In this document: in pieces, positions 1 to 64,000 of the stretch | Position numbering within the stretch: the stretch's first letter is position 1 | Layout of the letters: each line of letters starts with the position of its first letter | Assembly (NCBI GenBank): GCA_048058875.1 | Contig: JBLLNR010000005.1 | Span: forward strand, 48,615 to 112,614 | Length of the DNA: 64,000 nucleotides | Source of the DNA: Methylotenera sp. | GTDB lineage: Bacteria > Pseudomonadota > Gammaproteobacteria > Burkholderiales > Methylophilaceae | Reading direction: 5' to 3' | The notes under the pieces: model-generated | The model's database searches: none | Seen by the model: only the letters and a program-made list of their open reading frames with translations | Told to the model about the DNA's origin: nothing | Made by a program: the position numbers and the translations under genes

Positions 1-117
1 GTGCGCCACTTTGGCAATCCATTTAATGACCCAGACGTAAGTAAGGAATTCGGTAAAGAGAAAATGGCCAATATTCGCGCAATGCTAGCCGGAAAATCCA
101 CCGCTAAAACAAATTAG
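1..117 (+). CDS. 3' end of an unidentified upstream gene (partial)
   Basis: Frame 1 is open from the window edge to TAG at 115-117 (..RHFGNPFNDPDVSKEFGKEKMANIRAMLAGKSTAKTN*). I did not recognise a family. Confidence 0.3.
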   Translation: MRHFGNPFNDPDVSKEFGKEKMANIRAMLAGKSTAKTN

Positions 118-126
118 AGACAATCA

Positions 127-2034
127 ATGCCCTATATCACTTTAGACAATGCTTCACTCGCTTTTGGTCATCACGCACTGTTAGACAAGGCCTCGTTTCA
201 GTTGGATGCTGGTGAGCGCGTTGGCTTGATTGGGCGCAATGGCGCTGGTAAATCCAGCTTATTGAAAGCACTAGCAGGTGAAATCAAACTCGATGACGGT
301 AAGTTATGGACTGCACAATCTGTCAGTTCGGTTTATGTACCGCAAGAGCCAGAACTGAAGCAAGATCATACTGTATATCAGGCGGTTGCTGAAGGGCTAG
401 GCAACTTGCAAAAACTACTGGTGGCCTACCATGATGTCACTCATAAAATGAGCGAGCCCGGTGCGGACTATGATGTGCTTATAAAAGAGATGGAAGTCTT
501 ACAACATGAGCTCGATGCACAAAATGGATGGGAACTACAATCTAAAATTGAAACAGTGCTAACACGATTAAGTTTAGATGCTGACGTCATTATCTCTACA
601 CTATCTGGGGGCTGGCGCAAACGCGTTGCTTTAGGACGAGCTTTGGTCGCAGAGCCAGAAGTATTATTACTGGATGAGCCGACCAACCATTTAGATTTAG
701 AAGCAATCATATGGTTGGAAGAACTATTGTTGTCTTTCAAAGGTGCTGTGCTATTTATCACCCATGATAGACGCTTCTTAAATCGCCTTGCGACAAGGAT
801 CGTAGAGTTAGATCGCGGTCATCTCACGGATTTTGTGGGCACTTACCAAAACTATCTCATCAAAAAAGAAGAGTTGCTTGCAGTTGAGGCCACTCATGCC
901 GCAAAATTCGACAAGGTGTTGGCACAAGAAGAGGCTTGGATTCGCCAAGGCATTAAAGCACGACGTACCCGTAATGAAGGACGTGTAAGGCAATTAGAAC
1001 GATTGCGTTTAGAACGCGCAGCAAGACGCGAACGTCAAGGCAATGTCAAACTGAATATAGACGCCGGTGAGCGTTCAGGCAAACTAGTCGCCATGCTGGA
1101 AAACGTCAACAAATCCTACGGCGACAAAGTGTTAATTAAAGATTTTAGCACTCGCATTTTACGCGGCGACCGTATCGGATTACTTGGCCCTAACGGCATT
1201 GGCAAAAGCACCTTGCTTAAATTGATACTCGGTGAAATAGAGCCTGATAGCGGCAAAGTTGAACGAGGAACCAATTTAAATATTGCCTACTTCGACCAAA
1301 TGCGCGAGCAACTTGATGAGGAAGCCACGCTCGCAGATACCATCAGCCCTGGCTCTGACTTTGTCGAGATAGGAACCGAGCGTAAACATGTAATTAGCTA
1401 TCTTGAAGATTTTCTATTTCCACCCCAGCGGTCACGCTCACCTGTTAAATCCCTTTCTGGTGGCGAACGTAATCGCTTATTACTGGCTAGACTTTTTGCA
1501 CGCCCTACTAATGTCTTGGTTTTAGATGAACCTACCAATGATTTAGATATTGATACGTTAGAGTTATTGGAAAGCCTTTTGCAAGAATACAAAGGAACAC
1601 TATTCTTAGTGAGTCATGATCGAGAGTTCTTGGAAAATACGGTTACGCAAGTGATCGCTTTTGAAGGCAATGGTGTATTAGACGAATTCGGTGGGGGATA
1701 TGATGATTGGCAAAGGCACTCTCAACAAAAGCAGTCAGCAATATTAGTGGCTAAAAAAGAGACCGCTAAATCGATTGCCAAAACGCCTAACATTGAAAAA
1801 CCACCAGCACAAAAGTTAAGTTTTAATGAAAAAAAAGAGTTAGAAAGGCTGCCACAAGAAATTGAAAGATTAGAAAAGGAAGAAGCAGATATTACGACTC
1901 AATTTGCCAATCCGGACATTTATCGCGGCCAAGCCGATTTGGTTAAAAAGTTACAAACGAGATTGAGCGAAATCAAAACTGAAATTGAAACAAAAATGGA
2001 AAGATGGGAAACACTCGAAAAATTAAATGCGTAA
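127..2034 (+). CDS. uup: ABC-F family ATPase, Uup-like, with a C-terminal coiled coil
   Basis: Two ABC cassettes without TM segments. Walker A motifs GRNGAGKSS and GPNGIGKST; signatures LSGGWRKR and LSGGERNR. Lys/Glu-rich C-terminal tail. The 635-aa length matches Uup. Confidence 0.85.
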   Translation: MPYITLDNASLAFGHHALLDKASFQLDAGERVGLIGRNGAGKSSLLKALAGEIKLDDGKLWTAQSVSSVYVPQEPELKQDHTVYQAVAEGLGNLQKLLVAYHDVTHKMSEPGADYDVLIKEMEVLQHELDAQNGWELQSKIETVLTRLSLDADVIISTLSGGWRKRVALGRALVAEPEVLLLDEPTNHLDLEAIIWLEELLLSFKGAVLFITHDRRFLNRLATRIVELDRGHLTDFVGTYQNYLIKKEELLAVEATHAAKFDKVLAQEEAWIRQGIKARRTRNEGRVRQLERLRLERAARRERQGNVKLNIDAGERSGKLVAMLENVNKSYGDKVLIKDFSTRILRGDRIGLLGPNGIGKSTLLKLILGEIEPDSGKVERGTNLNIAYFDQMREQLDEEATLADTISPGSDFVEIGTERKHVISYLEDFLFPPQRSRSPVKSLSGGERNRLLLARLFARPTNVLVLDEPTNDLDIDTLELLESLLQEYKGTLFLVSHDREFLENTVTQVIAFEGNGVLDEFGGGYDDWQRHSQQKQSAILVAKKETAKSIAKTPNIEKPPAQKLSFNEKKELERLPQEIERLEKEEADITTQFANPDIYRGQADLVKKLQTRLSEIKTEIETKMERWETLEKLNA

Positions 2035-2112
2035 GGTTGGCTGGCATGTATTTAGCTTATTCATATCAATTATCTCTATTTTGAATATCAAGCGACATGG
2101 CCAAATAACATC

Positions 2113-3336
2113 ATGATTAACTCCCTATCCTTTGCTCGTCACGGTGACAAACAGAACTCAGCATTTTTTGAAGAATATCTACAGCTCATTTTAGAAGACA
2201 GAGACCAACTTGGTCTCACCGAAATGGTACATGAAATTGACGCACTGATGATTACAGTTGACCCTGACAACTCCATCGAATATATCGCTGAGCTCTGTCT
2301 GATGACACCCTATCATTATCTGGTCACATTGGAGAGCGAGTCCCACTGGACACATATTCTACGCATCGATTTAAACTCACCTGATTTAATCGTGCGTGAA
2401 GTAAAAGATCCAAATTTCAGAGGTATCTTCCGCTCCTTAAATGAGATTTATCCTGTTGGTTCGCGTAAACCTAATAGCCGCTATATGGGGGAAATCATTC
2501 GTGTCACAAATAAACACGAAGTAGAAAAAATCCAGACTTCGCGCGAATTTAGATTTTTTAATCAAAATGATATTCGCAAACTAGAACTACCGGGTAATTT
2601 AGCCATCAGTAAACCATCACCCTACACGCACAATATCGTGGGTTATCTGGAGCGTAGTGTGGCTGATATTAGGGTGTATGCCCTTGGGATTAGCACCATA
2701 AGAGATGACGTGCAATCAGCCTATGAGAAAGCCAAAGAGCTACAAGAAAACTTAGGCATTCATGATTTAATTTTACCAGTTGATCACCTTGCCACACGCA
2801 TCTATAGCCAGAATAGAGAAGTTGCAATTCTTGAATATTTATCATTGTCCAGTTACCATTTTTGGGGTGCATATAATATTAAAGATCAAAACTCTTCAAC
2901 CAATGTCACTAAAAGCGTGCATGCAGTTCCTGAGTCAAAAAGTCCTGCTAAAGTCTTTACGGCTAACAACACGCCCTACTTCGTGAATCATTTAGAGAAG
3001 CTGCCATCGCCGACTGAAACATTCGTGCGTAATTATGGCCCTCGCCTGCACCACATGGCATTGGCAGTAAAAGATGGTGAACGAAATGGCATTGAGAATA
3101 TTGATTATGTAGTTAACTCCATTGCAGAACAAGGAAAAGGCTTCTTGTTAGATGTAATTGGATCAAAAGAACAAGGTCTAAAACAGATATTCTCCAATGC
3201 CTCTGAGCACTCCTCACTCATTATTGAATATGTTCAGCGCTATGGCGATTTTAATGGATTCTTTACCAAAGAAAACGTGGCAGCATTGACAGAAGCGGCA
3301 GGCGTTGAAGAGGGAGTCAGAGCTTTGGATGTTTAA
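2113..3336 (+). CDS. VOC-superfamily protein with a 4-hydroxyphenylpyruvate-dioxygenase-like C-terminal half (putative Fe(II) dioxygenase)
   Basis: Blocks VDHLATRI, GPRLHHMALAV and GLKQIFS..SLIIEYVQRYGDFNGFFTKENVAAL resemble the HPPD 2-His-1-Glu arrangement and the HPPD C-terminal LLQIFT..FFEIIQR..GFG.GNF motif. The N-terminal ~200 aa were not recognised. Confidence 0.5.
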   Translation: MINSLSFARHGDKQNSAFFEEYLQLILEDRDQLGLTEMVHEIDALMITVDPDNSIEYIAELCLMTPYHYLVTLESESHWTHILRIDLNSPDLIVREVKDPNFRGIFRSLNEIYPVGSRKPNSRYMGEIIRVTNKHEVEKIQTSREFRFFNQNDIRKLELPGNLAISKPSPYTHNIVGYLERSVADIRVYALGISTIRDDVQSAYEKAKELQENLGIHDLILPVDHLATRIYSQNREVAILEYLSLSSYHFWGAYNIKDQNSSTNVTKSVHAVPESKSPAKVFTANNTPYFVNHLEKLPSPTETFVRNYGPRLHHMALAVKDGERNGIENIDYVVNSIAEQGKGFLLDVIGSKEQGLKQIFSNASEHSSLIIEYVQRYGDFNGFFTKENVAALTEAAGVEEGVRALDV

Positions 3337-3409
3337 TACAACCATCGCAAAATACTGGCATAGTATTCGCTAGTTATTCCACAGAACATTGTGTAAGATA
3401 AAAACTAGA

Positions 3410-4858
3410 ATGAAAATATCCTCTATAGAATACGCCTCAATTCAAGCTTACGATGAGTTGCTTGACAAAAACTTGGTGCCACGAGATGTTGCGAAGCCCA
3501 TGCTAGATTACTTGGCATCACTAGATGAAGCCGAGCTAGCTGCTAGAAAACAAGCTGTTGATGCAGCCATTTTAGCCATGGGGATTACCTTCACAATCTA
3601 CTCCGACGCAGGCAATATAGATAGAGCGTGGCCTTTTGACATTGTGCCGAGGATCATCAGTAGTAAGGAATGGGACACGGTCCAAGAAGGTCTCAAACAG
3701 CGGCTAACAGCACTCAATATGTTTATTAACGACCTCTATAACAATCAAAAGATTGTAAAAGATGGTGTTTTCCCGATTGAAGTATTAAATGGCTCTAAGA
3801 ATTTCAGGGAACAGTGTATAGGCATTACGCCTCGTTTTGGTGCATGGGCGCATATATGCGGCACTGATTTGGTTAGAGATGATGATGGTACGATGTACGT
3901 GCTGGAAGATAACTTAAGAATTCCTTCTGGTGTATCTTATATGTTAGAGAACCGCCAGATTATGAAACGGGTTTTCCCCGAACTATTTCAAATCTCAAAT
4001 ATCAAACCGGTCGATAACTACCCCGCTATGCTATATAAAACGTTAGCAGCGTTATCACCACGTAAAAACAAATCCCCAGTCATCGTTGTGTTAACACCAG
4101 GCATTTATAACTCTGCATATTTTGAACACAGCTATTTAGCTGAGCAAATGAGTGCCAATCTAGCTGAAGGTTCTGATTTAGTAGTCGATGACAAAGACAT
4201 TGTCTATCTCAAAACAATCACTGGACTAGAACGAGTCGATGTCGTCTACCGCCGCGTTGATGATGACTTTATAGACCCAGAAGTATTTAACCCTGAATCA
4301 GTACTGGGCGTAAAAGGCCTGATGCGCGCATGGCGCAAAGGCAATGTAGCAATTGCTAATGCACCTGGTGCAGGCGTAGCTGATGATAAAGTAGTGTATA
4401 CCTTTGTCCCACAAATCATTAAATATTATCTTGACCAAGACCCAATCATCCAAAACGTACCAAGCTACTTGTGTATGTATGACGACCAACGTGATTACGT
4501 CCTGAAAAATTTAGATAAATTAGTCGTAAAGCCTGCCAATGAATCTGGCGGGTATGGCATGTTAATAGGCCCTCGAGCAAGCAAAAAAGAACGTGATCAA
4601 TTTGCTGACTTAATCCGTGCAAATCCACGTAATTACATGGCGCAACCTACGCTTAACATTTCTACTGGCCCAACCATTATCAATGGCCAACTGGCACCGC
4701 GCCATCTGGACTTACGCCCGTTTGTACTTCAATCAAATCAGCTTCATGTCACAATGGGTGGGTTAACACGCGTTGCGATGCGTCAAGGCTCATTGGTAGT
4801 CAACTCATCTCAAGGTGGTGGTAGTAAAGACACGTGGATTGTAGAAGGAGACAGCTAG
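3410..4858 (+). CDS. Circularly permuted ATP-grasp type 2 protein (DUF404/DUF407 amidoligase family)
   Basis: Family-typical blocks VLEDNLRIPSGVSYMLENR and VVKPANESGGYGMLIGP; ~480 aa; immediately followed by an alpha-E gene. The ORF track starts at a TTG at 3389; the ATG at 3410 (MKISSIEY) is the more likely start. Confidence 0.85.
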   Translation: MKISSIEYASIQAYDELLDKNLVPRDVAKPMLDYLASLDEAELAARKQAVDAAILAMGITFTIYSDAGNIDRAWPFDIVPRIISSKEWDTVQEGLKQRLTALNMFINDLYNNQKIVKDGVFPIEVLNGSKNFREQCIGITPRFGAWAHICGTDLVRDDDGTMYVLEDNLRIPSGVSYMLENRQIMKRVFPELFQISNIKPVDNYPAMLYKTLAALSPRKNKSPVIVVLTPGIYNSAYFEHSYLAEQMSANLAEGSDLVVDDKDIVYLKTITGLERVDVVYRRVDDDFIDPEVFNPESVLGVKGLMRAWRKGNVAIANAPGAGVADDKVVYTFVPQIIKYYLDQDPIIQNVPSYLCMYDDQRDYVLKNLDKLVVKPANESGGYGMLIGPRASKKERDQFADLIRANPRNYMAQPTLNISTGPTIINGQLAPRHLDLRPFVLQSNQLHVTMGGLTRVAMRQGSLVVNSSQGGGSKDTWIVEGDS

Positions 4859-4859
4859 T

Positions 4860-5795
4860 ATGATGCTTGCGCGCGATGCTGAAAACTTCTATTGGATGGC
4901 ACGATATCTTGAGCGAGCAGAAAACACTGCACGCTTGATTATTAAAATTACTGACACCTTATTAGACATGCCAACCGATGCCTCTATTGGCTGGAAAACT
5001 TTGTTACAGATTGTTGGCGTCGACCATCTCTACCATGAACATTACAAAATAGCCAAAGAAAATGACATTATTCATTTTTTGATTGCGGATGAGCGCAATC
5101 CTAGCTCAATTTTAGCCTGTATTAAATATGCTCGTGAAAACACCCGGACGTTAAGAGAGCTCTTACCAGAAGAACTCTGGGAGCGTGTAAACAGTTTGTA
5201 TTTATATATTTTAAGCAATATTGCTGAGACCTCGCAAAAAAGGCGTAAAAAATATGTTTTCCTACAAGAGGTTATCTACCGCAGACAGGCGATTATTGGT
5301 CTGATTTTTGGTGCTATGGAGCGTAATTTGCCCTATCATTTCATGAAGATGGGAAGAAATCTAGAGCGTGCTGACATGACAACAAGAATTATGGATGTCA
5401 ACTATGCAATTTCGCTACCAGAGAATCACCCGCTATACGAAGTAGCCAAAGAGACGCTTTGGGCAAGTATTTTGAAGTCTCTGTCAGGTTACCAAACCTA
5501 CAGGCGGCTGAAACACTTTCATGTGACCATGCCAGACGTCGTTGATTTTCTATTCAATGAAAAAAACTTTCCTCGCAGTATCTTACATTGTATCGGTGAA
5601 CTTGAAAATTGCTTGGTTGATATGCCTAATAATAAAGAAGTGCTTAAAACAGTCAGATTAGCGCAAAAATCTCTAGCGAAGAAAGATGAACAAAACATGA
5701 GCGAAGAGAAACTGCATGACCATATTGACCTTTCTCAGCAATTTATTGGTGATATCAATAATGCCATAACAAAACAGTACTTTAATAACAAATAG
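4860..5795 (+). CDS. Alpha-E domain protein (DUF403)
   Basis: The N-terminal LARDAENFYWMARYLERAENTARL is the hallmark alpha-E motif. It sits 2 bp after the ATP-grasp stop, which is the usual pairing. Confidence 0.85.
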   Translation: MMLARDAENFYWMARYLERAENTARLIIKITDTLLDMPTDASIGWKTLLQIVGVDHLYHEHYKIAKENDIIHFLIADERNPSSILACIKYARENTRTLRELLPEELWERVNSLYLYILSNIAETSQKRRKKYVFLQEVIYRRQAIIGLIFGAMERNLPYHFMKMGRNLERADMTTRIMDVNYAISLPENHPLYEVAKETLWASILKSLSGYQTYRRLKHFHVTMPDVVDFLFNEKNFPRSILHCIGELENCLVDMPNNKEVLKTVRLAQKSLAKKDEQNMSEEKLHDHIDLSQQFIGDINNAITKQYFNNK

Positions 5796-6520
5796 TGTCT
5801 TATAGCTTATCAATTCATACTGATGAAGGACTCGTCTTATGTGCCAGCACTGTCCTTGTACAAAGTACGGAAGGGACGCAACCAAGTACCAATATGCAAC
5901 GTTTCATCTGGCCAGGAGATCGTTTTGTCACAATCTTATCCTCTGGTAACCAGAAAACAATTGACAGTGTTTTAAATAAAATTCGTCAAGATTTAAATAC
6001 GCAATTACCTACAACACTGTTAACGCCTAACACCATGGATGAAATAGCAGACTATATTGCAGCTATCAGTGTCCAACAACAAAAAAATTTAATCCAGCAG
6101 TTCGGTGAAGATGAGGCGTACGAAGCTAATTTTATTGTGGCTGGTCAAATCGCTAACAAACAAATGGCAACATTGCTCATTTATGCTCAAGGTAATTTTA
6201 TTCATGAGCCCAACTCGTCACCATTTTTGCAAATTGGCGAAATCAAATATGGGAAACCGATTTTAGACCGCGTTATTAAACGAGATACGAATCTAAATAC
6301 CGCAGCGCATGCCGCATTTGTCTCTGTTGACTCTAACATCAAAAGTAATCCCAGTAACCTAATAAAAACTGAAATAATGATTTATAAAAAAGATAGTCTT
6401 GAAATAAGTGCTTACTTAGTCCTTGATAATAATGATGCTTTCTTTAAGAATACTTCTGCATCATGGAATCAAGGTGTTATTGGTGCGTTAGAGACCTTGC
6501 CAAAATTTTATTGGGAGTAA
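5795..6520 (+). CDS. Anbu-like proteasome-family paralogue with degenerate catalytic residues
   Basis: About 40% identical by eye to the next gene along its whole length (EGLVLC, ILSSGN, FIVAGQI, GKPILDR, LPKF.WE). It has Ser2/Ser18/Asn33 where the neighbour has Thr2/Asp18/Lys33. The GTG start overlaps the alpha-E stop. Confidence 0.65.
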   Translation: MSYSLSIHTDEGLVLCASTVLVQSTEGTQPSTNMQRFIWPGDRFVTILSSGNQKTIDSVLNKIRQDLNTQLPTTLLTPNTMDEIADYIAAISVQQQKNLIQQFGEDEAYEANFIVAGQIANKQMATLLIYAQGNFIHEPNSSPFLQIGEIKYGKPILDRVIKRDTNLNTAAHAAFVSVDSNIKSNPSNLIKTEIMIYKKDSLEISAYLVLDNNDAFFKNTSASWNQGVIGALETLPKFYWE

Positions 6521-6668
6521 CTAAAACGTAAACTAAAGTATATTTATTTCGTTAATTTACTTTTACAGTTTCACATTAATGAACTACTATTGCTGTTAAA
6601 CAAAAATAATTATAATTGCAAAACTTAAGAAGTAACGCAGAAGCTGCGTTCCCGGGGACTACTTAACA

Positions 6669-7439
6669 ATGACCTATTGTCTAGCCATAAATACAAATGA
6701 AGGTTTGGTGCTCTGCTCAGACTCAAGGACTAATGCAGGCTTTGATAATGTATCTACCTACAACAAAATGCATACATTTTCATGGCTAAACAATCGTTTT
6801 ATCACCATTTTGTCATCTGGTAACTTGGCTACCACACAACAAGTGCTAAAAAAAATACAAACTGATATTGATAAAGGTTTTTTGCCTAATTTACTCAGTG
6901 TTAATTCCATGCATGAGGCCATTGATTACATTGCCTCAGTGAGCACAACTATACAAAACGTACATGTTGTTCGTGATGCCAGTAATACCAGCTTTCAAGC
7001 AACGTTTATAGTCGCTGGTCAAATAGGCTCTGATAAACCAGAAACTTGTTTAATTTATCCTCAAGGTAATTACATTCATGAGTCAGACGAACATCCCTAC
7101 ATACAAATAGGCGAAACTAAATATGGCAAACCGATTCTAGATCGGATTATCAGTCGAGAAACATCGCTTAATAGGGCTGCTCGTTGTGCACTTGTGTCAA
7201 TGAACTCCACTATCCGAAGTAATCTTACAGTTGGCCCGCCAATTGATTTAATGCTCTATGAAAAAGATAGCCTAAGCGAGGGTAGAAAACTGCATTTAAC
7301 GGAAGATGATACTTTTGCAAAAGAGTTGGCAGAAAAATGGAATAATGGCTTAATTAACGCATTGATGAGCTTGCCTAAATTCGAATGGGAACAACAAGAT
7401 CAGCTTAATTCACAAAACATTCAACAAAACGTTAACTAA
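6669..7439 (+). CDS. Anbu-type bacterial proteasome homologue (Ntn hydrolase, ancestral beta-subunit family)
   Basis: The N-terminus MTYCLAINTNEGLVLCSDSRTNAG matches the Anbu signature: Thr directly after Met, DSRTNAG, and Lys33. It is genetically linked to cpATP-grasp, alpha-E and transglutaminase genes, as described for Anbu operons. Confidence 0.78.
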   Translation: MTYCLAINTNEGLVLCSDSRTNAGFDNVSTYNKMHTFSWLNNRFITILSSGNLATTQQVLKKIQTDIDKGFLPNLLSVNSMHEAIDYIASVSTTIQNVHVVRDASNTSFQATFIVAGQIGSDKPETCLIYPQGNYIHESDEHPYIQIGETKYGKPILDRIISRETSLNRAARCALVSMNSTIRSNLTVGPPIDLMLYEKDSLSEGRKLHLTEDDTFAKELAEKWNNGLINALMSLPKFEWEQQDQLNSQNIQQNVN

Positions 7440-7445
7440 ATTACT

Positions 7446-10400
7446 CTAATCTGCCAGCCATCTTAAATCTAAGGTGAGTGGAAATCTGGGGTTGCGTGTC
7501 TCTTGCTTGACTTCTAATTTACCAGGTTTATGACCATGCCCCCAGAAACGGGCAAAACGACGCGCTTCCGCTTCATTGGCATTCACAGGGAACGTGTCAT
7601 AGTTACGTCCACCTGGATGCGATACATGGTAAGTGCATCCCCCTATCGCCCTGCTACTCCAGGTATCAACCAAGTCAAACACCAAAGGTGCTTGTACTTT
7701 AATAGTAGGGTGCAAAGCCGACCATGGACTCCAAGCACGAAAACGAACACCTGCAACATACTCACCCACATTACCTGTCGGCTGCAATGGTAATGCCCGC
7801 CCGTTACAAGTAACAATATGACGCCCATCAGTGAGTCCTCTCACTCTTAGCTGCATCCTTTCCACTGATGAATCCACATAGCGCGCAGTACCACCACCAC
7901 TCATTTCTTCACCTAGTACGTTCCAAGGCTCAATTGCCTGACGTAATTCTAATTCTACACCTTGATAAGCAACGGTACCGAACCGGGGGAAGCGAAACTC
8001 AACAAAAGGATCAAACCAATGTTGCTCAAATCCATAGCCAAAATCTTGTAAATCAGTCACAACGTCTGCGATATCCTGAGCTACATAGTGCGGCAACATC
8101 CAGCGGTCATGCAGTTCGGTACCCCAATGAATCAATTTACCTTGATATGGCTCTTTCCAGAAACGAGCTACCAAAGCACGCAATAACAGGCTTTGTAGTA
8201 AACTCATACGCGCATGTGGCGGCATTTCAAATGCTCTAAATTCAACTAACCCCAATCTACCCGTTGGACCATCGGGAGAATAAAGTTTATCAATTGAAAA
8301 CTCAGCACGATGCGTATTACCCGTTAAATCAACTAGTAAGTTGCGTAACAAACGGTCTACCAACCATGGCCTTTTGCTCTCCTCAGTTTTAGGTAAGTTT
8401 TTTTCCATTTGCTGAAAAGCGATAGCTAGTTCATATAAATTATCATCACGTGCTTCATCAACTCGTGGTGCCTGACTAGTTGGTCCGATAAAAGTACCAG
8501 AAAATAAATAAGACAATGCTGGATGATTTTGCCAATAGGTAATTAAACTTTTTAATACATCTGGCCTTCTCAGCATTGGACTATCTTCAGCAGTAGCGCC
8601 GCCTAATGTTGCATGATTTCCACCCCCTGTACCAGTGTGACGCCCATCTAACATAAACTTCTCAGTTCCTAGTCGGCATAAACGGGCTTCTTCATACAAT
8701 GTCGTGACATTGTTAACCAGCTCTGACCACGAGTCAGCAGGATGGATGTTTACCTCAATGACACCTGGATCAGGTGTCACACTCAACATCTTAATCCGTG
8801 CGTCTCGCGGTGGCGTATAACCCTCTAGCCATAGCTTCAGTTTAAGGCTTGCTGCCGTATCCTCAATGACCCGTATCAGCATAAGATAATCATCTAACCG
8901 TTCCATGGGTGGCATAAAGACATGGAGCCGACCGTTTCTGACTTGTACACATAACGCCGTATGAATAACATCGCGGGGCAACGGTTTCTTTTGTTTACTT
9001 TTGACTTTTACTTTGATTGTAGAACTATCATTGCTGAGTTCCTCCTGCTGTTCAAAAGGATCAATAGCAAAATCGGGCTCCATCTCATCTGGCAACATCC
9101 ACGGCAGTGATTTCAATGGTAAACGCAGGCCCATTGGTGAATCCCCGCTTAGTAAGTATAAATGTTCACGCTTGAGCGGCCATTTACTAGTCAACCATTC
9201 AACATCATTTTTTTTGTCATTTGCCTTTTTGCGTTGACTGCTCTTAGCTGGCTTTATCGGCATTACATAACCGACAACTTCTTGTAGACCACGCTCTAGT
9301 AACCGAGCTAGACGACGTCTTTCTTCACTATCCTTCAAATCAACTTTTAAAGGATCTATGTTTTCTGGGAATTGCTCTTCTAAGTGTGCTAGTGCAACAA
9401 CATCTTCATAGGCAGGTATTAAGCAGGCTTTGGGGAAATCAAGCTTTTCAACTAAAGTATTTGCAAATAAGAGAGCATGCTCTGATGTGTAATTGTCTTT
9501 TACTTTTTCATCTGAAAACAGACTTTCATCACGCCAAATTGGTTTGCCGTCTATGCGCCAAAACATACTAATTGCCCAGCGTGGTAAAGGTTCACCAGGA
9601 TACCACTTACCTTGACCATAATGTAGCAGGCTACCCTTAGTAAAGTGCTGCTTTAATTTAATCGCTAACTCACCAGCAAGCTCACGCTTCTTTTTGCCAT
9701 GTGCCTCAGTATTCCATTCTGCACCTTCCATGTCATCAATTGACACAAAAGTAGGCTCTCCACCTTGTGTCAACCTGACATCTTGTTTTTTCAAATCACT
9801 ATCGACCTTTTTACCCAGTCGATCAATTTTCAACCAATCATCTTCTGAATATGGTTTCGTCACTCTTGGGTCTTCATGAATTCTGGTTATGGTCATTTCA
9901 TGATTAAATGTCACCTCTGCAATATCTGATAAACCCGTCACAGGTGCAGCGGATGAAGGTAGCGCAGTACAGGCTAACGGAATATGTCCCTCTCCTGCTA
10001 ATAAACCCGAAGTTGGGTCTAATCCAATCCAGCCAGCACCTGGAATGAAGACCTCTGCCCAAGCATGCAAATCCGTAAAATCTACCTTAGTGCCACTGGG
10101 GCCATCTAGGGCTTCTATATCTGCGGTTAATTGAATCAAATAACCAGAAACAAAGCGTGCAGCTAAACCTAAATGACGACATATTTGCACCAGCAGCCAA
10201 GCAGTATCGCGACATGAACCCGTTTTATTAGTAAGGGTTTCTTCAGGTGTTTGAATACCTGGCTCCATTCGCACCAAATAACCAATTTCCTTTTGCAGGG
10301 CTTGATTAACAGCAACTAAAAAATTAGCCGTACTCAAGTTTTGCGTAACAAGCTCTTTTTCAACTTTGGCAACCCAATCTTTTAATAATGGTTTCATTGG

Positions 10401-10763
10401 GTCTGGCTTCAAATATGCACTCAGCTCAAACTCCTGCTGATCGGTATATTTAAAAGGGAAATGCTCAGCATATTTCTCAACAAAAAAATCAAACGGATTG
10501 ATAACGGTCATATCTGCTACTAAATCGACCGTAAATTCTAATTCTTGCACCTTTTCGGGGAATACATACCGCGCTATATAGTTCCCATAAGGGTCTTGTT
10601 GCCAATTAATAAAATGCTTTTTGGGAGTAACAGTTAACGAGTAAGATAATATAGGCGTACGTGCGTGTGATGCTGGTCTCAGGCGAACCTCATGTGGGGA
10701 CAAGCTTACCAAACGATCAAACTTGTAGCTGGTTTTATGATGCAATGCAACGCGAATAGCCAT
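7446..10763 (-). CDS. Large transglutaminase-family protein (N-terminal Bact_transglu_N + transglutaminase core + DUF2126-like C-terminal region)
   Basis: Cys-His-Asp core: GSCRDTAWLL, DLHAWAEVF, GLDPTSG. The 1105-aa architecture is typical of DUF2126 proteins. Convergent with the Anbu gene; only 6 bp separate the two stop codons. Confidence 0.85.
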   Translation of the reverse strand: MAIRVALHHKTSYKFDRLVSLSPHEVRLRPASHARTPILSYSLTVTPKKHFINWQQDPYGNYIARYVFPEKVQELEFTVDLVADMTVINPFDFFVEKYAEHFPFKYTDQQEFELSAYLKPDPMKPLLKDWVAKVEKELVTQNLSTANFLVAVNQALQKEIGYLVRMEPGIQTPEETLTNKTGSCRDTAWLLVQICRHLGLAARFVSGYLIQLTADIEALDGPSGTKVDFTDLHAWAEVFIPGAGWIGLDPTSGLLAGEGHIPLACTALPSSAAPVTGLSDIAEVTFNHEMTITRIHEDPRVTKPYSEDDWLKIDRLGKKVDSDLKKQDVRLTQGGEPTFVSIDDMEGAEWNTEAHGKKKRELAGELAIKLKQHFTKGSLLHYGQGKWYPGEPLPRWAISMFWRIDGKPIWRDESLFSDEKVKDNYTSEHALLFANTLVEKLDFPKACLIPAYEDVVALAHLEEQFPENIDPLKVDLKDSEERRRLARLLERGLQEVVGYVMPIKPAKSSQRKKANDKKNDVEWLTSKWPLKREHLYLLSGDSPMGLRLPLKSLPWMLPDEMEPDFAIDPFEQQEELSNDSSTIKVKVKSKQKKPLPRDVIHTALCVQVRNGRLHVFMPPMERLDDYLMLIRVIEDTAASLKLKLWLEGYTPPRDARIKMLSVTPDPGVIEVNIHPADSWSELVNNVTTLYEEARLCRLGTEKFMLDGRHTGTGGGNHATLGGATAEDSPMLRRPDVLKSLITYWQNHPALSYLFSGTFIGPTSQAPRVDEARDDNLYELAIAFQQMEKNLPKTEESKRPWLVDRLLRNLLVDLTGNTHRAEFSIDKLYSPDGPTGRLGLVEFRAFEMPPHARMSLLQSLLLRALVARFWKEPYQGKLIHWGTELHDRWMLPHYVAQDIADVVTDLQDFGYGFEQHWFDPFVEFRFPRFGTVAYQGVELELRQAIEPWNVLGEEMSGGGTARYVDSSVERMQLRVRGLTDGRHIVTCNGRALPLQPTGNVGEYVAGVRFRAWSPWSALHPTIKVQAPLVFDLVDTWSSRAIGGCTYHVSHPGGRNYDTFPVNANEAEARRFARFWGHGHKPGKLEVKQETRNPRFPLTLDLRWLAD

Positions 10764-10840
10764 TCACTTCCTTTAATTCTATATTCTAATGAGACAAACT
10801 TTATATTGTGCTACCACCTAAGTAATAGTTGATGCACAAT

Positions 10841-11107
10841 TTATGCCATTGTTACTACTATAGCGCGCTTCTCAGATACAGGTAGTTTTTTAATCATATA
10901 TTCAGCCTTTGAGGCCTCAGAACGGTTACTAAATGCTATCACTTTAAGTAATCTTTTAGGCGGGTGTGCTCTCATGTATTTAGCACCTTTACCCGTTTCA
11001 TGTGCCTTATAGCGCTTTGCAACATCCACAGTAATACCAGTGTATATGCTGCCGTCTTGGCATTCAATCAAATATAAAAACCATGGTTTGTTTAGATTGT
11101 CTGACAT
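10841..11107 (-). CDS. GIY-YIG domain protein (YhbQ/UPF0213-like)
   Basis: WFLYLIECQDGSIYTGITVDVAKRYKAHETGKGAKY is the GIY-YIG / YhbQ pattern; 88 aa. Confidence 0.8.
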   Translation of the reverse strand: MSDNLNKPWFLYLIECQDGSIYTGITVDVAKRYKAHETGKGAKYMRAHPPKRLLKVIAFSNRSEASKAEYMIKKLPVSEKRAIVVTMA

Positions 11108-11148
11108 TTTTAAACTATGAGCGAATAAGATGTATGAAGCAAGTTAGA

Positions 11149-11225
11149 TGGTACCCCCGACGCGATTCGAACGCATGACCTTCCCCTTAGGAGGGGGACG
11201 CTCTATCCATCTGAGCTACGAGGGC
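11149..11225 (-). tRNA. tRNA-Arg (anticodon CCU)
   Basis: The reverse complement, GCCCTCGTAGCTCAGATGGATAGAGCG-TCCCC-CTCCTAA-GGGGA-..GGTTCGAATC..GGGGGTACCA, folds as a cloverleaf. The anticodon loop is CUCCUAA, and CCA is encoded. Confidence 0.9.
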
Positions 11226-11262
11226 AATAAATGCTGTGGAATTTTGTGTATTGTAAATTCAT

Positions 11263-12282
11263 TCAATACAACCAAGTACCATCGCCTAGCAAATCGGCAT
11301 GACAGTCTTTATTGGGAACATTGCAGTTTTCCCACCAAGTATCAAGCACTTGCTGTGACCACCCAAATACATAATCCATATGTAATGAGTAACCTCCTCG
11401 ACCGCCTTTATAATTATCGCTGGCAATGCGAAGGTTTTCTGTGCCGTTTACTTTATAGTGAATTATACCCGATATATGTGGCAGTGCCTTTGGGTGTGTT
11501 GCAGGGCATCGACCATTTGAGTCATATGCCATATGCGCTTTATGACTGGGACTATCCAGATTTTCACCATCCCAACAGCTAGGGAAGTGCACGACTGCAG
11601 TTAAATCTCCTACACAATCAGGAATGTAATTTTTTCTTAATTTATATGCGACACCACCTAATTTACCGGCGTTGCATTGCCAATTGATCTTATCCCAGTT
11701 CTGTGGGTTATCCTCTGTTGCGGTATGATCGCCTGCAATCATCATTAATCCATTTGGTGGTTTAACGTCGCCCCCTTTGTAATAGAATAAAGCCCAATCA
11801 GGTTTGAGCGGAGTACCATCTTTGGTGTCAATCAAGCTCGGCAACCAATAAGATGAACGATTAGCAATACCACCCTGACAGGTGCTATTACCAGTCTTTC
11901 TTATACTGTCAGCTGTAGCGTTGAAATACGCACCTGTATTCCCAAAAAAGGTGTGGTGATGAGCAGCACCCTCCTGATTTGGGTAAACAATAAAATCATC
12001 ATTCGCCATATGGCTAGCAGCACAGTGAATGCGAAAATCTCCGCCAGAAAAACTAAAGGGATTTGGTGTAAAAACTTCTCTAGTAGGGTCTGGCACAGGT
12101 TGCACTCTTAATTCAGCATACCCTTCTGCAGGTTTCATGTTCTTAGTTGTATCCACTGCAGGCATATAGTCTTCAGTTTGCGTTGGGGCAACTGTATTTT
12201 GTGATGAGCCAACAGAGCTACACGCAGAAATGGTAACGCCAGCTATGGCAGATACTATTTTAAGTACACGGTAATTTTCCAT
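11263..12282 (-). CDS. Lipoprotein with a DUF1996-like domain
   Basis: Signal peptide plus lipobox (AGVTISAC). FRIHCAASHMANDDFIVYPNQEGAAHHHTFFGN matches the DUF1996 FR..C...DPIV.PG...H.H.F.G pattern. Confidence 0.5.
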   Translation of the reverse strand: MENYRVLKIVSAIAGVTISACSSVGSSQNTVAPTQTEDYMPAVDTTKNMKPAEGYAELRVQPVPDPTREVFTPNPFSFSGGDFRIHCAASHMANDDFIVYPNQEGAAHHHTFFGNTGAYFNATADSIRKTGNSTCQGGIANRSSYWLPSLIDTKDGTPLKPDWALFYYKGGDVKPPNGLMMIAGDHTATEDNPQNWDKINWQCNAGKLGGVAYKLRKNYIPDCVGDLTAVVHFPSCWDGENLDSPSHKAHMAYDSNGRCPATHPKALPHISGIIHYKVNGTENLRIASDNYKGGRGGYSLHMDYVFGWSQQVLDTWWENCNVPNKDCHADLLGDGTWLY

Positions 12283-12447
12283 AACTTAAGCCTTTTTATC
12301 ACACATAAAGATTAAATGAATACTATTAACCTTTGATGTGAATGTCCAGCCTCAATGGGACTAATGTACTGTTACTATTGAACTGATGTATTAGTATGTT
12401 TTGAAATTCTGCGGGTAACTCGGATGAATTTAAAACAATAATGCGCA

Positions 12448-12927
12448 CTAGCTAGTGGATAAATGTTGAATGATAGACTCTAAAACAGCATCATTAAACT
12501 GATATGGGTTAAATGAACTGAGCTTATGTTGTTGCAATATCGCCTGAATGTCAGAACCAACACCAGCATACTTCATATACCATTTGGCAAAAGATTTTTG
12601 ATGGATACGTTTATTACTTAATATCTTGATGTCAGTATGTCTAGTATCTTTTTTGAGTACATCAATCAACTCAGTGATTTCGTCAATACCGCCTTGTAGG
12701 CATTGTAGGCATTGTAGGCATTGTAGGCATTGTAGGCATTGTAGGCATTGTAGGCATTGTAGAAAATAACCGTTACCAAAGCACAAAACACCTACAAGGC
12801 GTTTATTTCTATTATTGGCTCTGGCCTTTTCCAAAATATCAGCGACTTCTGGCTCTATTTGATAAGGGTTCGCTGATAACGGAAAAGTTGCACGACTCGT
12901 ATAAACAATTTGGGTGTAATAATCCAT
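12448..12927 (-). CDS. Stand-alone BLUF (blue-light sensor using FAD) protein with an internal (CLQ)n insertion
   Basis: BLUF landmarks are present: the Tyr in IVYTSRA, GVLCFGNGYFLQ-CLQG (equivalent to FFQWLEG of AppA), DTRHTDIKIL and FAKWYM. It lies 4 bp downstream of the GGDEF-EAL gene on the same strand. Confidence 0.85.
   Translation of the reverse strand: MDYYTQIVYTSRATFPLSANPYQIEPEVADILEKARANNRNKRLVGVLCFGNGYFLQCLQCLQCLQCLQCLQCLQCLQGGIDEITELIDVLKKDTRHTDIKILSNKRIHQKSFAKWYMKYAGVGSDIQAILQQHKLSSFNPYQFNDAVLESIIQHLSTS
12694..12762 (-). repeat. Perfect 9-bp tandem repeat (TTGTAGGCA on +; TGCCTACAA = Cys-Leu-Gln on the coding strand), 7 full copies plus a 6-bp partial
   Basis: Counted directly: units start at 12694, 12703, 12712, 12721, 12730, 12739 and 12748, with a partial unit at 12757-12762. 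It is in frame and gives FLQ(CLQ)7GG. Confidence 0.95.
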
Positions 12928-12931
12928 AAGA

Positions 12932-15364
12932 TTAAATCACTCTTTCGTAAACTGGCTTTTCACCTCTTTTTAATTTATTTTGAGTAAAACACATCTTTTC
13001 TAAATCAACAGCTGATAGTGGCTTTGAAAATAGATAGCCTTGTCCATAATCACAGCCTATAGCAAATAGTAGGTTGCGCTGCTCTATTGTTTCCACACCT
13101 TCAGCAATTACTTTTAAACCAAGTTTATGTGCCATGACAATAATCGCTTCGCATAAAACAAGATCTTCAGAATAAATAGACAGGTTTTGTACAAATGACT
13201 GATCGATTTTGATGTAATCAACATCAAACTTTTTCAAGTAAGAGAGTGATGAGTAGCCTGTCCCAAAATCATCAACCGCTACTTGTATACCTTGATCCCT
13301 GAAAGCTAACAGCTTTTCACTAACCTCAGGGTTTTTATCCAGCATGAGTCCTTCTGTGATTTCAATTACCAGACTTGAACCAGAAATACCAAGCTTTTCT
13401 AGATGTTTAAACCAGCCTAGGTGTTTCTCATCTTTATTATAAAATTGCACTGGCGATTTATTGATACTGACTTGAAACTTACTATCAATTGTATTTTGCC
13501 ATTTTGCGAGCTGATCAGCCACCTTGTAAAACACCCAATTACCAATATCAACAATTAAACCAGTATCTTCTGCCACTGGGATAAAATCACCGGGACTTAC
13601 AACACCGTATTGAGGATGATCCCAGCGTAGTAAAGCTTCTGCCTTATATATTTTATTGGTCGCTAAATCAATAATAGGCTGATACATGACTCTGAATTGC
13701 TCTTCTTGTATCGCTAGACGTAGGTCTTGTGTCATCTCACGACGTTTAACTGCTGCAACTTGCATCGCTCTAGTGAAATAGCTGTAGGTGTTACGGCCTT
13801 TATTTTTTGCGTTATACATCGTTTGATCTGCATTACGGATAAGTGATTCAACATCCGTTGCATCCTCAGGAAACAATGTAATACCAATACTGGCAGAAAC
13901 ATTAGCAACTTCATGGCCCAAATTGAATGGTTTACCCAATTCAGACAAGATACGTTGCGCTACCATATCAATATTACCTATGTCGTCAAACTGACTCAAA
14001 ATAATCGTGAACTCATCACCACCAAGTCTGGCAAGGTCTCCATCATGAGAAATCGTGTCTGTTACGCGTAAACAAGCTTTTAATCTCTCACCAACTTGCT
14101 TTAATAAAACATCACCAAAGTCGTGGCCCAAACTATCATTCACTTCTTTAAAATCATCTAGGTCAAGAAACATGAGCGCAAATGAACCGCCTGCTCTCTT
14201 ACATACCTCAACCTGATTTGACAGTTTTTCATGGAACATATGCCGATTGGGCAAGCCAGTAACAGAATCAAAATTGGCTTGCCTCCACATCCATTCTTCT
14301 GCTTGTTTCTTAGCTGAAATATCAGACGCTACTGATACATAACCAGTCACTAAGCCATCAGTTCCTTTAAGTGGACTTACTTGAATAGCTACAGGTAAAA
14401 GCTTTCCATCTTTCGCCAAAAGTTTTATTTCACCCCGAAAACTATCGTGTTCTTTAACTGTTTCAAAAATTTCTGCATGGCTTGGACCAGAATCATCTTC
14501 TGGACTATCTGGTCCTAAATAAAATGGTTTACCAATCAACTCTGCAGACTTGTATCCAAATAAAGATTCGAATGCTGGGTTTACATATAGAAAACACAAG
14601 TTCTCATCATGTAACGAAATGGCTTCTTGCGTTTGGGATAGCGCTTGATCGCTTTGACGCAACTTAGAGTCACGATACTCAATTCGCGATAACATCAAAT
14701 TAAATCCATCTGTTAGTTTTCCAAGCTCATCCTCTGAAGTTTTTTCTACCCGAAGTGAGTATCGTTCTTGATCAATAATCTGACTCATAGCATTTGTTAA
14801 TGAGTCAACAGGCGCAAGCATCTGTTTGAGTATGGTGCGCAAGAACATATACCCCAGCAAGAACGCAATTATCATCCCCAATAAGTTGGTAGCTACCCTT
14901 AAGATAACACCCTGATAGACATTATCGTAATCGGCATAAACTCTAATTGTCCCAACCCGCTGGTTGTCTTGAATGATTGGCCGCTCGATAAACATCTCAT
15001 CGTATAGAGAAGTACCATGCAACCAATACTTCATATGATGCTTTTGATTGACGAATGAAACAAATAAGTCACTATTCGCATCCAACACCTCAACGCGCAA
15101 GACTGAGCTATCTGCTTGGATTGCTTGTAGTGTTTCTTTTGCCGTATCTAAATCATCAAAAATAATCGCAGATGCAATATTATGCGAAATAACATCTGCC
15201 AGTGTGACTAGGCTTTCCTTTGCTGACTCACTGGCGCTTTTAGCATCATTGATTGTAGAAATTACAAATGCAAGAAGTACAACAAGACCAGCCGTCCCAG
15301 AAACAAGCAGCATAAACTTTCTACTAATTGACCATTTAGTCAATAGGTTAAACACTGATAGCAC
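12932..15364 (-). CDS. Membrane c-di-GMP turnover protein: CHASE8-like periplasmic domain, HAMP, PAS, GGDEF, EAL
   Basis: Two TM segments flank a region with IASAIIFDDLDTAKETLQAIQADSSVLRVEVLD (CHASE8-like). PAS block: LYVNPAFESLFGYKSAELIGKPF. Intact RLGGDEF. Intact EAL set: KAEALLRW, DDFGTGYSSL, IKIDQSF, EGVET. Confidence 0.85.
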   Translation of the reverse strand: MLSVFNLLTKWSISRKFMLLVSGTAGLVVLLAFVISTINDAKSASESAKESLVTLADVISHNIASAIIFDDLDTAKETLQAIQADSSVLRVEVLDANSDLFVSFVNQKHHMKYWLHGTSLYDEMFIERPIIQDNQRVGTIRVYADYDNVYQGVILRVATNLLGMIIAFLLGYMFLRTILKQMLAPVDSLTNAMSQIIDQERYSLRVEKTSEDELGKLTDGFNLMLSRIEYRDSKLRQSDQALSQTQEAISLHDENLCFLYVNPAFESLFGYKSAELIGKPFYLGPDSPEDDSGPSHAEIFETVKEHDSFRGEIKLLAKDGKLLPVAIQVSPLKGTDGLVTGYVSVASDISAKKQAEEWMWRQANFDSVTGLPNRHMFHEKLSNQVEVCKRAGGSFALMFLDLDDFKEVNDSLGHDFGDVLLKQVGERLKACLRVTDTISHDGDLARLGGDEFTIILSQFDDIGNIDMVAQRILSELGKPFNLGHEVANVSASIGITLFPEDATDVESLIRNADQTMYNAKNKGRNTYSYFTRAMQVAAVKRREMTQDLRLAIQEEQFRVMYQPIIDLATNKIYKAEALLRWDHPQYGVVSPGDFIPVAEDTGLIVDIGNWVFYKVADQLAKWQNTIDSKFQVSINKSPVQFYNKDEKHLGWFKHLEKLGISGSSLVIEITEGLMLDKNPEVSEKLLAFRDQGIQVAVDDFGTGYSSLSYLKKFDVDYIKIDQSFVQNLSIYSEDLVLCEAIIVMAHKLGLKVIAEGVETIEQRNLLFAIGCDYGQGYLFSKPLSAVDLEKMCFTQNKLKRGEKPVYERVI

Positions 15365-15373
15365 CCCTAATCT

Positions 15374-15799
15374 CTACATTCGTTGTTGAGTACCATTGCT
15401 ATCGACTTTAGTTTTTGCATAGAGTCGCTCGCCGTCGGTTTTTAACATCGCTTTATTATAAGCCTCATTTACGACATTTCCGCCAACTTCTACTCTAGCC
15501 CTCAATAAGTTTGCATTCGAAGCTTTTTTGTAGTCATTGTATACATCCATGGCAAGTAGTTCACCTATGGGTTTAGCCACGATTATTGCTAACTCTGCGG
15601 TTGTAATCTCTATTGATAATGAGAAATTTGAAGTTCGCTTAGTTAACATCATTTTGTGTTTCGCGGGTTGATAATGTTCAGAAATAAAGAAAGCAATGAT
15701 AAGCAGTGGAGTAAGCAAGAAAATAATCCAAAGGTTCTCTAAAAACGTCCGCTTACATTTGGCAAACCATGACTCATCCTTGTTTAATATCGAACTCAT
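15374..15799 (-). CDS. Small single-pass membrane protein, unknown function
   Basis: One hydrophobic segment (LWIIFLLTPLLIIAFFI). It has a 4-bp ATGA overlap with the upstream YfiR-like gene, and its stop is 9 bp before the GGDEF-EAL start, suggesting an operon. Confidence 0.45.
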   Translation of the reverse strand: MSSILNKDESWFAKCKRTFLENLWIIFLLTPLLIIAFFISEHYQPAKHKMMLTKRTSNFSLSIEITTAELAIIVAKPIGELLAMDVYNDYKKASNANLLRARVEVGGNVVNEAYNKAMLKTDGERLYAKTKVDSNGTQQRM

Positions 15800-16338
15800 T
15801 TTAACCCCTTCACGCGTTTAGCCAACTTCAATAACTGCGAACTCATATGAAGCCCACTTGCCTTGACTACAGCTATGTCCACTTCAAAACCTACTCGATT
15901 TCCATCTCTTATTAAGCCAACCATGCCACCCTCGTTAATAAAATCTTTCCTGTCACTTACTGTGAGAATTGGTACTTTTTTAAGCTCTTTTAAAATAAGC
16001 TTTGCGTTACGCACACCTTCATTAGCAATAAATAGAATCTGACACTCTTTAAAATTGTTATTTTTTATTGCTCGGCGCAATACAATTGGTCTACCGTTCG
16101 TTAACTTGTCATACAAAGCCTCTAGAGCCCCATTTAAATTATCGTCACCAACAATGCAAAAATTAAATTTTTCATCTTGATAGGCGTGATTTGGCCAAAT
16201 CACAAATTTAGTGATGTTATAGATTAGCCCAGCCTTTACAGCGTGCTCTTTAGTCACAGCCGCTGCAATAGTAGAAGCAACGACAAGTATGCTAAATAAA
16301 ATAGTCTGTAAGTAATGGTGAATTCTTTTACTGTTCAT
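15796..16338 (-). CDS. YfiR/DUF4154-like periplasmic protein
   Basis: Signal peptide followed by VKAGLIYNITKFVIWPN, which is the DUF4154 'kaaflynfakfveWP' motif. First gene of the operon that ends with the BLUF gene. Confidence 0.6.
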   Translation of the reverse strand: MNSKRIHHYLQTILFSILVVASTIAAAVTKEHAVKAGLIYNITKFVIWPNHAYQDEKFNFCIVGDDNLNGALEALYDKLTNGRPIVLRRAIKNNNFKECQILFIANEGVRNAKLILKELKKVPILTVSDRKDFINEGGMVGLIRDGNRVGFEVDIAVVKASGLHMSSQLLKLAKRVKGLK

Positions 16339-16648
16339 TTAATTCTCAATAGAATGATGCGTACATAATCCCAGATAGCAATTTATCATCACAACAAAGA
16401 GATTAATGCTTAGAACAAAGCTGAAAAAGTACGTTATCTTTTTTGATTTTTAGAGGTGCATGTCAATAATCTGTTGAAATGCATGACCTTTATAAGAAGA
16501 GTCTGGAGTAATGTTAAGTGTGGTAAAAAGCTGTGTATGAACCAAAGCATATACACTGCCTGCTACCTAAAACGCTAACATTGATAAATAGCAATTACTG
16601 AAGCATAGCTAAGAACAGAATGTTTTAAATAAATGATGTATAACTTTT

Positions 16649-16736
16649 TGGTGCCCGGGGCCGGAATCGAACCGGCACGGCCGCAATGGCCGAGGGATTT
16701 TAAGTCCCTTGTGTCTACCAATTTCACCACCCGGGC
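16649..16736 (-). tRNA. tRNA-Leu (anticodon UAA), long variable arm
   Basis: The reverse complement, GCCCGGGTGGTGAAATTGGTAGACACAAGGGACTTAAAATCCCTCGGCCATTGCGGCCGTGCCGGTTCGATTCCGGCCCCGGGCACCA, is very close to E. coli leuZ. 88 nt. Confidence 0.88.
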
Positions 16737-16896
16737 GGGTGATTAGTTTTCTAATGAAAACGCTTAGTGCGTGCTATGTCCTTCAACGCGGGTCGTATTC
16801 TAACACCATCGCCGCATTTTTATAAGTAAAAATAGGGCTTTTTATTGTTGTTTTATGAAAAATATTACGCTTTATTAATTAGTCTATATGGATAAA

Positions 16897-16920
16897 TTAA
16901 AAAAGGAGGCCTCAGCCTCC
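16897..16920 (-). terminator. Rho-independent terminator after the TolC-OmpA gene
   Basis: GGAGGC-CTCA-GCCTCC hairpin (16905-16920), followed on the minus strand by TTTTTT. It lies 25 bp past the stop at 16945. Confidence 0.6.
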
Positions 16921-16944
16921 GATTTAAGCGATTTAACAATATGA

Positions 16945-18749
16945 TTATTTTTGTCGAATTAACTCTACTCGACGATTTTGCGCATTACCCGTTATTGGAT
17001 CATTTTCTGCGATAGGCATTGAGAAACCATATCCTTTGACTGTCATGCGTTTTTCGTCTATGCCTTTTCTGATTAGATAATCACTAACAGCTTGTGCTCG
17101 ACGTTCTGATAATCGCTGGTTATAGTCAGCATCAGAAGTATTGCGTTTATCCGTGTGCCCAGCAACCTCAACAGCAGAACTTCCCCATTCAACCAGAGTT
17201 TTATAGGCATTATCCAATACTGGGAATGACTCTGTCTTAATGATTGCACTGTTGGTTTCAAATTGCACATCAGGAATAACTTTATCTGCTAGGACTACTT
17301 TTTCTGCTTCTTTATTAGCCAACATTTTTTGATTTGCTACGCTTAGCGGTTCGGCATTAGCAACAATACTTGCCTTATCAATTTTAACCATTTCAGGCGC
17401 CACTGCCTGACAGACCGCATAGTTTTCGTTATAGTCTGCTTTACCAAGATCGGGCAAATCACCCCGCACAACTTCTAGCTTAGACAATAAGTTGCCCTCA
17501 CCTGCATAGGTTCTTGCATAAGCAGTATGCAAATCACTTTCAGTATTTGTATAGGTGCGCCTTGCTTGAAAATATTCGTTTTCTGTATCGAGTAAGTCTA
17601 GCAAGGTTCTTTGACCAATATCAAACTGCTTATGATAAGCTTCTCTTGCTTTTTCAATAGAAAGCTGATGCTGATTGCGATAAGTCAATTGTTCGGTTAG
17701 GCTAATGACATCATTGTAAGCGATGGCTACTGTTTGGCGTGTGTCAATACAAGCTTTATCTCTTAAATCATATGATCGGTTCAAGTTCTCCGCGGATTGT
17801 GCAATACCTGCCTGATCTGAAAACCCATTGAATAAATTAAATGTAGCAGTTAATTCCACCATATCAGCAGCGAGACTACTATTCCTTTCGTCAGAACTAA
17901 CATCTAAATTTTTTCTGGCTTGCAAATCCAGTCTAGGATAATACCTACCCTTCCTACCGCGCACCTCCTGTTGAGTTGCGACAATATTTTCTATTGCGGA
18001 AAGTAAGTCTGGGTTTTTTTGATAAGCAAGCTCTAATGATTTATTTGCATCTGAAGCCAAGCCTTCTGTTAAAAAGTTGACAGGTACTAAATTTTCTGGA
18101 GGCAACTCACCCGTTAACCTTTGAAAGCGTGCCGTCACGTTTTGTAAGTTGGTCATCTCTGTCAATAAGTTCGCTTCTGCTAATGCTAGACGACCACTCG
18201 CTTGTTCTAAATCAACCCTGCGTGCAATACCTGCTTGAACACGTTGCTCGATACGCTCAAATAGTTGCTTATGTACAGCATAATTACTTTCTGCATACTT
18301 TTGTAATTGTCGGAACCGTCTTACATCAACATATGCTCCTATCGTCTCTAGGCAATACGCTGCATGGCACCTTGAAGCTCATAGTACCTTACACGTGCGG
18401 CATGATCTAACCTATTGACTTCACTTGGCGTTGCAAAGCCATCGAACAACATTTGACGTAATACTAAATCAGTTTGACTATTTGGCGTTTGTGTATTGCC
18501 GATATTAGGTGTTAATCGTTCATAACTCCCAAATCGGGAAATAATATCAGCATGCGGATAGTACCCCCCTTTTACAACCTTTTGTTCTTGTAAAGCTGCT
18601 TTATAAGTGTGAAAACTGGCCTGCACTTCTGGGTTTGTCGTAATGGTTTTTTGGACAATTTCTTTTAAAGTATCAGGTACTTCTGCATAGGCAAAAGGTG
18701 TTACCAAAAGCAGTGCATACGTAATAACCTCCCTCAAGCGTTTATACAT
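16945..18749 (-). pseudogene. TolC-family T1SS outer-membrane protein with a C-terminal OmpA-like peptidoglycan-binding domain, interrupted by a single frameshift (LapE-like)
   Basis: The N-terminal ORF (18348-18749) has a signal peptide and TolC-like repeats and ends ..YYELQGAMQRIA*. The frame of ORF 16945-18165 is open upstream and reads LETIGAYVDVRRFRQLQ.. directly from the stop. Restoring one base at ~18348-18353 gives ..RIALETIGAY... The C-terminus VAGHTDKRNTSDADYNQRLSERRAQAV...NRRVEL is an OmpA_C domain. Confidence 0.7.
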
Positions 18750-19055
18750 AACTTAAAAATAGCTCCCAATCACTTAAAATCCACAAAAAAAACAGTTCTA
18801 ATCAAACGATACAATGCAATAGTTATGCCTTAATGTATAGGTGTGATTTTAACGATTTATTCATTTTTTACATTTATTAGGCTTGCTAACTTAACCATTT
18901 AATGTACTTACGCAGAATAATACCGCAATTATTTAATTTTAAAAGAAAAAATATTATATAGATGTCTATAACATTACAATAAAGGTAAAAAAATTACTAC
19001 TATTGTCCACAATTTATGTAATTTAACGTCTGATTTTAAGCAAAAGATTGGCTTT

Positions 19056-19685
19056 TTGATGTTTTTTTGCATCATCAGCTTGTCGATAGCGACAGATTTT
19101 CAACACCTGGCAGATTTGGCAAATCAACGCTACGGTACTCAAGCAAAACAAACCATTCTTAGCTTGGAGTCTTTAATTAATGACCTTAAATCCGCACCAG
19201 AATCAGAAAAACTAAGAAAGATTAACTCATTTTTTAATTTACATATCAATTTCGTCAGCGATGAGGACAATTGGGGCGCTAAAGATTATTGGGCAACGCC
19301 ACTAGAATCAATTGGCAAGAATAAAGGTGACTGTGAAGACTACAGTATTGCTAAATATATATTTCTGCGCGAGTTAGGTATTCCAGATGAGCGTTTAAAA
19401 CTTACTTATGTTAAAGCTCGCATCGGTGGCCCAGACAGTGATCTATTTCAGGCGCACATGGTCCTTAGTTACTACGCTACACCCAATTCTGAACCTGTTA
19501 TTTTGGATAATCTTGTTTCAGAGATTCACGAAAGTTCACGTCGTGTTGATTTAAGACCTATTTTCAGCTTCAATAGTCAAGGGTTATGGACAGGCATTAG
19601 CAACAACACAAAAGGCTCATCGCTAAAATCATTATCGCGGTGGGGTGATGTTTTAACACGTATTAAAAATGATGGTATTGAGTAA
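19056..19685 (+). CDS. lapG: LapG-type periplasmic transglutaminase-like cysteine protease (peptidase C93 / DUF920)
   Basis: KGDCEDYSIAKY (catalytic Cys), AHMVLSYY (His) and VILDNL (Asp). About 200 aa, immediately upstream of a LapD-like gene. The start may be the ATG at 19059. Confidence 0.85.
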   Translation: MMFFCIISLSIATDFQHLADLANQRYGTQAKQTILSLESLINDLKSAPESEKLRKINSFFNLHINFVSDEDNWGAKDYWATPLESIGKNKGDCEDYSIAKYIFLRELGIPDERLKLTYVKARIGGPDSDLFQAHMVLSYYATPNSEPVILDNLVSEIHESSRRVDLRPIFSFNSQGLWTGISNNTKGSSLKSLSRWGDVLTRIKNDGIE

Positions 19686-19705
19686 TTTATTGATTAGGAA
19701 TCAAC

Positions 19706-21622
19706 ATGTCTCTTATTAAACAATTATGGTTTGCAATCATATTGATTATATCTCTAGCTTTTGGCGCTAGTTTTGTAATCAACATCATTACTAGTAAACA
19801 TTATCTGGAACAGCAGCTAGAAATGAAAAACACAGACAATGCTGTTTCGCTGGCACTGTCTATCTCGCAAATGGAAAAAGATCCTGTTGCGGTAAATTTG
19901 ATGTTGTCGGCACAGTTTGACAATGGTCATTATGAATATATCAGACTTACGGATCCAAACAAAAGAATAATGACGGAAAGAGTTAATACCGGTGAAGTGA
20001 CATCTGTTCCCAATTGGTTTAAGAATATGATTCATATCAACCCTAACCCTGGCATTGCTCAAATTCAAGACGGTTGGTCACAATATGGAGTTTTAACATT
20101 GGCAAGCGCAACTGGTTTTGCCTATCGAGACTTATGGAATGGCTCACTCGCCATGCTGATGTGGAGTACGATTATTGCACTGGCCTGTGGTATTTTTGGT
20201 TCACTTGTATTGAAGATGATTATTAGGCCTTTACATGAAATGGTAGATATGACAGAAGCGATTGGTGAAAAAAACTTTATTTCAATTAAAGAACCAAGAA
20301 CATACGAATTTCGTTCATTAGCAAAGGCACTAAATAAACTATCACAACGCATTAAGGATATGCTTAAAAACGAGTCTGAGCTTTTGGAGCAAATGCGTAT
20401 AGAGGCTAATTATGACTCTGTTACTGGCCTAATGAACCGCAAGTACTTTAGCAGTCGTGTAGCCACTTACATGGAAAATGACGACACATTCACAGAAGGA
20501 ATGCTGGTTGTGTCACACATTAATAATCTGGCTGAGATTAATGAAACACTTGGCTCTACAGCGACAGATAAAGTACTTAGGAGAATGGGGCTGGCATTGG
20601 ATGCGTATTGTAAGCAACACCCATCGCTCATCTCTGGACGTTTAACGGGAGCTGACTTTGCTGTATTTTCTAGCAACAAAGTAGACGTCAATGTTATCTG
20701 CAGTCAAGTGAAGAGTGTGTTACATGATGCGGCTGGACTAGACAGCCAGTTCAGTAATTTTGATTTGCATACGATCTCTAGTGTCGTTAGCAAATCGGAA
20801 CAACTTGATGGCCTCAAAAAACTGATTAACACTATTAAATCACAGACTAGTATTACAGAAACGGATATTTTGGCGCTGATTCAAGAAGAGGATGTTAATC
20901 GCTATGAAAATCATGATGAAACAGAGTGGAGAGCCATGCTTACGTCTGCGATTCAAGGTGGTAGGCTCACACTTGCTTCATACCCAGTCTTGTCCAATGA
21001 GCAAGAAATTATCCATTATGAATGCCCCGCTAGATTGCAGCTAGTAGAAGATGGTCCATGGGTGCCTGCAGGCGAATTTATTGCTTGGGCTACACAACTA
21101 GGCTTAATTGCACAATTAGACCGCCTAGCACTTGAGTCGGCTGTTAAATCGCTAGTCGCTGACGATTCGAAACCAATTGGTTTAAACGTATCAACAAGTG
21201 GCATGTGCGACCCAAACTATCATGCAGCCATTAGTAAACTAATGAAAACAAACACTAAAATTGCCAGCAAGCTTTGGTTTGAAGTAGCTGAGCACAGCGT
21301 TTTTCAAAACCTATCCAAGTTTGAAACATTTACGAAGCTCATTAAGTCGTTCGGTTGCAAAGTCGGTGTTGAGCATGTTGGGACGCAAATTAGTCGTCTA
21401 GGTGAACTTCATGATTTAGATTTAGATTATATAAAAGTTGATGCATCAATTATTCGTGATATCGATAAAAATCCAGGTAACAAAGCTTTCCTAAAAGGCA
21501 TTTGTCTGATTGCACACTCAATAGGGTTAATTGCAATTGCTGAAGGTGTACAAACCAAACAAGAACTTAAAGCACTGCCCACCTTGGGTATCGATGGCGC
21601 AACAGGGCCTGCTGTTAAATAA
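19706..21622 (+). CDS. lapD: LapD-type inner-membrane c-di-GMP receptor (periplasmic LapD/MoxY_N domain, HAMP, degenerate GGDEF, degenerate EAL)
   Basis: TM, periplasmic domain with a GWSQYG loop, TM, HAMP. The GGDEF site is degenerate (RLTGADFAVF) and the EAL motif is replaced by ECP (HYECPARL). Adjacent to lapG. Confidence 0.85.
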   Translation: MSLIKQLWFAIILIISLAFGASFVINIITSKHYLEQQLEMKNTDNAVSLALSISQMEKDPVAVNLMLSAQFDNGHYEYIRLTDPNKRIMTERVNTGEVTSVPNWFKNMIHINPNPGIAQIQDGWSQYGVLTLASATGFAYRDLWNGSLAMLMWSTIIALACGIFGSLVLKMIIRPLHEMVDMTEAIGEKNFISIKEPRTYEFRSLAKALNKLSQRIKDMLKNESELLEQMRIEANYDSVTGLMNRKYFSSRVATYMENDDTFTEGMLVVSHINNLAEINETLGSTATDKVLRRMGLALDAYCKQHPSLISGRLTGADFAVFSSNKVDVNVICSQVKSVLHDAAGLDSQFSNFDLHTISSVVSKSEQLDGLKKLINTIKSQTSITETDILALIQEEDVNRYENHDETEWRAMLTSAIQGGRLTLASYPVLSNEQEIIHYECPARLQLVEDGPWVPAGEFIAWATQLGLIAQLDRLALESAVKSLVADDSKPIGLNVSTSGMCDPNYHAAISKLMKTNTKIASKLWFEVAEHSVFQNLSKFETFTKLIKSFGCKVGVEHVGTQISRLGELHDLDLDYIKVDASIIRDIDKNPGNKAFLKGICLIAHSIGLIAIAEGVQTKQELKALPTLGIDGATGPAVK

Positions 21623-21637
21623 GTAACCACTAATAAT

Positions 21638-21660
21638 AAAGGTAGCTAAAAGCTATCTTT
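21638..21660. terminator. Possible bidirectional terminator between convergent lapD and the adhesin operon tail
   Basis: AAAGGTAGCT-AAA-AGCTATCTTT imperfect hairpin (one mismatch), flanked by A/T runs on both sides. Confidence 0.4.
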
Positions 21661-21679
21661 ATTATTTGATATCAATGTG

Positions 21680-22027
21680 TTAGTAAGGATTTTCGTCGTC
21701 TAATAAATTCAAATTTTTACTGCCTGAACGAAATCCTTGTCTTTCAATAAGTTTTTTCTGTGCAGCATCTGGAAAATCAGTAAATCGAATAAAATCACGA
21801 TTAATCAATAAGGAAATTAAATCTTCGAGTACACGTGCTAACTGAATATCACTTTCACGAAACTTATCTTCTTTTTTCAACGCCTCATCCAAATAATCCA
21901 AATACTCAGGATTGCCAGATGATACTTCTTGCCAACCCGGGCTGCTGATTAACGACTGGCTAATCGCCTGAATTTTTCCATCCTGCCCTCTTAATATGTA
22001 CGGCATAGCTGCCCCTATAATCATCAT
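21680..22027 (-). CDS. Hypothetical 115-aa cytoplasmic protein at the tail of the adhesin operon
   Basis: ORF only. No signal peptide and no recognised motif. It is on the same strand as the adhesin, and its start is 129 bp downstream of the adhesin stop. Confidence 0.4.
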   Translation of the reverse strand: MMIIGAAMPYILRGQDGKIQAISQSLISSPGWQEVSSGNPEYLDYLDEALKKEDKFRESDIQLARVLEDLISLLINRDFIRFTDFPDAAQKKLIERQGFRSGSKNLNLLDDENPY

Positions 22028-22156
22028 TACCCATATATCTTAATTAAATTTGAATCAATTCAATTGTATTAAAAAGTAGATTAAAGGTAGCTAATTCTAA
22101 GATTCAAACTAGTTGCCAGAAAAGTAAGAGATAGCTCCACTTCTCTAGCTAAAGTC

Positions 22157-25100
22157 TTAATCTGTAATTAATTTTTGTTGCGCAATTAAGTTATTAATTA
22201 CATCAGCATCAGTAGCAAATCCAGCAGTCAAGTTTACTCCTGTAAATACTACTTGCTGCACATCGTTACTTGAAACATCGATTGTTGGAGCACCAACTGT
22301 ATTACCATTATTAAATGCACCGGTTGAGCTAACATACATAGTGGTGTTGCCGCCAGAAAACTCAAAGTGCAAATAGTTATCTAAGCTTGCTCCACTATAA
22401 TCTTCGCCTACCAACAAGTCTCTCAAATCTAGCACATCACCCCCTGCATTTGCAGCAGCAGTACCAAAATTATTAATTGTATCAACCGCTGGTGTTGCTA
22501 TTGTCCCTTGGTCAGCCAAATTCCATACAAAGGTATCAGTTGTAAAGTCATCACTACCAGCATTGCCGCCAGTCATCGTATCGTTACCTGAACCACCGAC
22601 AAGCGTATCTCTTCCTGTTCCTCCAACTAAAGTATCATTGCCAGCTTGACCATAAAGCGTGTCGTTACCAGCCTGTCCATTTAGGGTGTCGTTTCCATTG
22701 CCACCATAGAGTAAATCTTGTCCATTATTTCCGTTGAGTGTGTCGTTGCCACCCAATCCGTTTAGAACATCATCTCCTGTTGTACCATTGAGTGTATTTC
22801 CAGCATTCGTACCCTCAATCATATTTGTTGGTGCACTTACATTGATAGTAATACTCTCTGCAGCAGTAGTCGCCGTATCTCCGTTACTTATCTCTGTACT
22901 CGTCGCTGTGACTGACAAATTAATTGTGCCAGTAAATCCACTAGCGGGATAAATCTGTAAGCCATCAAGTTCTGCTTCTGTAAAGCTCCAAAGTCCACCA
23001 CCTAAGTTGGTTCCAGCAGAAAAAGTTGCTGTTAATGGAACACCAGAGATAGAGACTGTTAGCGACTCCGAGCCATCCGTATCAGTCAAACCCGCACCTA
23101 TAGCGACATCAATAGGCTGGCCATAACTATTTCCGCCTACTACAAAAACAGGTGGCGTAACTGTTATTGATGAATCTTTCCCTCCATCTCTACCATTGAG
23201 AACCATATAAGAGAACTGATATGTACCTGATAATGCTGATGTAAAGGTAAATGTGCCAGTAGCATCGGTTGCAGCACCTGCAAATTCAGATGACGTTAAT
23301 ATTTGATAGGTGATAGCGCCATTAGGATCTGTAATTGCAACTAAAACTATATCATTGAATCCACCTGTAATCTCACCAACAAGATCCTCGCCATTATCAA
23401 ATGTCCAATCAACTGATATCTGTTGACCTGCATTTAAATTCAAATTTTGCAGCGTAAAGTCACCATCATTAACGTTGACATTTCCAGGGTCATTCAAAAC
23501 ACCTGCGGTAGGATCAAATCCATCCAATGTGCCCGCAGGCAGTCCTAAAGTTGATTCCAAGTTTGCTTGTGAAATTGCTGCATTTGTGTCAGCTACTGCA
23601 GCAACTGTCGGTACAGAGTTAACAAAATCAATCACTGACTGAACAGTTAAATTAGGTGTATCCGCCACAGCCGTTACATTGATATTAAGCGTACCTGTAT
23701 CCGTTTCAGTGCCATTCGTCACAGTATAAGTAAAACTATCTGGTCCACTATAGTTAGCAGGTGGCGTATAAGTGTAAGTACCATCTGACGCGACGGTAAT
23801 AATTCCCCCTTGAGTTGTAAGGAATGTACCAACACTTCCTGGTGCAATTGTTAAACTAGAACCAAGATCATCTACATCATTTGCTAGCAAGCTTGATGGT
23901 GATAGATTATTTAAACTATCTTCTGTCACTGTCAGGCTATCTGCAATAGCATTTAAAATAACATCATCGACGTTTGTTTCATTGAGCGTTATATTGGCTG
24001 TATTTGTGTTCCCTGCTGTGTCAGTTACAGTTACACTATGTATGGTGCTGTTCGGCAAGGTTTCAAAATCATTAACATTGGCTGCAACACCAGCTGCTGT
24101 AATTGTAATATTGCCACTAGCATCAATTTGATAGAAACCATCACTACTTGTATTAGTACCTGTTGCTGTAAATGAATATCCAGCTACTGCAACATTATCA
24201 CTTGCAACAACCGTAGCAACCGTAGCGCCTACTGTTTGATTTTCAGCATAATTAAAAGCTTGAGCAGCAATAACCGGGGCCGTCGTATCAACACTGTAAC
24301 CTTCTGTATCGGTCGCTGTGCCAGGATTGCCTGCTGCATCCGTTGTCGTGATGCTCGCATCGATGGTGGTGTCAGGATCTGCCGCTAAGTCGGCGCCTGG
24401 TACATTGATGCTGAACACGCCGCCTGCAACCAAGCCTGTGTATGTATTGCCGTTCACAGTCAGTGTGACCGTGTCACCATCTTGTGCATCGCCACCCACG
24501 CTACCCGTGACCGCTACCGTGCCGCCTGCTTCTGCCGCGTTGATGATGTCATCCGCGGTGATGTTCGCATCTAAGGTAATGGTTGGTACCGGTGCCGTTG
24601 TGTCCACTGTATACGTTTGTGTATCTGTTGCACTGCCTGGATTGCCAGCAGCATCCGTTGTCGCCACACTGGCGTCTACCGTTGTATCCGGATCGGCCGC
24701 TAAGTCAGATCCTGGTACGTTGATACTGAAGTTGCCGCCCGCATCCACCGTACCAGTGAAGGTGTTGCCGTTCACCGTTAAGGTGACGGTGTCGCCTGTG
24801 TTGAATTCGCCGCCAACCGTACCGGTCACCGCAACCGGTCCGCCTGCTTCTGCTGCATTTAAAATGTTGTCTGCTGTAATCGGATCTAACGTAATCGTTG
24901 GGACCGGGGCCGTCGTATCAACACTGTAACCTTCTGTGTCGGTCGCTGTGCCAGGATTGCCTGCTGCATCCGTTGTCGTGATGCTCGCATCGATGGTGGT
25001 GTCAGGATCTGCCGCTAAGTCGGCGCCTGGTACATTGATGCTGAACACGCCGCCTGCAACCAAGCCTGTGTATGTATTGCCGTTCACAGTCAGTGTGACC

Positions 25101-28100
25101 GTGTCACCATCTTGTGCATCGCCACCCACGCTACCCGTGACCGCTACCGTGCCGCCTGCTTCTGCCGCGTTGATGATGTCATCCGCGGTGATGTTCGCAT
25201 CTAAGGTAATGGTTGGTACCGGTGCCGTTGTGTCCACTGTATACGTTTGTGTATCTGTTGCACTGCCTGGATTGCCAGCAGCATCCGTTGTCGCCACACT
25301 GGCGTCTACCGTTGTATCCGGATCGGCCGCTAAGTCAGATCCTGGTACGTTGATACTGAAGTTGCCGCCCGCATCCACCGTACCAGTGAAGGTGTTGCCG
25401 TTCACCGTTAAGGTGACGGTGTCGCCTGTGTTGAATTCGCCGCCAACCGTACCGGTCACCGCAACCGGTCCGCCTGCTTCTGCTGCATTTAAAATGTTGT
25501 CTGCTGTAATCGGATCTAACGTAATCGTTGGGACCGGGGCCGTCGTATCAACACTGTAACCTTCTGTGTCGGTCGCTGTGCCAGGATTGCCTGCTGCATC
25601 CGTTGTCGTGATGCTCGCATCGATGGTGGTGTCAGGATCTGCCGCTAAGTCGGCGCCTGGTACATTGATGCTGAACACGCCGCCTGCAACCAAGCCTGTG
25701 TATGTATTGCCGTTCACAGTCAGTGTGACCGTGTCACCATCTTGTGCATCGCCACCCACGCTACCCGTGACCGCTACCGTGCCGCCTGCTTCTGCCGCGT
25801 TGATGATGTCATCCGCGGTGATGTTCGCATCTAAGGTAATGGTTGGTACCGGTGCCGTTGTGTCCACTGTATACGTTTGTGTATCTGTTGCACTGCCTGG
25901 ATTGCCAGCAGCATCCGTTGTCGCCACACTGGCGTCTACCGTTGTATCCGGATCGGCCGCTAAGTCAGATCCTGGTACGTTGATACTGAAGTTGCCGCCC
26001 GCATCCACCGTACCAGTGAAGGTGTTGCCGTTCACCGTTAAGGTGACGGTGTCGCCTGTGTTGAATTCGCCGCCAACCGTACCGGTCACCGCAACCGGTC
26101 CGCCTGCTTCTGCTGCATTTAAAATGTTGTCTGCTGTAATCGGATCTAACGTAATCGTTGGGACCGGGGCCGTCGTATCAACACTGTAACCTTCTGTGTC
26201 GGTCGCTGTGCCAGGATTGCCTGCTGCATCCGTTGTCGTGATGCTCGCATCGATGGTGGTGTCAGGATCTGCCGCTAAGTCGGCGCCTGGTACATTGATG
26301 CTGAACACGCCGCCTGCAACCAAGCCTGTGTATGTATTGCCGTTCACAGTCAGTGTGACCGTGTCACCATCTTGTGCATCGCCACCCACGCTACCCGTGA
26401 CCGCTACCGTGCCGCCTGCTTCTGCCGCGTTGATGATGTCATCCGCGGTGATGTTCGCATCTAAGGTAATGGTTGGTACCGGTGCCGTTGTGTCCACTGT
26501 ATACGTTTGTGTATCTGTTGCACTGCCTGGATTGCCAGCAGCATCCGTTGTCGCCACACTGGCGTCTACCGTTGTATCCGGATCGGCCGCTAAGTCAGAT
26601 CCTGGTACGTTGATACTGAAGTTGCCGCCCGCATCCACCGTACCAGTGAAGGTGTTGCCGTTCACCGTTAAGGTGACGGTGTCGCCTGTGTTGAATTCGC
26701 CGCCAACCGTACCGGTCACCGCAACCGGTCCGCCTGCTTCTGCTGCATTTAAAATGTTGTCTGCTGTAATCGGATCTAACGTAATCGTTGGGACCGGGGC
26801 CGTCGTATCAACACTGTAACCTTCTGTATCGGTCGCTGTGCCAGGATTGCCTGCTGCATCCGTTGTCGTGATGCTCGCATCGATGGTGGTGTCAGGATCT
26901 GCCGCTAAGTCGGCGCCTGGTACATTGATGCTGAACACGCCGCCTGCAACCAAGCCTGTGTATGTATTGCCGTTCACAGTCAGTGTGACCGTGTCACCAT
27001 CTTGTGCATCGCCACCCACGCTACCCGTGACCGCTACCGTGCCGCCTGCTTCTGCCGCGTTGATGATGTCATCCGCGGTGATGTTCGCATCTAAGGTAAT
27101 GGTTGGTACCGGTGCCGTTGTGTCCACTGTATACGTTTGTGTATCTGTTGCACTGCCTGGATTGCCAGCAGCATCCGTTGTCGCCACACTGGCGTCTACC
27201 GTTGTATCCGGATCGGCCGCTAAGTCAGATCCTGGTACGTTGATACTGAAGTTGCCGCCCGCATCCACCGTACCAGTGAAGGTGTTGCCGTTCACCGTTA
27301 AGGTGACGGTGTCGCCTGTGTTGAATTCGCCGCCAACCGTACCGGTCACCGCAACCGGTCCGCCTGCTTCTGCTGCATTTAAAATGTTGTCTGCTGTAAT
27401 CGGATCTAACGTAATCGTTGGGACCGGGGCCGTCGTATCAACACTGTAACCTTCTGTGTCGGTCGCTGTGCCAGGATTGCCTGCTGCATCCGTTGTCGTG
27501 ATGCTCGCATCGATGGTGGTGTCAGGATCTGCCGCTAAGTCGGCGCCTGGTACATTGATGCTGAACACGCCGCCTGCAACCAAGCCTGTGTATGTATTGC
27601 CGTTCACAGTCAGTGTGACCGTGTCACCATCTTGTGCATCGCCACCCACGCTACCCGTGACCGCTACCGTGCCGCCTGCTTCTGCCGCGTTGATGATGTC
27701 ATCCGCGGTGATGTTCGCATCTAAGGTAATGGTTGGTACCGGTGCCGTTGTGTCCACTGTATACGTTTGTGTATCTGTTGCACTGCCTGGATTGCCAGCA
27801 GCATCCGTTGTCGCCACACTGGCGTCTACCGTTGTATCCGGATCGGCCGCTAAGTCAGATCCTGGTACGTTGATACTGAAGTTGCCGCCCGCATCCACCG
27901 TACCAGTGAAGGTGTTGCCGTTCACCGTTAAGGTGACGGTGTCGCCTGTGTTGAATTCGCCGCCAACCGTACCGGTCACCGCAACCGGTCCGCCTGCTTC
28001 TGCTGCATTTAAAATGTTGTCTGCTGTAATCGGATCTAACGTAATCGTTGGGACCGGGGCCGTCGTATCAACACTGTAACCTTCTGTGTCGGTCGCTGTG

Positions 28101-31100
28101 CCAGGATTGCCTGCTGCATCCGTTGTCGTGATGCTCGCATCGATGGTGGTGTCAGGATCTGCCGCTAAGTCGGCGCCTGGTACATTGATGCTGAACACGC
28201 CGCCTGCAACCAAGCCTGTGTATGTATTGCCGTTCACAGTCAGTGTGACCGTGTCACCATCTTGTGCATCGCCACCCACGCTACCCGTGACCGCTACCGT
28301 GCCGCCTGCTTCTGCCGCGTTGATGATGTCATCCGCGGTGATGTTCGCATCTAAGGTAATGGTTGGTACCGGTGCCGTTGTGTCCACTGTATACGTTTGT
28401 GTATCTGTTGCACTGCCTGGATTGCCAGCAGCATCCGTTGTCGCCACACTGGCGTCTACCGTTGTATCCGGATCGGCCGCTAAGTCAGATCCTGGTACGT
28501 TGATACTGAAGTTGCCGCCCGCATCCACCGTACCAGTGAAGGTGTTGCCGTTCACCGTTAAGGTGACGGTGTCGCCTGTGTTGAATTCGCCGCCAACCGT
28601 ACCGGTCACCGCAACCGGTCCGCCTGCTTCTGCTGCATTTAAAATGTTGTCTGCTGTAATCGGATCTAACGTAATCGTTGGGACCGGGGCCGTCGTATCA
28701 ACACTGTAACCTTCTGTATCGGTCGCTGTGCCAGGATTGCCTGCTGCATCCGTTGTCGTGATGCTCGCATCGATGGTGGTGTCAGGATCTGCCGCTAAGT
28801 CGGCGCCTGGTACATTGATGCTGAACACGCCGCCTGCAACCAAGCCTGTGTATGTATTGCCGTTCACAGTCAGTGTGACCGTGTCACCATCTTGTGCATC
28901 GCCACCCACGCTACCCGTGACCGCTACCGTGCCGCCTGCTTCTGCCGCGTTGATGATGTCATCCGCGGTGATGTTCGCATCTAAGGTAATGGTTGGTACC
29001 GGTGCCGTTGTGTCCACTGTATACGTTTGTGTATCTGTTGCACTGCCTGGATTGCCAGCAGCATCCGTTGTCGCCACACTGGCGTCTACCGTTGTATCCG
29101 GATCTGCCGCTAAGTCAGATCCTGGTACGTTGATACTGAAGTTGCCGCCCGCATCCACCGTACCAGTGAAGGTGTTGCCGTTCACCGTTAAGGTGACGGT
29201 GTCGCCTGTGTTGAATTCGCCGCCAACCGTACCGGTCACCGCAACCGGTCCGCCTGCTTCTGCTGCATTTAAAATGTTGTCTGCTGTAATCGGATCTAAC
29301 GTAATCGTTGGGACCGGGGCCGTCGTATCAACACTGTAACCTTCTGTGTCGGTCGCTGTGCCAGGATTGCCTGCTGCATCCGTTGTCGTGATGCTCGCAT
29401 CGATGGTGGTGTCAGGATCTGCCGCTAAGTCGGCGCCTGGTACATTGATGCTGAACACGCCGCCTGCAACCAAGCCTGTGTATGTATTGCCGTTCACAGT
29501 CAGTGTAACCGTGTCACCATCTTGTGCATCGCCACCCACGCTACCCGTGACCGCTACCGTGCCGCCTGCTTCTGCCGCGTTGATGATGTCATCCGCGGTG
29601 ATGTTCGCATCTAAGGTAATGGTTGGTACCGGTGCCGTTGTGTCCACTGTATACGTTTGTGTATCTGTTGCACTGCCTGGATTGCCAGCAGCATCCGTTG
29701 TCGCCACACTGGCGTCTACCGTTGTATCCGGATCGGCCGCTAAGTCAGATCCTGGTACGTTGATACTGAAGTTGCCGCCCGCATCCACCGTACCAGTGAA
29801 GGTGTTGCCGTTCACCGTTAAGGTGACGGTGTCGCCTGTGTTGAATTCGCCGCCAACCGTACCGGTCACCGCAACCGGTCCGCCTGCTTCTGCTGCATTT
29901 AAAATGTTGTCTGCTGTAATCGGATCTAACGTAATCGTTGGGACCGGGGCCGTCGTATCAACACTGTAACCTTCTGTGTCGGTCGCTGTGCCAGGATTGC
30001 CTGCTGCATCCGTTGTCGTGATGCTCGCATCGATGGTGGTGTCAGGATCTGCCGCTAAGTCGGCGCCTGGTACATTGATGCTGAACACGCCGCCTGCAAC
30101 CAAGCCTGTGTATGTATTGCCGTTCACAGTCAGTGTGACCGTGTCACCATCTTGTGCATCGCCACCCACGCTACCCGTGACCGCTACCGTGCCGCCTGCT
30201 TCTGCCGCGTTGATGATGTCATCCGCGGTGATGTTCGCATCTAAGGTAATGGTTGGTACCGGTGCCGTTGTGTCCACTGTATACGTTTGTGTATCTGTTG
30301 CACTGCCTGGATTGCCAGCAGCATCCGTTGTCGCCACACTGGCGTCTACCGTTGTATCCGGATCGGCCGCTAAGTCAGATCCTGGTACGTTGATACTGAA
30401 GTTGCCGCCCGCATCCACCGTACCAGTGAAGGTGTTGCCGTTCACCGTTAAGGTGACGGTGTCGCCTGTGTTGAATTCGCCGCCAACCGTACCGGTCACC
30501 GCAACCGGTCCGCCTGCTTCTGCTGCATTTAAAATGTTGTCTGCTGTAATCGGATCTAACGTAATCGTTGGGACCGGGGCCGTCGTATCAACACTGTAAC
30601 CTTCTGTATCGGTCGCTGTGCCAGGATTGCCTGCTGCATCCGTTGTCGTGATGCTCGCATCGATGGTGGTGTCAGGATCTGCCGCTAAGTCGGCGCCTGG
30701 TACATTGATGCTGAACACGCCGCCTGCAACCAAGCCTGTGTATGTATTGCCGTTCACAGTCAGTGTGACCGTGTCACCATCTTGTGCATCGCCACCCACG
30801 CTACCCGTGACCGCTACCGTGCCGCCTGCTTCTGCCGCGTTGATGATGTCATCCGCGGTGATGTTCGCATCTAAGGTAATGGTTGGTACCGGTGCCGTTG
30901 TGTCCACTGTATACGTTTGTGTATCTGTTGCACTGCCTGGATTGCCAGCAGCATCCGTTGTCGCCACACTGGCGTCTACCGTTGTATCCGGATCGGCCGC
31001 TAAGTCAGATCCTGGTACGTTGATACTGAAGTTGCCGCCCGCATCCACCGTACCAGTGAAGGTGTTGCCGTTCACCGTTAAGGTGACGGTGTCGCCTGTG

Positions 31101-33313
31101 TTGAATTCGCCGCCAACCGTACCGGTCACCGCAACCGGTCCGCCTGCTTCTGCTGCATTTAAAATGTTGTCTGCTGTAATCGGATCTAACGTAATCGTTG
31201 GGACCGGGGCCGTCGTATCAACACTGTAACCTTCTGTATCGGTCGCTGTGCCAGGATTGCCTGCTGCATCCGTTGTCGTGATGCTCGCATCGATGGTGGT
31301 GTCAGGATCTGCCGCTAAGTCGGCGCCTGGTACATTGATGCTGAACACGCCGCCTGCAACCAAGCCTGTGTACGTATTGCCGTTCACAGTCAGTGTGACC
31401 GTGTCACCATCTTGTGCATCGCCACCCACGCTACCCGTGACCGCTACCGTGCCGCCTGCTTCTGCCGCGTTGATGATGTCATCCGCGGTGATGTTCGCAT
31501 CTAAGGTAATGGTTGGTACCGGTGCTAAATCATCGTGAGTAATAATACGTGTTGCTTGCGGTGCAGGGTTACCGCCTAAGTCACTCACATCTGCTGTAAC
31601 TGTTTCCGTCACACCTAATGCTTGCGCATCAACTGCTGGAATCGATAAGCTCCATGCGTTAGCTAACACAGTTGTGGTATATGTGTTGCCATTAACTGTA
31701 ACTGTGACTGTTTGCCCATCCTCTACATTGAGTGTTGCACCGCTAATTGTCACAGGACTATCATCTTCAACTGCATTAATAATATCGTCACCTGCAATAA
31801 CATTAATGGTTATAGTTGGAGTACCTGTATCAACACTATAGGTTTGTGTATCTGTTGCACTGCCTGGATTGCCAGCAGCATCCGTTGTCGCCACACTGGC
31901 GTCTACCGTTGTATCCGGATCTGCCGCTAAGTCAGATCCTGGTACGTTGATACTGAAGTTGCCGCCCGCATCCACCGTACCAGTGAAGGTGTTGCCGTTC
32001 ACCGTTAAGGTGACGGTGTCGCCTGTGTTGAATTCGCCGCCAACCGTACCGGTCACCGCAACCGGTCCGCCTGCTTCTGCTGCATTTAAAATGTTGTCTG
32101 CTGTAATCGGATCTAACGTAATCGTTGGGACCGGGGCCGTCGTATCAACACTGTAACCTTCTGTGTCGGTCGCTGTGCCAGGATTGCCTGCTGCATCCGT
32201 TGTCGTGATGCTCGCATCGATGGTGGTGTCAGGATCTGCCGCTAAGTCGGCGCCTGGTACATTGATGCTGAACACGCCGCCTGCAACCAAGCCTGTGTAT
32301 GTATTGCCGTTCACAGTCAGTGTGACCGTGTCACCATCTTGTGCATCGCCACCCACGCTACCCGTGACCGCTACCGTGCCGCCTGCTTCTGCCGCGTTGA
32401 TGATGTCATCCGCGGTGATGTTCGCATCTAAGGTAATGGTTGGTACCGGTGCCGTTGTGTCCACTGTATACGTTTGTGTATCTGTTGCACTGCCTGGATT
32501 GCCAGCAGCATCCGTTGTCGCCACACTGGCGTCTACCGTTGTATCCGGATCTGCCGCTAAGTCAGATCCTGGTACGTTGATACTGAAGTTGCCGCCCGCA
32601 TCCACCGTACCAGTGAAGGTGTTGCCGTTCACCGTTAAGGTGACGGTGTCGCCTGTGTTGAATTCGCCGCCAACCGTACCGGTCACCGCAACCGGTCCGC
32701 CTGCTTCTGCTGCATTTAAAATGTTGTCTGCTGTAATCGGATCTAACGTAATCGTTGGGACCGGGGCCGTCGTGTCAGTAGGCAAACCCAATAAAACACC
32801 ACCAGCAGCAAGAAAATCATCTTGCTCAGAAAATAGAGGTGGAATTCTAGCACTTGCAAACTGTGTTGAAGCAAAGTCAAAAGCGGAAGGGTTGACACTT
32901 TCAACAACTCTTGAAAGATTCTCAAAATTAAAGCCATAGGCCGTTACTGCACCCCCATCTAACCCAGCTGCAGTTTCCTCTAATACTTCACTGATATCAC
33001 GACCTTGATTAATTGCCATAATAACGGCTTGTATGGTCGCTTGATCGACAGCACTATCACCAGAGCTTGCTGGCACAGCATCAACTAATTCATCGGTAAG
33101 TTTAACTGTTTGTTCTGCAAAAATAGCTAGTGGCTTACCATTCGTCAACTCGAGCTCAACTATTACACCTTCAGGTGTAATAATCGTATCACCTGTCTTG
33201 ATGCTATCATTTAAATGTAGAGTTCGCTTTACACCGCCATCAGAAATTACAATCACTTTATCAACTGCGTCTGGTGTGCCATTAATTGAAACTACAGTAC
33301 CAAGAATTGCCAT
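22157..33313 (-). CDS. Giant LapA-like RTX adhesin (type I secreted). Order: N-terminal retention module, 27 Ig-like repeats, cadherin/VCBS-like domains, RTX nonapeptides, C-terminal secretion signal
   Basis: The N-terminus [17 protein letters not shown]...GDTIITPEG plus a TAAG motif matches the LapA/MpIBP retention module. The C-terminus has GGxGxD-type repeats ([62 protein letters not shown]). Neighbours are lapB/C/D/G/E-like genes. The preferred start is the ATG at 33313, preceded by AGGAAG; the ORF-track TTG at 33346 adds 11 aa. Confidence 0.9.
22560..22815 (-). other. RTX calcium-binding nonapeptide repeat block of the adhesin
   Basis: About 9 consecutive GxxGxDxLx-type nonapeptides, read from the translation. 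Confidence 0.8.
24274..32773 (-). repeat. Near-identical 630-bp tandem repeat array (two alternating 315-bp / 105-aa Ig-like units, A and B). There are 11.5 periods at 24274-31525 and ~1.5 periods at 31842-32773, split by a unique ~315-bp domain
   Basis: The sequence repeats line for line every 630 bp. Only a handful of synonymous differences were seen, for example GTATC vs GTGTC at unit junctions, GATCTGCC vs GATCGGCC at 29101/31920/32540, and single differences at ~29506 and ~31372. Confidence 0.95.
32963..32974 (-). other. Predicted LapG cleavage motif Thr-Ala-Ala-Gly in the adhesin N-terminus
   Basis: The reverse complement ACTGCAGCTGGG encodes TAAG at residues 114-117, counted from the ATG at 33313 (context [11 protein letters not shown]). 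LapA-type adhesins are cut at a di-Ala about 100 residues from the N-terminus. Confidence 0.6.
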
Positions 33314-33453
33314 AATGCTTCCTAAATTTAATTTAAGGGCATACAAATACCCGTATAGTAGTAATTAAATCGATTTTTCCACTTGATGTATATTGGCCTG
33401 TAGGACAATATTGATGAATGTTGCTAGATAAAGATTGATGAAATCTGGAACAG

Positions 33454-34176
33454 CTATGCTACATATTCAAGTTTTTTTTTATGATTATTCTTTTCTGAAT
33501 CTCTTAATGTATCTTGCTTCGGGTGAAGCGCCTGAACATCAGCATTGATGGTAATTTTTGCATTATCATCTTTTTCATTAAGGACCAATGCAAGTTGTAA
33601 CCTATCCTTAACTCCAAGCTTTTCTAGCGAAGATGATATATGTGCTTTAACTGTGCGCTCTGTAATATTGAGCAAGCGAGCAATTTCTTTATTGCTACAT
33701 CCTTTAGCCGCTTCTAATGCTACTTGTTGTTCACGATTTGTCAGTAGGCCCAGTGCCTTCTCTACATTAGATGAAGCAGTGTGAATGACATCTTTTGTTG
33801 ATCCGATCAATGTTTTTAACAAATCATTGCCCAACCATATGCCACCGTGCATTACCACTGTTTTAAGTTCTTTAAGCATACTTGGGGCACTGTAAGCATG
33901 ACAATACCCTACTGCGCCTCGACGCATAATAGTTAAAGCATCTGGCTCATTAGGCGTATTGGCTAATACCACAACCTTAGAGGCTTTGAATTTCTTATCA
34001 ATACTGGTCATGATATTTTCAAGCCAACTGACATTGTTTGAATTAGCATGAACCCAAAACACAACAGGCTCGTTTACTGGAACAGTAACCAAAGACGCCG
34101 ACACCATTGCCTTTGGAAAAGCTTGTTTCCAGTTATCTAGCATATTGCCATTGGGGCATAAAAATATGTCGCGCAT
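33454..34176 (-). CDS. LuxR-type HTH regulator with a degenerate receiver-like N-domain (VpsT/CsgD-like)
   Basis: C-terminal LTNREQQVALEAAKGCSNKEIARLLNITERTVKAHISSSLEKLGV is a LuxR/FixJ HTH. The N-domain has REC-like beta4-alpha5 (VVVLANTPNEPDALTIMRRGAVGYCH) but no acceptor Asp (FWVHAN). HGGIWLGNDLL aligns with the VpsT GEMWLTRKL segment. The start overlaps the lapC-like stop. Confidence 0.65.
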   Translation of the reverse strand: MRDIFLCPNGNMLDNWKQAFPKAMVSASLVTVPVNEPVVFWVHANSNNVSWLENIMTSIDKKFKASKVVVLANTPNEPDALTIMRRGAVGYCHAYSAPSMLKELKTVVMHGGIWLGNDLLKTLIGSTKDVIHTASSNVEKALGLLTNREQQVALEAAKGCSNKEIARLLNITERTVKAHISSSLEKLGVKDRLQLALVLNEKDDNAKITINADVQALHPKQDTLRDSEKNNHKKKLEYVA

Positions 34177-35588
34177 TACCTCTCCGTGAAAGCGTATGAT
34201 TTCGCCTTTAATACAGGCTTGAGTAAATAGGAAAGCACTGATTTTTTACCAGTAATAATATCGACTTGTGCAACCATACCTGGAATGATCGGTAGGTTTT
34301 TCCCTAAACTTGGTTTTAAGGTTTGCACTTTGACAATATAAAAAGCATTTCCTTTCTCGTCTACTATAGAATCGGCAGCCACACTGATAACTTTAGCCTC
34401 CATTGTTCCATAGATGGTGTAATCATAGGCAGTCAGCTTCACAGCTGCTGCTTGGTTAAGACTCACAAAAGCGATATCTCTAGGTTGTATTTTTGTTTCT
34501 AACACAAGCGTATCATCTGTAGGCACTAGTTCTAACACTTCTTTGCCTGGCTGTATCACACCGCCAACCGTGTTATAAAACAAACGACTGACGGTCCCGT
34601 TTACTGGCGCTTTAAGGACTGATTGCTGCACTTTATCATCGAGCGCCACTTGTGCTTCAATCAAGCCGTTCAACTTGGCTGTCGTTTCCGACAACTCTGT
34701 TCGGACCTTATTCCGAAAAGCAGATTCAATTTCTTTAATCTTTCTTTCTGCTTCAGCAATAGCTGACTTAACCCGCCCAACCTGTTCACGTGCTTGATTA
34801 CGTTCACCTCGGAGTTTTGCAACATCTCTTTCCAATCTCAACAAATCCACATCAGAAACGGCTCCACTCTCTCTTAAAGGTCTAGTAACTTCAAGTTCTT
34901 GATTCGTCAAATCCAAACTTCTTGATGCCTGTTCAAGTCTCGCATAAGTTTCTGCCAACTCTCTTTGGCGCTGCTTAACTTGCTCTGATGCAATTGCTAC
35001 TTGAGATGCCAGTTCTGCTTTACTTGAAGCGTAAAGCGCATATTCTTGTGTATATAGTTCTGGGGCCTCTTTTTTGATCTCTTCATCCTGAACATAGTCA
35101 CTACCTGATGCCAATGCTCTAAGTCTTGATTGCCTTGCGAGTAATGACAAATATTGTGAGCGATTTTCACGTAATGATGAAACTGCCCTTGTTTGGTCAA
35201 TTTTGACCAATGGCTGACCTTTTATTACAGTTTCACCTTCATGCACCAACAGCTCTGAGACAATTCCACCATCGTAAGACTGTACGATTTGCACTTGTTG
35301 CGAAGGAATAACTCGCCCTTCTCCTCGCGTAATTTCATCAATCTTTGTGTAGCCAGCCCAAGCAATAAGCAAAGCTAAAAGAATTACCATCCAATAAAGA
35401 ATTTTTTTTGCGCGTAAAGGCGCTTGCTCTAAAATCGCAAACTCTGCGTCTTCAGCCCATGCACGTTCCTCTGCAGTCGCGCTAGGAGCCCACCTTTCAA
35501 GCAAATAATGTACAGGTTTTGTCAGCCAAGTTCTTGCCAAAAAGAAGTTATGTACCTTGCCTAAAATGCTGAACAGTCTCTGACTCAT
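34176..35588 (-). CDS. lapC: HlyD-family T1SS membrane fusion protein (LapC-like)
   Basis: N-terminal TM, long coiled-coil region and C-terminal beta-barrel, with the typical ending KKSVLSYLLKPV. Start and stop overlap the neighbouring genes. Confidence 0.88.
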   Translation of the reverse strand: MSQRLFSILGKVHNFFLARTWLTKPVHYLLERWAPSATAEERAWAEDAEFAILEQAPLRAKKILYWMVILLALLIAWAGYTKIDEITRGEGRVIPSQQVQIVQSYDGGIVSELLVHEGETVIKGQPLVKIDQTRAVSSLRENRSQYLSLLARQSRLRALASGSDYVQDEEIKKEAPELYTQEYALYASSKAELASQVAIASEQVKQRQRELAETYARLEQASRSLDLTNQELEVTRPLRESGAVSDVDLLRLERDVAKLRGERNQAREQVGRVKSAIAEAERKIKEIESAFRNKVRTELSETTAKLNGLIEAQVALDDKVQQSVLKAPVNGTVSRLFYNTVGGVIQPGKEVLELVPTDDTLVLETKIQPRDIAFVSLNQAAAVKLTAYDYTIYGTMEAKVISVAADSIVDEKGNAFYIVKVQTLKPSLGKNLPIIPGMVAQVDIITGKKSVLSYLLKPVLKAKSYAFTER

Positions 35589-37756
35589 TACGCCTTACCT
35601 ACTTTCCCTGTACGCAAGGCTTCGATAACCTGTGCTTTAGCACCATCTGCAACTACTTTCCCATTATCAATAACAATAATTCTGTCAACTAAATCAAATA
35701 ATGATGAGCGGTGTGTAATGACGATCATCGTTTTGCCCAGAGTAACTTCTTTAAGTCGTGCTTTAACGAAATCCTCCCCCGAATGATCCATTGCGCTCGT
35801 TGGCTCGTCCAGCAGAATAATTGATGGATTGTTAATCATAGCTCTTGCAATACCAACACCTTGGCGCTGACCACCTGATAACGTTTCTCCGCGCTCTCCG
35901 ATGGACATATCAAAGCCGTTAGGGTGCATATTAATAAACTCTGCGATGCCACCGATACGTGCTGCAGTTAACACTTGCTCATCATCTGCGTGAGGAGATG
36001 CAATTGCAATATTGTCTCGCATCGAGCCATAGAACAAATTTGTGTCTTGTTGAACATATCCAATACTACGTCTGAGTTCAGCTGGATCAATTTGTCGGGA
36101 ATCAATTCCGTCAAGTAAAATTGCTCCAGCAGTTGGCTGATAAAGACCTAGTATCAATTTCTGCAATGTTGTTTTACCAGAACCCATACGTCCCAGAATT
36201 ACAACATGTTCTCCCGCACGTATTTTGAAAGACACATTTTTCAATGCACTAACCTCAGTGCCTGGGTAATTAAAGCTAACCTCGCGAAACTCTATATCAC
36301 CTTGGAAAGCGGTCCGCGATAAAAAGCTGGTTTCATCAGGACGCTCAACTGGCCGACTCATAACGTCATCCAACGAAGTCAGCGCAGTTGTGGCATTATG
36401 ATATTGGGTCATCAATCCAGCTGATTGCGATATTGGTGCTAAAGCACGACCAGCCAACATCGTGCATGCTATCAAGCCACCCATTGTCAAATCGCCCTCA
36501 ATGACTAGATACACACCTAACAAGACTGAGAATACGTTAACCAGCTGTGAGATACCATTTGCACCATTGGTAATAGATGCGGAAAGCAGCTTTAACTTTG
36601 CACTTACCTGCATTAAGAAATGGGCACTTTGCTCCCATTGCCTCTGCATACGCCCTTCTATACCAAGTGCCTTAATTGTCTCAAGACCAACCAGGCTTTC
36701 AATTAGCGTTGCGTTCCTGATTGCGCCAGCCCTGAACATTGACTCTGAATGCTCCTGCATTTTAGTTTGCACGCTGAATGAGTAAACAAGTAACACAAGA
36801 CCACCAACAGCGACAGGAATAACCATATAAGGCGAAATCCAAGCAATCACAAAAATAAATATAAGTGCGAAAGGAATATCAATCAAAGTTGTAATGGTGG
36901 CGGAAGTAATAAAGTCTCTGACTGTTTCGAAGGCTCTTAAGTTTGACGCAAAAGAACCTGCAGAGCTTGGACGCAATTCCAAACGCGTGCCTAGCACTTT
37001 CTCCATAATGCTAGCAGTCAACTTAATATCAATCCGTTGACTAGCCCAATCCAAGAAATAAGCTCGCATCGTTCGTAAGGCAACATCGGCAAAAACGATT
37101 AAAGCAATACCAATCACCATGACCCATAGCGTTTCTACAGAGCGATTGGGCACAATACGGTCATAGACATTCATCGTAAACAAAGGCATCGCCAGCGCAA
37201 ACATATTGATCAAAAATGCGGCTAGCATAATGTCACGGTAAATGCGTTTATTTTCTGAGAGCACACCCCAGAACCAATGTTTATGGCGACTACTTTTTAC
37301 ATCAGGTGCACGTTTGTCAAAAATGAATTTAGGCTTAGTAACAATTAGATAGCCAGAAAATCGCTTGCTAAGCTCATCCCATGGAATTGATACTTCTGCG
37401 TCACCCAGTTCAGGAAATATAATTCTTGCATGTGACTTGCTGTCATCCCAGCCAAGAAACAAACAAGCTTCTTCGTCCTTGAGCAACAAAATTGCTGGAG
37501 TGAACTCGCTGTGAATTTGTTTTAATGGTTTTTTGAGTACGCTACTTACAAGATTGGCTCGCTCTGCTGCGCGCTTGATTAAACTCGGGGTGATACGACC
37601 ATTGTGTAGCGGCAGGCCTGCTGCTAGAGCGTCCTTAGAGATGGCAATGCCATGCATGCGACATGATATCTGCAGGCAGCTCAACAAGCTATCTGCGTCA
37701 TCACCTCGTAATGCTTCTAGCGTATCAACTGTTTTACTCGCTTCGTTTAGATTCAT
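35588..37756 (-). CDS. lapB: T1SS ABC transporter (N-terminal C39-like domain, 6-TM domain, NBD; LapB-like)
   Basis: Walker A GRMGSGKTT, signature LSGGQRQ, Walker B IILLDEPTS. The N-terminal ~140 aa form a C39-like domain (LLSCLQISCRMHGI). Confidence 0.9.
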   Translation of the reverse strand: MNLNEASKTVDTLEALRGDDADSLLSCLQISCRMHGIAISKDALAAGLPLHNGRITPSLIKRAAERANLVSSVLKKPLKQIHSEFTPAILLLKDEEACLFLGWDDSKSHARIIFPELGDAEVSIPWDELSKRFSGYLIVTKPKFIFDKRAPDVKSSRHKHWFWGVLSENKRIYRDIMLAAFLINMFALAMPLFTMNVYDRIVPNRSVETLWVMVIGIALIVFADVALRTMRAYFLDWASQRIDIKLTASIMEKVLGTRLELRPSSAGSFASNLRAFETVRDFITSATITTLIDIPFALIFIFVIAWISPYMVIPVAVGGLVLLVYSFSVQTKMQEHSESMFRAGAIRNATLIESLVGLETIKALGIEGRMQRQWEQSAHFLMQVSAKLKLLSASITNGANGISQLVNVFSVLLGVYLVIEGDLTMGGLIACTMLAGRALAPISQSAGLMTQYHNATTALTSLDDVMSRPVERPDETSFLSRTAFQGDIEFREVSFNYPGTEVSALKNVSFKIRAGEHVVILGRMGSGKTTLQKLILGLYQPTAGAILLDGIDSRQIDPAELRRSIGYVQQDTNLFYGSMRDNIAIASPHADDEQVLTAARIGGIAEFINMHPNGFDMSIGERGETLSGGQRQGVGIARAMINNPSIILLDEPTSAMDHSGEDFVKARLKEVTLGKTMIVITHRSSLFDLVDRIIVIDNGKVVADGAKAQVIEALRTGKVGKA

Positions 37757-37989
37757 GCTCGAGTTTTCATGTGCAAAGTAATACTTTAAATGATTAATTC
37801 CATTAATTACAAGATATTACGCTATATTTTAAATCTAACTTCTGAAATTAAGACCTAAAAGACACACTTGTTCAGCGTTTTGGCTATATAGAAAACAATT
37901 ATCGAAAAATGATACTTGCTATGCAGCGAAGCAACACCATCTAAAACTACTGGGAAATTTCTAATTAGTTGGTACGAAGAAATGTTAAT

Positions 37990-38063
37990 TGGAGGCGCGA
38001 GCCGGAATCGAACCGGCGTCTACGGCTTTGCAGGCCGCTGCATAACCACTTTGCTATCGCGCC
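37990..38063 (-). tRNA. tRNA-Cys (anticodon GCA)
   Basis: Reverse complement: GGCGCGATAGCAAAGTGGTTATGCAGCGGCCTGCAAAGCCGTAGACGCCGGTTCGATTCCGGCTCGCGCCTCCA. Anticodon loop CUGCAAA. Confidence 0.9.
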
Positions 38064-38080
38064 ACATGATAGTTGAAACT

Positions 38081-38120
38081 AAAACGGGGAAATCAGCACT
38101 TGCTAAATTCCCCGTTTTTT
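38081..38120. terminator. Hairpin with flanking A and T runs between tRNA-Gly and tRNA-Cys
   Basis: ACGGGGAA (38084-38091) pairs with TTCCCCGT (38108-38115). T6 follows on the + strand and TTTAGTTT follows on the - strand. Confidence 0.5.
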
Positions 38121-38125
38121 GATTT

Positions 38126-38201
38126 TGGAGCGGGAAACGAGGTTCGAACTCGCGACCTATACCTTGGCAAGGTATCGCTCTACCAGCTGAGCTATTCCCG
38201 C
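38126..38201 (-). tRNA. tRNA-Gly (anticodon GCC)
   Basis: Reverse complement: GCGGGAATAGCTCAGCTGGTAGAGCGATACCTTGCCAAGGTATAGGTCGCGAGTTCGAACCTCGTTTCCCGCTCCA. Anticodon loop UUGCCAA. Confidence 0.92.
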
Positions 38202-38297
38202 GTTAAGAGCGAGCATTTTAGCGACTTTCGTATTGATGTCAAGACTGAAAACACTCTTTTCTTAATATAATTTGACTGAATAAATAATATATCGATA

Positions 38298-38885
38298 CTA
38301 ATCTAACGAATCCCTTATTATAGGCCAAGCTGCTTTTAAGTAATAAGCCATTGATACTAATGTTAATATTGCAGCAAGATAGATTAGCCATGTACCAATT
38401 ACAGCCGTATTGAAGAGACCAATTGGATCGAAATAAAGTAATAATAAAATTGCAATCATTTGTGCTGCTGTTTTCACTTTCCCAATCATGGCCACAGCAA
38501 CATTACTGCCTTTCCCTATCGAAGCCATCCACTCTCGCAAAGCACTAATCGCAATTTCTCGTCCAATAATAATCAAAGAAACAATAGCACCTACTCGATC
38601 AAACTCTACCAGTACAATAAGAGCTGCAGTGACCATTAGTTTATCTGCTACGGGATCTAAAAATGCACCAAAGCTACTGGTTTGATTGTACTTTCTGGCC
38701 CAATAGCCATCCAACCAGTCCGTAAAAGAGGCTAGTGCAAAAATACTTGCAGCAATTAAATTGATAGCATGTGTAGGCTGTGTATCTAATGTAAATATAT
38801 TATGTGGCAAGTAAAAAATGCCCACAAATACTGGAATTAGCACAATTCTGAGTACAGTTAATATATTGGGAATATTCCAAAACAT
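38298..38885 (-). CDS. pgsA: CDP-diacylglycerol--glycerol-3-phosphate 3-phosphatidyltransferase
   Basis: CDP-alcohol phosphatidyltransferase motif DWLDGYWARKYNQTSSFGAFLDPVADK. The order uvrC-pgsA-tRNA-Gly-tRNA-Cys is as in E. coli. Confidence 0.92.
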   Translation of the reverse strand: MFWNIPNILTVLRIVLIPVFVGIFYLPHNIFTLDTQPTHAINLIAASIFALASFTDWLDGYWARKYNQTSSFGAFLDPVADKLMVTAALIVLVEFDRVGAIVSLIIIGREIAISALREWMASIGKGSNVAVAMIGKVKTAAQMIAILLLLYFDPIGLFNTAVIGTWLIYLAAILTLVSMAYYLKAAWPIIRDSLD

Positions 38886-38909
38886 GATTGATCATTCTTT
38901 ATAATAATT

Positions 38910-40712
38910 TTAATGGAATTGGGCATAAATTTTTTCTGCCAACCCAGGGCTAATACCATCAACTTGTATCAGTTCGTCAATGCTAGCATTTTTTACCCCA
39001 TCTAATCCACCAAACCGTGTTAATAATGCCTTCCGGCGCTTTGCACCTACACCCTCAATATCCTCCAATGAGGATGTTATCCGAGCTTTTGCTCGTTTTG
39101 CACGATGCCCAGTAATCGCAAAACGATGGGCTTCATCTCTAATCTGCTGTAACAAATGTAAACCTTTATTATCCTGTTCTAAATTCAACATCTCTCCTGT
39201 ATCAGAAAAAATCATTGTTTCTAATCCTGGTTTACGCTCCTCGCCTTTAGCGATCCCAATCAGCAAAATATCATCCAGACCAACTTCATGCATGACTTCT
39301 ACTGCAACACCCAACTGACCTTTGCCTCCGTCTATAAACACTAAATCAGGGCGAACCCCCTCCCCAGCTGCTACTTTCTTATAGCGCCGCGTTAAAACAT
39401 CTCGCATCGCAGCATAATCATCGCCTGGTGTAATGCCTTTAACGTTATAACGCCTGTATTCACTGTTTTGCATATCTCCTTTATCGAAAACCACACAGCT
39501 ACCTACAGTTGCCTCACCCATCGTATGACTAATGTCAAAACACTCAATACGTTCTATTGATTCAGGTAGGTGTAATGCTTCTCTTAGTGCGACCAATTTA
39601 GCAGCTAGATTTGCCGAGCTGGCAGCACGTTGACTAAGTGCCAACTCTGCATTGGTTTGTGCCATTTTCAACCAGATGCGCTTATCACCGATAGCATTGT
39701 TAATAATCCTAATTTTACGATCTGCCTGTTCTGAATATATTGCAGCAAAGCCCTTAGCATCAATGTCGACGCCGCATACAATTAATGGTGGCGTATTTTG
39801 TGCTATGTAGTGCTGCGTTAGAAAAGCCTCAACCGTCTCTATTAAGGTTGCATCCTGACTATTTTTGGGGAAAAAGCTTTTATCACCGATATGCCGCCCG
39901 CCACGAATCATCACCAAATTGATACAATGTTGTCCGTGTAAACTAGCACAGGCTACCACGTCAGCATCAGATACACTGAAGTCACTCACAAACTGCTTCG
40001 CTTGCACCTGCCTAAGGGCCTGTATGCGGTCCCTGAATACAGCAGCAGACTCATATGCCTGGGTTTGCGCCGCTCTATTCATTTTCTCGCCCAATGTATT
40101 CAATACCTCATTTGCTTTCCCTTGCAAGAACATCACAGCATGTTGAACATCATGCTGATAATCATCTACACTAATATAATCGACACAGGGTGCAGTACAA
40201 CGCTCTATTTGATATTGTAGACAAGGTCTTGTTCTATTTGAGAACACAGAATTCTCGCAGGTGCGTAATTTGAATACTTTTTGTAATAATTGAATGCTTT
40301 CCCGTACAGCAGTACTACTAGGGAAAGGCCCAAAGTATTGCGTATTCTTTCTTTGCGCACCACGATGAAAGGCTAGTCGTGGATATGTATCTCCAGTCAA
40401 TGAGATATAAGGATAAGATTTATCATCTCTGAATAACACGTTATAACGCGGCATCATACTTTTGATGAGATTGCTCTCTAACAACAGTGCCTCTGCCTCT
40501 GTACGAGTTACTGTGGTCTCAATACCTTGAATTTGAGAGACCATCATGCGCGTCCTAGGGCTAGGTATATTTTTGTTAAAGTAACTAGATACTCGTTTTT
40601 TAATATCCTTCGCTTTGCCAACATAAATAACAGTGCCCTCGGCATTTTTCATACGATAAACACCAGGCAAATTAGGCAAATTTTTTAAAATCGACTTCGG
40701 ATCAAACATCAA
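38910..40712 (-). CDS. uvrC: Excinuclease ABC subunit C
   Basis: N-terminal GIY-YIG (PGVYRMKNAEGTVIYVGKAKDIKKRV), a UVR domain, and a C-terminal (HhH)2. About 600 aa. Confidence 0.95.
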   Translation of the reverse strand: MMFDPKSILKNLPNLPGVYRMKNAEGTVIYVGKAKDIKKRVSSYFNKNIPSPRTRMMVSQIQGIETTVTRTEAEALLLESNLIKSMMPRYNVLFRDDKSYPYISLTGDTYPRLAFHRGAQRKNTQYFGPFPSSTAVRESIQLLQKVFKLRTCENSVFSNRTRPCLQYQIERCTAPCVDYISVDDYQHDVQHAVMFLQGKANEVLNTLGEKMNRAAQTQAYESAAVFRDRIQALRQVQAKQFVSDFSVSDADVVACASLHGQHCINLVMIRGGRHIGDKSFFPKNSQDATLIETVEAFLTQHYIAQNTPPLIVCGVDIDAKGFAAIYSEQADRKIRIINNAIGDKRIWLKMAQTNAELALSQRAASSANLAAKLVALREALHLPESIERIECFDISHTMGEATVGSCVVFDKGDMQNSEYRRYNVKGITPGDDYAAMRDVLTRRYKKVAAGEGVRPDLVFIDGGKGQLGVAVEVMHEVGLDDILLIGIAKGEERKPGLETMIFSDTGEMLNLEQDNKGLHLLQQIRDEAHRFAITGHRAKRAKARITSSLEDIEGVGAKRRKALLTRFGGLDGVKNASIDELIQVDGISPGLAEKIYAQFH

Positions 40713-40878
40713 TCAATTTTAACAGCTAATACAAAAGGGATACATAAATGACACTCAATTATAAGCTTCATATGAATCAAACTCAGGCATAGAAAACGCC
40801 TTTTTTGTCATAATTCTGTCACAGAAAGTTTTACAAAAATCAGCTATATTAGCTGCTTGTAATAATCAGGGGAAACAC

Positions 40879-41115
40879 ATGACATCAAGCAAGAAGGACT
40901 ATACATCAAAAGCAAAAGAGCTTTCATGCGAACAAAGGGAACGCGTACTATCGCGTATGACTGGGAAATTACCAAAACGACTAGAAAAAGACAAGCTAAC
41001 AGAAGAGGAAGCTATTGCCATTCAACTTGAATTAGAAGATGAACAGCTAGTAGAATGGAAACAGAGAGTAGCTTCTATACGTGAAAAAGAAAATAAGAAA
41101 AATAAAAAATCATGA
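40879..41115 (+). CDS. Small highly charged hypothetical protein upstream of the ParA-like ATPase
   Basis: 78-aa Lys/Glu-rich ORF preceded by AGGGGAAACAC. No recognised family. Confidence 0.4.
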   Translation: MTSSKKDYTSKAKELSCEQRERVLSRMTGKLPKRLEKDKLTEEEAIAIQLELEDEQLVEWKQRVASIREKENKKNKKS

Positions 41116-41144
41116 GTTAAACTATATAAACCTTACCAACCGCA

Positions 41145-41783
41145 ATGGAAAGCGTAATGATCAAAATATTGATTGCAAATCCCAAGGGGGGAAGTGGAAA
41201 AACGACCTTATCAACCAATCTAGCAGGCTATTTTGCCAGCGAGGGCAAGAATGTATGCCTTGTAGACCTAGACAAACAGCAATCTTCTTATAGCTGGGTT
41301 CGCAGAAGGCCAGAGCATTTATCAAAAATTAGCAGCGCAAATAATCGTGACGCGCTTGCTAAAAAAAAGAACATAGAAATTGCGATTATTGATTCTCCTG
41401 CAGGAATTCGTGGAGACAAACTCAGTGATGCGGTTAAAGAAGCTGATTGGGTAATCGTGCCCATGCAGGCTTCAACTTATGATATCAACGCAACGCAAGA
41501 GTTTATCGACATCCTCAAAGCAGAAAAGGCCGTGCGAAAAGAACGCACTTTTGTCGCCATGCTCGGTATGCGCGTAGCTAGCCGAACAAAAGCCGCCGAG
41601 AACTTAGCACAATATCTTGATGAGAGCGGCTTTCCAGTCATTGGCAATTTACGCAATGCGCAAATATATGCTCATACTGCTGAGCATGGCATTAGTATAT
41701 TTGAAATGCCAGCATACAAAACGAAAAAAGATCTTGAGCAATGGGCACCATTACTCAAATGGATTAAAAATCTAGAAAAATAA
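41145..41783 (+). CDS. ParA/MinD-family P-loop ATPase (orphan ParA-like)
   Basis: Deviant Walker A NPKGGSGKTT; ~210 aa. The start is more likely the ATG at 41157 (MIKILIAN). Confidence 0.8.
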   Translation: MESVMIKILIANPKGGSGKTTLSTNLAGYFASEGKNVCLVDLDKQQSSYSWVRRRPEHLSKISSANNRDALAKKKNIEIAIIDSPAGIRGDKLSDAVKEADWVIVPMQASTYDINATQEFIDILKAEKAVRKERTFVAMLGMRVASRTKAAENLAQYLDESGFPVIGNLRNAQIYAHTAEHGISIFEMPAYKTKKDLEQWAPLLKWIKNLEK

Positions 41784-42059
41784 AACTATTTAACTCTTAC
41801 TTTATTAAAAGATCACACTAGCAACTGGCTTCCAATCGCCCAGTCCTCTTGCTTAACTTCTTCAAATACAATGTAATTGTATTTGGCAGACTTATGCGCG
41901 TGTTTGCTTGGTGTTTCTGTAATTTCTTTTGCAATCTCCTCTTTTTAATCTTTGGCCACGCTAACAGCTATTTTTACATTTACAAATGGTATGTTCAGTC
42001 TTATATAAAAACATCAAATATAAACAAACAACTAAAATAAACTTCCTATTTATAACGAC

Positions 42060-42704
42060 TTAGTGTCGATGCTCATGACTAAGTCCCTTCCCTGTTAGAC
42101 TCATCCACACCTGCTTACTGAGATTTAATGTCGCAATAAGCAATAACAATGATATAAATAAAGAAAGCACTGGGTCAATTAGCAACCATCCAGTCAAATA
42201 GATAATCAACCCAGCCGCAAGCGCAGCAACAGAACCCAATAAATCGCCAATCACATGCAAAAGTGCAGCTTGATGATTTAAGCTTTTTTCCGAACTATCG
42301 TGATGTAATTGCTTAACAACAATTAGGTTTATAATTAACCCAATAAATGCAATCAGAATGACATAAGAACCCATAACTTCCCGCGGCTGACTGATACGTT
42401 CAATCGCTTCTACCACCATCCAAACAATGACGATAAACATTAAAACAACATTAATAATTGAAGCAATTAATTCAGCATTACTTTTTACCTTTTTTCTTGT
42501 GCGGTAGACTGCCATCATCGCTAAACCCAGAGACAGCGCGTCTGAGAACATATGCCAAGCATCGCCCAACAATGCTAAAGACTGTGTCCAGACCCCTCCT
42601 GCAAACTCGATAAAAGCAAAACCAACTATAAGTAAAAATGGAATTAAAAAAACATTCTTCCGCTTATCATCTGCTTGTACTGGATGATTATTTTGATCAC
42701 TCAT
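42060..42704 (-). CDS. Cation diffusion facilitator family transporter, membrane domain only (no cytoplasmic C-terminal domain)
   Basis: Six TM segments with CDF metal-site motifs (GDAWHMFSDALSLG on TM2, LLHVIGDLLGSVAAL on TM5). Ends in a His-rich tail, SHEHRH. The downstream DNA is AT-rich and non-coding. Confidence 0.75.
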   Translation of the reverse strand: MSDQNNHPVQADDKRKNVFLIPFLLIVGFAFIEFAGGVWTQSLALLGDAWHMFSDALSLGLAMMAVYRTRKKVKSNAELIASIINVVLMFIVIVWMVVEAIERISQPREVMGSYVILIAFIGLIINLIVVKQLHHDSSEKSLNHQAALLHVIGDLLGSVAALAAGLIIYLTGWLLIDPVLSLFISLLLLIATLNLSKQVWMSLTGKGLSHEHRH

Positions 42705-42745
42705 CTGTATATAAATTGAAAACTAATTAAGCTGAGGGAAATATT

Positions 42746-43090
42746 TTATTGATACTTAAAAAAATGTCTTTTACGCTTTTTTCTATCTTCCTCATAGCCA
42801 TGACGTACCTCTTCTTTAGCAGCCTTTTTTTCTGCCTTTTGCTCTTCTTGTAATTTTACTTTTGCTACTTCTTTCTCTTCTGTATCAACAAAGCCATCTT
42901 GATTAATATCTTTACTATTGAAACGCGCTTTCAATTCGGCATCGTGTAACGCTTTATATTCCTCAAAACTCACTTTGCCATCTTTATTCTGATCTGCTTT
43001 CATTACATCATTAATAGATTCATCCGCAGCATAAGTATTACTGCTAATGATTATTAATAAGACTAATCCGATCATATTAATTTGCTTCAT
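42746..43090 (-). CDS. Secreted EF-hand calcium-binding protein
   Basis: Signal peptide, then two EF loops: DQNKDGKVSFEE and DINQDGFVDTEE. Confidence 0.75.
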   Translation of the reverse strand: MKQINMIGLVLLIIISSNTYAADESINDVMKADQNKDGKVSFEEYKALHDAELKARFNSKDINQDGFVDTEEKEVAKVKLQEEQKAEKKAAKEEVRHGYEEDRKKRKRHFFKYQ

Positions 43091-43192
43091 AACACCCTCT
43101 GTTATCTAACTATTTCTATATTGATATTAGTGTAACAAAAAAGCAACGCATAGCGTTGCTTTTAATGACATATGGGTTACATCTTACTATTG

Positions 43193-43492
43193 CTACTTCC
43201 GATCGCAATGTTCTTTATCATGATGACGTGCTTTCATTTTAGCTCTGGCAGCTTTCTTTTCATCAGCATCAATATAACCATCACCATTTGTATCTCTGCG
43301 CTTAAAATGCTCATCCATATACTTCATTCTTGCATTTTTAAACTCCTCATAACTAACTTTACCATCATTATCCGTGTCAGCAGACATCTCATGCTTCTCA
43401 GTTTCACCACCTTCATGATGATTAGCATAAGCAGTCAAAACACCTAGCACCATAATAGATAAGATTAAAATTGTAGAAATTGTATTTTTCAT
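43193..43492 (-). CDS. Secreted EF-hand calcium-binding protein (paralogue of the previous gene)
   Basis: Signal peptide, then EF loops DTDNDGKVSYEE and DTNGDGYIDADE. His-rich ends (NHHEGGETEKHE and RHHDKEH). Confidence 0.75.
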   Translation of the reverse strand: MKNTISTILILSIMVLGVLTAYANHHEGGETEKHEMSADTDNDGKVSYEEFKNARMKYMDEHFKRRDTNGDGYIDADEKKAARAKMKARHHDKEHCDRK

Positions 43493-43623
43493 AGACTAAC
43501 TCCTTTTTGGTAATGCACTATTGCATCACAGAATATAACGTATGAGATTAAATTTTGACCACAAAGCCCATAATTTAGTATGTTAGTCCATTATAATAAT
43601 CTTTAGTTTAGAAAGACATTCTC

Positions 43624-44472
43624 ATGTTAAGTTATCGCCATGCTTTCCATGCCGGCAATCATGCCGACATACTCAAACACTACATCCTGAGTTTAGTGCT
43701 TGATTACTACAATCAAAAAAACAAGCCGTACACAGTAATTGATACGCATGCTGGGGCTGGCCTGTATCCAATCAATCATACATTTACACAAAAAAATAAA
43801 GAATTTCAAACAGGCATCTCTCAATTGCTTCAAGCAAACGGATTGCCTGACTCACTGGCTAAATTTGTACAAAAGATATGGCTGTTTAATTCGAATCATT
43901 CACTTAATACTTACCCTGGCTCCCCAAAGATTATTGAATCTTTTTTAAGACCTAGTGACAAACTGTACTTGTTTGAGCTACACCCTAATGAACATGAACT
44001 TTTATTAAGCAACTTTAAAAGCAGCCCTAGCAAACAAACCAAAATACTTTTACAAGATGGCTTCAAAGGACTGATAGCGTGTTTACCTCCTCATACCAAT
44101 CGTGGCATAACCATTATAGACCCACCATATGAAGACAAAAATGATTATGAAACCGTAATCACTGCCATTAAAGCGAGTTTAAAACGTTTTGCAACAGGAT
44201 GTTATATTGTCTGGTATCCTTTACTGCAGAACAAGCTATACGTCTCAATGGTAAAAGCGCTATGCGAATTAAATTCAGCAAACTGGCTTAATGTGTCACT
44301 TCAAGTCACACAGCCACCACTTGATGGTTATGGCATGTACGGTAGTGGTTTGTTTGTTATCAATCCACCGTGGACGATGCCGAAGATATTGGAGGAGTCA
44401 CTTCCAGTTTTAGAAATGTTATTAGGACAAGATGAAAGTCGTGCGTCCGAGATAACTTATCAGATTAGTTAA
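43624..44472 (+). CDS. rlmJ: 23S rRNA (adenine2030-N6)-methyltransferase
   Basis: The N-terminus MLSYRHAFHAGNHADILKH and the DPPYE catalytic motif (IIDPPYEDKNDY) are characteristic of RlmJ/YhiR. 282 aa. Confidence 0.9.
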   Translation: MLSYRHAFHAGNHADILKHYILSLVLDYYNQKNKPYTVIDTHAGAGLYPINHTFTQKNKEFQTGISQLLQANGLPDSLAKFVQKIWLFNSNHSLNTYPGSPKIIESFLRPSDKLYLFELHPNEHELLLSNFKSSPSKQTKILLQDGFKGLIACLPPHTNRGITIIDPPYEDKNDYETVITAIKASLKRFATGCYIVWYPLLQNKLYVSMVKALCELNSANWLNVSLQVTQPPLDGYGMYGSGLFVINPPWTMPKILEESLPVLEMLLGQDESRASEITYQIS

Positions 44473-44486
44473 TGTTATCAAAAGAC

Positions 44487-44963
44487 TTATCGTTCATGGC
44501 AAAATTTTAGACGGTCACTCTCTCGTCCAAAACTTAGTTTATCGTCATTACCCCCGCGAACAAGTATCTTACTCTCTCTACCAAAGTTTAACCGGTCTGC
44601 TTTTTTACTAAATAGTAAGTTTTGATCATACTTACCTCGCGCTAGGACAGTATCCTCTTTACCTGGTTGCAGCAAGGTGCTCTCTTTGCCAAAAGATAAG
44701 TTTTCTGACTTTTTGCCCATTTGCAGCAAGGAATCCTGTTTGCCAAAATCAAGGTTGTCGTCACGCTTCCCTTCAGTTAACTGGGCACTTTGCTCACCAA
44801 AAGATAAATCAATGGTCGACTTTCCATTTTCCAATGGTTCTTCAATGTTTCCTTGCTGTAATGGTCTATTACAATTATCAACACAACTATTTTTGGCAGC
44901 ACTCTCCGCACTAGCAAGATGACTTGAAGAAACAGCTATGACAAATATTATGAATCTGATCAT
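44487..44963 (-). CDS. Secreted repeat protein of unknown function (~6-7 copies of a degenerate NLSFGKES..L..GK motif)
   Basis: Signal peptide (FIIFVIAVSSSHLASA), then repeats: DLSFGEQS, NLDFGKQD, NLSFGKES, NLLFSKKA, LNFGRES, KLSFGRES. Confidence 0.5.
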   Translation of the reverse strand: MIRFIIFVIAVSSSHLASAESAAKNSCVDNCNRPLQQGNIEEPLENGKSTIDLSFGEQSAQLTEGKRDDNLDFGKQDSLLQMGKKSENLSFGKESTLLQPGKEDTVLARGKYDQNLLFSKKADRLNFGRESKILVRGGNDDKLSFGRESDRLKFCHER

Positions 44964-45075
44964 GTTTGTAAACTATTTACGTTTATGACGTTTAACTATA
45001 CGCAGATTAAAACAAAAATACTATCCGCTTTATGTTGATTAATATCAATTTAATCTAATTAGTTGCATAAAAGCA

Positions 45076-45104
45076 AAAAGCCTCACTAAATTAGTGAGGC
45101 TTTC
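45076..45104 (-). terminator. Rho-independent terminator of the rrn operon
   Basis: On the minus strand, GAAAGCCTCACTAATTTAGTGAGGCTTTTTGCTTTT: an AGCCTCACTAA/TTAGTGAGGCT stem followed by a T run, just downstream of the 5S gene. Confidence 0.75.
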
Positions 45105-45112
45105 AAACAAAA

Positions 45113-45228
45113 GCTTGGCAGTGACCTACTTTCGCATGCGAAGAGCATACTATCATTGGCGCAGGTTCGTTTCACGGCCCTGTTCGAGATGGGAAGGGGT
45201 GGGTCCAAACCGCTATTGCCACCAAGCA
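45113..45228 (-). rRNA. rrf: 5S rRNA
   Basis: The reverse complement, TGCTTGGTGGCAATAGCGGTTTGGACCCACCCCTTCCCATCTCGAACAGGGCCGTGAAACG..AGTAGGTCACTGCCAAGC, matches the bacterial 5S consensus. Confidence 0.9.
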
Positions 45229-45285
45229 TAAACGGTAATGTTACCTTGCTTAACGGTTTTTCCTGTTAAGCAAGCTTTAACAAAT

Positions 45286-45300
45286 TGGAAGAAGTAAAGA
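45286..45300 (-). other. 3' half of the putative 23S processing (RNase III) stem
   Basis: TGGAAGAAGTAAAGA here is the exact reverse complement of TCTTTACTTCTTCCA at 48690-48704. The two flank the 23S gene. Confidence 0.55.
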
Positions 45301-45411
45301 TGCTTTAATGTTAATTAAAGTATGGGTTTTGATTGGTTGTTTCGAATTTTTTACTTTAGAACCAACCTTCTCTTAAATTTTCATCTAGGATGTTATTTAA
45401 GTCTTAAGGTT

Positions 45412-48410
<2,999 letters not shown>

Positions 48411-48689
48411 TATAACGTTAAAACCTAAACCCTTTTAAATTTAAATTTCGCGGTGCATGAGACACCCGCTATAGGTTTTCTAAAGCAACTTCTTCATTAT
48501 TCCAAGGTTATTAAAATAATGAATGGTTTGTTATTTCAACTTCATTTGCCTTCAATCAAACTTTACGTTCAATTAAACACAACAAAGCGAAATGATTTTC
48601 GATTTTGCAATCAATAATATTATCCGACTAAGATAATATTACCCATTTGAATATAAAAGTCATCACAACTTCTATACTCTCTTTACTTC

Positions 48690-48704
48690 TTCCATTTTGT
48701 TAAA
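48690..48704 (-). other. 5' half of the putative 23S processing (RNase III) stem
   Basis: Exact complement of 45286-45300, located in the tRNA-Ala/23S spacer. Confidence 0.55.
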
Positions 48705-48803
48705 GATCAATCCAGCTAAAAAGCTAGAAGCAAATACTGTATCCAACTCACAAACATCAAATACAAGACTTGCTTCTAGGTTTTTTATCTCAAAGATTGG
48801 TAA

Positions 48804-48879
48804 TGGTGGAGGATGACGGGATCGAACCGACGACCCCCTGCTTGCAAAGCAGGTGCTCTCCCAGCTGAGCTAATCCCCC
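48804..48879 (-). tRNA. tRNA-Ala (anticodon UGC)
   Basis: GGGGGATTAGCTCAGCTGGGAGAGCACCTGCTTTGCAAGCAGGGGGTCGTCGGTTCGATCCCGTCATCCTCCACCA. It has the G3:U70 identity pair and lies in the 16S-23S spacer. Confidence 0.95.
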
Positions 48880-48894
48880 ATTTAAGGCGATATC

Positions 48895-48971
48895 TGGTGG
48901 GTCTGGATGGGCTCGAACCATCGACCCCCGCGTTATCAACACGGTGCTCTAACCAGCTGAGCTACAGACCC
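48895..48971 (-). tRNA. tRNA-Ile (anticodon GAU)
   Basis: GGGTCTGTAGCTCAGCTGGTTAGAGCACCGTGTTGATAACGCGGGGGTCGATGGTTCGAGCCCATCCAGACCCACCA, in the 16S-23S spacer. Confidence 0.95.
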
Positions 48972-49078
48972 TAACTATAGGTTCAATTAGCGTCTCCGCT
49001 AACGTTTAGGCCAATCTTTGATAATGCTGCGTTTGAATGACTGATAAGCGTGAATGCTTGTAACCGAATCAAGATCTC

Positions 49079-50617
<1,539 letters not shown>

Positions 50618-51019
50618 AATTCACAACTATTACTTTTTCCTCACCCTCTTACAGGTAAGGTGGTATTTCGCTTTGCTTTTATATATCTAATGAAGATTAC
50701 TCCCCATCAGAACATCTCAAATTCATTTCCAAGGTGTGTCTTGTACGCATCAGTTATTACTAACCAATGGTTATTACATACTTGTCATAAATTTAAGTGT
50801 AAGCATTTATATCTTGAGTTCATTAGACCAAAGTCTAATGATATGACCCAATCACAAACACCCACACTTATCAGTCATCCAACTTTTTAAAGAACAGTGC
50901 CTTTCGGCTAATCTCGCTTAACGCATTGCGTTAACGAGGTGCGCATTTTACAGAGGTTTTAAACTTCGTCAATGCTTATTTCGGATTTTTTTACCAACTT
51001 TATTTTATTAAATTAAAGT

Positions 51020-51096
51020 TGGTTGCGGGAACAGGATTTGAACCTGTGACCTTCGGGTTATGAGCCCGACGAGCTGCCAGACTGCTCCATCCCGCG
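51020..51096 (-). tRNA. Initiator tRNA-fMet (anticodon CAU)
   Basis: CGCGGGATGGAGCAGTCTGGCAGCTCGTCGGGCTCATAACCCGAAGGTCACAGGTTCAAATCCTGTTCCCGCAACCA. It has the C1-A72 mismatch and three G-C pairs closing the anticodon stem, and is nearly identical to E. coli tRNA-fMet. Confidence 0.9.
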
Positions 51097-51210
51097 TCCG
51101 TGTCGACATATGTAACGCCGAGAGGTGAGACTATAGCAAGTTTTTGAAGCTGCTGTCAACGACTGATTGACTTTTTATTTGAGGCAATTCGTGCTTAATG
51201 TTCGCCGAAC

Positions 51211-51242
51211 AAAAAAATTGCCCAAGTCATGAAGGACTTAGG
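51211..51242 (-). terminator. Rho-independent terminator after the DUF4197 gene
   Basis: On the minus strand, CCTAAGTC-CTTCAT-GACTTGGG followed by CAATTTTTTT, about 20 bp past the stop. Confidence 0.55.
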
Positions 51243-51262
51243 AAAAGATTATGCTTGAAAAA

Positions 51263-52014
51263 TTATTTTGCGACAGCACCAAATACTTTTTTGAGTATGC
51301 TGCTTGCCTGTCCTAATGGGTCTTTTCGGATAGCTGCCTCTTCTTTTGCAATCATTAAGTAAAGTCCATCAAGCGCCTTATTGGTTACATAGCGTTCAAT
51401 GTTGGCATCTTCTTTGTCTACGACGCCAAACTTGCTGCCCATTTCAGCGTATTTATTGTAAGTTTGTGCTAGTTGCACTTTTTCTGTCGCTTTGGTCACA
51501 ATAGGTAAAAACTTCTCTCCCATTTGTGTTGATGTGGTTTTTTTGAAGTATTGCGTTGCAGCATCTTCCGGACCAGTCAATATGGCTTTTGCATCAGCCA
51601 AGCTCATTTGTTTGATAGAGTTAATAAGTAATGCCTTGGCTTCTGGTACCGCTTCTTCTGCTGCTCGATTCATTTTAAGTACCAACTCATCCGATTGCTT
51701 ACCCATACCAATAAGCTTCATCCCTTTCTCAACCTTTTGCAATGATTCAGGTAGCGGAATTTTGACCTCTTTATTGCCAAAGAAACCATTCACCAGCCCT
51801 AAACTATCAACCGCCTTTTCCACACCTTGGTTAAGTGCTGTTTTCAAACCACCAGTTACTTCTGAGTCAGTTAAAGCATCAACACTTGAGTTACTGGTGG
51901 TATTTGAACCAGCTCCTTTATCTCATCAGCTATTGTTCCAAGATCTTTCAAATCCCAGGCGTTTGCTTGGCAACCCAGCATTGCCATTGCTATCACAAGT
52001 ATTAGCTTTTTCAT
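51263..52014 (-). pseudogene. DUF4197-family periplasmic protein, split by an apparent single-base frameshift
   Basis: The 194-aa ORF carries DUF4197 blocks (GLKTAL..GVEKAV, MNRAAEEAVPEAK, DAKAILTGPEDAATQYF, YVTNKALDGLY, EEAAIRKDP). Its frame is open upstream to DKGAGSNTTSNSSVDALTDSEVTGGLK but has no start. A separate frame holds GAGGAG-N6-ATG (52014) and the signal peptide MKKLILVIAMAMLGCQANA, and stops at ~51880. Confidence 0.65.
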
Positions 52015-52093
52015 TTAGACTCCTCACATCGCAATTTGAGATAAATATACGTTAAGTTTACACTTAAATCTTTTCATGACTCTTTTTTACAGG

Positions 52094-54538
52094 TCAGATT
52101 TTAAAAGATTTTACATTCCATATATTTTCAGCGTACTCCGCGATAGTCCGATCACTTGAAAATTTTGCCACTTGTGCGACATTTAGAATTGCTCGCCGCG
52201 ACCACTCCTCCTGGTCTTTATACAAGCTTGCAACCTCTTCTTGCTTTTCAATATAACTAGCGTAATCAGCAAGCAATAGATAATTGTCACCATTATTGAG
52301 TAGATTGTCATATATGGCTTGGTAGCGGTTTGGCTCCTCTACAGAAAAGAACCCAGACCCAATCATGTCGATAACTTCTTTCAAAGCAGGATTAGCATCG
52401 TAATAATCCCATGGGTTATAGCCATTCGCCTTTGTTTCAGCCACCTCAGGCGTAGTTAGTCCAAATATAAAAATATTTTCATCTCCAACCTCTTCTTTAA
52501 TTTCCACATTTGCCCCATCAAGCGTCCCAATAGTCAAAGCACCATTAAGTGCCATTTTCATGTTACCTGTTCCACTTGCTTCGGTCCCTGCCGTGGAGAT
52601 TTGTTCTGATAGGTCACTACCTGGGAATAGCAGCTCGGCCGCAGATACTTCATAGTTTGGATAGAAAACTACTTTGAGTTTGTCACCAACAGCAGGGTCG
52701 TTATTAACGATTTCTGCGACATCATTGATGAGGCGGATAATAAGCTTTGCCATCCAATATCCTGGTGCTGCTTTACCGCCAAAGATGATGACGCGGGGCG
52801 TGATGTTTTTACTGTCACCCTTCCTGATACGGTTATACAGAGTAATTATATGTAGGACATTCAATAACTGCCGTTTGTACTCGTGAATCCGTTTAATCTG
52901 GACATCAAACAAGGCGTCAGTATTCAGCTTTACACCCGTGAGTGACTCAATCTTGTCCGCAAGCCTTTGCTTATTGTGCTTCTTTACTGCTCTGAAAGCT
53001 TTACGGAAATCTTTATCCTCTGCTAAAGGCGTTAATTTAGCGATTTTTGATAAATCTTTTTGAAAACCATCCCCAATCGCTTTTGCAATCAACTCTGTTA
53101 GCTTCGGATTGGCTTGATTTAACCAACGCCTTGGTGTGATACCATTGGTAACATTGGTGAGTTTACCAGGATAGATTCTGTTGAAATCGGCAAACAATGT
53201 ACTTTTGAGCAACTCACTGTGTAATGCCGCAACTCCGTTGACTGTGTGACTGCCGACAACCGCCAAATGGGCCATGCGCACTCGCTTTCCATGCGCTTCG
53301 TCAATAATAGAGACTCGCCTTAATAAATCTGTATCACCTGGGAAGTGATGATTAACCATATGTAAAAACTCATGGTTGATTTGGTAAATAATTTCTAAAT
53401 GTCTTGGTAGTAAGCGTCCAAACAAATCTAAAGACCAAGTTTCTAGCGCTTCTGGCATGAGGGTATGATTGGTGTAAGCAAATATTTTGGTCACCAAACC
53501 CCATGCAAAGTCCCAAGCCAGCCCATGCACATCGACCAATTGATACATCATCTCTGCTACCCCAATGGCTGGATGCGTATCATTTAATTGAATTGCAACT
53601 TTGTTAGGTAAATCTTTCCAATCAGTCTTATTTTTTATTTCACGTGTACTGATGAAACGTCTTAGAATGTCCTGAATAGAGGCAGAAACAAAGAAATATT
53701 GCTGCTTCAGGCGTAGCTCCCTACCTGAAGCAGAAGCATCATTCGGATAGAGCACTTTTGAAATGGTTTCTGAATCATTACGAGCTTCGACAGATTGCTC
53801 GTAGTTACCCTGATTAAAATGCGCCAAATCGAACTCTGTTGTTGCTTTGGCAGACCATAGCCTTAAATTGTTAACCGTTTCAGTATCATAACCAGGCACA
53901 GGCACATCATAAGCTAATGCAACGACATGCTGTTCATCTACCCAATGACTTTTTGCTTGACCATCTTCATGCGTCTGAATCACTTTTCCATAGAACTTAA
54001 TCGTATAGCTAGATTCTGGGCGTTGAAATTCCCAGACGTTTGCGTAGCGCAACCAATCATCAGGATTCTCAACTTGTTGACCGCCTTCCAATGTTTGTTT
54101 GAACATGCCATATTCATAACGGATACCATAACCGGTTGCGGGTATATCCATAGTTGCCATTGAGTCTAAAAAGCATGCTGCCAATCTGCCTAAACCACCA
54201 TTACCAAGTGCTGCATCATGCTCCAACTCTACCACTTCTTCAAGATTCTGGCCTAATGCACTTAAACCACTACCCAACTGTGAATTAATGCCCAAATTTA
54301 GTGCAGCATTACTCATCATACGCCCAATTAAAAACTCTAATGACAAGTAGTAAATACGCTTCGGGTCTTCCTCGTTGTATGCGCTGGCTGTCTTTACCCA
54401 GCGCTCTACTACATGGTCGCGAACCGTATGTGCTGCTGTTACATACCAATCACGCGGCGTTGCTGTATTAATGGTTTTAAAACAAGAGAAAGCAAGGTGG
54501 TTTCTAAGTGCTTGCTTGATGGGTGTTAGTTTTGGCAT
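52094..54538 (-). CDS. glgP: Glycogen/maltodextrin phosphorylase
   Basis: The PLP-site block EASGTGNMKMALNGALTIGTLDGANVEI and overall GT35 similarity. The ATG at 54538 (MPKLTPIKQ) is preferred over the upstream TTG at 54559. Confidence 0.93.
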   Translation of the reverse strand: MPKLTPIKQALRNHLAFSCFKTINTATPRDWYVTAAHTVRDHVVERWVKTASAYNEEDPKRIYYLSLEFLIGRMMSNAALNLGINSQLGSGLSALGQNLEEVVELEHDAALGNGGLGRLAACFLDSMATMDIPATGYGIRYEYGMFKQTLEGGQQVENPDDWLRYANVWEFQRPESSYTIKFYGKVIQTHEDGQAKSHWVDEQHVVALAYDVPVPGYDTETVNNLRLWSAKATTEFDLAHFNQGNYEQSVEARNDSETISKVLYPNDASASGRELRLKQQYFFVSASIQDILRRFISTREIKNKTDWKDLPNKVAIQLNDTHPAIGVAEMMYQLVDVHGLAWDFAWGLVTKIFAYTNHTLMPEALETWSLDLFGRLLPRHLEIIYQINHEFLHMVNHHFPGDTDLLRRVSIIDEAHGKRVRMAHLAVVGSHTVNGVAALHSELLKSTLFADFNRIYPGKLTNVTNGITPRRWLNQANPKLTELIAKAIGDGFQKDLSKIAKLTPLAEDKDFRKAFRAVKKHNKQRLADKIESLTGVKLNTDALFDVQIKRIHEYKRQLLNVLHIITLYNRIRKGDSKNITPRVIIFGGKAAPGYWMAKLIIRLINDVAEIVNNDPAVGDKLKVVFYPNYEVSAAELLFPGSDLSEQISTAGTEASGTGNMKMALNGALTIGTLDGANVEIKEEVGDENIFIFGLTTPEVAETKANGYNPWDYYDANPALKEVIDMIGSGFFSVEEPNRYQAIYDNLLNNGDNYLLLADYASYIEKQEEVASLYKDQEEWSRRAILNVAQVAKFSSDRTIAEYAENIWNVKSFKI

Positions 54539-54667
54539 GTAGTTCCCTATGTGGTTCAAAGAGTCATCTCAATTAATGCAAGTATCGCGCCAACTGATTG
54601 TGTTCTGACTTCCATCATTAAATCAGTTGTATAGTCTAAGTATAAATGATTCATATGTTGGAAATAT

Positions 54668-54700
54668 GAAAAAGCCCTTGCATTTTAAAACAAGGGCTTC
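54668..54700 (-). terminator. Rho-independent terminator after htpG
   Basis: AAGCCCTTG-N11-CAAGGGCTT hairpin, followed on the minus strand by TTTTCATATTT. Confidence 0.6.
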
Positions 54701-54711
54701 ATTTTGCAAGA

Positions 54712-56592
54712 CTAAATGAGTAATGCGTTTACGCGCCTTACAAAACTAGCAGGATCTTCTAGTTGCCCACCTTCTGCTAACAATGCCTGATCAAATAATA
54801 CACGTGTGTAATCATTGAACTTAGCATCATCTTTTTCCGCTTTCAGCTTCTCAACGAGTCGATGTGCTGGGTTAATCTCAAGCACGGGTTTCGATTCAGG
54901 TGCATTTTGTCCAGACGCCTTAAGAATTCTTGCTAGATTACCTGATAAATCGTGTTCTCCAACGACTAAGCAGGCAGGGGAATCTGTCAATCGGTGGGTA
55001 ACACGTACTTCTTTCACATCATCTCCTAGCGTTTTTTGAATACGTTCGATTAGATCTTTAGCTGCTTCTTCGACTTTTTTCTGTGCTTCTTTTTCAGATT
55101 CATCTTCTAGCTTACCTAAGTCAAGGTCTCCTTTGGCAATTGATTGCAGTTTTTTACCTTCAAACTCAGTTAAACTACTCAAAAGCCATTCATCCACTTT
55201 GTCTGACATTAGTAACACCTCAATGCCTTTTTTGCGGAAAATCTCTAGATGTGGAGAGTGTTGTGCAGCAGCAAAGCTATCAGCAGTGATGTAATAAATT
55301 GCTTCCTGCTCTTCTTTCATTCGCCCAATGTAATCTGCCAAGCTGACGTTCTGCACATCGGTATCTGTATGGGTCGATGCAAACCTTAACAAGCTTGCAA
55401 TCTTTTCTTTATTTGCGAAATCTTCTGCTGGACCTTCTTTTAAGACACGTCCAAACTCTGTCCAGAATGTAGCATATTGGTCAGGTTTGTTTTTTGCCAA
55501 ATCTTCTAATAAACCCAGTACTTTTTTAACGGAGCCATTTTTAATTGCTTCAACATCACGGCTATCCTGTAGGATTTCACGTGATACATTCAATGGTAAA
55601 TCCGCACTATCAATCACACCTCTTACAAAACGAAGGTATTGAGGCATGAGTTTTTCAGCATCTTCCATGATGAAGACACGTTTTACATAGAGCTTAATCC
55701 CTTGTCGACGCTCCCTATCATACAAATCAAAAGGCGCCTTGCTTGGAATGTACAGAAGGGAAATATACTCTTGCTTACCCTCTACACGGTTATGTGTGTA
55801 AGCAAGTGGATTCTCAAAATCATGCGAAACATGTTTATAAAACTCTTGATATTCTTCTTCGGTAATATCACCTTTACTACGTGCCCACAATGCTGATGCT
55901 TTATTGACTGTTTCATCTTCATCTGTCAGCACAAACTCACCATCTTTCATTTCTGATTTTTTCATCAGAATTGGTAATGTGATGTGGTCAGAATATTTAC
56001 GAACGATTGTTTTTAGCTTCCAGTCATTCAGGAACTCATCTTCGCCCTCACGGAGGTGCAAAATAATATCAGTACCGCGACCTTTTTTATCTGCTGTGCT
56101 TAATGTAAATTCACCCTCGCCTGTAGACTCCCATTGAACAGCTTCTTTACTGCCAGCACGTCTTGTAATCAACGTTACTTTTTCTGCAATGATAAAAGAG
56201 GAATAGAATCCAACGCCAAACTGACCAATGAGGTTAGCATCTTTCACTTGATCGCCGCTTAAGGCCTCAAAGAATTCTTTGGTGCCTGATTTTGCAATAG
56301 TACCAATATTGTTGACGACCTCTTCTTTACTCATACCAATACCATTGTCAGAAATAGTAACAGTACGAGCATTTTTATCAAACGCAATACGAATATTTAA
56401 ATCGCTATCACCCTCATAAAGGCTGCCATCTGCTAGCGCTTCAAATCTTAGTTTATCTGCAGCATCTGAAGCATTTGAAATTAGCTCGCGTAGCACAATC
56501 TCTTTGTTTGAATACAATGAGTGAATCATTAAATGTAACAGCTGTTTTACTTCAGCACGGAATTCTAATTTTTCTGATTTCTCTTTAGCCAT
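54712..56592 (-). CDS. htpG: Hsp90-family chaperone HtpG
   Basis: N-terminal ATPase motifs ([24 protein letters not shown]). 626 aa. Confidence 0.97.
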
Positions 56593-56700
56593 ACTTTTCC
56601 TTTTGCCCTTTTAATTAATCCGTTAAACTTAACTTTTCCCCTTATTTTGGGTTAAAAATCTCAATTTCAAGTATTAAACTGAATTATTAGTGAGTTCTAT

Positions 56701-56963
56701 ATGGCTAAAATTGATGTTATAGAAGTGAATGCGAGCGCATTTCATGTGACCGTATCGGCAAATCGCACGACTGAACATGAAGTCACTGTGCAACCTGAAT
56801 ATTCAGTTAAGCTTTGCAACAGCTCAATGAGCACATTGGAACTAGTAAAAAATCTTTTGAGTCCCTACTTGAACGGGAGTCAAACACCAGTATTCTTAGA
56901 AAATTTGATTTGCGCGTTATCAGTCAATATTTTCCAGTGTATGAAAGTGAAATAAGCAAATGA
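56701..56963 (+). pseudogene. Small conserved-looking hypothetical protein with an apparent frameshift in an A6 run
   Basis: After AAAAAA (56847-56852), the annotated frame gives low-complexity-looking NLLSPYLNGSQTPVFLENLICALSVNIFQCMKVK*. The frame restored by adding one A gives KSFESLLERESNTSILRKFDLRVISQYFPVYESEISK*, with its stop at 56961-56963, which reads like a genuine globular C-terminus. Confidence 0.45.
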
Positions 56964-56989
56964 GCCATAACAGAATTGAGTTAATTTAA

Positions 56990-57631
56990 ATGGATGCATT
57001 AATTGGATTAGTATCAGGCCTTGTGATTGGTGGCTTGATTGCTTATATATTTTTGTACAGTAAGAAAAAGCTAAACACAGTAAGCGCTGATAGCACGACC
57101 TTAATGCACAACATCGAAAAGGTGTTCAAAGTTGCATTAGCAGAGGGAACTTATAGCGATATTTTTGACTACAAGAATGAGCAAAGCCGGTTTTTTAATC
57201 TATTTATAACCAAGAAAAAGGCACTATTGATTTCTGAAGCAAAAGTACTGATTGGTTATGATTTTGCCAAAGTAAAATTGGTAATCGATGAAAAAAATAA
57301 ACACATCAACATCTTACAGTTTCCCAGCCCTGAAATTCTGGCTATCGACCCTGAATACAAATTTTATGACACCGACAGTGGCATTTTTAATCGATTAGCT
57401 AAGGAAGATTACAGTGCAATGGTGAATGATGCAAAGAATAGAATAGGTAAGAAAGCATTAGAAAGTGAATTACCACTGTTTGCTGCCAACCAAATGAAAA
57501 CTTTACTTACAAATATTGATGACAACACTAGTTGGCAACTTTACTATCATGATGAAAATAATAGGCCTTTGTTGCTAGCAGACGCTGATTTACCCTATCA
57601 AAGAAACTTATTGGAAGTAAAGCTAGATTAA
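56990..57631 (+). CDS. Membrane-anchored protein, DUF4230-like
   Basis: N-terminal TM (LIGLVSGLVIGGLIAYIFLY), then a ~190-aa soluble domain with a DUF4230-like pattern (..KALLISEAKVLIGYDF..V......I.I..P.PEIL). The family assignment is tentative. Confidence 0.45.
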   Translation: MDALIGLVSGLVIGGLIAYIFLYSKKKLNTVSADSTTLMHNIEKVFKVALAEGTYSDIFDYKNEQSRFFNLFITKKKALLISEAKVLIGYDFAKVKLVIDEKNKHINILQFPSPEILAIDPEYKFYDTDSGIFNRLAKEDYSAMVNDAKNRIGKKALESELPLFAANQMKTLLTNIDDNTSWQLYYHDENNRPLLLADADLPYQRNLLEVKLD

Positions 57632-58418
57632 GCGATGAGTGCGTTAATGGCTAGCTGTGCCATTGTAAAGCCGAAAGTTGCTGTCACACTGACACTTGAG
57701 CCATAGCCAGCGCAATTTAAACCCGTTAATGCTTTTGCATCTGCTTCACATTGTTGTTCAGGTCTGATTGTTGTTTCATCAGAAAACACGCATTTAATGC
57801 CAAACGTCGAATGCTTTTTTTAGCAGACGATTTGACAGTCATTGCTTTAGGAAACCCATGATTTCGACGCAATTGGTTGCGCACTTTGGCAAGCAACTTA
57901 TCGCCAGTGACAAATGCCAAGTCATTCACTTGCAGTCTTGTTGGATCAAGCCGACCACCTGCACTACCAGACATCAACAGCGGGAGACTTTTTTCTTTAC
58001 AATAAGCAGCTAACGCAATTTTTGCTCTCGCATCATCAGTGCAATCTAAAACAATGTTGTAATCAGCCCCTAATAATATTTGCACATTATCTGATGTGAC
58101 AAAGTCTTCTAGCTCATGCACGATACAGTCTGGATTAATTTGAGTTATCCTTCGGTGCATAGCCGTCACTTTAGCAAGGCCAAAATTATCCTCTAATGCA
58201 TGAATTTGGCGATTCACATTGGATTCGGCCACATTATCCAAATCAATTAAAGTGAGTTGACCTATCGCATTGCGTGCTAAGGCTTCAACTGCCCAGGAAC
58301 CAACGCCACCAATGCCTATTACCAAGATATGTGCATTTTTTAAAATAGCTAAAGCAGCATCGCCATACAGGCGACTTACACCAACAAAACGGCGAGCAAA
58401 CTCAACTTGGTTATTCAT
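57628..58418 (-). pseudogene. tcdA: tRNA threonylcarbamoyladenosine dehydratase (ThiF/MoeB-family TcdA/CsdL), interrupted by a frameshift in an 7-nt homopolymer
   Basis: The N-terminal 200 aa are TcdA-like (VIGIGGVGSWAVEALAR, DLDNVAESNVNRQ). After A7 on the coding strand (T7 at 57815-57821), the ORF runs into junk and stops at 57726. The frame obtained by adding one A reads HSTFGIKCVFSDETTIRPEQQCEADAKALTGLNCAGYGSSVSVTATFGFTMAQLAINALIA*, which matches the TcdA C-terminus (..VDCVFSTE....C.GFG....VTATFGF). Confidence 0.75.
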
Positions 58419-58792
58419 GTCTCTAAAACAACAAATGCTGCAGCAAGATTCTTCTCATCACTGATACTCAGATGCATATGCGTTACTTTTTTTGTAATAA
58501 CAAAAACTTGTAAGGTATCTGATAACAGGAATGTAGGCTTTCCTAAATCATCATGCGTTACTGCAATATTTTGAAACGTAGCAGGCTCTCTTAAACCTGT
58601 GCCAAGAGCCTTAGAAAAAGCTTCCTTGGCAGCAAACCTTTTCGCTAAAAATCTAGCTTTGATATTAGACTGTAAATAGCTCGGCATTTCACTGGGAGCA
58701 AGAATACGCGATGCAAAATCATCTCCAAACTTCTTGATTGATTGCTCGATTCTCTCCACTTCAACAATGTCTGTACCGATACCGAATATCAT
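58415..58792 (-). CDS. acpS: Holo-[acyl-carrier-protein] synthase
   Basis: [16 protein letters not shown].., ~125 aa. Overlaps the pdxJ stop. Confidence 0.9.
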
Positions 58793-59517
58793 TTTATCGT
58801 TGCTTCACGAATAAGTGCTTTCATCTCTCGCACTGCATTATCCCAACCGACGAATAAGGCATGTGCGACAATCGCATGACCAATGTTAAGTTCTTCTATG
58901 CCTTCCAATGCAGCTATCTGATGCACATTATGATTATTTAAACCGTGACCGGCATTAACAATTAATCCTAAACTTAACGCATGATGTAATGCTTGTTTAA
59001 TTTTTTCCAACTCAGCTAATTGTGCCTTTCCCTCTATGGCATCAGCAAAAGCCCCCGTGTGCAGCTCAATTACAGGGGCCCCCGCTTTATGTGCCGCATT
59101 GATTTGCGCTACATCTGGTGCAATAAAGAGTGACACTCGAATACCAGCATCACTGAGTTTTTTTGTCGCTGCTGCAATTTTTCCAAAGTGCTCAATTACA
59201 TCAAGCCCACCCTCTGTTGTGCGTTCTTCACGTCTTTCTGGGACCAGACAAACATCCTGCGGCGCAACTTTTAGAGCGATACCAATCATTTCATCTGTAA
59301 CCGCACATTCTAGATTCATTTTGGTTTGCAATAGTGGTCGCAAGGCAAAAATATCAGCATCTTGCATGTGGCGCCTATCCTCACGCAAATGCAGGGTAAT
59401 GCTATCTGCCCCAGACTGCTCAGCCCGCAATGCCGCTTGAATCACGCTTGGGTATTTTGTTCCTCGTGCCTCACGTATTGTTGCAACATGGTCAATATTG
59501 ACACCTAATTTTTTCAT
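58789..59517 (-). CDS. pdxJ: Pyridoxine 5'-phosphate synthase
   Basis: [37 protein letters not shown]. Confidence 0.95.
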
Positions 59518-59546
59518 CTGTTATCTCAATCAGTTTCTAAAATAAA

Positions 59547-60272
59547 TTATAGACCTTGTAAGTCTATTAAAAGCTGTCTTGTATGCAGTGGTTTATCCCC
59601 AAGATAATGGGTCAGCAGATACCTCATCAGCTTTTTACTTTCTTGTTGTGTTTGCATGCTGGTGTAATCATCTTGCGCCATATTGAGTAAAGTTTCACCA
59701 CTGACCTTAATGCCTTTCTGTGCAGCAGACAATGCACACGCACCATACTCAGCTTCGTAGCGATACTCACGATCTCTATCGATTGGCGCATTATTTTCAT
59801 CCACTTGCAAGGGTACTTCATAACCCATTTCTTGCAATAGTTTTAACTCAAATCGTCTTAGATGTGTTGCCAAGTCTAAGCCTTTGGAAAGGGCTCTGAG
59901 TGTTGCTTGATAATAATTAAATAATTGCTCATGTGCATCTTCTCTTGGTAGCAAACGCAATAGTAATTCATTCAGATAAAACCCACACATCAAAGCCTCA
60001 CCTTGCAGCATAGTCAGGGCATCCGCCCAATCTAAACTATGCAGCGTCTTTAGCTCATTTTTACCTGACCATGTGGCTGAAAGCATTTGAAAAGATTGTA
60101 ATTGGCCTCGCATCGCAGAGCGCGGCCGCCTTGCCCCTTTAGCTAAAGTTGCGACACGACCATGTGATTTAGTAAATAGCTCAGCGACCAAGCTTGTTTC
60201 TTTAAATGCATAGGTATGTAGAACAAAAACATGCTGATTGTCGTACCGATATAAAGTTGATCCACTGCCCAT
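59547..60272 (-). CDS. recO: DNA repair protein RecO
   Basis: FVLHTYAFKETSLVAELFTKSHGRVATLAKGARRPRS, plus its position in the era-recO-pdxJ block. Confidence 0.88.
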   Translation of the reverse strand: MGSGSTLYRYDNQHVFVLHTYAFKETSLVAELFTKSHGRVATLAKGARRPRSAMRGQLQSFQMLSATWSGKNELKTLHSLDWADALTMLQGEALMCGFYLNELLLRLLPREDAHEQLFNYYQATLRALSKGLDLATHLRRFELKLLQEMGYEVPLQVDENNAPIDRDREYRYEAEYGACALSAAQKGIKVSGETLLNMAQDDYTSMQTQQESKKLMRYLLTHYLGDKPLHTRQLLIDLQGL

Positions 60273-60274
60273 GA

Positions 60275-60739
60275 TTATTTTTCTATTTCAGCTAAACTTT
60301 TTAGCACTTCATCTTTCGCTTTTTCAATCAGAATCGGCACAATCACACTATCATTTTCGGCAAAAATAATCAGTCCATAACGAATACCTATCTCTATACT
60401 TTCAGGCGTAAACTTACCAAAACCATACCGCGAATTACGAAGAATATCCCAAGTACCTTTTGGTTCCAGAAATTCTGGCTTTGCGAAATAACGAATCACT
60501 TCATCTCTAGCCACGCGCTCAAGAATATAGTTATCTTGATCCGCTAATATGACCCAGCCCATACTGCCATCTTTGTCTGTATTTTTTAATTGATATAAAT
60601 ACCATTGGCCATCGTCACATATGACCTGAAAAACATTATTGATGCCCCCAGTTTTTCTATTGACAGCATAGTAGATGCCTTGGTCTTCTGAATTAATTGG
60701 TTTAACATCAAAATCATTCATTGGCATTGCTTGTAGCAA
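60275..60739 (-). CDS. Hypothetical 154-aa protein inserted between era and recO
   Basis: ORF with tight spacing (6 bp after the era stop, 2 bp before the recO start). No recognised motif. Confidence 0.5.
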   Translation of the reverse strand: MLQAMPMNDFDVKPINSEDQGIYYAVNRKTGGINNVFQVICDDGQWYLYQLKNTDKDGSMGWVILADQDNYILERVARDEVIRYFAKPEFLEPKGTWDILRNSRYGFGKFTPESIEIGIRYGLIIFAENDSVIVPILIEKAKDEVLKSLAEIEK

Positions 60740-60745
60740 ACATGA

Positions 60746-61630
60746 TTAATATCCCAAACTTTTTAGCGCCCTTTCGTTATCAGCCCAACCACTTTTCACT
60801 TTCACCCAAGTCTCTAAGTAGACCTTTCCACCAAATAGTTTTTCCATGTCTTGTCTGGCTTCTGTCGATATCTGCTTTAACTTAGCGCCGCCCTTACCAA
60901 TAATCATAGGCTTTTGGCTATCTTTATCAACAATAATGGCCGCAAAAATCCGACGCAAGTTATTGATCGTTTCAAACTGTTCAATTTCAACTGCTATTGA
61001 ATAAGGGACTTCGTCACCCAACAGTCTAAATATTTTTTCTCGTAGCATCTCGGATGCCAAAAAGCGTTCATTTTTATCGGTTAGCTCATCTTCTTCATAG
61101 ATTGCAGCTTGCTTTGGTAAGTGTATTCTGGCAGCCGCAAGTAAATCTCCTAAATACAAATTCTTTTTTGCACTCACTGGAACAATGCTGACAAATGGGT
61201 ACAACAAGTCAAAATCCTGAATTAGTGGTAACAAATTGTTTTTATCACCCATCAAATCGGCTTTATTGACAACAAGGATCACGGGTTTATCTTTTGGTAA
61301 CAAACGTAATACCTTTTCATCAGCCTCGCCCAGTTTCATTGGCTCTACGACAAACAGCACTACATCGACTTCGTTTAGTACTTGTGTGACTGTTTTGTTC
61401 ATTGATTTATTCAGTGCATTTAAATGCTTTTGCTGAAAACCCGGCGTATCCACAAAAATAAATTGTGTATCTTGGGTAGTATGTATCCCAAGCAATCGAT
61501 GTCTGGTCGTTTGCGCTTTACGTGAGGTGATTGCCAGCTTTACACCCAAAATGTGGTTTAAGAGTGTTGATTTACCTACATTTGGCCTTCCTACAATTGC
61601 TACCGTTCCGCATCTAAAATGATCTGTCAT
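60746..61630 (-). CDS. era: GTPase Era
   Basis: G1 GRPNVGKST, G3 DTPG, G4 NKAD, and a C-terminal KH domain. Confidence 0.95.
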   Translation of the reverse strand: MTDHFRCGTVAIVGRPNVGKSTLLNHILGVKLAITSRKAQTTRHRLLGIHTTQDTQFIFVDTPGFQQKHLNALNKSMNKTVTQVLNEVDVVLFVVEPMKLGEADEKVLRLLPKDKPVILVVNKADLMGDKNNLLPLIQDFDLLYPFVSIVPVSAKKNLYLGDLLAAARIHLPKQAAIYEEDELTDKNERFLASEMLREKIFRLLGDEVPYSIAVEIEQFETINNLRRIFAAIIVDKDSQKPMIIGKGGAKLKQISTEARQDMEKLFGGKVYLETWVKVKSGWADNERALKSLGY

Positions 61631-62310
61631 GTTGATTGTTTACTTTTCAATATTTGATTAAGCGCTATTTTTGCTGCCTGTTGTTCTGCGATGCGACGGC
61701 TTGTTCCCTCACCTATTGTTGAAATATTAAGCTTATCAATGACACAAGTTACGCTAAATGTTTGTGCATGAGCTTCACCTTCGATTGAACAAACACTGTA
61801 ATGAGGCAAATCAATTTTCTTGCTTTGCAGATACTCTTGTAATTTGGATTTTGCATCCTTATCAATAGCTTTTGGATCAATGTTGTCTAGCCTATCTGCA
61901 TAAAGCTGTAACACCATTGTTTGCGTTAAGGCAAAACCTCCATCTAAGTAAGCAGCGCCAATAACCGCTTCTAAAGCATCTGATAAAATTGAAGGTCTAC
62001 GCCAACCTGCACTTTTAAGCTCGCCTTCACCCAAGTTCAATAAATCGCCCAAGTAAAATCCTTTTGCGATTTCAAACAAAGTCGCTTCTTTCACCAATTG
62101 AGCTCGCAAACGACTTAAATCACCCTCTGATAAATTAGGGAAGCGTTGAAATAACTGTTCTGCAACAATAAAGTTAAGTACGCCATCCCCTAAGAATTCT
62201 AGACGTTCATTGTTGTGGCTGCCATAACTTCGATGTGTCAGTGCTTGCTTTAATAAGTCTTGTTTTTTGAACCAATATCCGAGCCGTTTTTGCAGACTGT
62301 CTAATTGCAT
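61627..62310 (-). CDS. rnc: Ribonuclease III
   Basis: Signature NERLEFLGDGVL and a C-terminal dsRBD. Confidence 0.95.
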   Translation of the reverse strand: MQLDSLQKRLGYWFKKQDLLKQALTHRSYGSHNNERLEFLGDGVLNFIVAEQLFQRFPNLSEGDLSRLRAQLVKEATLFEIAKGFYLGDLLNLGEGELKSAGWRRPSILSDALEAVIGAAYLDGGFALTQTMVLQLYADRLDNIDPKAIDKDAKSKLQEYLQSKKIDLPHYSVCSIEGEAHAQTFSVTCVIDKLNISTIGEGTSRRIAEQQAAKIALNQILKSKQST

Positions 62311-62316
62311 GAAGAT

Positions 62317-62685
62317 TTATTTTTCCGTTGATGCCTTAAAATCCATTAAAGCACTAAGATTAAATGCTAAAGGGGTGACAACTTCATATTGGACTGACAC
62401 TACATTTTTACCGCTAGGGTCTTTGCTGAAAATTAAATCCTTGCTATTGACTACCGTTACGTATCCCGTACTGGCATTTTTATCAAATGCTTCCATGATC
62501 TCTTGCTTACTCATGCTATCAAACTCAGGCTTAGTGGCAATATTATTGATGATTTTTTTTACGCCAGAAAACTCAATATATGCAGGTACGATTTTGACAC
62601 CTGCTAAGATGAGCGAAATCGCAATAATAGCAACGATAACAAAGCCTAAAAAAGTCATGCCTGCTTGTTTTTTCAACATATTCAT
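62317..62685 (-). CDS. DUF4845-like small membrane protein
   Basis: N-terminal TM (MTFLGFVIVAIIAISLILAGVKIVPAYIEF), in the conserved position between lepB and rnc. Confidence 0.65.
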   Translation of the reverse strand: MNMLKKQAGMTFLGFVIVAIIAISLILAGVKIVPAYIEFSGVKKIINNIATKPEFDSMSKQEIMEAFDKNASTGYVTVVNSKDLIFSKDPSGKNVVSVQYEVVTPLAFNLSALMDFKASTEK

Positions 62686-62694
62686 CTCCTGAAC

Positions 62695-63537
62695 TTAATG
62701 AATCGAATTACCAATTCTGCCAAACTCATCAAAATTAAACCAGATAAAGAAAGCCTTTCCGACCAAATTCTGGTTTGGCACAAATCCCCAGACACGGCTA
62801 TCAGAACTATTATCTCGGTTATCACCCATCGCAAGATAATGCCCCTCTGGCACGATGACTGTTTCCCCATTCAAAAATTGCTCGCCAATTGAGCCTGATT
62901 GATAACGACTATTTGGAATATCATAGATGAGAATATCATGTTTAACCTCACCCAATTGCTCATGCAAGCGTTGTGCTTTGATGATACTCTGATCTTGATC
63001 TGTATAATCTGAGTCTTCCAAGAAATTAACCTCTAAAGGCTCACCATTGATGGTTAACCGTTTGTTTTGATATTGAATTTTATCGCCAGGCAAGCCTACA
63101 ATTCTCTTTATGTAATCGATTTTTGGGTTAGGTGGAAAATGAAAAACCGCGACATCACCACGTTTTGGCTGACTAATATCCAAGAATACAGTATTCAGCA
63201 CTGGTAATCTTAAACCGTAAGTAAATTTATTCACCAAGATATAATCCCCAGCCAATAACGTTGGCATCATTGAACCAGATGGGATTTTAAAAGGCTCTGC
63301 GATAAACGAGCGAATCACAAATACCAACAAAATAACTGGGAAAAAGCTTTTTGCATATTCAACTGTTGTTGGATCATCAACCCCTTTTGGTCGCTTTTTC
63401 TGAAAAAATAGATAATCAACCAGCCAAATCAACCCAGTAAGTAACAGAATCAAAAGCATAAACAACGGGAAGCCAATGATACTGAAATAGACCCCTGCCA
63501 GACCTAATAAAATCAAGCCAAAAAACAACCATTCCAT
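62695..63537 (-). CDS. lepB: Signal peptidase I
   Basis: Catalytic boxes IPSGSMMPTL, YIKRIVGLPGD and GDNRDNSSDSR. Confidence 0.95.
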   Translation of the reverse strand: MEWLFFGLILLGLAGVYFSIIGFPLFMLLILLLTGLIWLVDYLFFQKKRPKGVDDPTTVEYAKSFFPVILLVFVIRSFIAEPFKIPSGSMMPTLLAGDYILVNKFTYGLRLPVLNTVFLDISQPKRGDVAVFHFPPNPKIDYIKRIVGLPGDKIQYQNKRLTINGEPLEVNFLEDSDYTDQDQSIIKAQRLHEQLGEVKHDILIYDIPNSRYQSGSIGEQFLNGETVIVPEGHYLAMGDNRDNSSDSRVWGFVPNQNLVGKAFFIWFNFDEFGRIGNSIH

Positions 63538-63539
63538 TA

Positions 63540-64000
63540 TTATTTATCCTCTACTCTTAAAATAGCTAAAAAAGCCTCTTGAGGAATTTCCACATTGCCT
63601 ACTTGTTTCATCCGTTTTTTACCTTCTTTTTGCTTTTCTAATAATTTACGTTTGCGTGTTACATCACCACCATAACATTTTGCTAGCACATTCTTGCGCA
63701 TTGCTTTAACAGTCTCTCGTGCAATGATGTTTGCACCTATTGCCGCTTGAATCGCAATATCAAACATTTGCCGTGGAATTAATTCACGCATCTTTGCAGC
63801 CACTTCTCGGCCCCTATATATACTATTAGCTCGATGTGTAATCATACTGAGTGAATCTACGCGCTCACCATTGACCATAATATCAAGTTTTACCAAATCT
63901 GCAGCACGAAACTCTAAAAATTCATAATCCATCGACGCATAGCCTCGGGAAACGGACTTCAAGCGGTCAAAAAAGTCGAGCACCACTTCATTTAATGGCA
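63540..64000 (-). CDS. lepA: Elongation factor 4 (LepA), C-terminal part; the gene continues beyond the window
   Basis: LepA C-terminal domain sequence: ..[28 protein letters not shown]......GR...KM.ELIPRQ.F...IQAAIG..IIARET.KA.RK.V.AKCYGGD..RK.KLLEKQK.GKKRMK. Confidence 0.9.

Follow-up and report, generated by a model that had tools for sequence, protein, structure and literature searches.

Introduction

Anbu is a proteasome-like Ntn hydrolase whose operon became known in 2008 and for which crystal structures are available. To our knowledge, neither a substrate nor an activity nor a physiological role has been assigned to the operon, and we know of no Anbu system with an established biochemical function.

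The canonical operon is represented by the P. aeruginosa PA1733 region and by that of Y. bercovieri (Valas & Bourne 2008; Fuchs 2017; Piasecka 2018), and its gene order is ATP-grasp, Alpha-E, small transglutaminase, Anbu (PMC6376114). The Anbu particle is a split-ring assembly of dimers that forms a dodecamer (Fuchs 2017). When purified, Anbu displayed no peptidase activity and formed no stable complex with its operon partners (PMC6376114; PMC5666114). The homologues in Pseudomonas putida are under nitrogen regulation (PMC8050072, Table 2; PMC3235984, note added in proof).

Here we describe a locus in a 64-kb stretch of Methylotenera DNA, referred to as the window, in which positions 2042-10763 hold a sigma54-type element, a gene designated ORF2, a circularly permuted ATP-grasp (cpATP-grasp) gene, an Alpha-E gene, two Anbu paralogues and, in convergent orientation, a transglutaminase-DUF2126 gene. 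We read the region as a single functional module, a variant of the Anbu/cpATP-grasp/Alpha-E/transglutaminase system that belongs to the subfamily with the large transglutaminase-DUF2126 protein. It shares with the canonical operon the cpATP-grasp and Alpha-E genes, an Anbu-1-type subunit with Thr1, Asp17 and Lys32, and the order and direction of these genes, and its regulation is probably likewise tied to nitrogen status. The canonical four-gene order is not preserved, however, in that Alpha-E is followed by a second Anbu gene and a small transglutaminase is absent from the 64-kb window. In addition, one of the two Anbu copies is catalytically dead, an HPPD-fold gene stands at the head, and a giant transglutaminase-DUF2126 gene converges on the block.

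Results

Organization of the locus

Listed in Table 1 are the features of the region. An earlier note on this DNA had reported six open reading frames here, and all were confirmed in position and strand. ORF2 and the cpATP-grasp gene are separated by 73 bp and the cpATP-grasp and Alpha-E genes by 1 bp, whereas the Alpha-E stop codon overlaps the GTG start of AnbuA' by one nucleotide (TAGTG). The convergent stop codons of AnbuB and the transglutaminase-DUF2126 gene lie 6 bp apart. A mechanically derived reading frame for the cpATP-grasp protein begins at a TTG at position 3389; the public gene call on an identical contig is the ATG form of 482 amino acids. The CP_ATPgrasp_2 and Alpha-E Pfam domains are encoded by neighboring genes, which thus constitute a cpATP-grasp/Alpha-E pair. 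A tblastn search of the 64-kb window revealed no further transglutaminase, Anbu, ATP-grasp or Alpha-E copies.

Table 1 Features of the locus, with positions given as those of the window
Feature	Position	Strand	Description
sigma54 (RpoN)-type -24/-12 element TGGCATGTATTTAGCT	2042-2057	+	56 nt upstream of the ORF2 ATG
ORF2	2113-3336	+	407 aa; unannotated two-domain VOC protein, HPPD/hydroxymandelate-synthase fold
cpATP-grasp ligase, COG2308 type	3410-4858	+	PF14403, 1.3e-163; PF04174, 7.3e-138
Alpha-E, COG2307 type	4860-5795	+	PF04168, 5.5e-80
AnbuA' (ORF5), degenerate Anbu paralogue	5795-6520	+	GTG start; Ser1, Ser17, Asn32
Possible internal sigma70-type promoter TTTACA-17-TACTAT	6562-6590	+	in the 148-bp spacer between AnbuA' and AnbuB; weak evidence
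AnbuB (ORF6), canonical Anbu-1-type subunit	6669-7439	+	Thr1, Asp17, Lys32
Transglutaminase-DUF2126 protein, convergent	7446-10763	-	1105 aa; Bact_transglu_N, Transglut_core and DUF2126 (Pfam)

Promoter elements

The element upstream of ORF2 displays the features of a sigma54 site, namely GG at -24, GC at -12, the consensus spacing and conserved orthologous positions; its -12 box reads TAGCT, not TTGCW. The sequence TGGCATGTATTTAGCT is the sole match to TGGCAYRNNNNTWGCW in the window. Such an element is found ahead of ORF2 in all 13 Methylophilaceae loci of this arrangement, including those with a different upstream gene, and the background rate for the pattern is 0.007 per 400 nt. We infer that the element acts as a promoter. 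No enhancer-binding or NtrC-like upstream activator site was recognized for it.

A generic promoter and terminator scan gave fewer sites than did shuffled sequences, and it placed no terminator between the genes of the block. The hexamers of the possible sigma70-type promoter are kept in four related loci (L001, L002, L007 and L017), with matches to the consensus no commoner than in shuffles. The hairpin at 6636-6652 in the same spacer is not conserved among related loci.

The two Anbu paralogues

Both tandem genes had been assigned in the earlier note to the Anbu family, and their similarity to Anbu structures bears this out. AnbuB matches the crystallized proteins over its full length (5loy, 1.5e-66; 5lox from P. 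aeruginosa, 8.2e-58; and 5nyw, 5nyj and 5nyf) and scores 26.7 bits against PF00227, for which the cut-off is 22.4. Thr1 follows immediately upon the initiator Met with no propeptide, and both Asp17 and Lys32 are present, as can be seen in MTYCLAINTNEGLVLCSDSRTNAGFDNVSTYNKM. The S1 pocket, lined by T20, Y30, S48, L52 and T55, is Anbu-1-like by comparison with that described by Fuchs 2017.

AnbuA' yielded no Pfam match. It aligns with the Anbu structure 5loy at 2.5e-39 over residues 3-241, the C-terminal helix region included, and is 45% identical to AnbuB without gaps. The catalytic degeneracy attributed previously to this upstream copy is indeed evident, for serine, serine and asparagine occupy the positions of Thr1, Asp17 and Lys32. 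AnbuA' is an Anbu homologue and, as judged from these replacements, not a catalytic member of the family.

The degeneracy extends to related proteins. Both Asp17 and Lys32/33 are missing in 38 full-length proteins of the degenerate clade, whereas the Thr/Asp/Lys set is kept in 73 canonical relatives. Within the degenerate clade 110 positions are conserved at the level of at least 80%, and 79 positions are still identical to canonical Anbu, those in the C-terminal helix region among them. The losses are grouped at residues 17-33, 53-57 and 186-191 and are concentrated on the active-site loop and the S1 pocket. In a neighbor-joining tree there is a single AnbuA clade whose members range from intact to fully degenerate, with partly degenerate ones in between. 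An intact Anbu adjoins the degenerate copy in every locus extending far enough (L001, L002, L007, L010 and L017).

The dN/dS ratio of AnbuA' is 0.12, as compared to 0.010-0.034 for the other genes of the block. The protein is conserved by purifying selection despite its degenerate active site. Assignment of ORF5 as a pseudogene was rejected on the basis of this ratio. In terms of dN, AnbuA' evolves approximately 10 times faster than the neighboring genes, a rate that is also compatible with relaxed constraint following loss of function.

The large transglutaminase-DUF2126 protein

The convergent gene encodes a member of the transglutaminase-DUF2126 family in which the Cys-His-Asp set of the transglutaminase core is kept (motifs GSCRD, HAWAEV and D). 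Its DUF2126 portion is a putative amidoligase. This giant form on the opposite strand, described in the earlier note as the only transglutaminase nearby, is the only one in the window by both Pfam and tblastn. The gene is convergent in every locus of the same arrangement that reaches that far, even where the flanks differ (L006), and it is linked in gammaproteobacterial loci as well, in other orders. No sigma54 element was recognizable ahead of it in this lineage; L006, L015 and L018 have one.

Fold and putative metal site of ORF2

When searched alone, the ORF2 sequence produced no match in Pfam, NCBIfam or the PDB, and a phmmer search reached 257 representative clusters only, HPPDs not among them. 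A family profile aligned with 4-hydroxyphenylpyruvate dioxygenase (HPPD) and hydroxymandelate synthase (HMS) at an E-value of only 1e-3, which does not place ORF2 in that family at the sequence level. Glyoxalase_4 was matched by 11 of 19 family members. An AlphaFold2 model built from 19 close homologues (81-96% identical) had a pLDDT of 33.7, and a confident model (pLDDT 92.6, pTM 0.91) required a diverse alignment as input. With the latter model, the top 50 Foldseek matches in the PDB were all HPPD or HMS, with E-values down to 2.5e-17 and TM scores of 0.6-0.7. The predicted fold is of the VOC type, with two barrels and a helix at the C terminus.

In the profile alignment, DH(225), HH(314) and E(372)Y.QR of ORF2 correspond to IDH, QHIAF and ELIER of the HMS structure 7yvv. 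His225, His314 and Glu372 show little or no variation in the family and are putative Fe(II) ligands. The profile, the Foldseek matches and this conserved triad agree with the earlier description of the head gene as HPPD-like. ORF2 thus has in common with HPPD and HMS the two barrels, the C-terminal helix, and the DH, HH.A and EY.QR sequences at the metal-ligand motifs; it differs in its low identity of 12-15%, in a shorter segment between the second histidine and the glutamate, and in a context that is an Anbu system rather than tyrosine catabolism. An ordinary HPPD was rejected as the identity of ORF2 given this low identity, the absence of a Pfam match and the wrong genomic context. The dN/dS ratio of ORF2 is 0.012.

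Genomic linkage of ORF2

Relatives of ORF2 are encoded in at least 594 species genomes. The scan employed a closer alignment of 8 sequences as the query, an alignment of 19 sequences being too divergent. Of the 76 evaluable loci, 68 have a system gene no more than 10 kb from ORF2, in several arrangements. ORF2 is found between the small transglutaminase and Anbu, and the median gap is 20 bp in the 34 loci that have the small transglutaminase immediately before it. Moreover, ORF2 is 75-100% identical between loci whose ATP-grasp, Alpha-E and Anbu proteins share only 30-50%. ORF2 is recurrently linked to Anbu-type systems. The earlier note had listed it among the unusual features of the block; its presence stands, but it accompanies such systems widely and is no local addition.

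A distant subfamily, approximately 31-33% identical to ORF2, showed no linkage to the system in 54 metagenome loci. In 80 metagenome loci surveyed it had no conserved neighborhood, the best neighbor occurring in 11 loci. Some of its members carry an N-terminal zinc ribbon.

Related loci

Related Betaproteobacteria repeatedly have two intact Anbu genes in tandem immediately behind Alpha-E, and the order ATP-grasp, Alpha-E, Anbu, Anbu, again with two intact copies, is found in L089, L172, L006 and L012. The second Anbu gene in the transglutaminase slot, which had been pointed out as an oddity, is therefore real but normal for the DUF2126-associated subfamily. The lineage-specific features are the catalytic death of the upstream Anbu and the absence of the small transglutaminase.

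These two-Anbu clusters of Beta- and Gammaproteobacteria (L089, L090, L172, L085, L006 and L012) are undescribed in the literature searched. They have in common with the window the ATP-grasp/Alpha-E/Anbu subfamily, the paired Anbu genes after Alpha-E and the large transglutaminase-DUF2126 protein, and Anbu identity is 62-68% in L089-L091. They differ in that both Anbu proteins keep Thr1, Asp17 and Lys32 and in that L090 and L085 keep a small transglutaminase, which separates their paired Anbu genes. Four of the clusters (L090, L085, L006 and L012) contain ORF2, in a position that differs from that in the window (tail versus head). Against the small-transglutaminase-type operons of other Methylophilaceae, the window's ATP-grasp is 47-50% and its Alpha-E 29-33% identical.

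A third layout is the mycobacterial type, as in M. tuberculosis, a cluster of transglutaminase-DUF2126, a fused cpATP-grasp-Alpha-E protein and a small transglutaminase. It also occurs in Methylophilus (L014, L019-L021 and L027), where the large transglutaminase-DUF2126 protein is 74-81% identical to that of the window and ORF2 is adjacent. In these loci, in contrast to the window, ATP-grasp and Alpha-E are fused into a protein of approximately 850 residues and no Anbu gene is adjacent.

According to the neighborhood survey and the literature searched, the exact arrangement of the window is neither the common form nor a described one, in keeping with the earlier note, in which the block was put forward as an uncharacterized variant. 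Neither the dead Anbu copy nor the linkage of ORF2 was found in that literature, which did not include the original neighborhood analysis, and searches on DUF2126, COG2308/2307, and Anbu with dioxygenase or glyoxalase returned nothing relevant.

Discussion

On balance, we lean towards a model in which a sigma54-driven module combines a mixed AnbuA'/AnbuB particle with amide-bond chemistry and an Fe(II)/O2 step catalyzed by ORF2. The five co-directional genes would be transcribed from the sigma54 promoter, with induction probably by nitrogen limitation as for the P. putida Anbu operon. The ATP-grasp/Alpha-E pair and the transglutaminase-DUF2126 protein would form amide or isopeptide bonds, or remodel existing ones, in a peptide or a small nitrogen-rich substrate, and Anbu would then hydrolyze the resulting product. 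ORF2, with Fe(II) and O2, would transform a 2-oxo-acid-type intermediate of the pathway. AnbuA' would no longer cleave anything, its fold and C-terminal helix having been kept, and together with catalytic AnbuB it would form the mixed particle, serving perhaps as a scaffold or a substrate-selecting subunit in the manner of proteasome alpha subunits or the inactive beta subunits of eukaryotes. Like the 20S proteasome, the locus pairs a catalytic subunit with a paralogue that lacks Thr1/Asp17/Lys33 and retains the fold. The likeness is an analogy only, in that the duplication here is recent, lies within the Anbu family and has brought no N-terminal gating helix.

It is also conceivable, but in our judgment unlikely, that the module is biosynthetic rather than degradative, its product being a small metabolite, either a modified peptide or an amide. 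In that case ATP-grasp and DUF2126 would carry out the ligations, the transglutaminase and Anbu would be peptidases responsible for processing, and ORF2 would be the tailoring oxygenase. Such a role follows a proposal of Iyer et al. 2009 in the form in which it is cited in PMC5666114. It would accommodate the two predicted amidoligases that occur together, the lack of general peptidase activity of Anbu in vitro, and the action of HPPD/HMS-fold enzymes such as hydroxymandelate synthase in natural-product pathways (matches 2r5v and 7yvv). The block contains no precursor-peptide, exporter or immunity gene, however, and the induction of the P. putida homologues by nitrogen limitation suggests turnover or scavenging. 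Furthermore, Fuchs 2017 argue that the active-site ring and inhibitor binding favor protein degradation.

There is likewise a small chance that AnbuA' has acquired a function of its own without assembling with AnbuB, whether as an adaptor that binds substrate, as an inhibitor or as an enzyme that employs Ser1 in a different way. Serine is the most common residue at position 1 of the clade, the clade has residues unlike those of canonical Anbu (Q52, I55 and D56 in mature numbering, and an NM.RF motif), and the possible promoter before AnbuB would permit separate expression. Some members, however, have proline or valine at position 1, which is thus not a conserved nucleophile. AnbuA' also keeps the structural core and the C-terminal helix from which the Anbu particle is built, and an intact paralogue is always encoded alongside.

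We consider it quite improbable that ORF2 is an independent metabolic enzyme, involved for example in aromatic 2-oxo-acid catabolism, that merely lies beside the cluster. The 8 of 76 evaluable loci with no system gene within 10 kb, the unlinked distant subfamily, and the conservation of ORF2 far beyond that of the system genes, with its pairing to two different system subfamilies, would fit such an enzyme. Against it are a linkage that survives at least four gene orders across Beta- and Gammaproteobacteria, the 20-bp median gap inside the operon in 34 loci, the conserved sigma54 element that stands before ORF2 and not before the ATP-grasp gene, and the absence of adjacent homogentisate-pathway genes. 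Finally, that AnbuA' is a functionless duplicate decaying towards a pseudogene, so that only AnbuB matters, is very unlikely, for although all three key catalytic residues are gone, dN is some tenfold that of adjacent genes, the 17-32 loop is hypervariable with indels and some relatives have split or shortened copies (L015; 209-aa forms), the dN/dS ratio is far under 1, the reading frame is intact in the 38 full-length clade members down to approximately 50% identity with the conservation described above, the start codon overlaps the Alpha-E stop, and the gene is kept in every same-arrangement locus that extends far enough.

The preferred model of a mixed particle can be carried further, although this extension is tentative and we regard it as possible rather than probable. 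In it, Anbu of this subfamily would be an obligate A/B particle, the A subunit of which has recently become a non-catalytic, alpha-like scaffold in a Methylotenera lineage, and ORF2 would be integral to the pathway. If true, the locus would repeat, on a small scale and in datable form, the step from which the alpha and beta subunits of the proteasome are believed to have arisen. With ORF2 as an integral enzyme, a 2-oxo acid would be part of the substrate or be derived from it, and absent partners could explain the inactivity of purified Anbu in vitro.

The locus and its relatives provide three leads to the function of Anbu: a second, possibly non-catalytic paralogue that is included in no published reconstitution, a highly conserved partner resembling Fe(II) oxygenases, which reduces the range of chemistry to be considered, and a conserved sigma54 promoter that hints at the inducing condition. 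Intact, half-degenerate and fully degenerate stages of the A subunit are all present in living relatives. Such a gradation between intact and dead Anbu in a single bacterial family amounts to a natural experiment in how a homo-oligomeric protease could gain non-catalytic subunits.

The gene block and its products

All six open reading frames that the earlier note had placed at 2113-10763 were found where it put them. The mechanical start of the ATP-grasp frame is a TTG at 3389; the public gene call begins at the ATG at 3410 and gives 482 residues. The five plus-strand genes are tightly packed, with the head gene ORF2 separated by 73 bp from the ATP-grasp gene, and the latter by 1 bp from the Alpha-E gene. 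The Alpha-E stop codon overlaps the GTG start of ORF5, the upstream Anbu gene, by one base (TAGTG). A spacer of 148 bp, which is AT-rich, separates ORF5 from ORF6, the downstream Anbu gene, and the stop codon of ORF6 lies 6 bp from that of the convergent gene. The convergent gene encodes a 1105-residue DUF2126 protein in which the transglutaminase Cys-His-Asp motifs are found. No extra transglutaminase, Anbu, ATP-grasp, or Alpha-E copy was found elsewhere in the 64-kb window.

Coordinates of the module and of other features of the window
Feature	Position	Strand	Remarks
sigma54-type -24/-12 element TGGCATGTATTTAGCT	2042-2057		within 78-bp uup/ORF2 intergenic region
ATP-grasp	3410-4858	+	Pfam CP_ATPgrasp_2, 1.3e-163
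Alpha-E	4860-5795	+	Pfam Alpha-E, 5.5e-80
ORF5 (AnbuA')	5795-6520	+	crystallised Anbu matched full-length, 2.5e-39
sigma70-like hexamers TTTACA-17-TACTAT	6562-6590		before AnbuB
hairpin AACGCAGAAGCTGCGTT	6636-6652		Anbu spacer
ORF6 (AnbuB)	6669-7439	+	all crystallised Anbu matched: 5loy, 1.5e-66; P. aeruginosa 5lox, 8.2e-58
large convergent gene	7446-10763	-	Pfam Bact_transglu_N, Transglut_core, DUF2126
small GIY-YIG gene	10841-11107	-
tRNA-Arg(CCT)	11149-11225	-	between GIY-YIG and DUF1996 genes
DUF1996 gene	11263-12282	-
BLUF blue-light sensor	12448-12927	-
CHASE8-HAMP-PAS-GGDEF-EAL protein	12932-15364	-
141-aa ORF without annotation		-	listed between its neighbours in the c-di-GMP cluster
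YfiR/HmsC-like protein	15796-16338	-
OEP-OmpA outer-membrane protein	16945-18165	-
LapD-like c-di-GMP receptor	19706-21622	+
RTX/Big_9 adhesin, 3729 aa	22157-33346	-	~630-bp internal repeats
LuxR-type regulator, HlyD protein, C39-ABC exporter	33454-37756	-

Adjoining the module is a c-di-GMP signalling cluster (12448-16338, minus strand), the synteny of which is kept in comparison loci L002 and L004, and a Lap-type biofilm adhesin system occupies 16945-37756. The adhesin repeats are visible as opposite-strand shadow ORFs, one per ~630 bp, a period exceeding the 500-base limit of the repeat finder. The tRNA gene and the first part of a mechanical plus-strand ORF (11148-11582) overlap.

The two Anbu proteins

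AnbuB scores above the Pfam Proteasome cut-off, contains the catalytic residues Thr 1, Asp 17, and Lys 32, and displays an S1 pocket (T20, Y30, S48, L52, T55) near the Anbu-1 pocket of Fuchs et al. 2017. ORF5 has no match in Pfam and aligns with ORF6 without gaps at 45% identity. The placement of both in the Anbu family, as claimed earlier, is borne out by their matches to Anbu crystal structures. The sequence of ORF5 following the initiator Met is SYSLSIHTDEGLVLCASTVLVQSTEGTQPSTNM. Ser 1, Ser 17, and Asn 32 replace the catalytic triad, in keeping with the degeneracy ascribed to this copy in the earlier note, and ORF5 was rejected as a catalytic Anbu on these grounds.

In a comparison set of the 120 best database relatives and the two window proteins, a clade of 38 full-length sequences lacks both Asp 17 and Lys 32/33, with residue 1 being chiefly Ser (Thr, Pro, or Val in some); 73 others carry the canonical residues. 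Positions conserved at 80% or more number 110 in the degenerate clade versus 136 in the canonical relatives, and 79 positions are identical between the groups. Losses in the clade centre on three stretches: residues 17-33, which form the strand and loop of the active site; the pocket segment LATTQ (53-57); and LTVGPP (186-191). Its C-terminal helix region is kept, and according to the literature this helix joins both layers of the Anbu particle.

In a neighbour-joining tree, the upstream copies (AnbuA) all group together, and their sister clade comprises the downstream copies (AnbuB) and the Gallionella-like relatives of these. The AnbuA proteins form a graded series from an intact triad (L006, L012), through loss of the lysine (protein P0187, Thr/Asp/Asn; L018, Thr/Asp/Arg), to full degeneracy (the window, L002, L005, L007, L010, L017). 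Two intact Anbu genes, tandem or paired, are also found outside this clade (L089, L172, L090, L085), and an Anbu pair after Alpha-E is thus recurrent in the DUF2126-associated subfamily. Accordingly, the second, degenerate Anbu reported in the small transglutaminase slot is present, but its position behind Alpha-E is not peculiar to the window. What sets the window lineage apart is that its AnbuA is catalytically dead and that no small transglutaminase lies nearby.

In the literature searched, Anbu is described as a single gene with active subunits only (Valas and Bourne 2008, PMC3235984), as homo-oligomers of subtypes Anbu-1 and Anbu-2 (Fuchs 2017, PMC5666114), and within a four-gene operon (Piasecka 2018, PMC6376114). 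A 2021 survey of proteasome homologues recognised members through conserved active-site residues and leaves inactive Anbu paralogues unmentioned.

Gene orders in ORF2 layouts and in loci with two intact Anbu genes
Layout or locus	Gene order	Occurrence or remarks
A (window)	ORF2 > ATP-grasp > Alpha-E > Anbu > Anbu < transglutaminase-DUF2126	five species genomes and two incomplete contigs, among matches listed
B	ATP-grasp > Alpha-E > small transglutaminase > ORF2 > Anbu	~25 Methylotenera-type genomes, among matches listed
C	ORF2 adjoining small transglutaminase, fused ATP-grasp-Alpha-E (~850 aa), transglutaminase-DUF2126	Methylophilus
D	as B without directly adjacent Anbu	Methylobacillus, Methylovorus
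L089	transglutaminase-DUF2126 > ATP-grasp > Alpha-E > Anbu > Anbu	both Anbu intact
L172	ATP-grasp > Alpha-E > Anbu > Anbu	both Anbu intact
L090, L085	ATP-grasp > Alpha-E > Anbu, opposite-strand small transglutaminase, second Anbu; ORF2 at downstream end	both Anbu intact; transglutaminase-DUF2126 between second Anbu and ORF2 (L090) or at cluster head (L085, gammaproteobacterial)

ORF2 and its distribution

ORF2 alone has no match in Pfam, NCBIfam, or the PDB sequences. Of 1.84 billion cluster representatives searched exhaustively with phmmer, only 257 matched (E ≤ 1e-3), and thus the family is small, with true 4-hydroxyphenylpyruvate dioxygenases (HPPDs) out of reach by sequence. An alignment of 19 diverse members, 11 of which match Pfam Glyoxalase_4, contains the motifs DH(225).ATR, (H)H(314).A, GLKQ(358)IFS, E(372)Y.QR, and N(388)V..L. 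The resulting profile matches glyoxalase, methylmalonyl-CoA epimerase, and HPPD/hydroxymandelate synthase (HMS) entries at 5e-4 to 3e-3, and its motifs align with IDH, QHIAF, LYQIF, and ELIER of HMS 7yvv. In the HPPD family, the iron ligands, two histidines and one glutamate, sit in these motifs. For the AlphaFold2 model built from a diverse alignment (pLDDT 92.6, pTM 0.91), the best 50 PDB matches are all HPPD or HMS, with E-values down to 2.5e-17 and TM-scores of 0.6-0.7 at 12-15% identity. Profile and model support an HPPD/HMS fold with a conserved predicted metal triad. The earlier label, an HPPD-like Fe(II) dioxygenase, is supported as to fold and predicted metal site; at the sequence level ORF2 does not belong to the HPPD family.

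With each GTDB species represented by one genome, at least 594 genomes proved to encode an ORF2 relative. The best 80 of these (75-98% identity) belong to Methylophilaceae, various Gammaproteobacteria (methanotrophs, Chromatiaceae, Ectothiorhodospiraceae, Thiohalobacteraceae, Acidihalobacter, Tenderia), and one zetaproteobacterium. Classified by their BLAST matches to the proteins of the window, the loci fall into layouts A-D, with several other gene orders in Gammaproteobacteria. Where the small transglutaminase gene directly precedes ORF2 (34 loci), the median distance from its stop codon to the ORF2 start is 20 bp. ORF2, with a dN/dS of 0.012, is 75-100% identical throughout these loci and is much more conserved than its partners; in layouts B and D, identity to the window counterparts is only 47-50% for ATP-grasp, 29-33% for Alpha-E, and 36-43% for Anbu.

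In L031, L033, and L072, two different ATP-grasp/Alpha-E systems lie side by side, one unfused with a small transglutaminase and the other fused (~850 aa), the latter accompanied by transglutaminase-DUF2126 in L031 and L033. A single ORF2 lies between them, and thus one oxygenase-like protein may serve both. Sediment and hypersaline metagenomes commonly contain a distant ORF2 subfamily (L092-L171; ~390 aa, 31-33% identical to ORF2), some proteins of which have a zinc ribbon at the N-terminus.

Regulation

The element preceding ORF2 has GG and GC at the spacing of a sigma54 -24/-12 promoter and is the single match to this pattern across the window, the background rate being 0.007 per 400 nt. 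It precedes ORF2 in all 13 Methylophilaceae loci of window layout, among them L006, L012, and L015 with a different upstream gene; in layouts B and D, 13 loci carry a TGGCAY-N5-TTGCA form ahead of the ATP-grasp gene. No activator site was recognised for the element. From these patterns we infer sigma54-dependent transcription that would start near 2068-2070 and span ORF2 to AnbuB. The P. putida Anbu and ATP-grasp homologues are 16- to 22-fold up on nitrate versus ammonium (PMC8050072, Table 2) and were reported as the genes most strongly induced under nitrogen limitation (PMC3235984). Transcription of the module is probably nitrogen-responsive.

Within the Anbu spacer, the sigma70-like hexamers are weak and kept in close relatives; the hairpin is short and not conserved in relatives. 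A sigma54-like TTGGCATRTATCCTGCT lies ~45-65 nt before the ATG of the transglutaminase-DUF2126 gene in L006, L015, and L018, which suggests that both arms of the module are co-regulated. The window lineage has no such element before the large gene, and a GIY-YIG gene sits immediately upstream.

Proposed mechanism and alternatives

In the mechanism considered here, the sigma54 promoter would drive expression of the module. The ATP-grasp and Alpha-E proteins, which are fused to each other in related loci, would act as one unit and with the transglutaminase-DUF2126 protein would form or remodel amide bonds. Hydrolysis of the product would fall to an Anbu particle built from both B and a non-catalytic A', and ORF2 would oxidise a 2-oxo-acid-type intermediate. 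To this mechanism as a whole we give a somewhat better than even chance.

It is unlikely that A' has instead acquired a new, independent role; an intact AnbuB adjoins the degenerate AnbuA in every locus extending far enough. A biosynthetic role of the module, as opposed to a degradative one, is improbable to the same degree. Still more doubtful is ORF2 as a mere neighbour of the system: in 68 of the 76 evaluable loci among the matches listed, one or more system genes are no further than 10 kb away from it, a count somewhat inflated by short contigs being included when linked. The distant ORF2 subfamily has no system linkage in 54 metagenome loci of at least 8 kb and no shared neighbourhood of its own, and the association is a property of the proteobacterial ORF2 clade, not of the whole family. 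Least probable is A' as a relic without function: versus L017, its nearest sequenced relative, ORF5 has a dN of 0.125, a dS of 1.0, and a dN/dS of 0.12, against 0.010-0.034 for six other genes compared, which indicates purifying selection at a rate of evolution some ten times that of its neighbours and led to rejection of ORF5 as a pseudogene.

Neither the catalytically dead Anbu clade, intermediate forms of which are still living, nor the widespread, highly conserved HPPD-fold partner appears to have been described in the literature searched, with the neighbourhood analysis of Iyer et al. 2009 lying outside that coverage in the case of the partner. The overall reading of the earlier note is supported, in that the block is real and constitutes a variant of a known, functionally unsolved system.

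Follow-up and report, generated by a model that had tools for sequence, protein, structure and literature searches.

The window, i.e. the entire stretch of 64,000 nucleotides from Methylotenera sp. that was analysed, harbours an Anbu gene neighbourhood in which circularly permuted (CP) ATP-grasp, Alpha-E and transglutaminase genes were all detected by Pfam (3389-4858, 4860-5795 and 7446-10763). The CP ATP-grasp gene of the Anbu operon lies at 3410..4858 on the forward strand (CP_ATPgrasp_2, E = 1.3e-163); its listed open reading frame begins with a TTG at 3389, and homologues of 482 aa fit the ATG at 3410. The gene is equally placed in loci L001, L003, L005, L086, L087, L088, L091 and L092. 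It is followed on the same strand by an Alpha-E domain gene (4860..5795; Pfam Alpha-E, E = 5.5e-80), by a non-catalytic Anbu paralogue of 241 aa with a GTG start (A; 5795..6520), assigned by Anbu homology, and by a second paralogue of 256 aa with an ATG start and intact catalytic residues (B; 6669..7439), assigned by Anbu homology and Pfam Proteasome. Two tandem Anbu paralogues had been proposed in a sequence-only reading of this DNA, and both frames lie exactly where it had placed them and match solved Anbu proteins. On the reverse strand, convergent with B, a fusion of a transglutaminase-like protein with DUF2126 (7446..10763, 1105 aa; Pfam Bact_transglu_N, Transglut_core and DUF2126) keeps its position in all related loci and is the transglutaminase component of the Anbu neighbourhood. 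A conserved upstream frame of 407 aa had no match in Pfam, NCBIfam or PDB searches.

Expression signals around A and B

The Alpha-E gene and A meet in a TAGTG junction, in which the final base of the Alpha-E TAG also opens the A start codon; in related loci, too, A directly adjoins or overlaps this stop, with GTG as its usual start. As A has a GTG start and no Shine-Dalgarno motif, it is probably translationally coupled to Alpha-E. B is preceded by a Shine-Dalgarno-like GGGGA motif. The gap between both genes (148 bp) had been described as AT-rich, and indeed contains 71% A+T vs 57% for the whole window. A promoter scan and an alignment of seven loci led to a putative sigma-70-like promoter in this gap (TTTACA-17 nt-TACTAT; 6562..6590, +), with key hexamer positions that are invariant in all seven loci and flanking intergenic sequence that has diverged, which supports the earlier suggestion of independent expression across this gap. 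A predicted transcription start falls near 6597-6600. The region between both genes contained no terminator-like site. Further downstream, in the putative 5' leader of B, sequence and alignment revealed a perfect 7-bp inverted repeat (AACGCAG-AAG-CTGCGTT; 6636..6652, +), which is kept, imperfectly, only in the close relatives L086 and L087.

Catalytic positions and fold of the two paralogues

BLASTP aligned A and B without gaps across all 241 residues of A with 109 identities (45%, E = 1e-74); the previous estimate of roughly 40% was slightly low, while the gap-free alignment noted for the first ~60 residues holds and extends to the full length of A. Both proteins matched the solved Anbu structures 5loy, 5lox, 5nyj, 5nyf and 5nyw, with best E-values of 2.5e-39 for A and 1.5e-66 for B (5loy). 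The alignment of A with solved Anbu is ungapped for the N-terminal ~85 residues, and therefore Ser1, Ser17 and Asn32 of A stand opposite Thr1, Asp17 and Lys32, and STVLVQS opposite DSRTNAG. A shift of register restoring Thr, Asp and Lys in A was looked for in the structure alignments and none was found, confirming the assignment of Thr1/Asp17/Lys32 to B and of Ser/Ser/Asn to A. B begins with M-T-Y-C and thus has Thr1 directly after the initiator Met, whereas A begins with M-S-Y-S, and a propeptide is absent from both. Asp17, Lys32(33) and the DSRTNAG loop are all present in B. The S1 pocket of Pa-Anbu (T20/F30/T48/L52/S55; PMC5666114) has its equivalent in B (T20/Y30/S48/L52/T55) but is changed at four of five positions in A (L20/S30/S48/Q52/I55). 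Gly50, which has a role in the oxyanion hole (PMC5666114), is invariant in the A clade. Within the VSxDS motif, Asp of the crystallised Anbus is replaced by Asn in B and in its active betaproteobacterial relatives from the examined set. B also carries a C-terminal tail of 15 residues, which A lacks. A had no match to any Pfam or NCBIfam model.

The Anbu fold is retained in the structural model of A (pLDDT 85, pTM 0.85), which resembled 5nyw, 5loy, 5nyj and 5lox with TM ~0.8 and E = 2e-19. The model opens directly with a strand at 3-8 and shares its start residue with B; neither the A-B alignment nor the model of A contained an N-terminal gating helix (H0) of the alpha type. Low pLDDT at residues 21-30 of A had been considered as an indication of a disordered dead loop, an argument that was dropped when the control model of B dipped alike at 21-29. 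The C-terminal helices characteristic of Anbu were found in the model of A at 215-224 and 228-233, and the B model has an additional tail helix at 239-253. W224, G227, L235, P236, F238, W240 and E241 of the C-terminal helix are invariant in the A clade and common to B. In Pa-Anbu, assembly is lost when this helix is truncated (PMC5666114). A thus retains the C-terminal dimerisation helix, with a predicted role in dimerisation. Judged from its sequence and model, A is a pseudo-protease maintained by selection, as the catalytic context and most of the S1 pocket are lost but the fold, Gly50 and the C-terminal helix are kept.

The non-catalytic clade, its constraint and its origin

Of 120 listed relatives of A (clusters at 90% identity), 47 lack the catalytic residues, with identities down to ~50%, and this recurring substitution pattern is far beyond chance. 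The degenerate sequences form a well-supported clade (neighbour-joining bootstrap 90-100%), as the proposed phylogenetic check required, in which position 1 holds S, T, P or V, position 17 is S or A in most members and otherwise C, T, V or Y, and N, S, H, Q, Y, C or R stands at position 32, and in which loop 17-33 carries indels of about -11 to +6 residues. In sequence space the clade is small, comprising one 50%-identity cluster, and its taxonomy follows from few source names (Methylotenera sp., Methylophilaceae bacterium and Methylophilus sp.), all of them metagenome-assembled genomes. No degenerate Anbu was detected among the Anbu genes of 80 loci from other species, a background set taken from the matches listed in a contig scan with the A-clade alignment, which selected patterns common to all Anbu proteins; Methylophilaceae loci were absent from the matches listed in that scan. 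Likewise, no second fully degenerate lineage was found among the best 150 of 1.84 billion representatives. The catalytically dead A is confined to one Methylophilaceae lineage.

In an alternative reading A is still a hydrolase, with Ser1 as nucleophile in a rearranged active site of new specificity. Ser is indeed commonest at position 1 of the clade (77%) and also occurs there in the otherwise intact Anbu proteins L035, P0261, P0270, P0343 and P0363, and both Gly50 of the oxyanion hole and D178 are invariant in A. However, P0021, P0024, P0038 and P0040 have Pro or Val at position 1, and the residues accepted there are simply those that permit Met removal; neither an acidic residue at 17 nor a basic one at 32 is conserved, the loop between them is hypervariable in sequence and length, and most of the S1 pocket is altered. 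Retained hydrolase activity is therefore very unlikely.

For A as a whole, dN/dS was 0.08-0.13; by region, it reached 0.42-0.57 in loop 17-33 and 0.06-0.11 elsewhere. That of B was ~0.02. Sequence entropy at residues 17-33 amounted to 2.49 bits in the A clade, compared with 0.30 for its active relatives; over most of the remaining segments the two groups were alike (0.6-1.5 vs 0.6-1.4 bits), with residues 161-200 being intermediate (1.11 vs 0.66 bits). Constraint is also released in A at L52, A53, T55, Q56, R101, D102, S138, R171 and the 185-190 loop. Constraint was thus lost mainly in the catalytic loop 17-33, in addition to S1-pocket and few other positions, and A combines lost catalytic residues with purifying selection on its remainder, as expected for a pseudo-enzyme. 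New residues conserved specifically in the clade are I55, L98, N111, S141, V177 and D178.

That A is a functionless, redundant duplicate on its way to a pseudogene might be argued from its faster evolution (dN 0.085-0.136 vs 0.018-0.025 for B; ~2.5-fold by protein distance), its weak translation signals and its being unrecognised by Pfam and NCBIfam models. Nevertheless, all 47 degenerate clusters have intact, full-length reading frames with neither frameshifts nor stops, 44 columns are invariant among the 37 clade members aligned, and dN/dS is low, in particular outside the loop. Homologues of '208-209 aa' (P0032, P0037 and others), which had been taken for N-terminal truncations, turned out to be mis-called starts, with a GTG start restoring the full N-terminus. 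The selection data already contradict such a decay, which we consider highly improbable, and the spread of the degenerate copy over so many clusters likewise disposes of the concern that it is a decaying duplicate specific to this strain.

In 9/9 degenerate-A loci with enough downstream DNA an intact B follows, which answers the other half of the proposed phylogenetic check. Simple vertical inheritance of the tandem pair would give the same constant adjacency. Pairwise distances of A and B correlate with r = 0.94, reflecting co-divergence of the two genes. Within the operon, A occupies the ancestral position directly after Alpha-E and B is the downstream copy. Locus L005 is arranged alike, and neither of its tandem copies has lost the catalytic residues, indicating that the duplication preceded the loss of catalysis in A; the tandem duplication arose in Methylophilaceae before the lineage of the window diverged. 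Two Anbu genes are also present in Sideroxydans (L006), where another gene lies between them, and the neighbour-joining tree favours separate duplications for Methylophilaceae A/B and the Gallionellaceae locus L006 at a node that was not bootstrapped. In L090 one copy is partly decayed.

A possible two-subunit Anbu and its relation to known systems

A selected dead copy that always stands beside an intact copy suggests a two-subunit Anbu complex. Co-assembly of A and B into a mixed complex is the most likely mechanism and the best explanation of the whole, to which we assign about an even chance of being correct. A would join B via the conserved C-terminal coiled-coil dimer interface or via lateral interfaces to give a mixed split-ring, with active sites contributed by B and structure or a binding surface by A. 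A would be translated at a low level, given its GTG start and missing Shine-Dalgarno motif, from the operon transcript that also encodes ATP-grasp and Alpha-E, whereas B would arise by read-through plus its own putative promoter; upon induction of the operon, how much A is made would determine the make-up of the open Anbu assembly and perhaps also its activity or length. Observations pointing to co-assembly are the adjacency, the co-divergence and the dimerisation helix common to A and B; counted against it are the faster evolution of A, the variable residue 53, the signals of B itself and vertical inheritance. A modelled A-B dimer would carry little weight here, since two Anbu paralogues of whatever kind would probably be predicted to dimerise, and for such close paralogues the model would not separate homo- from hetero-assembly.

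Residue 53 is an intersubunit contact according to the crosslinking mutants Pa-Anbu A53C/N132C and Cons-Anbu A53C/N133C (PMC5666114). Its variability in the A clade implies that one assembly face of A may have changed. B, with its conserved putative promoter and better translation signals, may work as a homo-oligomer in its own right, in addition to a mixed complex or instead of it. Both observations would fit an A that functions on its own, either as a homo-oligomer or bound to the ATP-grasp/Alpha-E proteins or product, serving as a non-catalytic scaffold, receptor or substrate-holding module, next to an independently regulated homo-oligomeric protease B, i.e. sub-functionalisation without co-assembly. 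The ancestral position of A at the Alpha-E stop and the separate promoter and Shine-Dalgarno-like motif of B are compatible with this, as are the clade-specific residues of A, and the separated copies of Sideroxydans indicate that two copies can be uncoupled. However, A and B have nearly the same dimerisation helix, so that cross-dimerisation would need active avoidance, and in the loci with sufficient downstream DNA every degenerate A had an intact B next to it. Dead paralogues of homo-oligomeric proteases, such as ClpR/ClpP and the inactive proteasome beta subunits, moreover, usually work in mixed complexes. We therefore regard a stand-alone A as unlikely, albeit with appreciable weight.

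Returning to co-assembly, we tentatively propose, at somewhat below an even chance, a joint reading in which Methylotenera-type bacteria independently repeated, by duplication of an Anbu gene, the step presumed to have created the proteasome, with the dead A as a dedicated subunit co-assembling with B that could cap the open split-ring or set its composition. Scarce, operon-made A with a remodelled lateral face (residues 52-56) would bring this about, and A would couple Anbu assembly to the induction of the ATP-grasp and Alpha-E genes. Anbu (ancestral beta subunit) has been proposed to represent the form from which proteasome subunits derive, and Valas and Bourne considered that a species in which Anbu is duplicated could be similar to the 20S proteasome precursor (PMC3235984). 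From the single Anbu of most bacteria via two intact copies (L005 and, with a gene between them, Sideroxydans L006) and the partly decayed copy of L090 to the conserved non-catalytic copy of the window, the loci form a graded natural series, by which the route of duplication and subsequent inactivation, leading to a hetero-oligomeric proteasome-like particle, can be put to the test in living organisms. The small clade and the few named sources, all metagenome-assembled, restrict the practical reach; nevertheless, the dead A could serve as a natural non-catalytic variant for finding Anbu binding partners.

A and B share sequence and fold homology with Anbu-1 (Pseudomonas aeruginosa PA1733, Yersinia bercovieri and Hyphomicrobium; PDB 5lox, 5nyw and 5nyj), as well as the absence of a propeptide, the C-terminal helix extension and the ATP-grasp/Alpha-E/transglutaminase neighbourhood. 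Anbu-1 is further characterised by a homo-dodecameric assembly in the form of an open split-ring. All catalytic and S1-pocket features known from Anbu-1 are present in B; different from it are the two tandem paralogues and an A without Thr1, Asp17, Lys32 and the S1 pocket. In the literature searched, Anbu is described only as a single-gene homo-oligomer, as had been stated in the sequence-only reading, and no report of an inactive Anbu paralogue was found there. More than one Anbu gene per genome was noted before, namely Ch1/Ch2 of Cytophaga hutchinsonii and Anbu-1 plus Anbu-2, e.g. in Azospirillum brasilense (PMC3235984, PMC5666114 and PMC6376114). As far as these descriptions extend, neither inactivity nor a tandem arrangement within the operon is reported for either pair, which sets them apart from A/B, and Anbu-1 and Anbu-2 are told apart by the substrate pocket and not by loss of catalytic residues as in A.

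The earlier notion of an active and an inactive subunit stands in so far as an intact copy lies beside one without catalytic residues, whereas its likening to proteasome alpha and beta subunits is by analogy. Catalytically inactive subunits of the 20S proteasome are the alpha subunits and the eukaryotic beta3, beta4, beta6 and beta7. As in A, paralogues of an Ntn-threonine protease have there lost catalytic residues, kept the fold and been retained next to active paralogues. Unlike 20S alpha, A has no N-terminal H0 extension, and its co-assembly is putative; its loss of catalysis is recent, occurred separately from the alpha/beta split and is limited to a single bacterial family. Rings of the ClpR/ClpP type contain a dead paralogue inside a hetero-oligomeric protease. 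As with A/B, selection maintains a dead paralogue of a self-compartmentalising protease whose gene neighbours that of an active copy, Streptomyces ClpP1/ClpP2 being a further example, but fold and family are unrelated to Anbu and the likeness is by analogy only. As A lacks the alpha-type extension, the inactive beta subunits or dead paralogues of the ClpR type would be the better analogy.

Register and gene neighbourhood of the tandem Anbu paralogues

Both genes described in the sequence-only reading were found, the upstream Anbu paralogue (A, 241 aa) at 5795-6520 (+) and the downstream one (B, 256 aa) at 6669-7439 (+). The GTG start of A and the stop codon of Alpha-E overlap by one base, the shared G (TAGTG). 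The two products align without gaps across all 241 residues (109/241 identities, 45%; BLASTP, E = 1e-74), and both matched the solved Anbu structures 5loy, 5lox, 5nyj, 5nyf and 5nyw (E = 2.5e-39 for A, 1.5e-66 for B). As the alignment of A to these structures is ungapped across the N-terminal ~85 residues, Ser1, Ser17 and Asn32 of A stand opposite the catalytic Thr1, Asp17 and Lys32 (numbered after the initiator methionine), and STVLVQS stands opposite the DSRTNAG loop. No shift of register against the solved structures was observed that would restore Thr, Asp and Lys in A, and the proposed loss of these residues stands. Pfam recognised B as 'Proteasome', and A had no Pfam or NCBIfam match; database entries with 100% identity are titled 'MAG: peptidase [Methylotenera sp.]'.

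According to Pfam, the surroundings are those of a classical Anbu neighbourhood, with a CP ATP-grasp gene (3410-4858), Alpha-E (4860-5795), A, B and a gene for a 1105-aa transglutaminase-DUF2126 fusion (7446-10763, -) convergent with B. Just 6 nt lie between the ends of the latter two genes (7439-7446), where the scan detected no terminator-like site. Directly 5' of the ATP-grasp gene, a 407-aa ORF (2113-3336, +) without Pfam, NCBIfam or PDB match is kept at the same place and length (407-408 aa) in the related loci L001, L003, L005, L086, L088, L091 and L092, and may belong to the Anbu operon as an additional, uncharacterised gene. Elsewhere in the window, a 144-aa ORF (11148-11582, +) overlaps a tRNA-Arg gene (anticodon CCT; 11149-11225, -) and is probably spurious. 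A perfect 9-bp tandem repeat (12694-12762; 7.7 copies, 100% matches) inside an ORF at 12448-12927 (-) encodes (LQC)n within a small protein of 159 aa and may be a length-variable coding repeat; in L001 the protein at the corresponding place, beside a GGDEF-EAL gene, has 143 aa and a BLUF domain.

Loss of the catalytic centre and conservation of the fold

A is an Anbu paralogue without catalytic centre and without most of the S1 pocket. The catalytic residues are absent in 47 of its 120 best relatives (90%-identity clusters), at identities down to ~50%. At position 1 these degenerate relatives usually carry Ser, with Thr, Pro or Val in the others; position 17 is in most cases Ser or Ala, otherwise Cys, Thr, Val or Tyr, and position 32 is Asn, Ser, His, Gln, Tyr, Cys or Arg, with the segment between positions 17 and 32 varying in length by ~-11 to +6 residues. 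Residues 17-33 showed an entropy of 2.49 bits in the degenerate clade compared to 0.30 in 76 active relatives; most other segments were similar (0.6-1.5 and 0.6-1.4 bits) and residues 161-200 intermediate (1.11 and 0.66 bits, respectively). Of the residues with at least 90% conservation among active Anbu proteins, L52, A53, T55 and Q56 are among those released or changed in A, and the S1 pocket of Pa-Anbu from Pseudomonas aeruginosa includes L52 and residue 55 (PMC5666114). R101, D102, S138, R171 and the 185-190 loop are also released, and I55, L98, N111, S141, V177 and D178 are fixed in the A clade only. That A is still an active hydrolase using Ser1 is unlikely, with Pro or Val at position 1 in some clade members, no conserved acid or base left in A and a nearly neutral loop, even though Ser1 is present in otherwise intact Anbu proteins elsewhere. 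Such proteins from other lineages (L035; P0261, P0270, P0343, P0363) combine Ser1 with Asp17 and Lys32, and a serine nucleophile therefore seems tolerated in the family; in P0255, Ser1 is accompanied by an altered TNAG loop.

Two further sequence features were recorded. The VSxDS motif has Asn instead of Asp in B (VSMNST, 7200-7215) and in all 76 active betaproteobacterial relatives examined, which may be relevant to the chemistry of the B active site, and Asp in the crystallised Anbus 5loy, 5lox and 5nyw and in 100% of the degenerate A clade (VSVDS in A, 6329-6343). Public gene calls for several A homologues (P0032, P0037, P0033, P0036, P0041, P0066) give proteins of 208-209 aa that begin at an internal MQRF/MHRF methionine, the true GTG start having been missed; in both loci checked, L091 and L092 (P0032, P0037), the complete N-terminus can be read in frame.

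An AlphaFold2 model of A based on the clade alignment (pLDDT 85.4, pTM 0.85) had only Anbu structures as best PDB matches (TM ~0.8, E ~2e-19). Its low loop pLDDT was rejected as evidence, since a control model of B has the same dip. Invariant residues of A include the glycine of the oxyanion hole (G50) and W224, G227, L235, P236, F238, W240 and E241 of the C-terminal helix, and B has the same helix residues; the antiparallel coiled coil of the basic Pa-Anbu dimer consists of this helix, and Pa-Anbu with the helix truncated no longer assembles (PMC5666114). In neighbour-joining (NJ) trees the fully degenerate sequences formed the conserved clade for which a phylogeny had been suggested (bootstrap 100% with all columns, 90% with catalytic and relaxed columns removed). 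Together with a catalytically intact 'A-type' group they make up a larger clade (95-99%), and its sister group consists of the B-type proteins from these genomes. For the three closest loci (NG86), dN/dS was 0.08-0.13 in A (dN 0.085-0.136), ~0.02 in B (dN 0.018-0.025) and 0.01-0.02 in Alpha-E and ATP-grasp; within A it reached 0.42-0.57 in loop 17-33 and 0.06-0.11 in the remainder. A is kept by purifying selection, with fold and dimerisation helix intact, and the conserved clade and the selection data contradict a strain-specific decaying duplicate, which we regard as highly improbable.

Pairing with B and predicted expression

Wherever the sequence reaches far enough past a degenerate A, the gene order is (407-aa ORF)-ATP-grasp-Alpha-E-A-gap-B, followed by the transglutaminase-DUF2126 gene in convergent orientation. 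The degenerate copy always adjoins an intact one, a point that the sequence-only reading had proposed to test, with Thr1, Asp17 and Lys32 present in B of 9/9 loci scored (L001, L003, L086, L087, L089, L090, L091, L092 and the window). L002 and L004, second contigs that repeat the A proteins of L001 and L003, were left out of the count, as was L088, whose sequence ends 290 nt past A; contigs of equal length in the A and B clusters suggest about ten further co-occurrences. Pairwise distances of A and B across loci correlate with r = 0.94, A being ~2.5x faster. The duplication is older than the catalytic loss, with earlier stages visible in three loci (L005, L090 and L006); in L005, A and B are both intact in the same layout. 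The A-type protein of L090 (894-1619) is partly decayed (T1, D17 and R19 kept, TNAG changed to LAPT, K32 to Asn) and groups with intact A-type proteins rather than the degenerate clade, suggesting a second, independent decay.

A has a GTG start in 6/10 loci, overlapping or abutting the Alpha-E stop, and no Shine-Dalgarno-like motif was found for it; B has an ATG start in 9/10 loci and a GGGGA-type motif 8-14 nt upstream. The B copy of L090 starts with GTG. The gap between A and B is indeed 148 bp long and AT-rich (71% A+T), and contains a promoter-like TTTACA-17 nt-TACTAT (6562-6590); seven loci in which the intergenic sequence around it has diverged are identical at the key positions of the hexamers. 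No terminator-like site between A and B was detected in the window scan. The operon transcript would thus yield small amounts of A, by translation coupled to that of Alpha-E, and B would be expressed from both read-through and its own promoter. A perfect inverted repeat, AACGCAG-AAG-CTGCGTT (6636-6652, +), lies 17 nt 5' of the B start codon in the predicted leader; it is imperfect in L086 and L087 and absent from more distant loci.

From these data we infer, with about even chances, that A and B assemble together, A being the non-catalytic subunit. The main rival, somewhat doubtful in our view, is that A serves as a pseudo-enzyme for binding or as a scaffold, alone or with ATP-grasp/Alpha-E, and that B forms a separate homo-oligomer; the predicted separate promoter of B, the conserved residues particular to the A clade and the change in A of residue 53, an intersubunit contact according to published crosslinking mutants, are in line with it.

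Comparison with known Anbu proteins

Among 1.84 billion representatives, a profile search found 812 Anbu-like proteins (E <= 1e-10), with the degenerate clade as a single 50% cluster (P0039) plus P0067, and no other fully degenerate lineage among the best 150 of the 812 matches. Degenerate A is confined to a small, uncultured lineage of Methylophilaceae. None of 80 Anbu loci of other species has a degenerate copy, and two of them have two copies: L006 (Sideroxydans), with one gene between two intact Anbu genes, and L007. The latter, a Nitrosomonadales MAG, has two Anbu systems side by side, with a lone B-like gene (2039-2812) immediately 5' of a second, divergent and complete ATP-grasp/Alpha-E/Anbu operon (3047-6235).

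The role of the Anbu system as a whole is still unestablished in the literature (PMC5666114, PMC6376114, PMC8665760). In the parts of the Anbu literature covered by our search, an inactive paralogue is not mentioned, and multiple copies appear only as two C. hutchinsonii paralogues and as co-occurrence of the subtypes Anbu-1 and Anbu-2. B is an ordinary member of Anbu-1, whereas A shares descent and fold with the family but fails its catalytic criteria. Anbu as published, in the portions available to us, is a single gene with a homo-oligomeric product; here two tandem paralogues are found, and such a degenerate/intact pair is of interest for proteasome evolution.

Follow-up and report, generated by a model that had tools for sequence, protein, structure and literature searches.

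A probable recent repeat expansion perturbing the BLUF sensor of a predicted c-di-GMP and adhesion module in Methylotenera

How does a compact light sensor come to carry seven copies of a three-residue repeat at its photoactive glutamine, and what is likely to remain of the sensor once it does? The question is raised by a short BLUF photoreceptor gene (positions 12448-12927, minus strand) within the 64-kb stretch of DNA analyzed here, which we call the window. A first-pass annotation of this stretch had offered three explanations without choosing among them: a contingency-type tuning switch, a recently inactivated sensor, or a mis-assembled simple repeat. From the evidence outlined below, we think it fairly probable that the array is a recent, strain-specific and potentially reversible slipped-strand expansion, and that it perturbs the BLUF sensor of a c-di-GMP and adhesion module.

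A repeat array in the photoactive strand of a short BLUF protein

A perfect 9-bp tandem array of 7.67 copies occupies positions 12694-12762 on the minus strand. Tandem Repeats Finder (TRF) describes it with period 9, 7.7 copies, 100% matches, no indels and a score of 138, and the same feature emerges from the sequence itself, from a shuffle control and as a gap relative to two conspecific contigs, L056 and L057. The copies lie head-to-tail, each reading TTGTAGGCA (plus strand) or TGCCTACAA (minus strand); in the latter orientation the array consists of CTACAA followed by seven TGCCTACAA units, and encodes L56-Q57-(CLQ)7. Read in frame, the BLUF gene gives G-N-G-Y-F-L56-Q57-(C-L-Q)x7-G79-G80, and the seven perfect Cys-Leu-Gln copies after FLQ described in the first-pass annotation are thereby confirmed (GNGYF-LQ-(CLQ)7-GG). 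By TRF, no other short-period repeat in the 64 kb comes close to it in strength, and no second microsatellite comparable to it was found in the window. The 18-mer TGCCTACAATGCCTACAA, which corresponds to two units, occurs six times, always within the tract, and never in 100 dinucleotide-preserving shuffles. The tract is no product of chance. Two further reading frames are open across it—a plus-strand ORF of 47 aa with CRH repeats and a minus-strand frame of 41 aa with NAY repeats—and both were rejected as genes, being by-products of the repeat within the BLUF gene.

The 159-aa product (141 aa in all close relatives) is recognizable as a short BLUF photoreceptor by Pfam, PDB searching, alignment and AF2/Foldseek comparison. 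The Pfam BLUF domain (PF04940) scores 78.4 bits (cut-off 25), with the tract splitting the match into two stretches, and a PDB sequence search with the window protein retrieves TePixD (1x0p), BlsA (6w6z) and AppA. In a 19-sequence alignment, Y9, N39, Q57/Q75, W116 and M118 fall in invariant columns, which completes the conserved photocycle set of Tyr in β1, Asn in α1, Gln in β3, and Trp and Met in β5. The best Foldseek matches to the AF2 model of the window protein are likewise short BLUF proteins, namely TePixD, PixD, BlsA and BlrB (TM 0.73/0.82). With PixD/Slr1694, TePixD/Tll0078, BlsA and BlrB the protein shares its size (141 aa minus the insert), its plan of a BLUF core with two C-terminal helices, and the conserved Tyr, Gln, Trp and Met; unlike them, it has an 18-residue (CLQ)6 insert in β3. 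No second, compensating BLUF gene was found in the window.

Where precisely does the array fall? In PDB sequence alignments, Q57 of the first register and Q75 of the last register both align with Q51 of BlsA, and the two registers (GYFLQCLQ and LQCLQGG) both align with FFQCLEG of BlsA and FLQTLEG of TePixD. BlsA Q51 is the analog of AppA Q63 and Slr1694 Q50 (PMC6695109). Since both registers align with the β3 strands of BlsA and TePixD, the residue corresponding to BlsA Q51, Slr1694 Q50 and AppA Q63 is either Q57 or Q75. For a 1-copy homolog, AF2 places β2 at residues 45-51 and β3 at 54-61 (YFLQCLQG), with helices at 107-115 and 128-140 forming the C-terminal helical cap. By alignment and modeling, then, the tract is an in-frame 18-residue addition within BLUF β3, at the conserved Gln. 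The earlier proposal that GYFLQCLQG is the strand of the photoactive Gln (Gln63 in AppA) is supported by the PDB alignments, and its mapping of about 18 added residues to the flavin-binding β-sheet, at the critical Gln, proves structurally correct when set against the PDB alignments, the homologs and the AF2 model.

Distribution and origin of the expansion

A search of 5.8 billion protein clusters yielded 18 homologs at 41-96% identity. Every one of them carries a single LQCLQG (LQCLEG, FQCLQG or FQCLEG in some), and none has an indel between helix α1 and the RH motif. The prediction that a single copy would read GYFLQCLQG is accordingly borne out, with exactly one [LF]QCL[QE]G in 18/18 homologs. 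The first-pass annotation had also contemplated an insert fixed across orthologs; this was checked, and all orthologs are single-copy. The exact 159-aa protein is absent from about 15 billion protein sequences, and the exact LapD, GGDEF-EAL (with either of two candidate starts) and DUF1996 proteins of the window are likewise absent from the protein collection. The closest named relatives are Methylophilaceae MAGs, and the G+C content of the window is about 40%.

Closer relatives come from metagenomes, two of them contigs with about 99% nucleotide identity. L056, a locus on a 1.09-Mb contig from a JGI metagenome, shares 98.8-99.6% identity with the window across 16 kb and so belongs to the same species; apart from a 54-bp gap, the two BLUF genes are 100% identical. 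A second conspecific metagenome contig, L057, also has one copy (1.67) at the BLUF site, and one further contig encodes the BLUF protein sequence of L056. The window array exceeds this ancestral state of 1.67 copies by 54 bp, or 18 aa. Among 241 million metagenome records scanned for 2.67 or more copies there were 31 matches, none with BLUF flanks. Intermediate alleles were thus found neither in relatives nor in the metagenome scan, and the states seen are 1.67 copies (L056, L057) and 7.67 copies (window).

An allele unique to the window sequence is also what an assembly or sequencing artefact would leave, the true genome then having 1.67 copies, and a 1-bp deletion that splits a neighboring gene (see below) could hint at consensus errors. 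Yet the 69-bp tract is shorter than ordinary reads, six perfect 9-bp units match no known error mode, and the differences from L056 over the other 16 kb are confined to substitutions and three 1-bp indels. The contig also includes a complete rRNA operon (45113-51096, minus strand, with tRNA-Met upstream), comprising 16S (49082-50617), a spacer with tRNA-Ile and tRNA-Ala, 23S (45414-48409) and 5S (45113-45226), all on the minus strand; finding it within an unbroken 64 kb points to a long-read or finished assembly. Because the contig resolves both this operon and roughly 8 kb of tandem repeats with a 630-bp unit in an adhesin gene, mis-assembly is unlikely, and we hold an artefact of any kind to be highly improbable.

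If the array is real, its beginnings can be read from the conspecific contigs. The L056/L057 site is TTT CTA CAA TGC CTA CAA GGC, a 6-bp direct repeat with a 3-bp spacer, amounting to 1.67 copies. In the ortholog comparison, this 6+3+6 seed (CTACAA-TGC-CTACAA) is present only in L056, L057 and the window; the orthologs L001-L004 have other synonymous codons at the site (e.g., CTG CAA TGT CTT GAG or CTC CAA TGC TTG CAA), and none of the four has a DNA repeat there. With the seed limited to one species and more distant orthologs using other codons, the slippage substrate is therefore a codon-choice accident. An accidental proto-repeat, supplied by the LQCLQ codons of β3, would have been expanded by slipped-strand mispairing from 1.67 to 7.67 copies, and the six added units would place a cysteine-rich 18-residue (CLQ)6 insert in the central strand that bears the photoactive Gln. 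The perfect copies, together with the identity of the rest of the gene to L056, point to a very recent event, although the substitution statistic alone is weak: 0 substitutions were seen in 426 bp where about 2.5 are expected at a flank divergence of about 0.6%, a difference that is weakly significant. Among the explanations first put forward, a recently inactivated sensor fits best, the insert being unique to this genome, absent in a relative of about 99% identity, and located at a site that is nearly indel-free across the family.

The same array could instead be viewed as an evolved contingency (phase-variable) locus, in which selection keeps copy number variable and light input to adhesion control is on, off or intermediate in different subpopulations. 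An array of more than seven perfect copies is slippage-prone, the 9-bp unit keeps the frame, the regulatory neighborhood of surface attachment is a typical target of phase variation, and two allelic states exist within one species. Against this, the two states come without intermediates, no relative has an array, the seed is a species-specific codon coincidence, and no other comparable microsatellite accompanies it in the 64 kb. In addition, in-frame 9-bp units cannot give a classical frameshift ON/OFF switch, and our literature search found no report of a tandem repeat or of phase variation in a BLUF domain. What the locus offers is a long perfect tract in a gene; a tract of variable copy number across strains or related species is what it lacks. 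An evolved contingency locus is in our judgment improbable, and as an evolved device the tuning switch of the first-pass annotation is not supported. It would be a similarly long shot for the array to be a working reversible switch, with (CLQ)n slippage creating light-responsive, light-blind or locked 'lit' subpopulations that differ in c-di-GMP and Lap attachment; if true, this would be the first phase-variable light sensor, in a free-living methylotroph.

The recent expansion that we favor is an in-frame coding variable-number tandem repeat (VNTR), a known type in an unusual place. The general concept of slipped-strand VNTRs and in-frame repeat variation has been reviewed (PMC3899988), and repeat copy-number phase variation is described in M. 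tuberculosis (PMC12817950). In common with in-frame coding VNTRs (MLVA loci), the array is perfect and built of a short unit divisible by 3, its copy number varies between near-identical genomes, and the same slippage origin and reversibility are expected. Typical VNTR loci, by contrast, carry arrays in every strain and lie in linker or surface regions that tolerate them, whereas this array is found in one genome only, expanded from a seed of 1.67 copies, and is located in the central β-strand of a compact sensor. Because the unit is 9 bp and the copies are perfect, the lesion is non-polar and frame-preserving, and contraction can revert it. The tract is now intrinsically slippage-prone and should be unstable, contraction restoring the wild type. 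In essence, the locus behaves as a VNTR, though the data do not support its having evolved as a switch.

The metagenome scan yielded a separate observation. Arrays of 3-6 copies of TGCCTACAA also occur in 31 unrelated metagenome contigs (L058-L088), where they are mostly intergenic. Many come from a single lake data set (Ga01941xx), and the arrays often lie 3' of TTAAA(A/T) and 5' of TGTGCTTCCCCC. They look like an intergenic repeat family of another organism.

Predicted consequences for the photoreceptor

To what extent does nature vary the length of this part of the domain? We surveyed 178 BLUF domains from 167 proteins, comprising the 150 best 50%-identity cluster representatives and our first set. 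The β2-turn-β3 segment spans 18 residues in 172 of the 178 domains, 19 in two, 20 in three, and 16 in one, the last a truncated sequence. The largest natural insert in the survey is thus +2 residues, and the extra residues always lie in the hairpin turn, never within β3. The window protein has 36 residues across the same segment, against a maximum of 20 elsewhere, and so departs from an uninterrupted BLUF core with the canonical β2-turn-β3 length.

Structure prediction registers the insert as well. The mean pLDDT of the best AF2 model is 93.8 for one copy, built on the closest 1-copy homolog, and 75.9 for seven copies, a drop in confidence that is no measure of protein stability; the five-model ranges are 93.8-86.2 and 75.9-45.4, and pTM values are 0.87 and 0.73, respectively. 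In the model with seven copies, pLDDT is below 50 for residues 53-70 and drops to about 63 for residues 11-30 (β1-α1). The model builds β3 from the last register, a choice that follows MAFFT gap placement in the input alignment and so was not used to decide the β3 register.

Tandem duplication preserves both junctions of the array, so a near-native β3 is possible from either end, with the rest looped out. The insert might on that basis be tolerated: the first or last register would serve as β3, the 18 residues would form a solvent-exposed loop, and flavin binding and signaling would be kept, with kinetics or redox sensitivity perhaps altered by six extra cysteines and the expansion neutral or mildly modulatory. 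The intact ORF, the presence of all photocycle residues, and the retention of a complete native-like β3 in either register are consistent with this, as is an AF2 model that keeps the BLUF core (Foldseek TM 0.73/0.82 to TePixD/BlsA) and renders residues 53-70 as a low-confidence loop. In the homolog alignment, however, either register separates invariant residues: a last-register β3 parts the invariant F55 and the G-x-G hairpin from the strand, and a first-register β3 displaces the invariant G after LQ by 18 residues. Natural BLUF domains, moreover, gain at most two residues here and only in the turn, and the loss of AF2 confidence extends to the neighboring core, with four of five models at or below 67.6. 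Even point changes at the equivalent Gln are consequential, as BlsA Q51A is insoluble and mutating the corresponding Gln locks Slr1694 and AppA in a pseudo-lit state (PMC6695109). We consider a tolerated insert unlikely.

From the length-constrained segment, the AF2 drop, the split invariant residues and the Gln mutant data, we infer a null or state-locked sensor. On these sequence and modeling grounds, the likeliest outcome is that the insert destroys the sensor or fixes its signaling state; with the AF2 core still built and the array looped out, residual BLUF function is possible. If the expansion is real, a microsatellite born of a two-codon coincidence disrupts a sensory protein within one species-level lineage. 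It also supplies a natural allele pair—one versus seven copies in otherwise identical genes—that could test β-strand tolerance in BLUF. Taken by itself, the repeat is probably an isolated lesion whose general importance is limited.

A Yfi-like cluster beside a Lap-type adhesion system

What would such a lesion disconnect? The BLUF gene is the last of a conserved cluster on the minus strand. The first gene encodes a YfiR/HmsC-like periplasmic protein (15796-16338; DUF4154, Pfam PF13689, 140 bits) and the third a YfiN-like membrane protein (12932-15364) with CHASE8, HAMP, PAS, GGDEF and EAL domains by Pfam and intact GGDEF and EAL motifs in its translation. The YfiN-like protein is 810 aa as read; its true start is probably 15313, as in L056, giving probably 793 aa, and 4 nt separate its stop codon from the start of the BLUF gene. 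Between these two genes, a 141-aa ORF without a Pfam match (15374-15799) shares 4 nt with the gene upstream and is also conserved in L056; it is a possible additional component of the Yfi-like module. Across 12100-17000, a scan found promoter-like sites to be fewer than in shuffles, and the region downstream of the BLUF gene showed no convincing terminator.

In 6/6 orthologous loci (L001-L004, L056 and L057), the GGDEF-EAL gene has the BLUF gene as its immediate downstream neighbor, an adjacency conserved down to 44% BLUF and 56% partner identity. The YfiN-like GGDEF-EAL protein is likely, by analogy, the signaling partner of the BLUF protein. The precedent is PapB: this short BLUF protein forms a complex with the EAL protein PapA and controls it, regulating biofilm under blue light (PMC8846402). 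As in the PapB-PapA system of Rhodopseudomonas palustris, a stand-alone BLUF gene, here encoding a C-terminal helical cap, is adjacent to and co-oriented with the gene of an EAL protein, the linkage is conserved, and the predicted output is c-di-GMP and biofilm. PapA, on the other hand, is a solo EAL phosphodiesterase, and the candidate partner here is a membrane CHASE8-HAMP-PAS-GGDEF-EAL protein. Judging by gene order and the PapB-PapA analogy, the BLUF protein probably serves, in its normal form, to relay blue light to the GGDEF-EAL enzyme. The BLUF protein would convey the signal by protein-protein contact, as PapB does to PapA, and the YfiN-like enzyme would then tune c-di-GMP and, through it, LapD/LapG, adhesin retention and surface attachment. 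The expansion would uncouple this GGDEF-EAL/c-di-GMP input from light.

The candidate machinery for attachment is encoded next door. Past a tRNA-Leu gene come, successively, a gene for an outer-membrane protein with OEP and OmpA domains, then LapG-like and LapD-like genes, an adhesin gene, a LuxR-type regulator gene, and genes for an HlyD/C39-ABC exporter. The LapG-like protease (19056-19685, plus strand) matches Pfam Peptidase_C93, and the LapD-like c-di-GMP receptor (19706-21622, plus strand) combines LapD_MoxY_N, HAMP, GGDEF and EAL domains. The 3729-aa product of 22157-33346 (minus strand) is, by its sequence, a LapA-like giant adhesin: Pfam finds RTX nonapeptide repeats and Ig-like domains, and the ORF contains at least 13 near-identical internal repeats with a period of 630 bp. 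The G+C content of this gene is about 55%, against about 40% for its surroundings. Downstream of the adhesin, Pfam identifies the LuxR-type regulator, the HlyD-type fusion protein and the C39-ABC exporter (33454-37756, minus strand). By Pfam, then, the neighborhood brings together a LapD-type receptor, a LapG protease (C93), an RTX adhesin and an ABC/MFP/OMP exporter, with the OMP gene interrupted. The adhesin and exporter are the probable downstream output of c-di-GMP signaling.

The interrupted OEP-OmpA gene (16945-18749, minus strand) is intact in L056, where it encodes 601 aa. In the window, a 1-bp deletion at about 18351 (TTGCGCTAG -> TTGCCTAG, not in a homopolymer) creates a TAG stop and splits it into ORFs of 133 and 406 aa. 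As a second lesion in the same c-di-GMP and adhesion neighborhood, it could reflect either real pathway decay or a consensus error.

Both halves of this neighborhood resemble c-di-GMP modules of Pseudomonas, YfiBNR (TpbB) and LapADG (PMC2837407, PMC4359373). Shared with these modules, and encoded side by side, are a YfiR-like DUF4154 protein, a CHASE8-HAMP-GGDEF protein and an OmpA-domain outer-membrane protein, together with LapD, LapG, type I secretion and an RTX adhesin. The differences are that the YfiN-like protein has additional PAS and EAL domains and a BLUF partner gene, and that OmpA is fused to an OEP (TolC-like) domain in a gene that is frameshifted in the window genome. On gene order and analogy, blue light is probably fed by the BLUF protein into c-di-GMP control of adhesion. 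A BLUF gene behind a YfiN-like GGDEF-EAL gene and beside a Lap system in Methylophilaceae predicts blue-light control of attachment, and our literature search found no work on BLUF in this family. The conserved BLUF/YfiN-like/Lap arrangement is a more general lead than the repeat.

Two smaller observations concern the same gene families. Within the LapD-like gene, positions 20500-20925 show 43 differences from L056 in about 425 bp, or about 10% compared with about 1% or less elsewhere, and the gene has a compensating pair of 1-bp indels at 20740 and 20745; the segment may be a recombination tract or a fast-evolving part of the gene. Separately, paralogous short BLUF genes at about 35-40% identity to the query (L007, L012, L014, L016, L025, L028, L029, L034, L037, L047 and L048) occur in MAGs of Methylotenera, Methylophilaceae and other Burkholderiales/Betaproteobacteria, frequently within about 1 kb of a gene that matches only the EAL part of the GGDEF-EAL query. 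These BLUF/EAL neighbors are PapB/PapA-like pairs, and they appear to be undescribed for the group.
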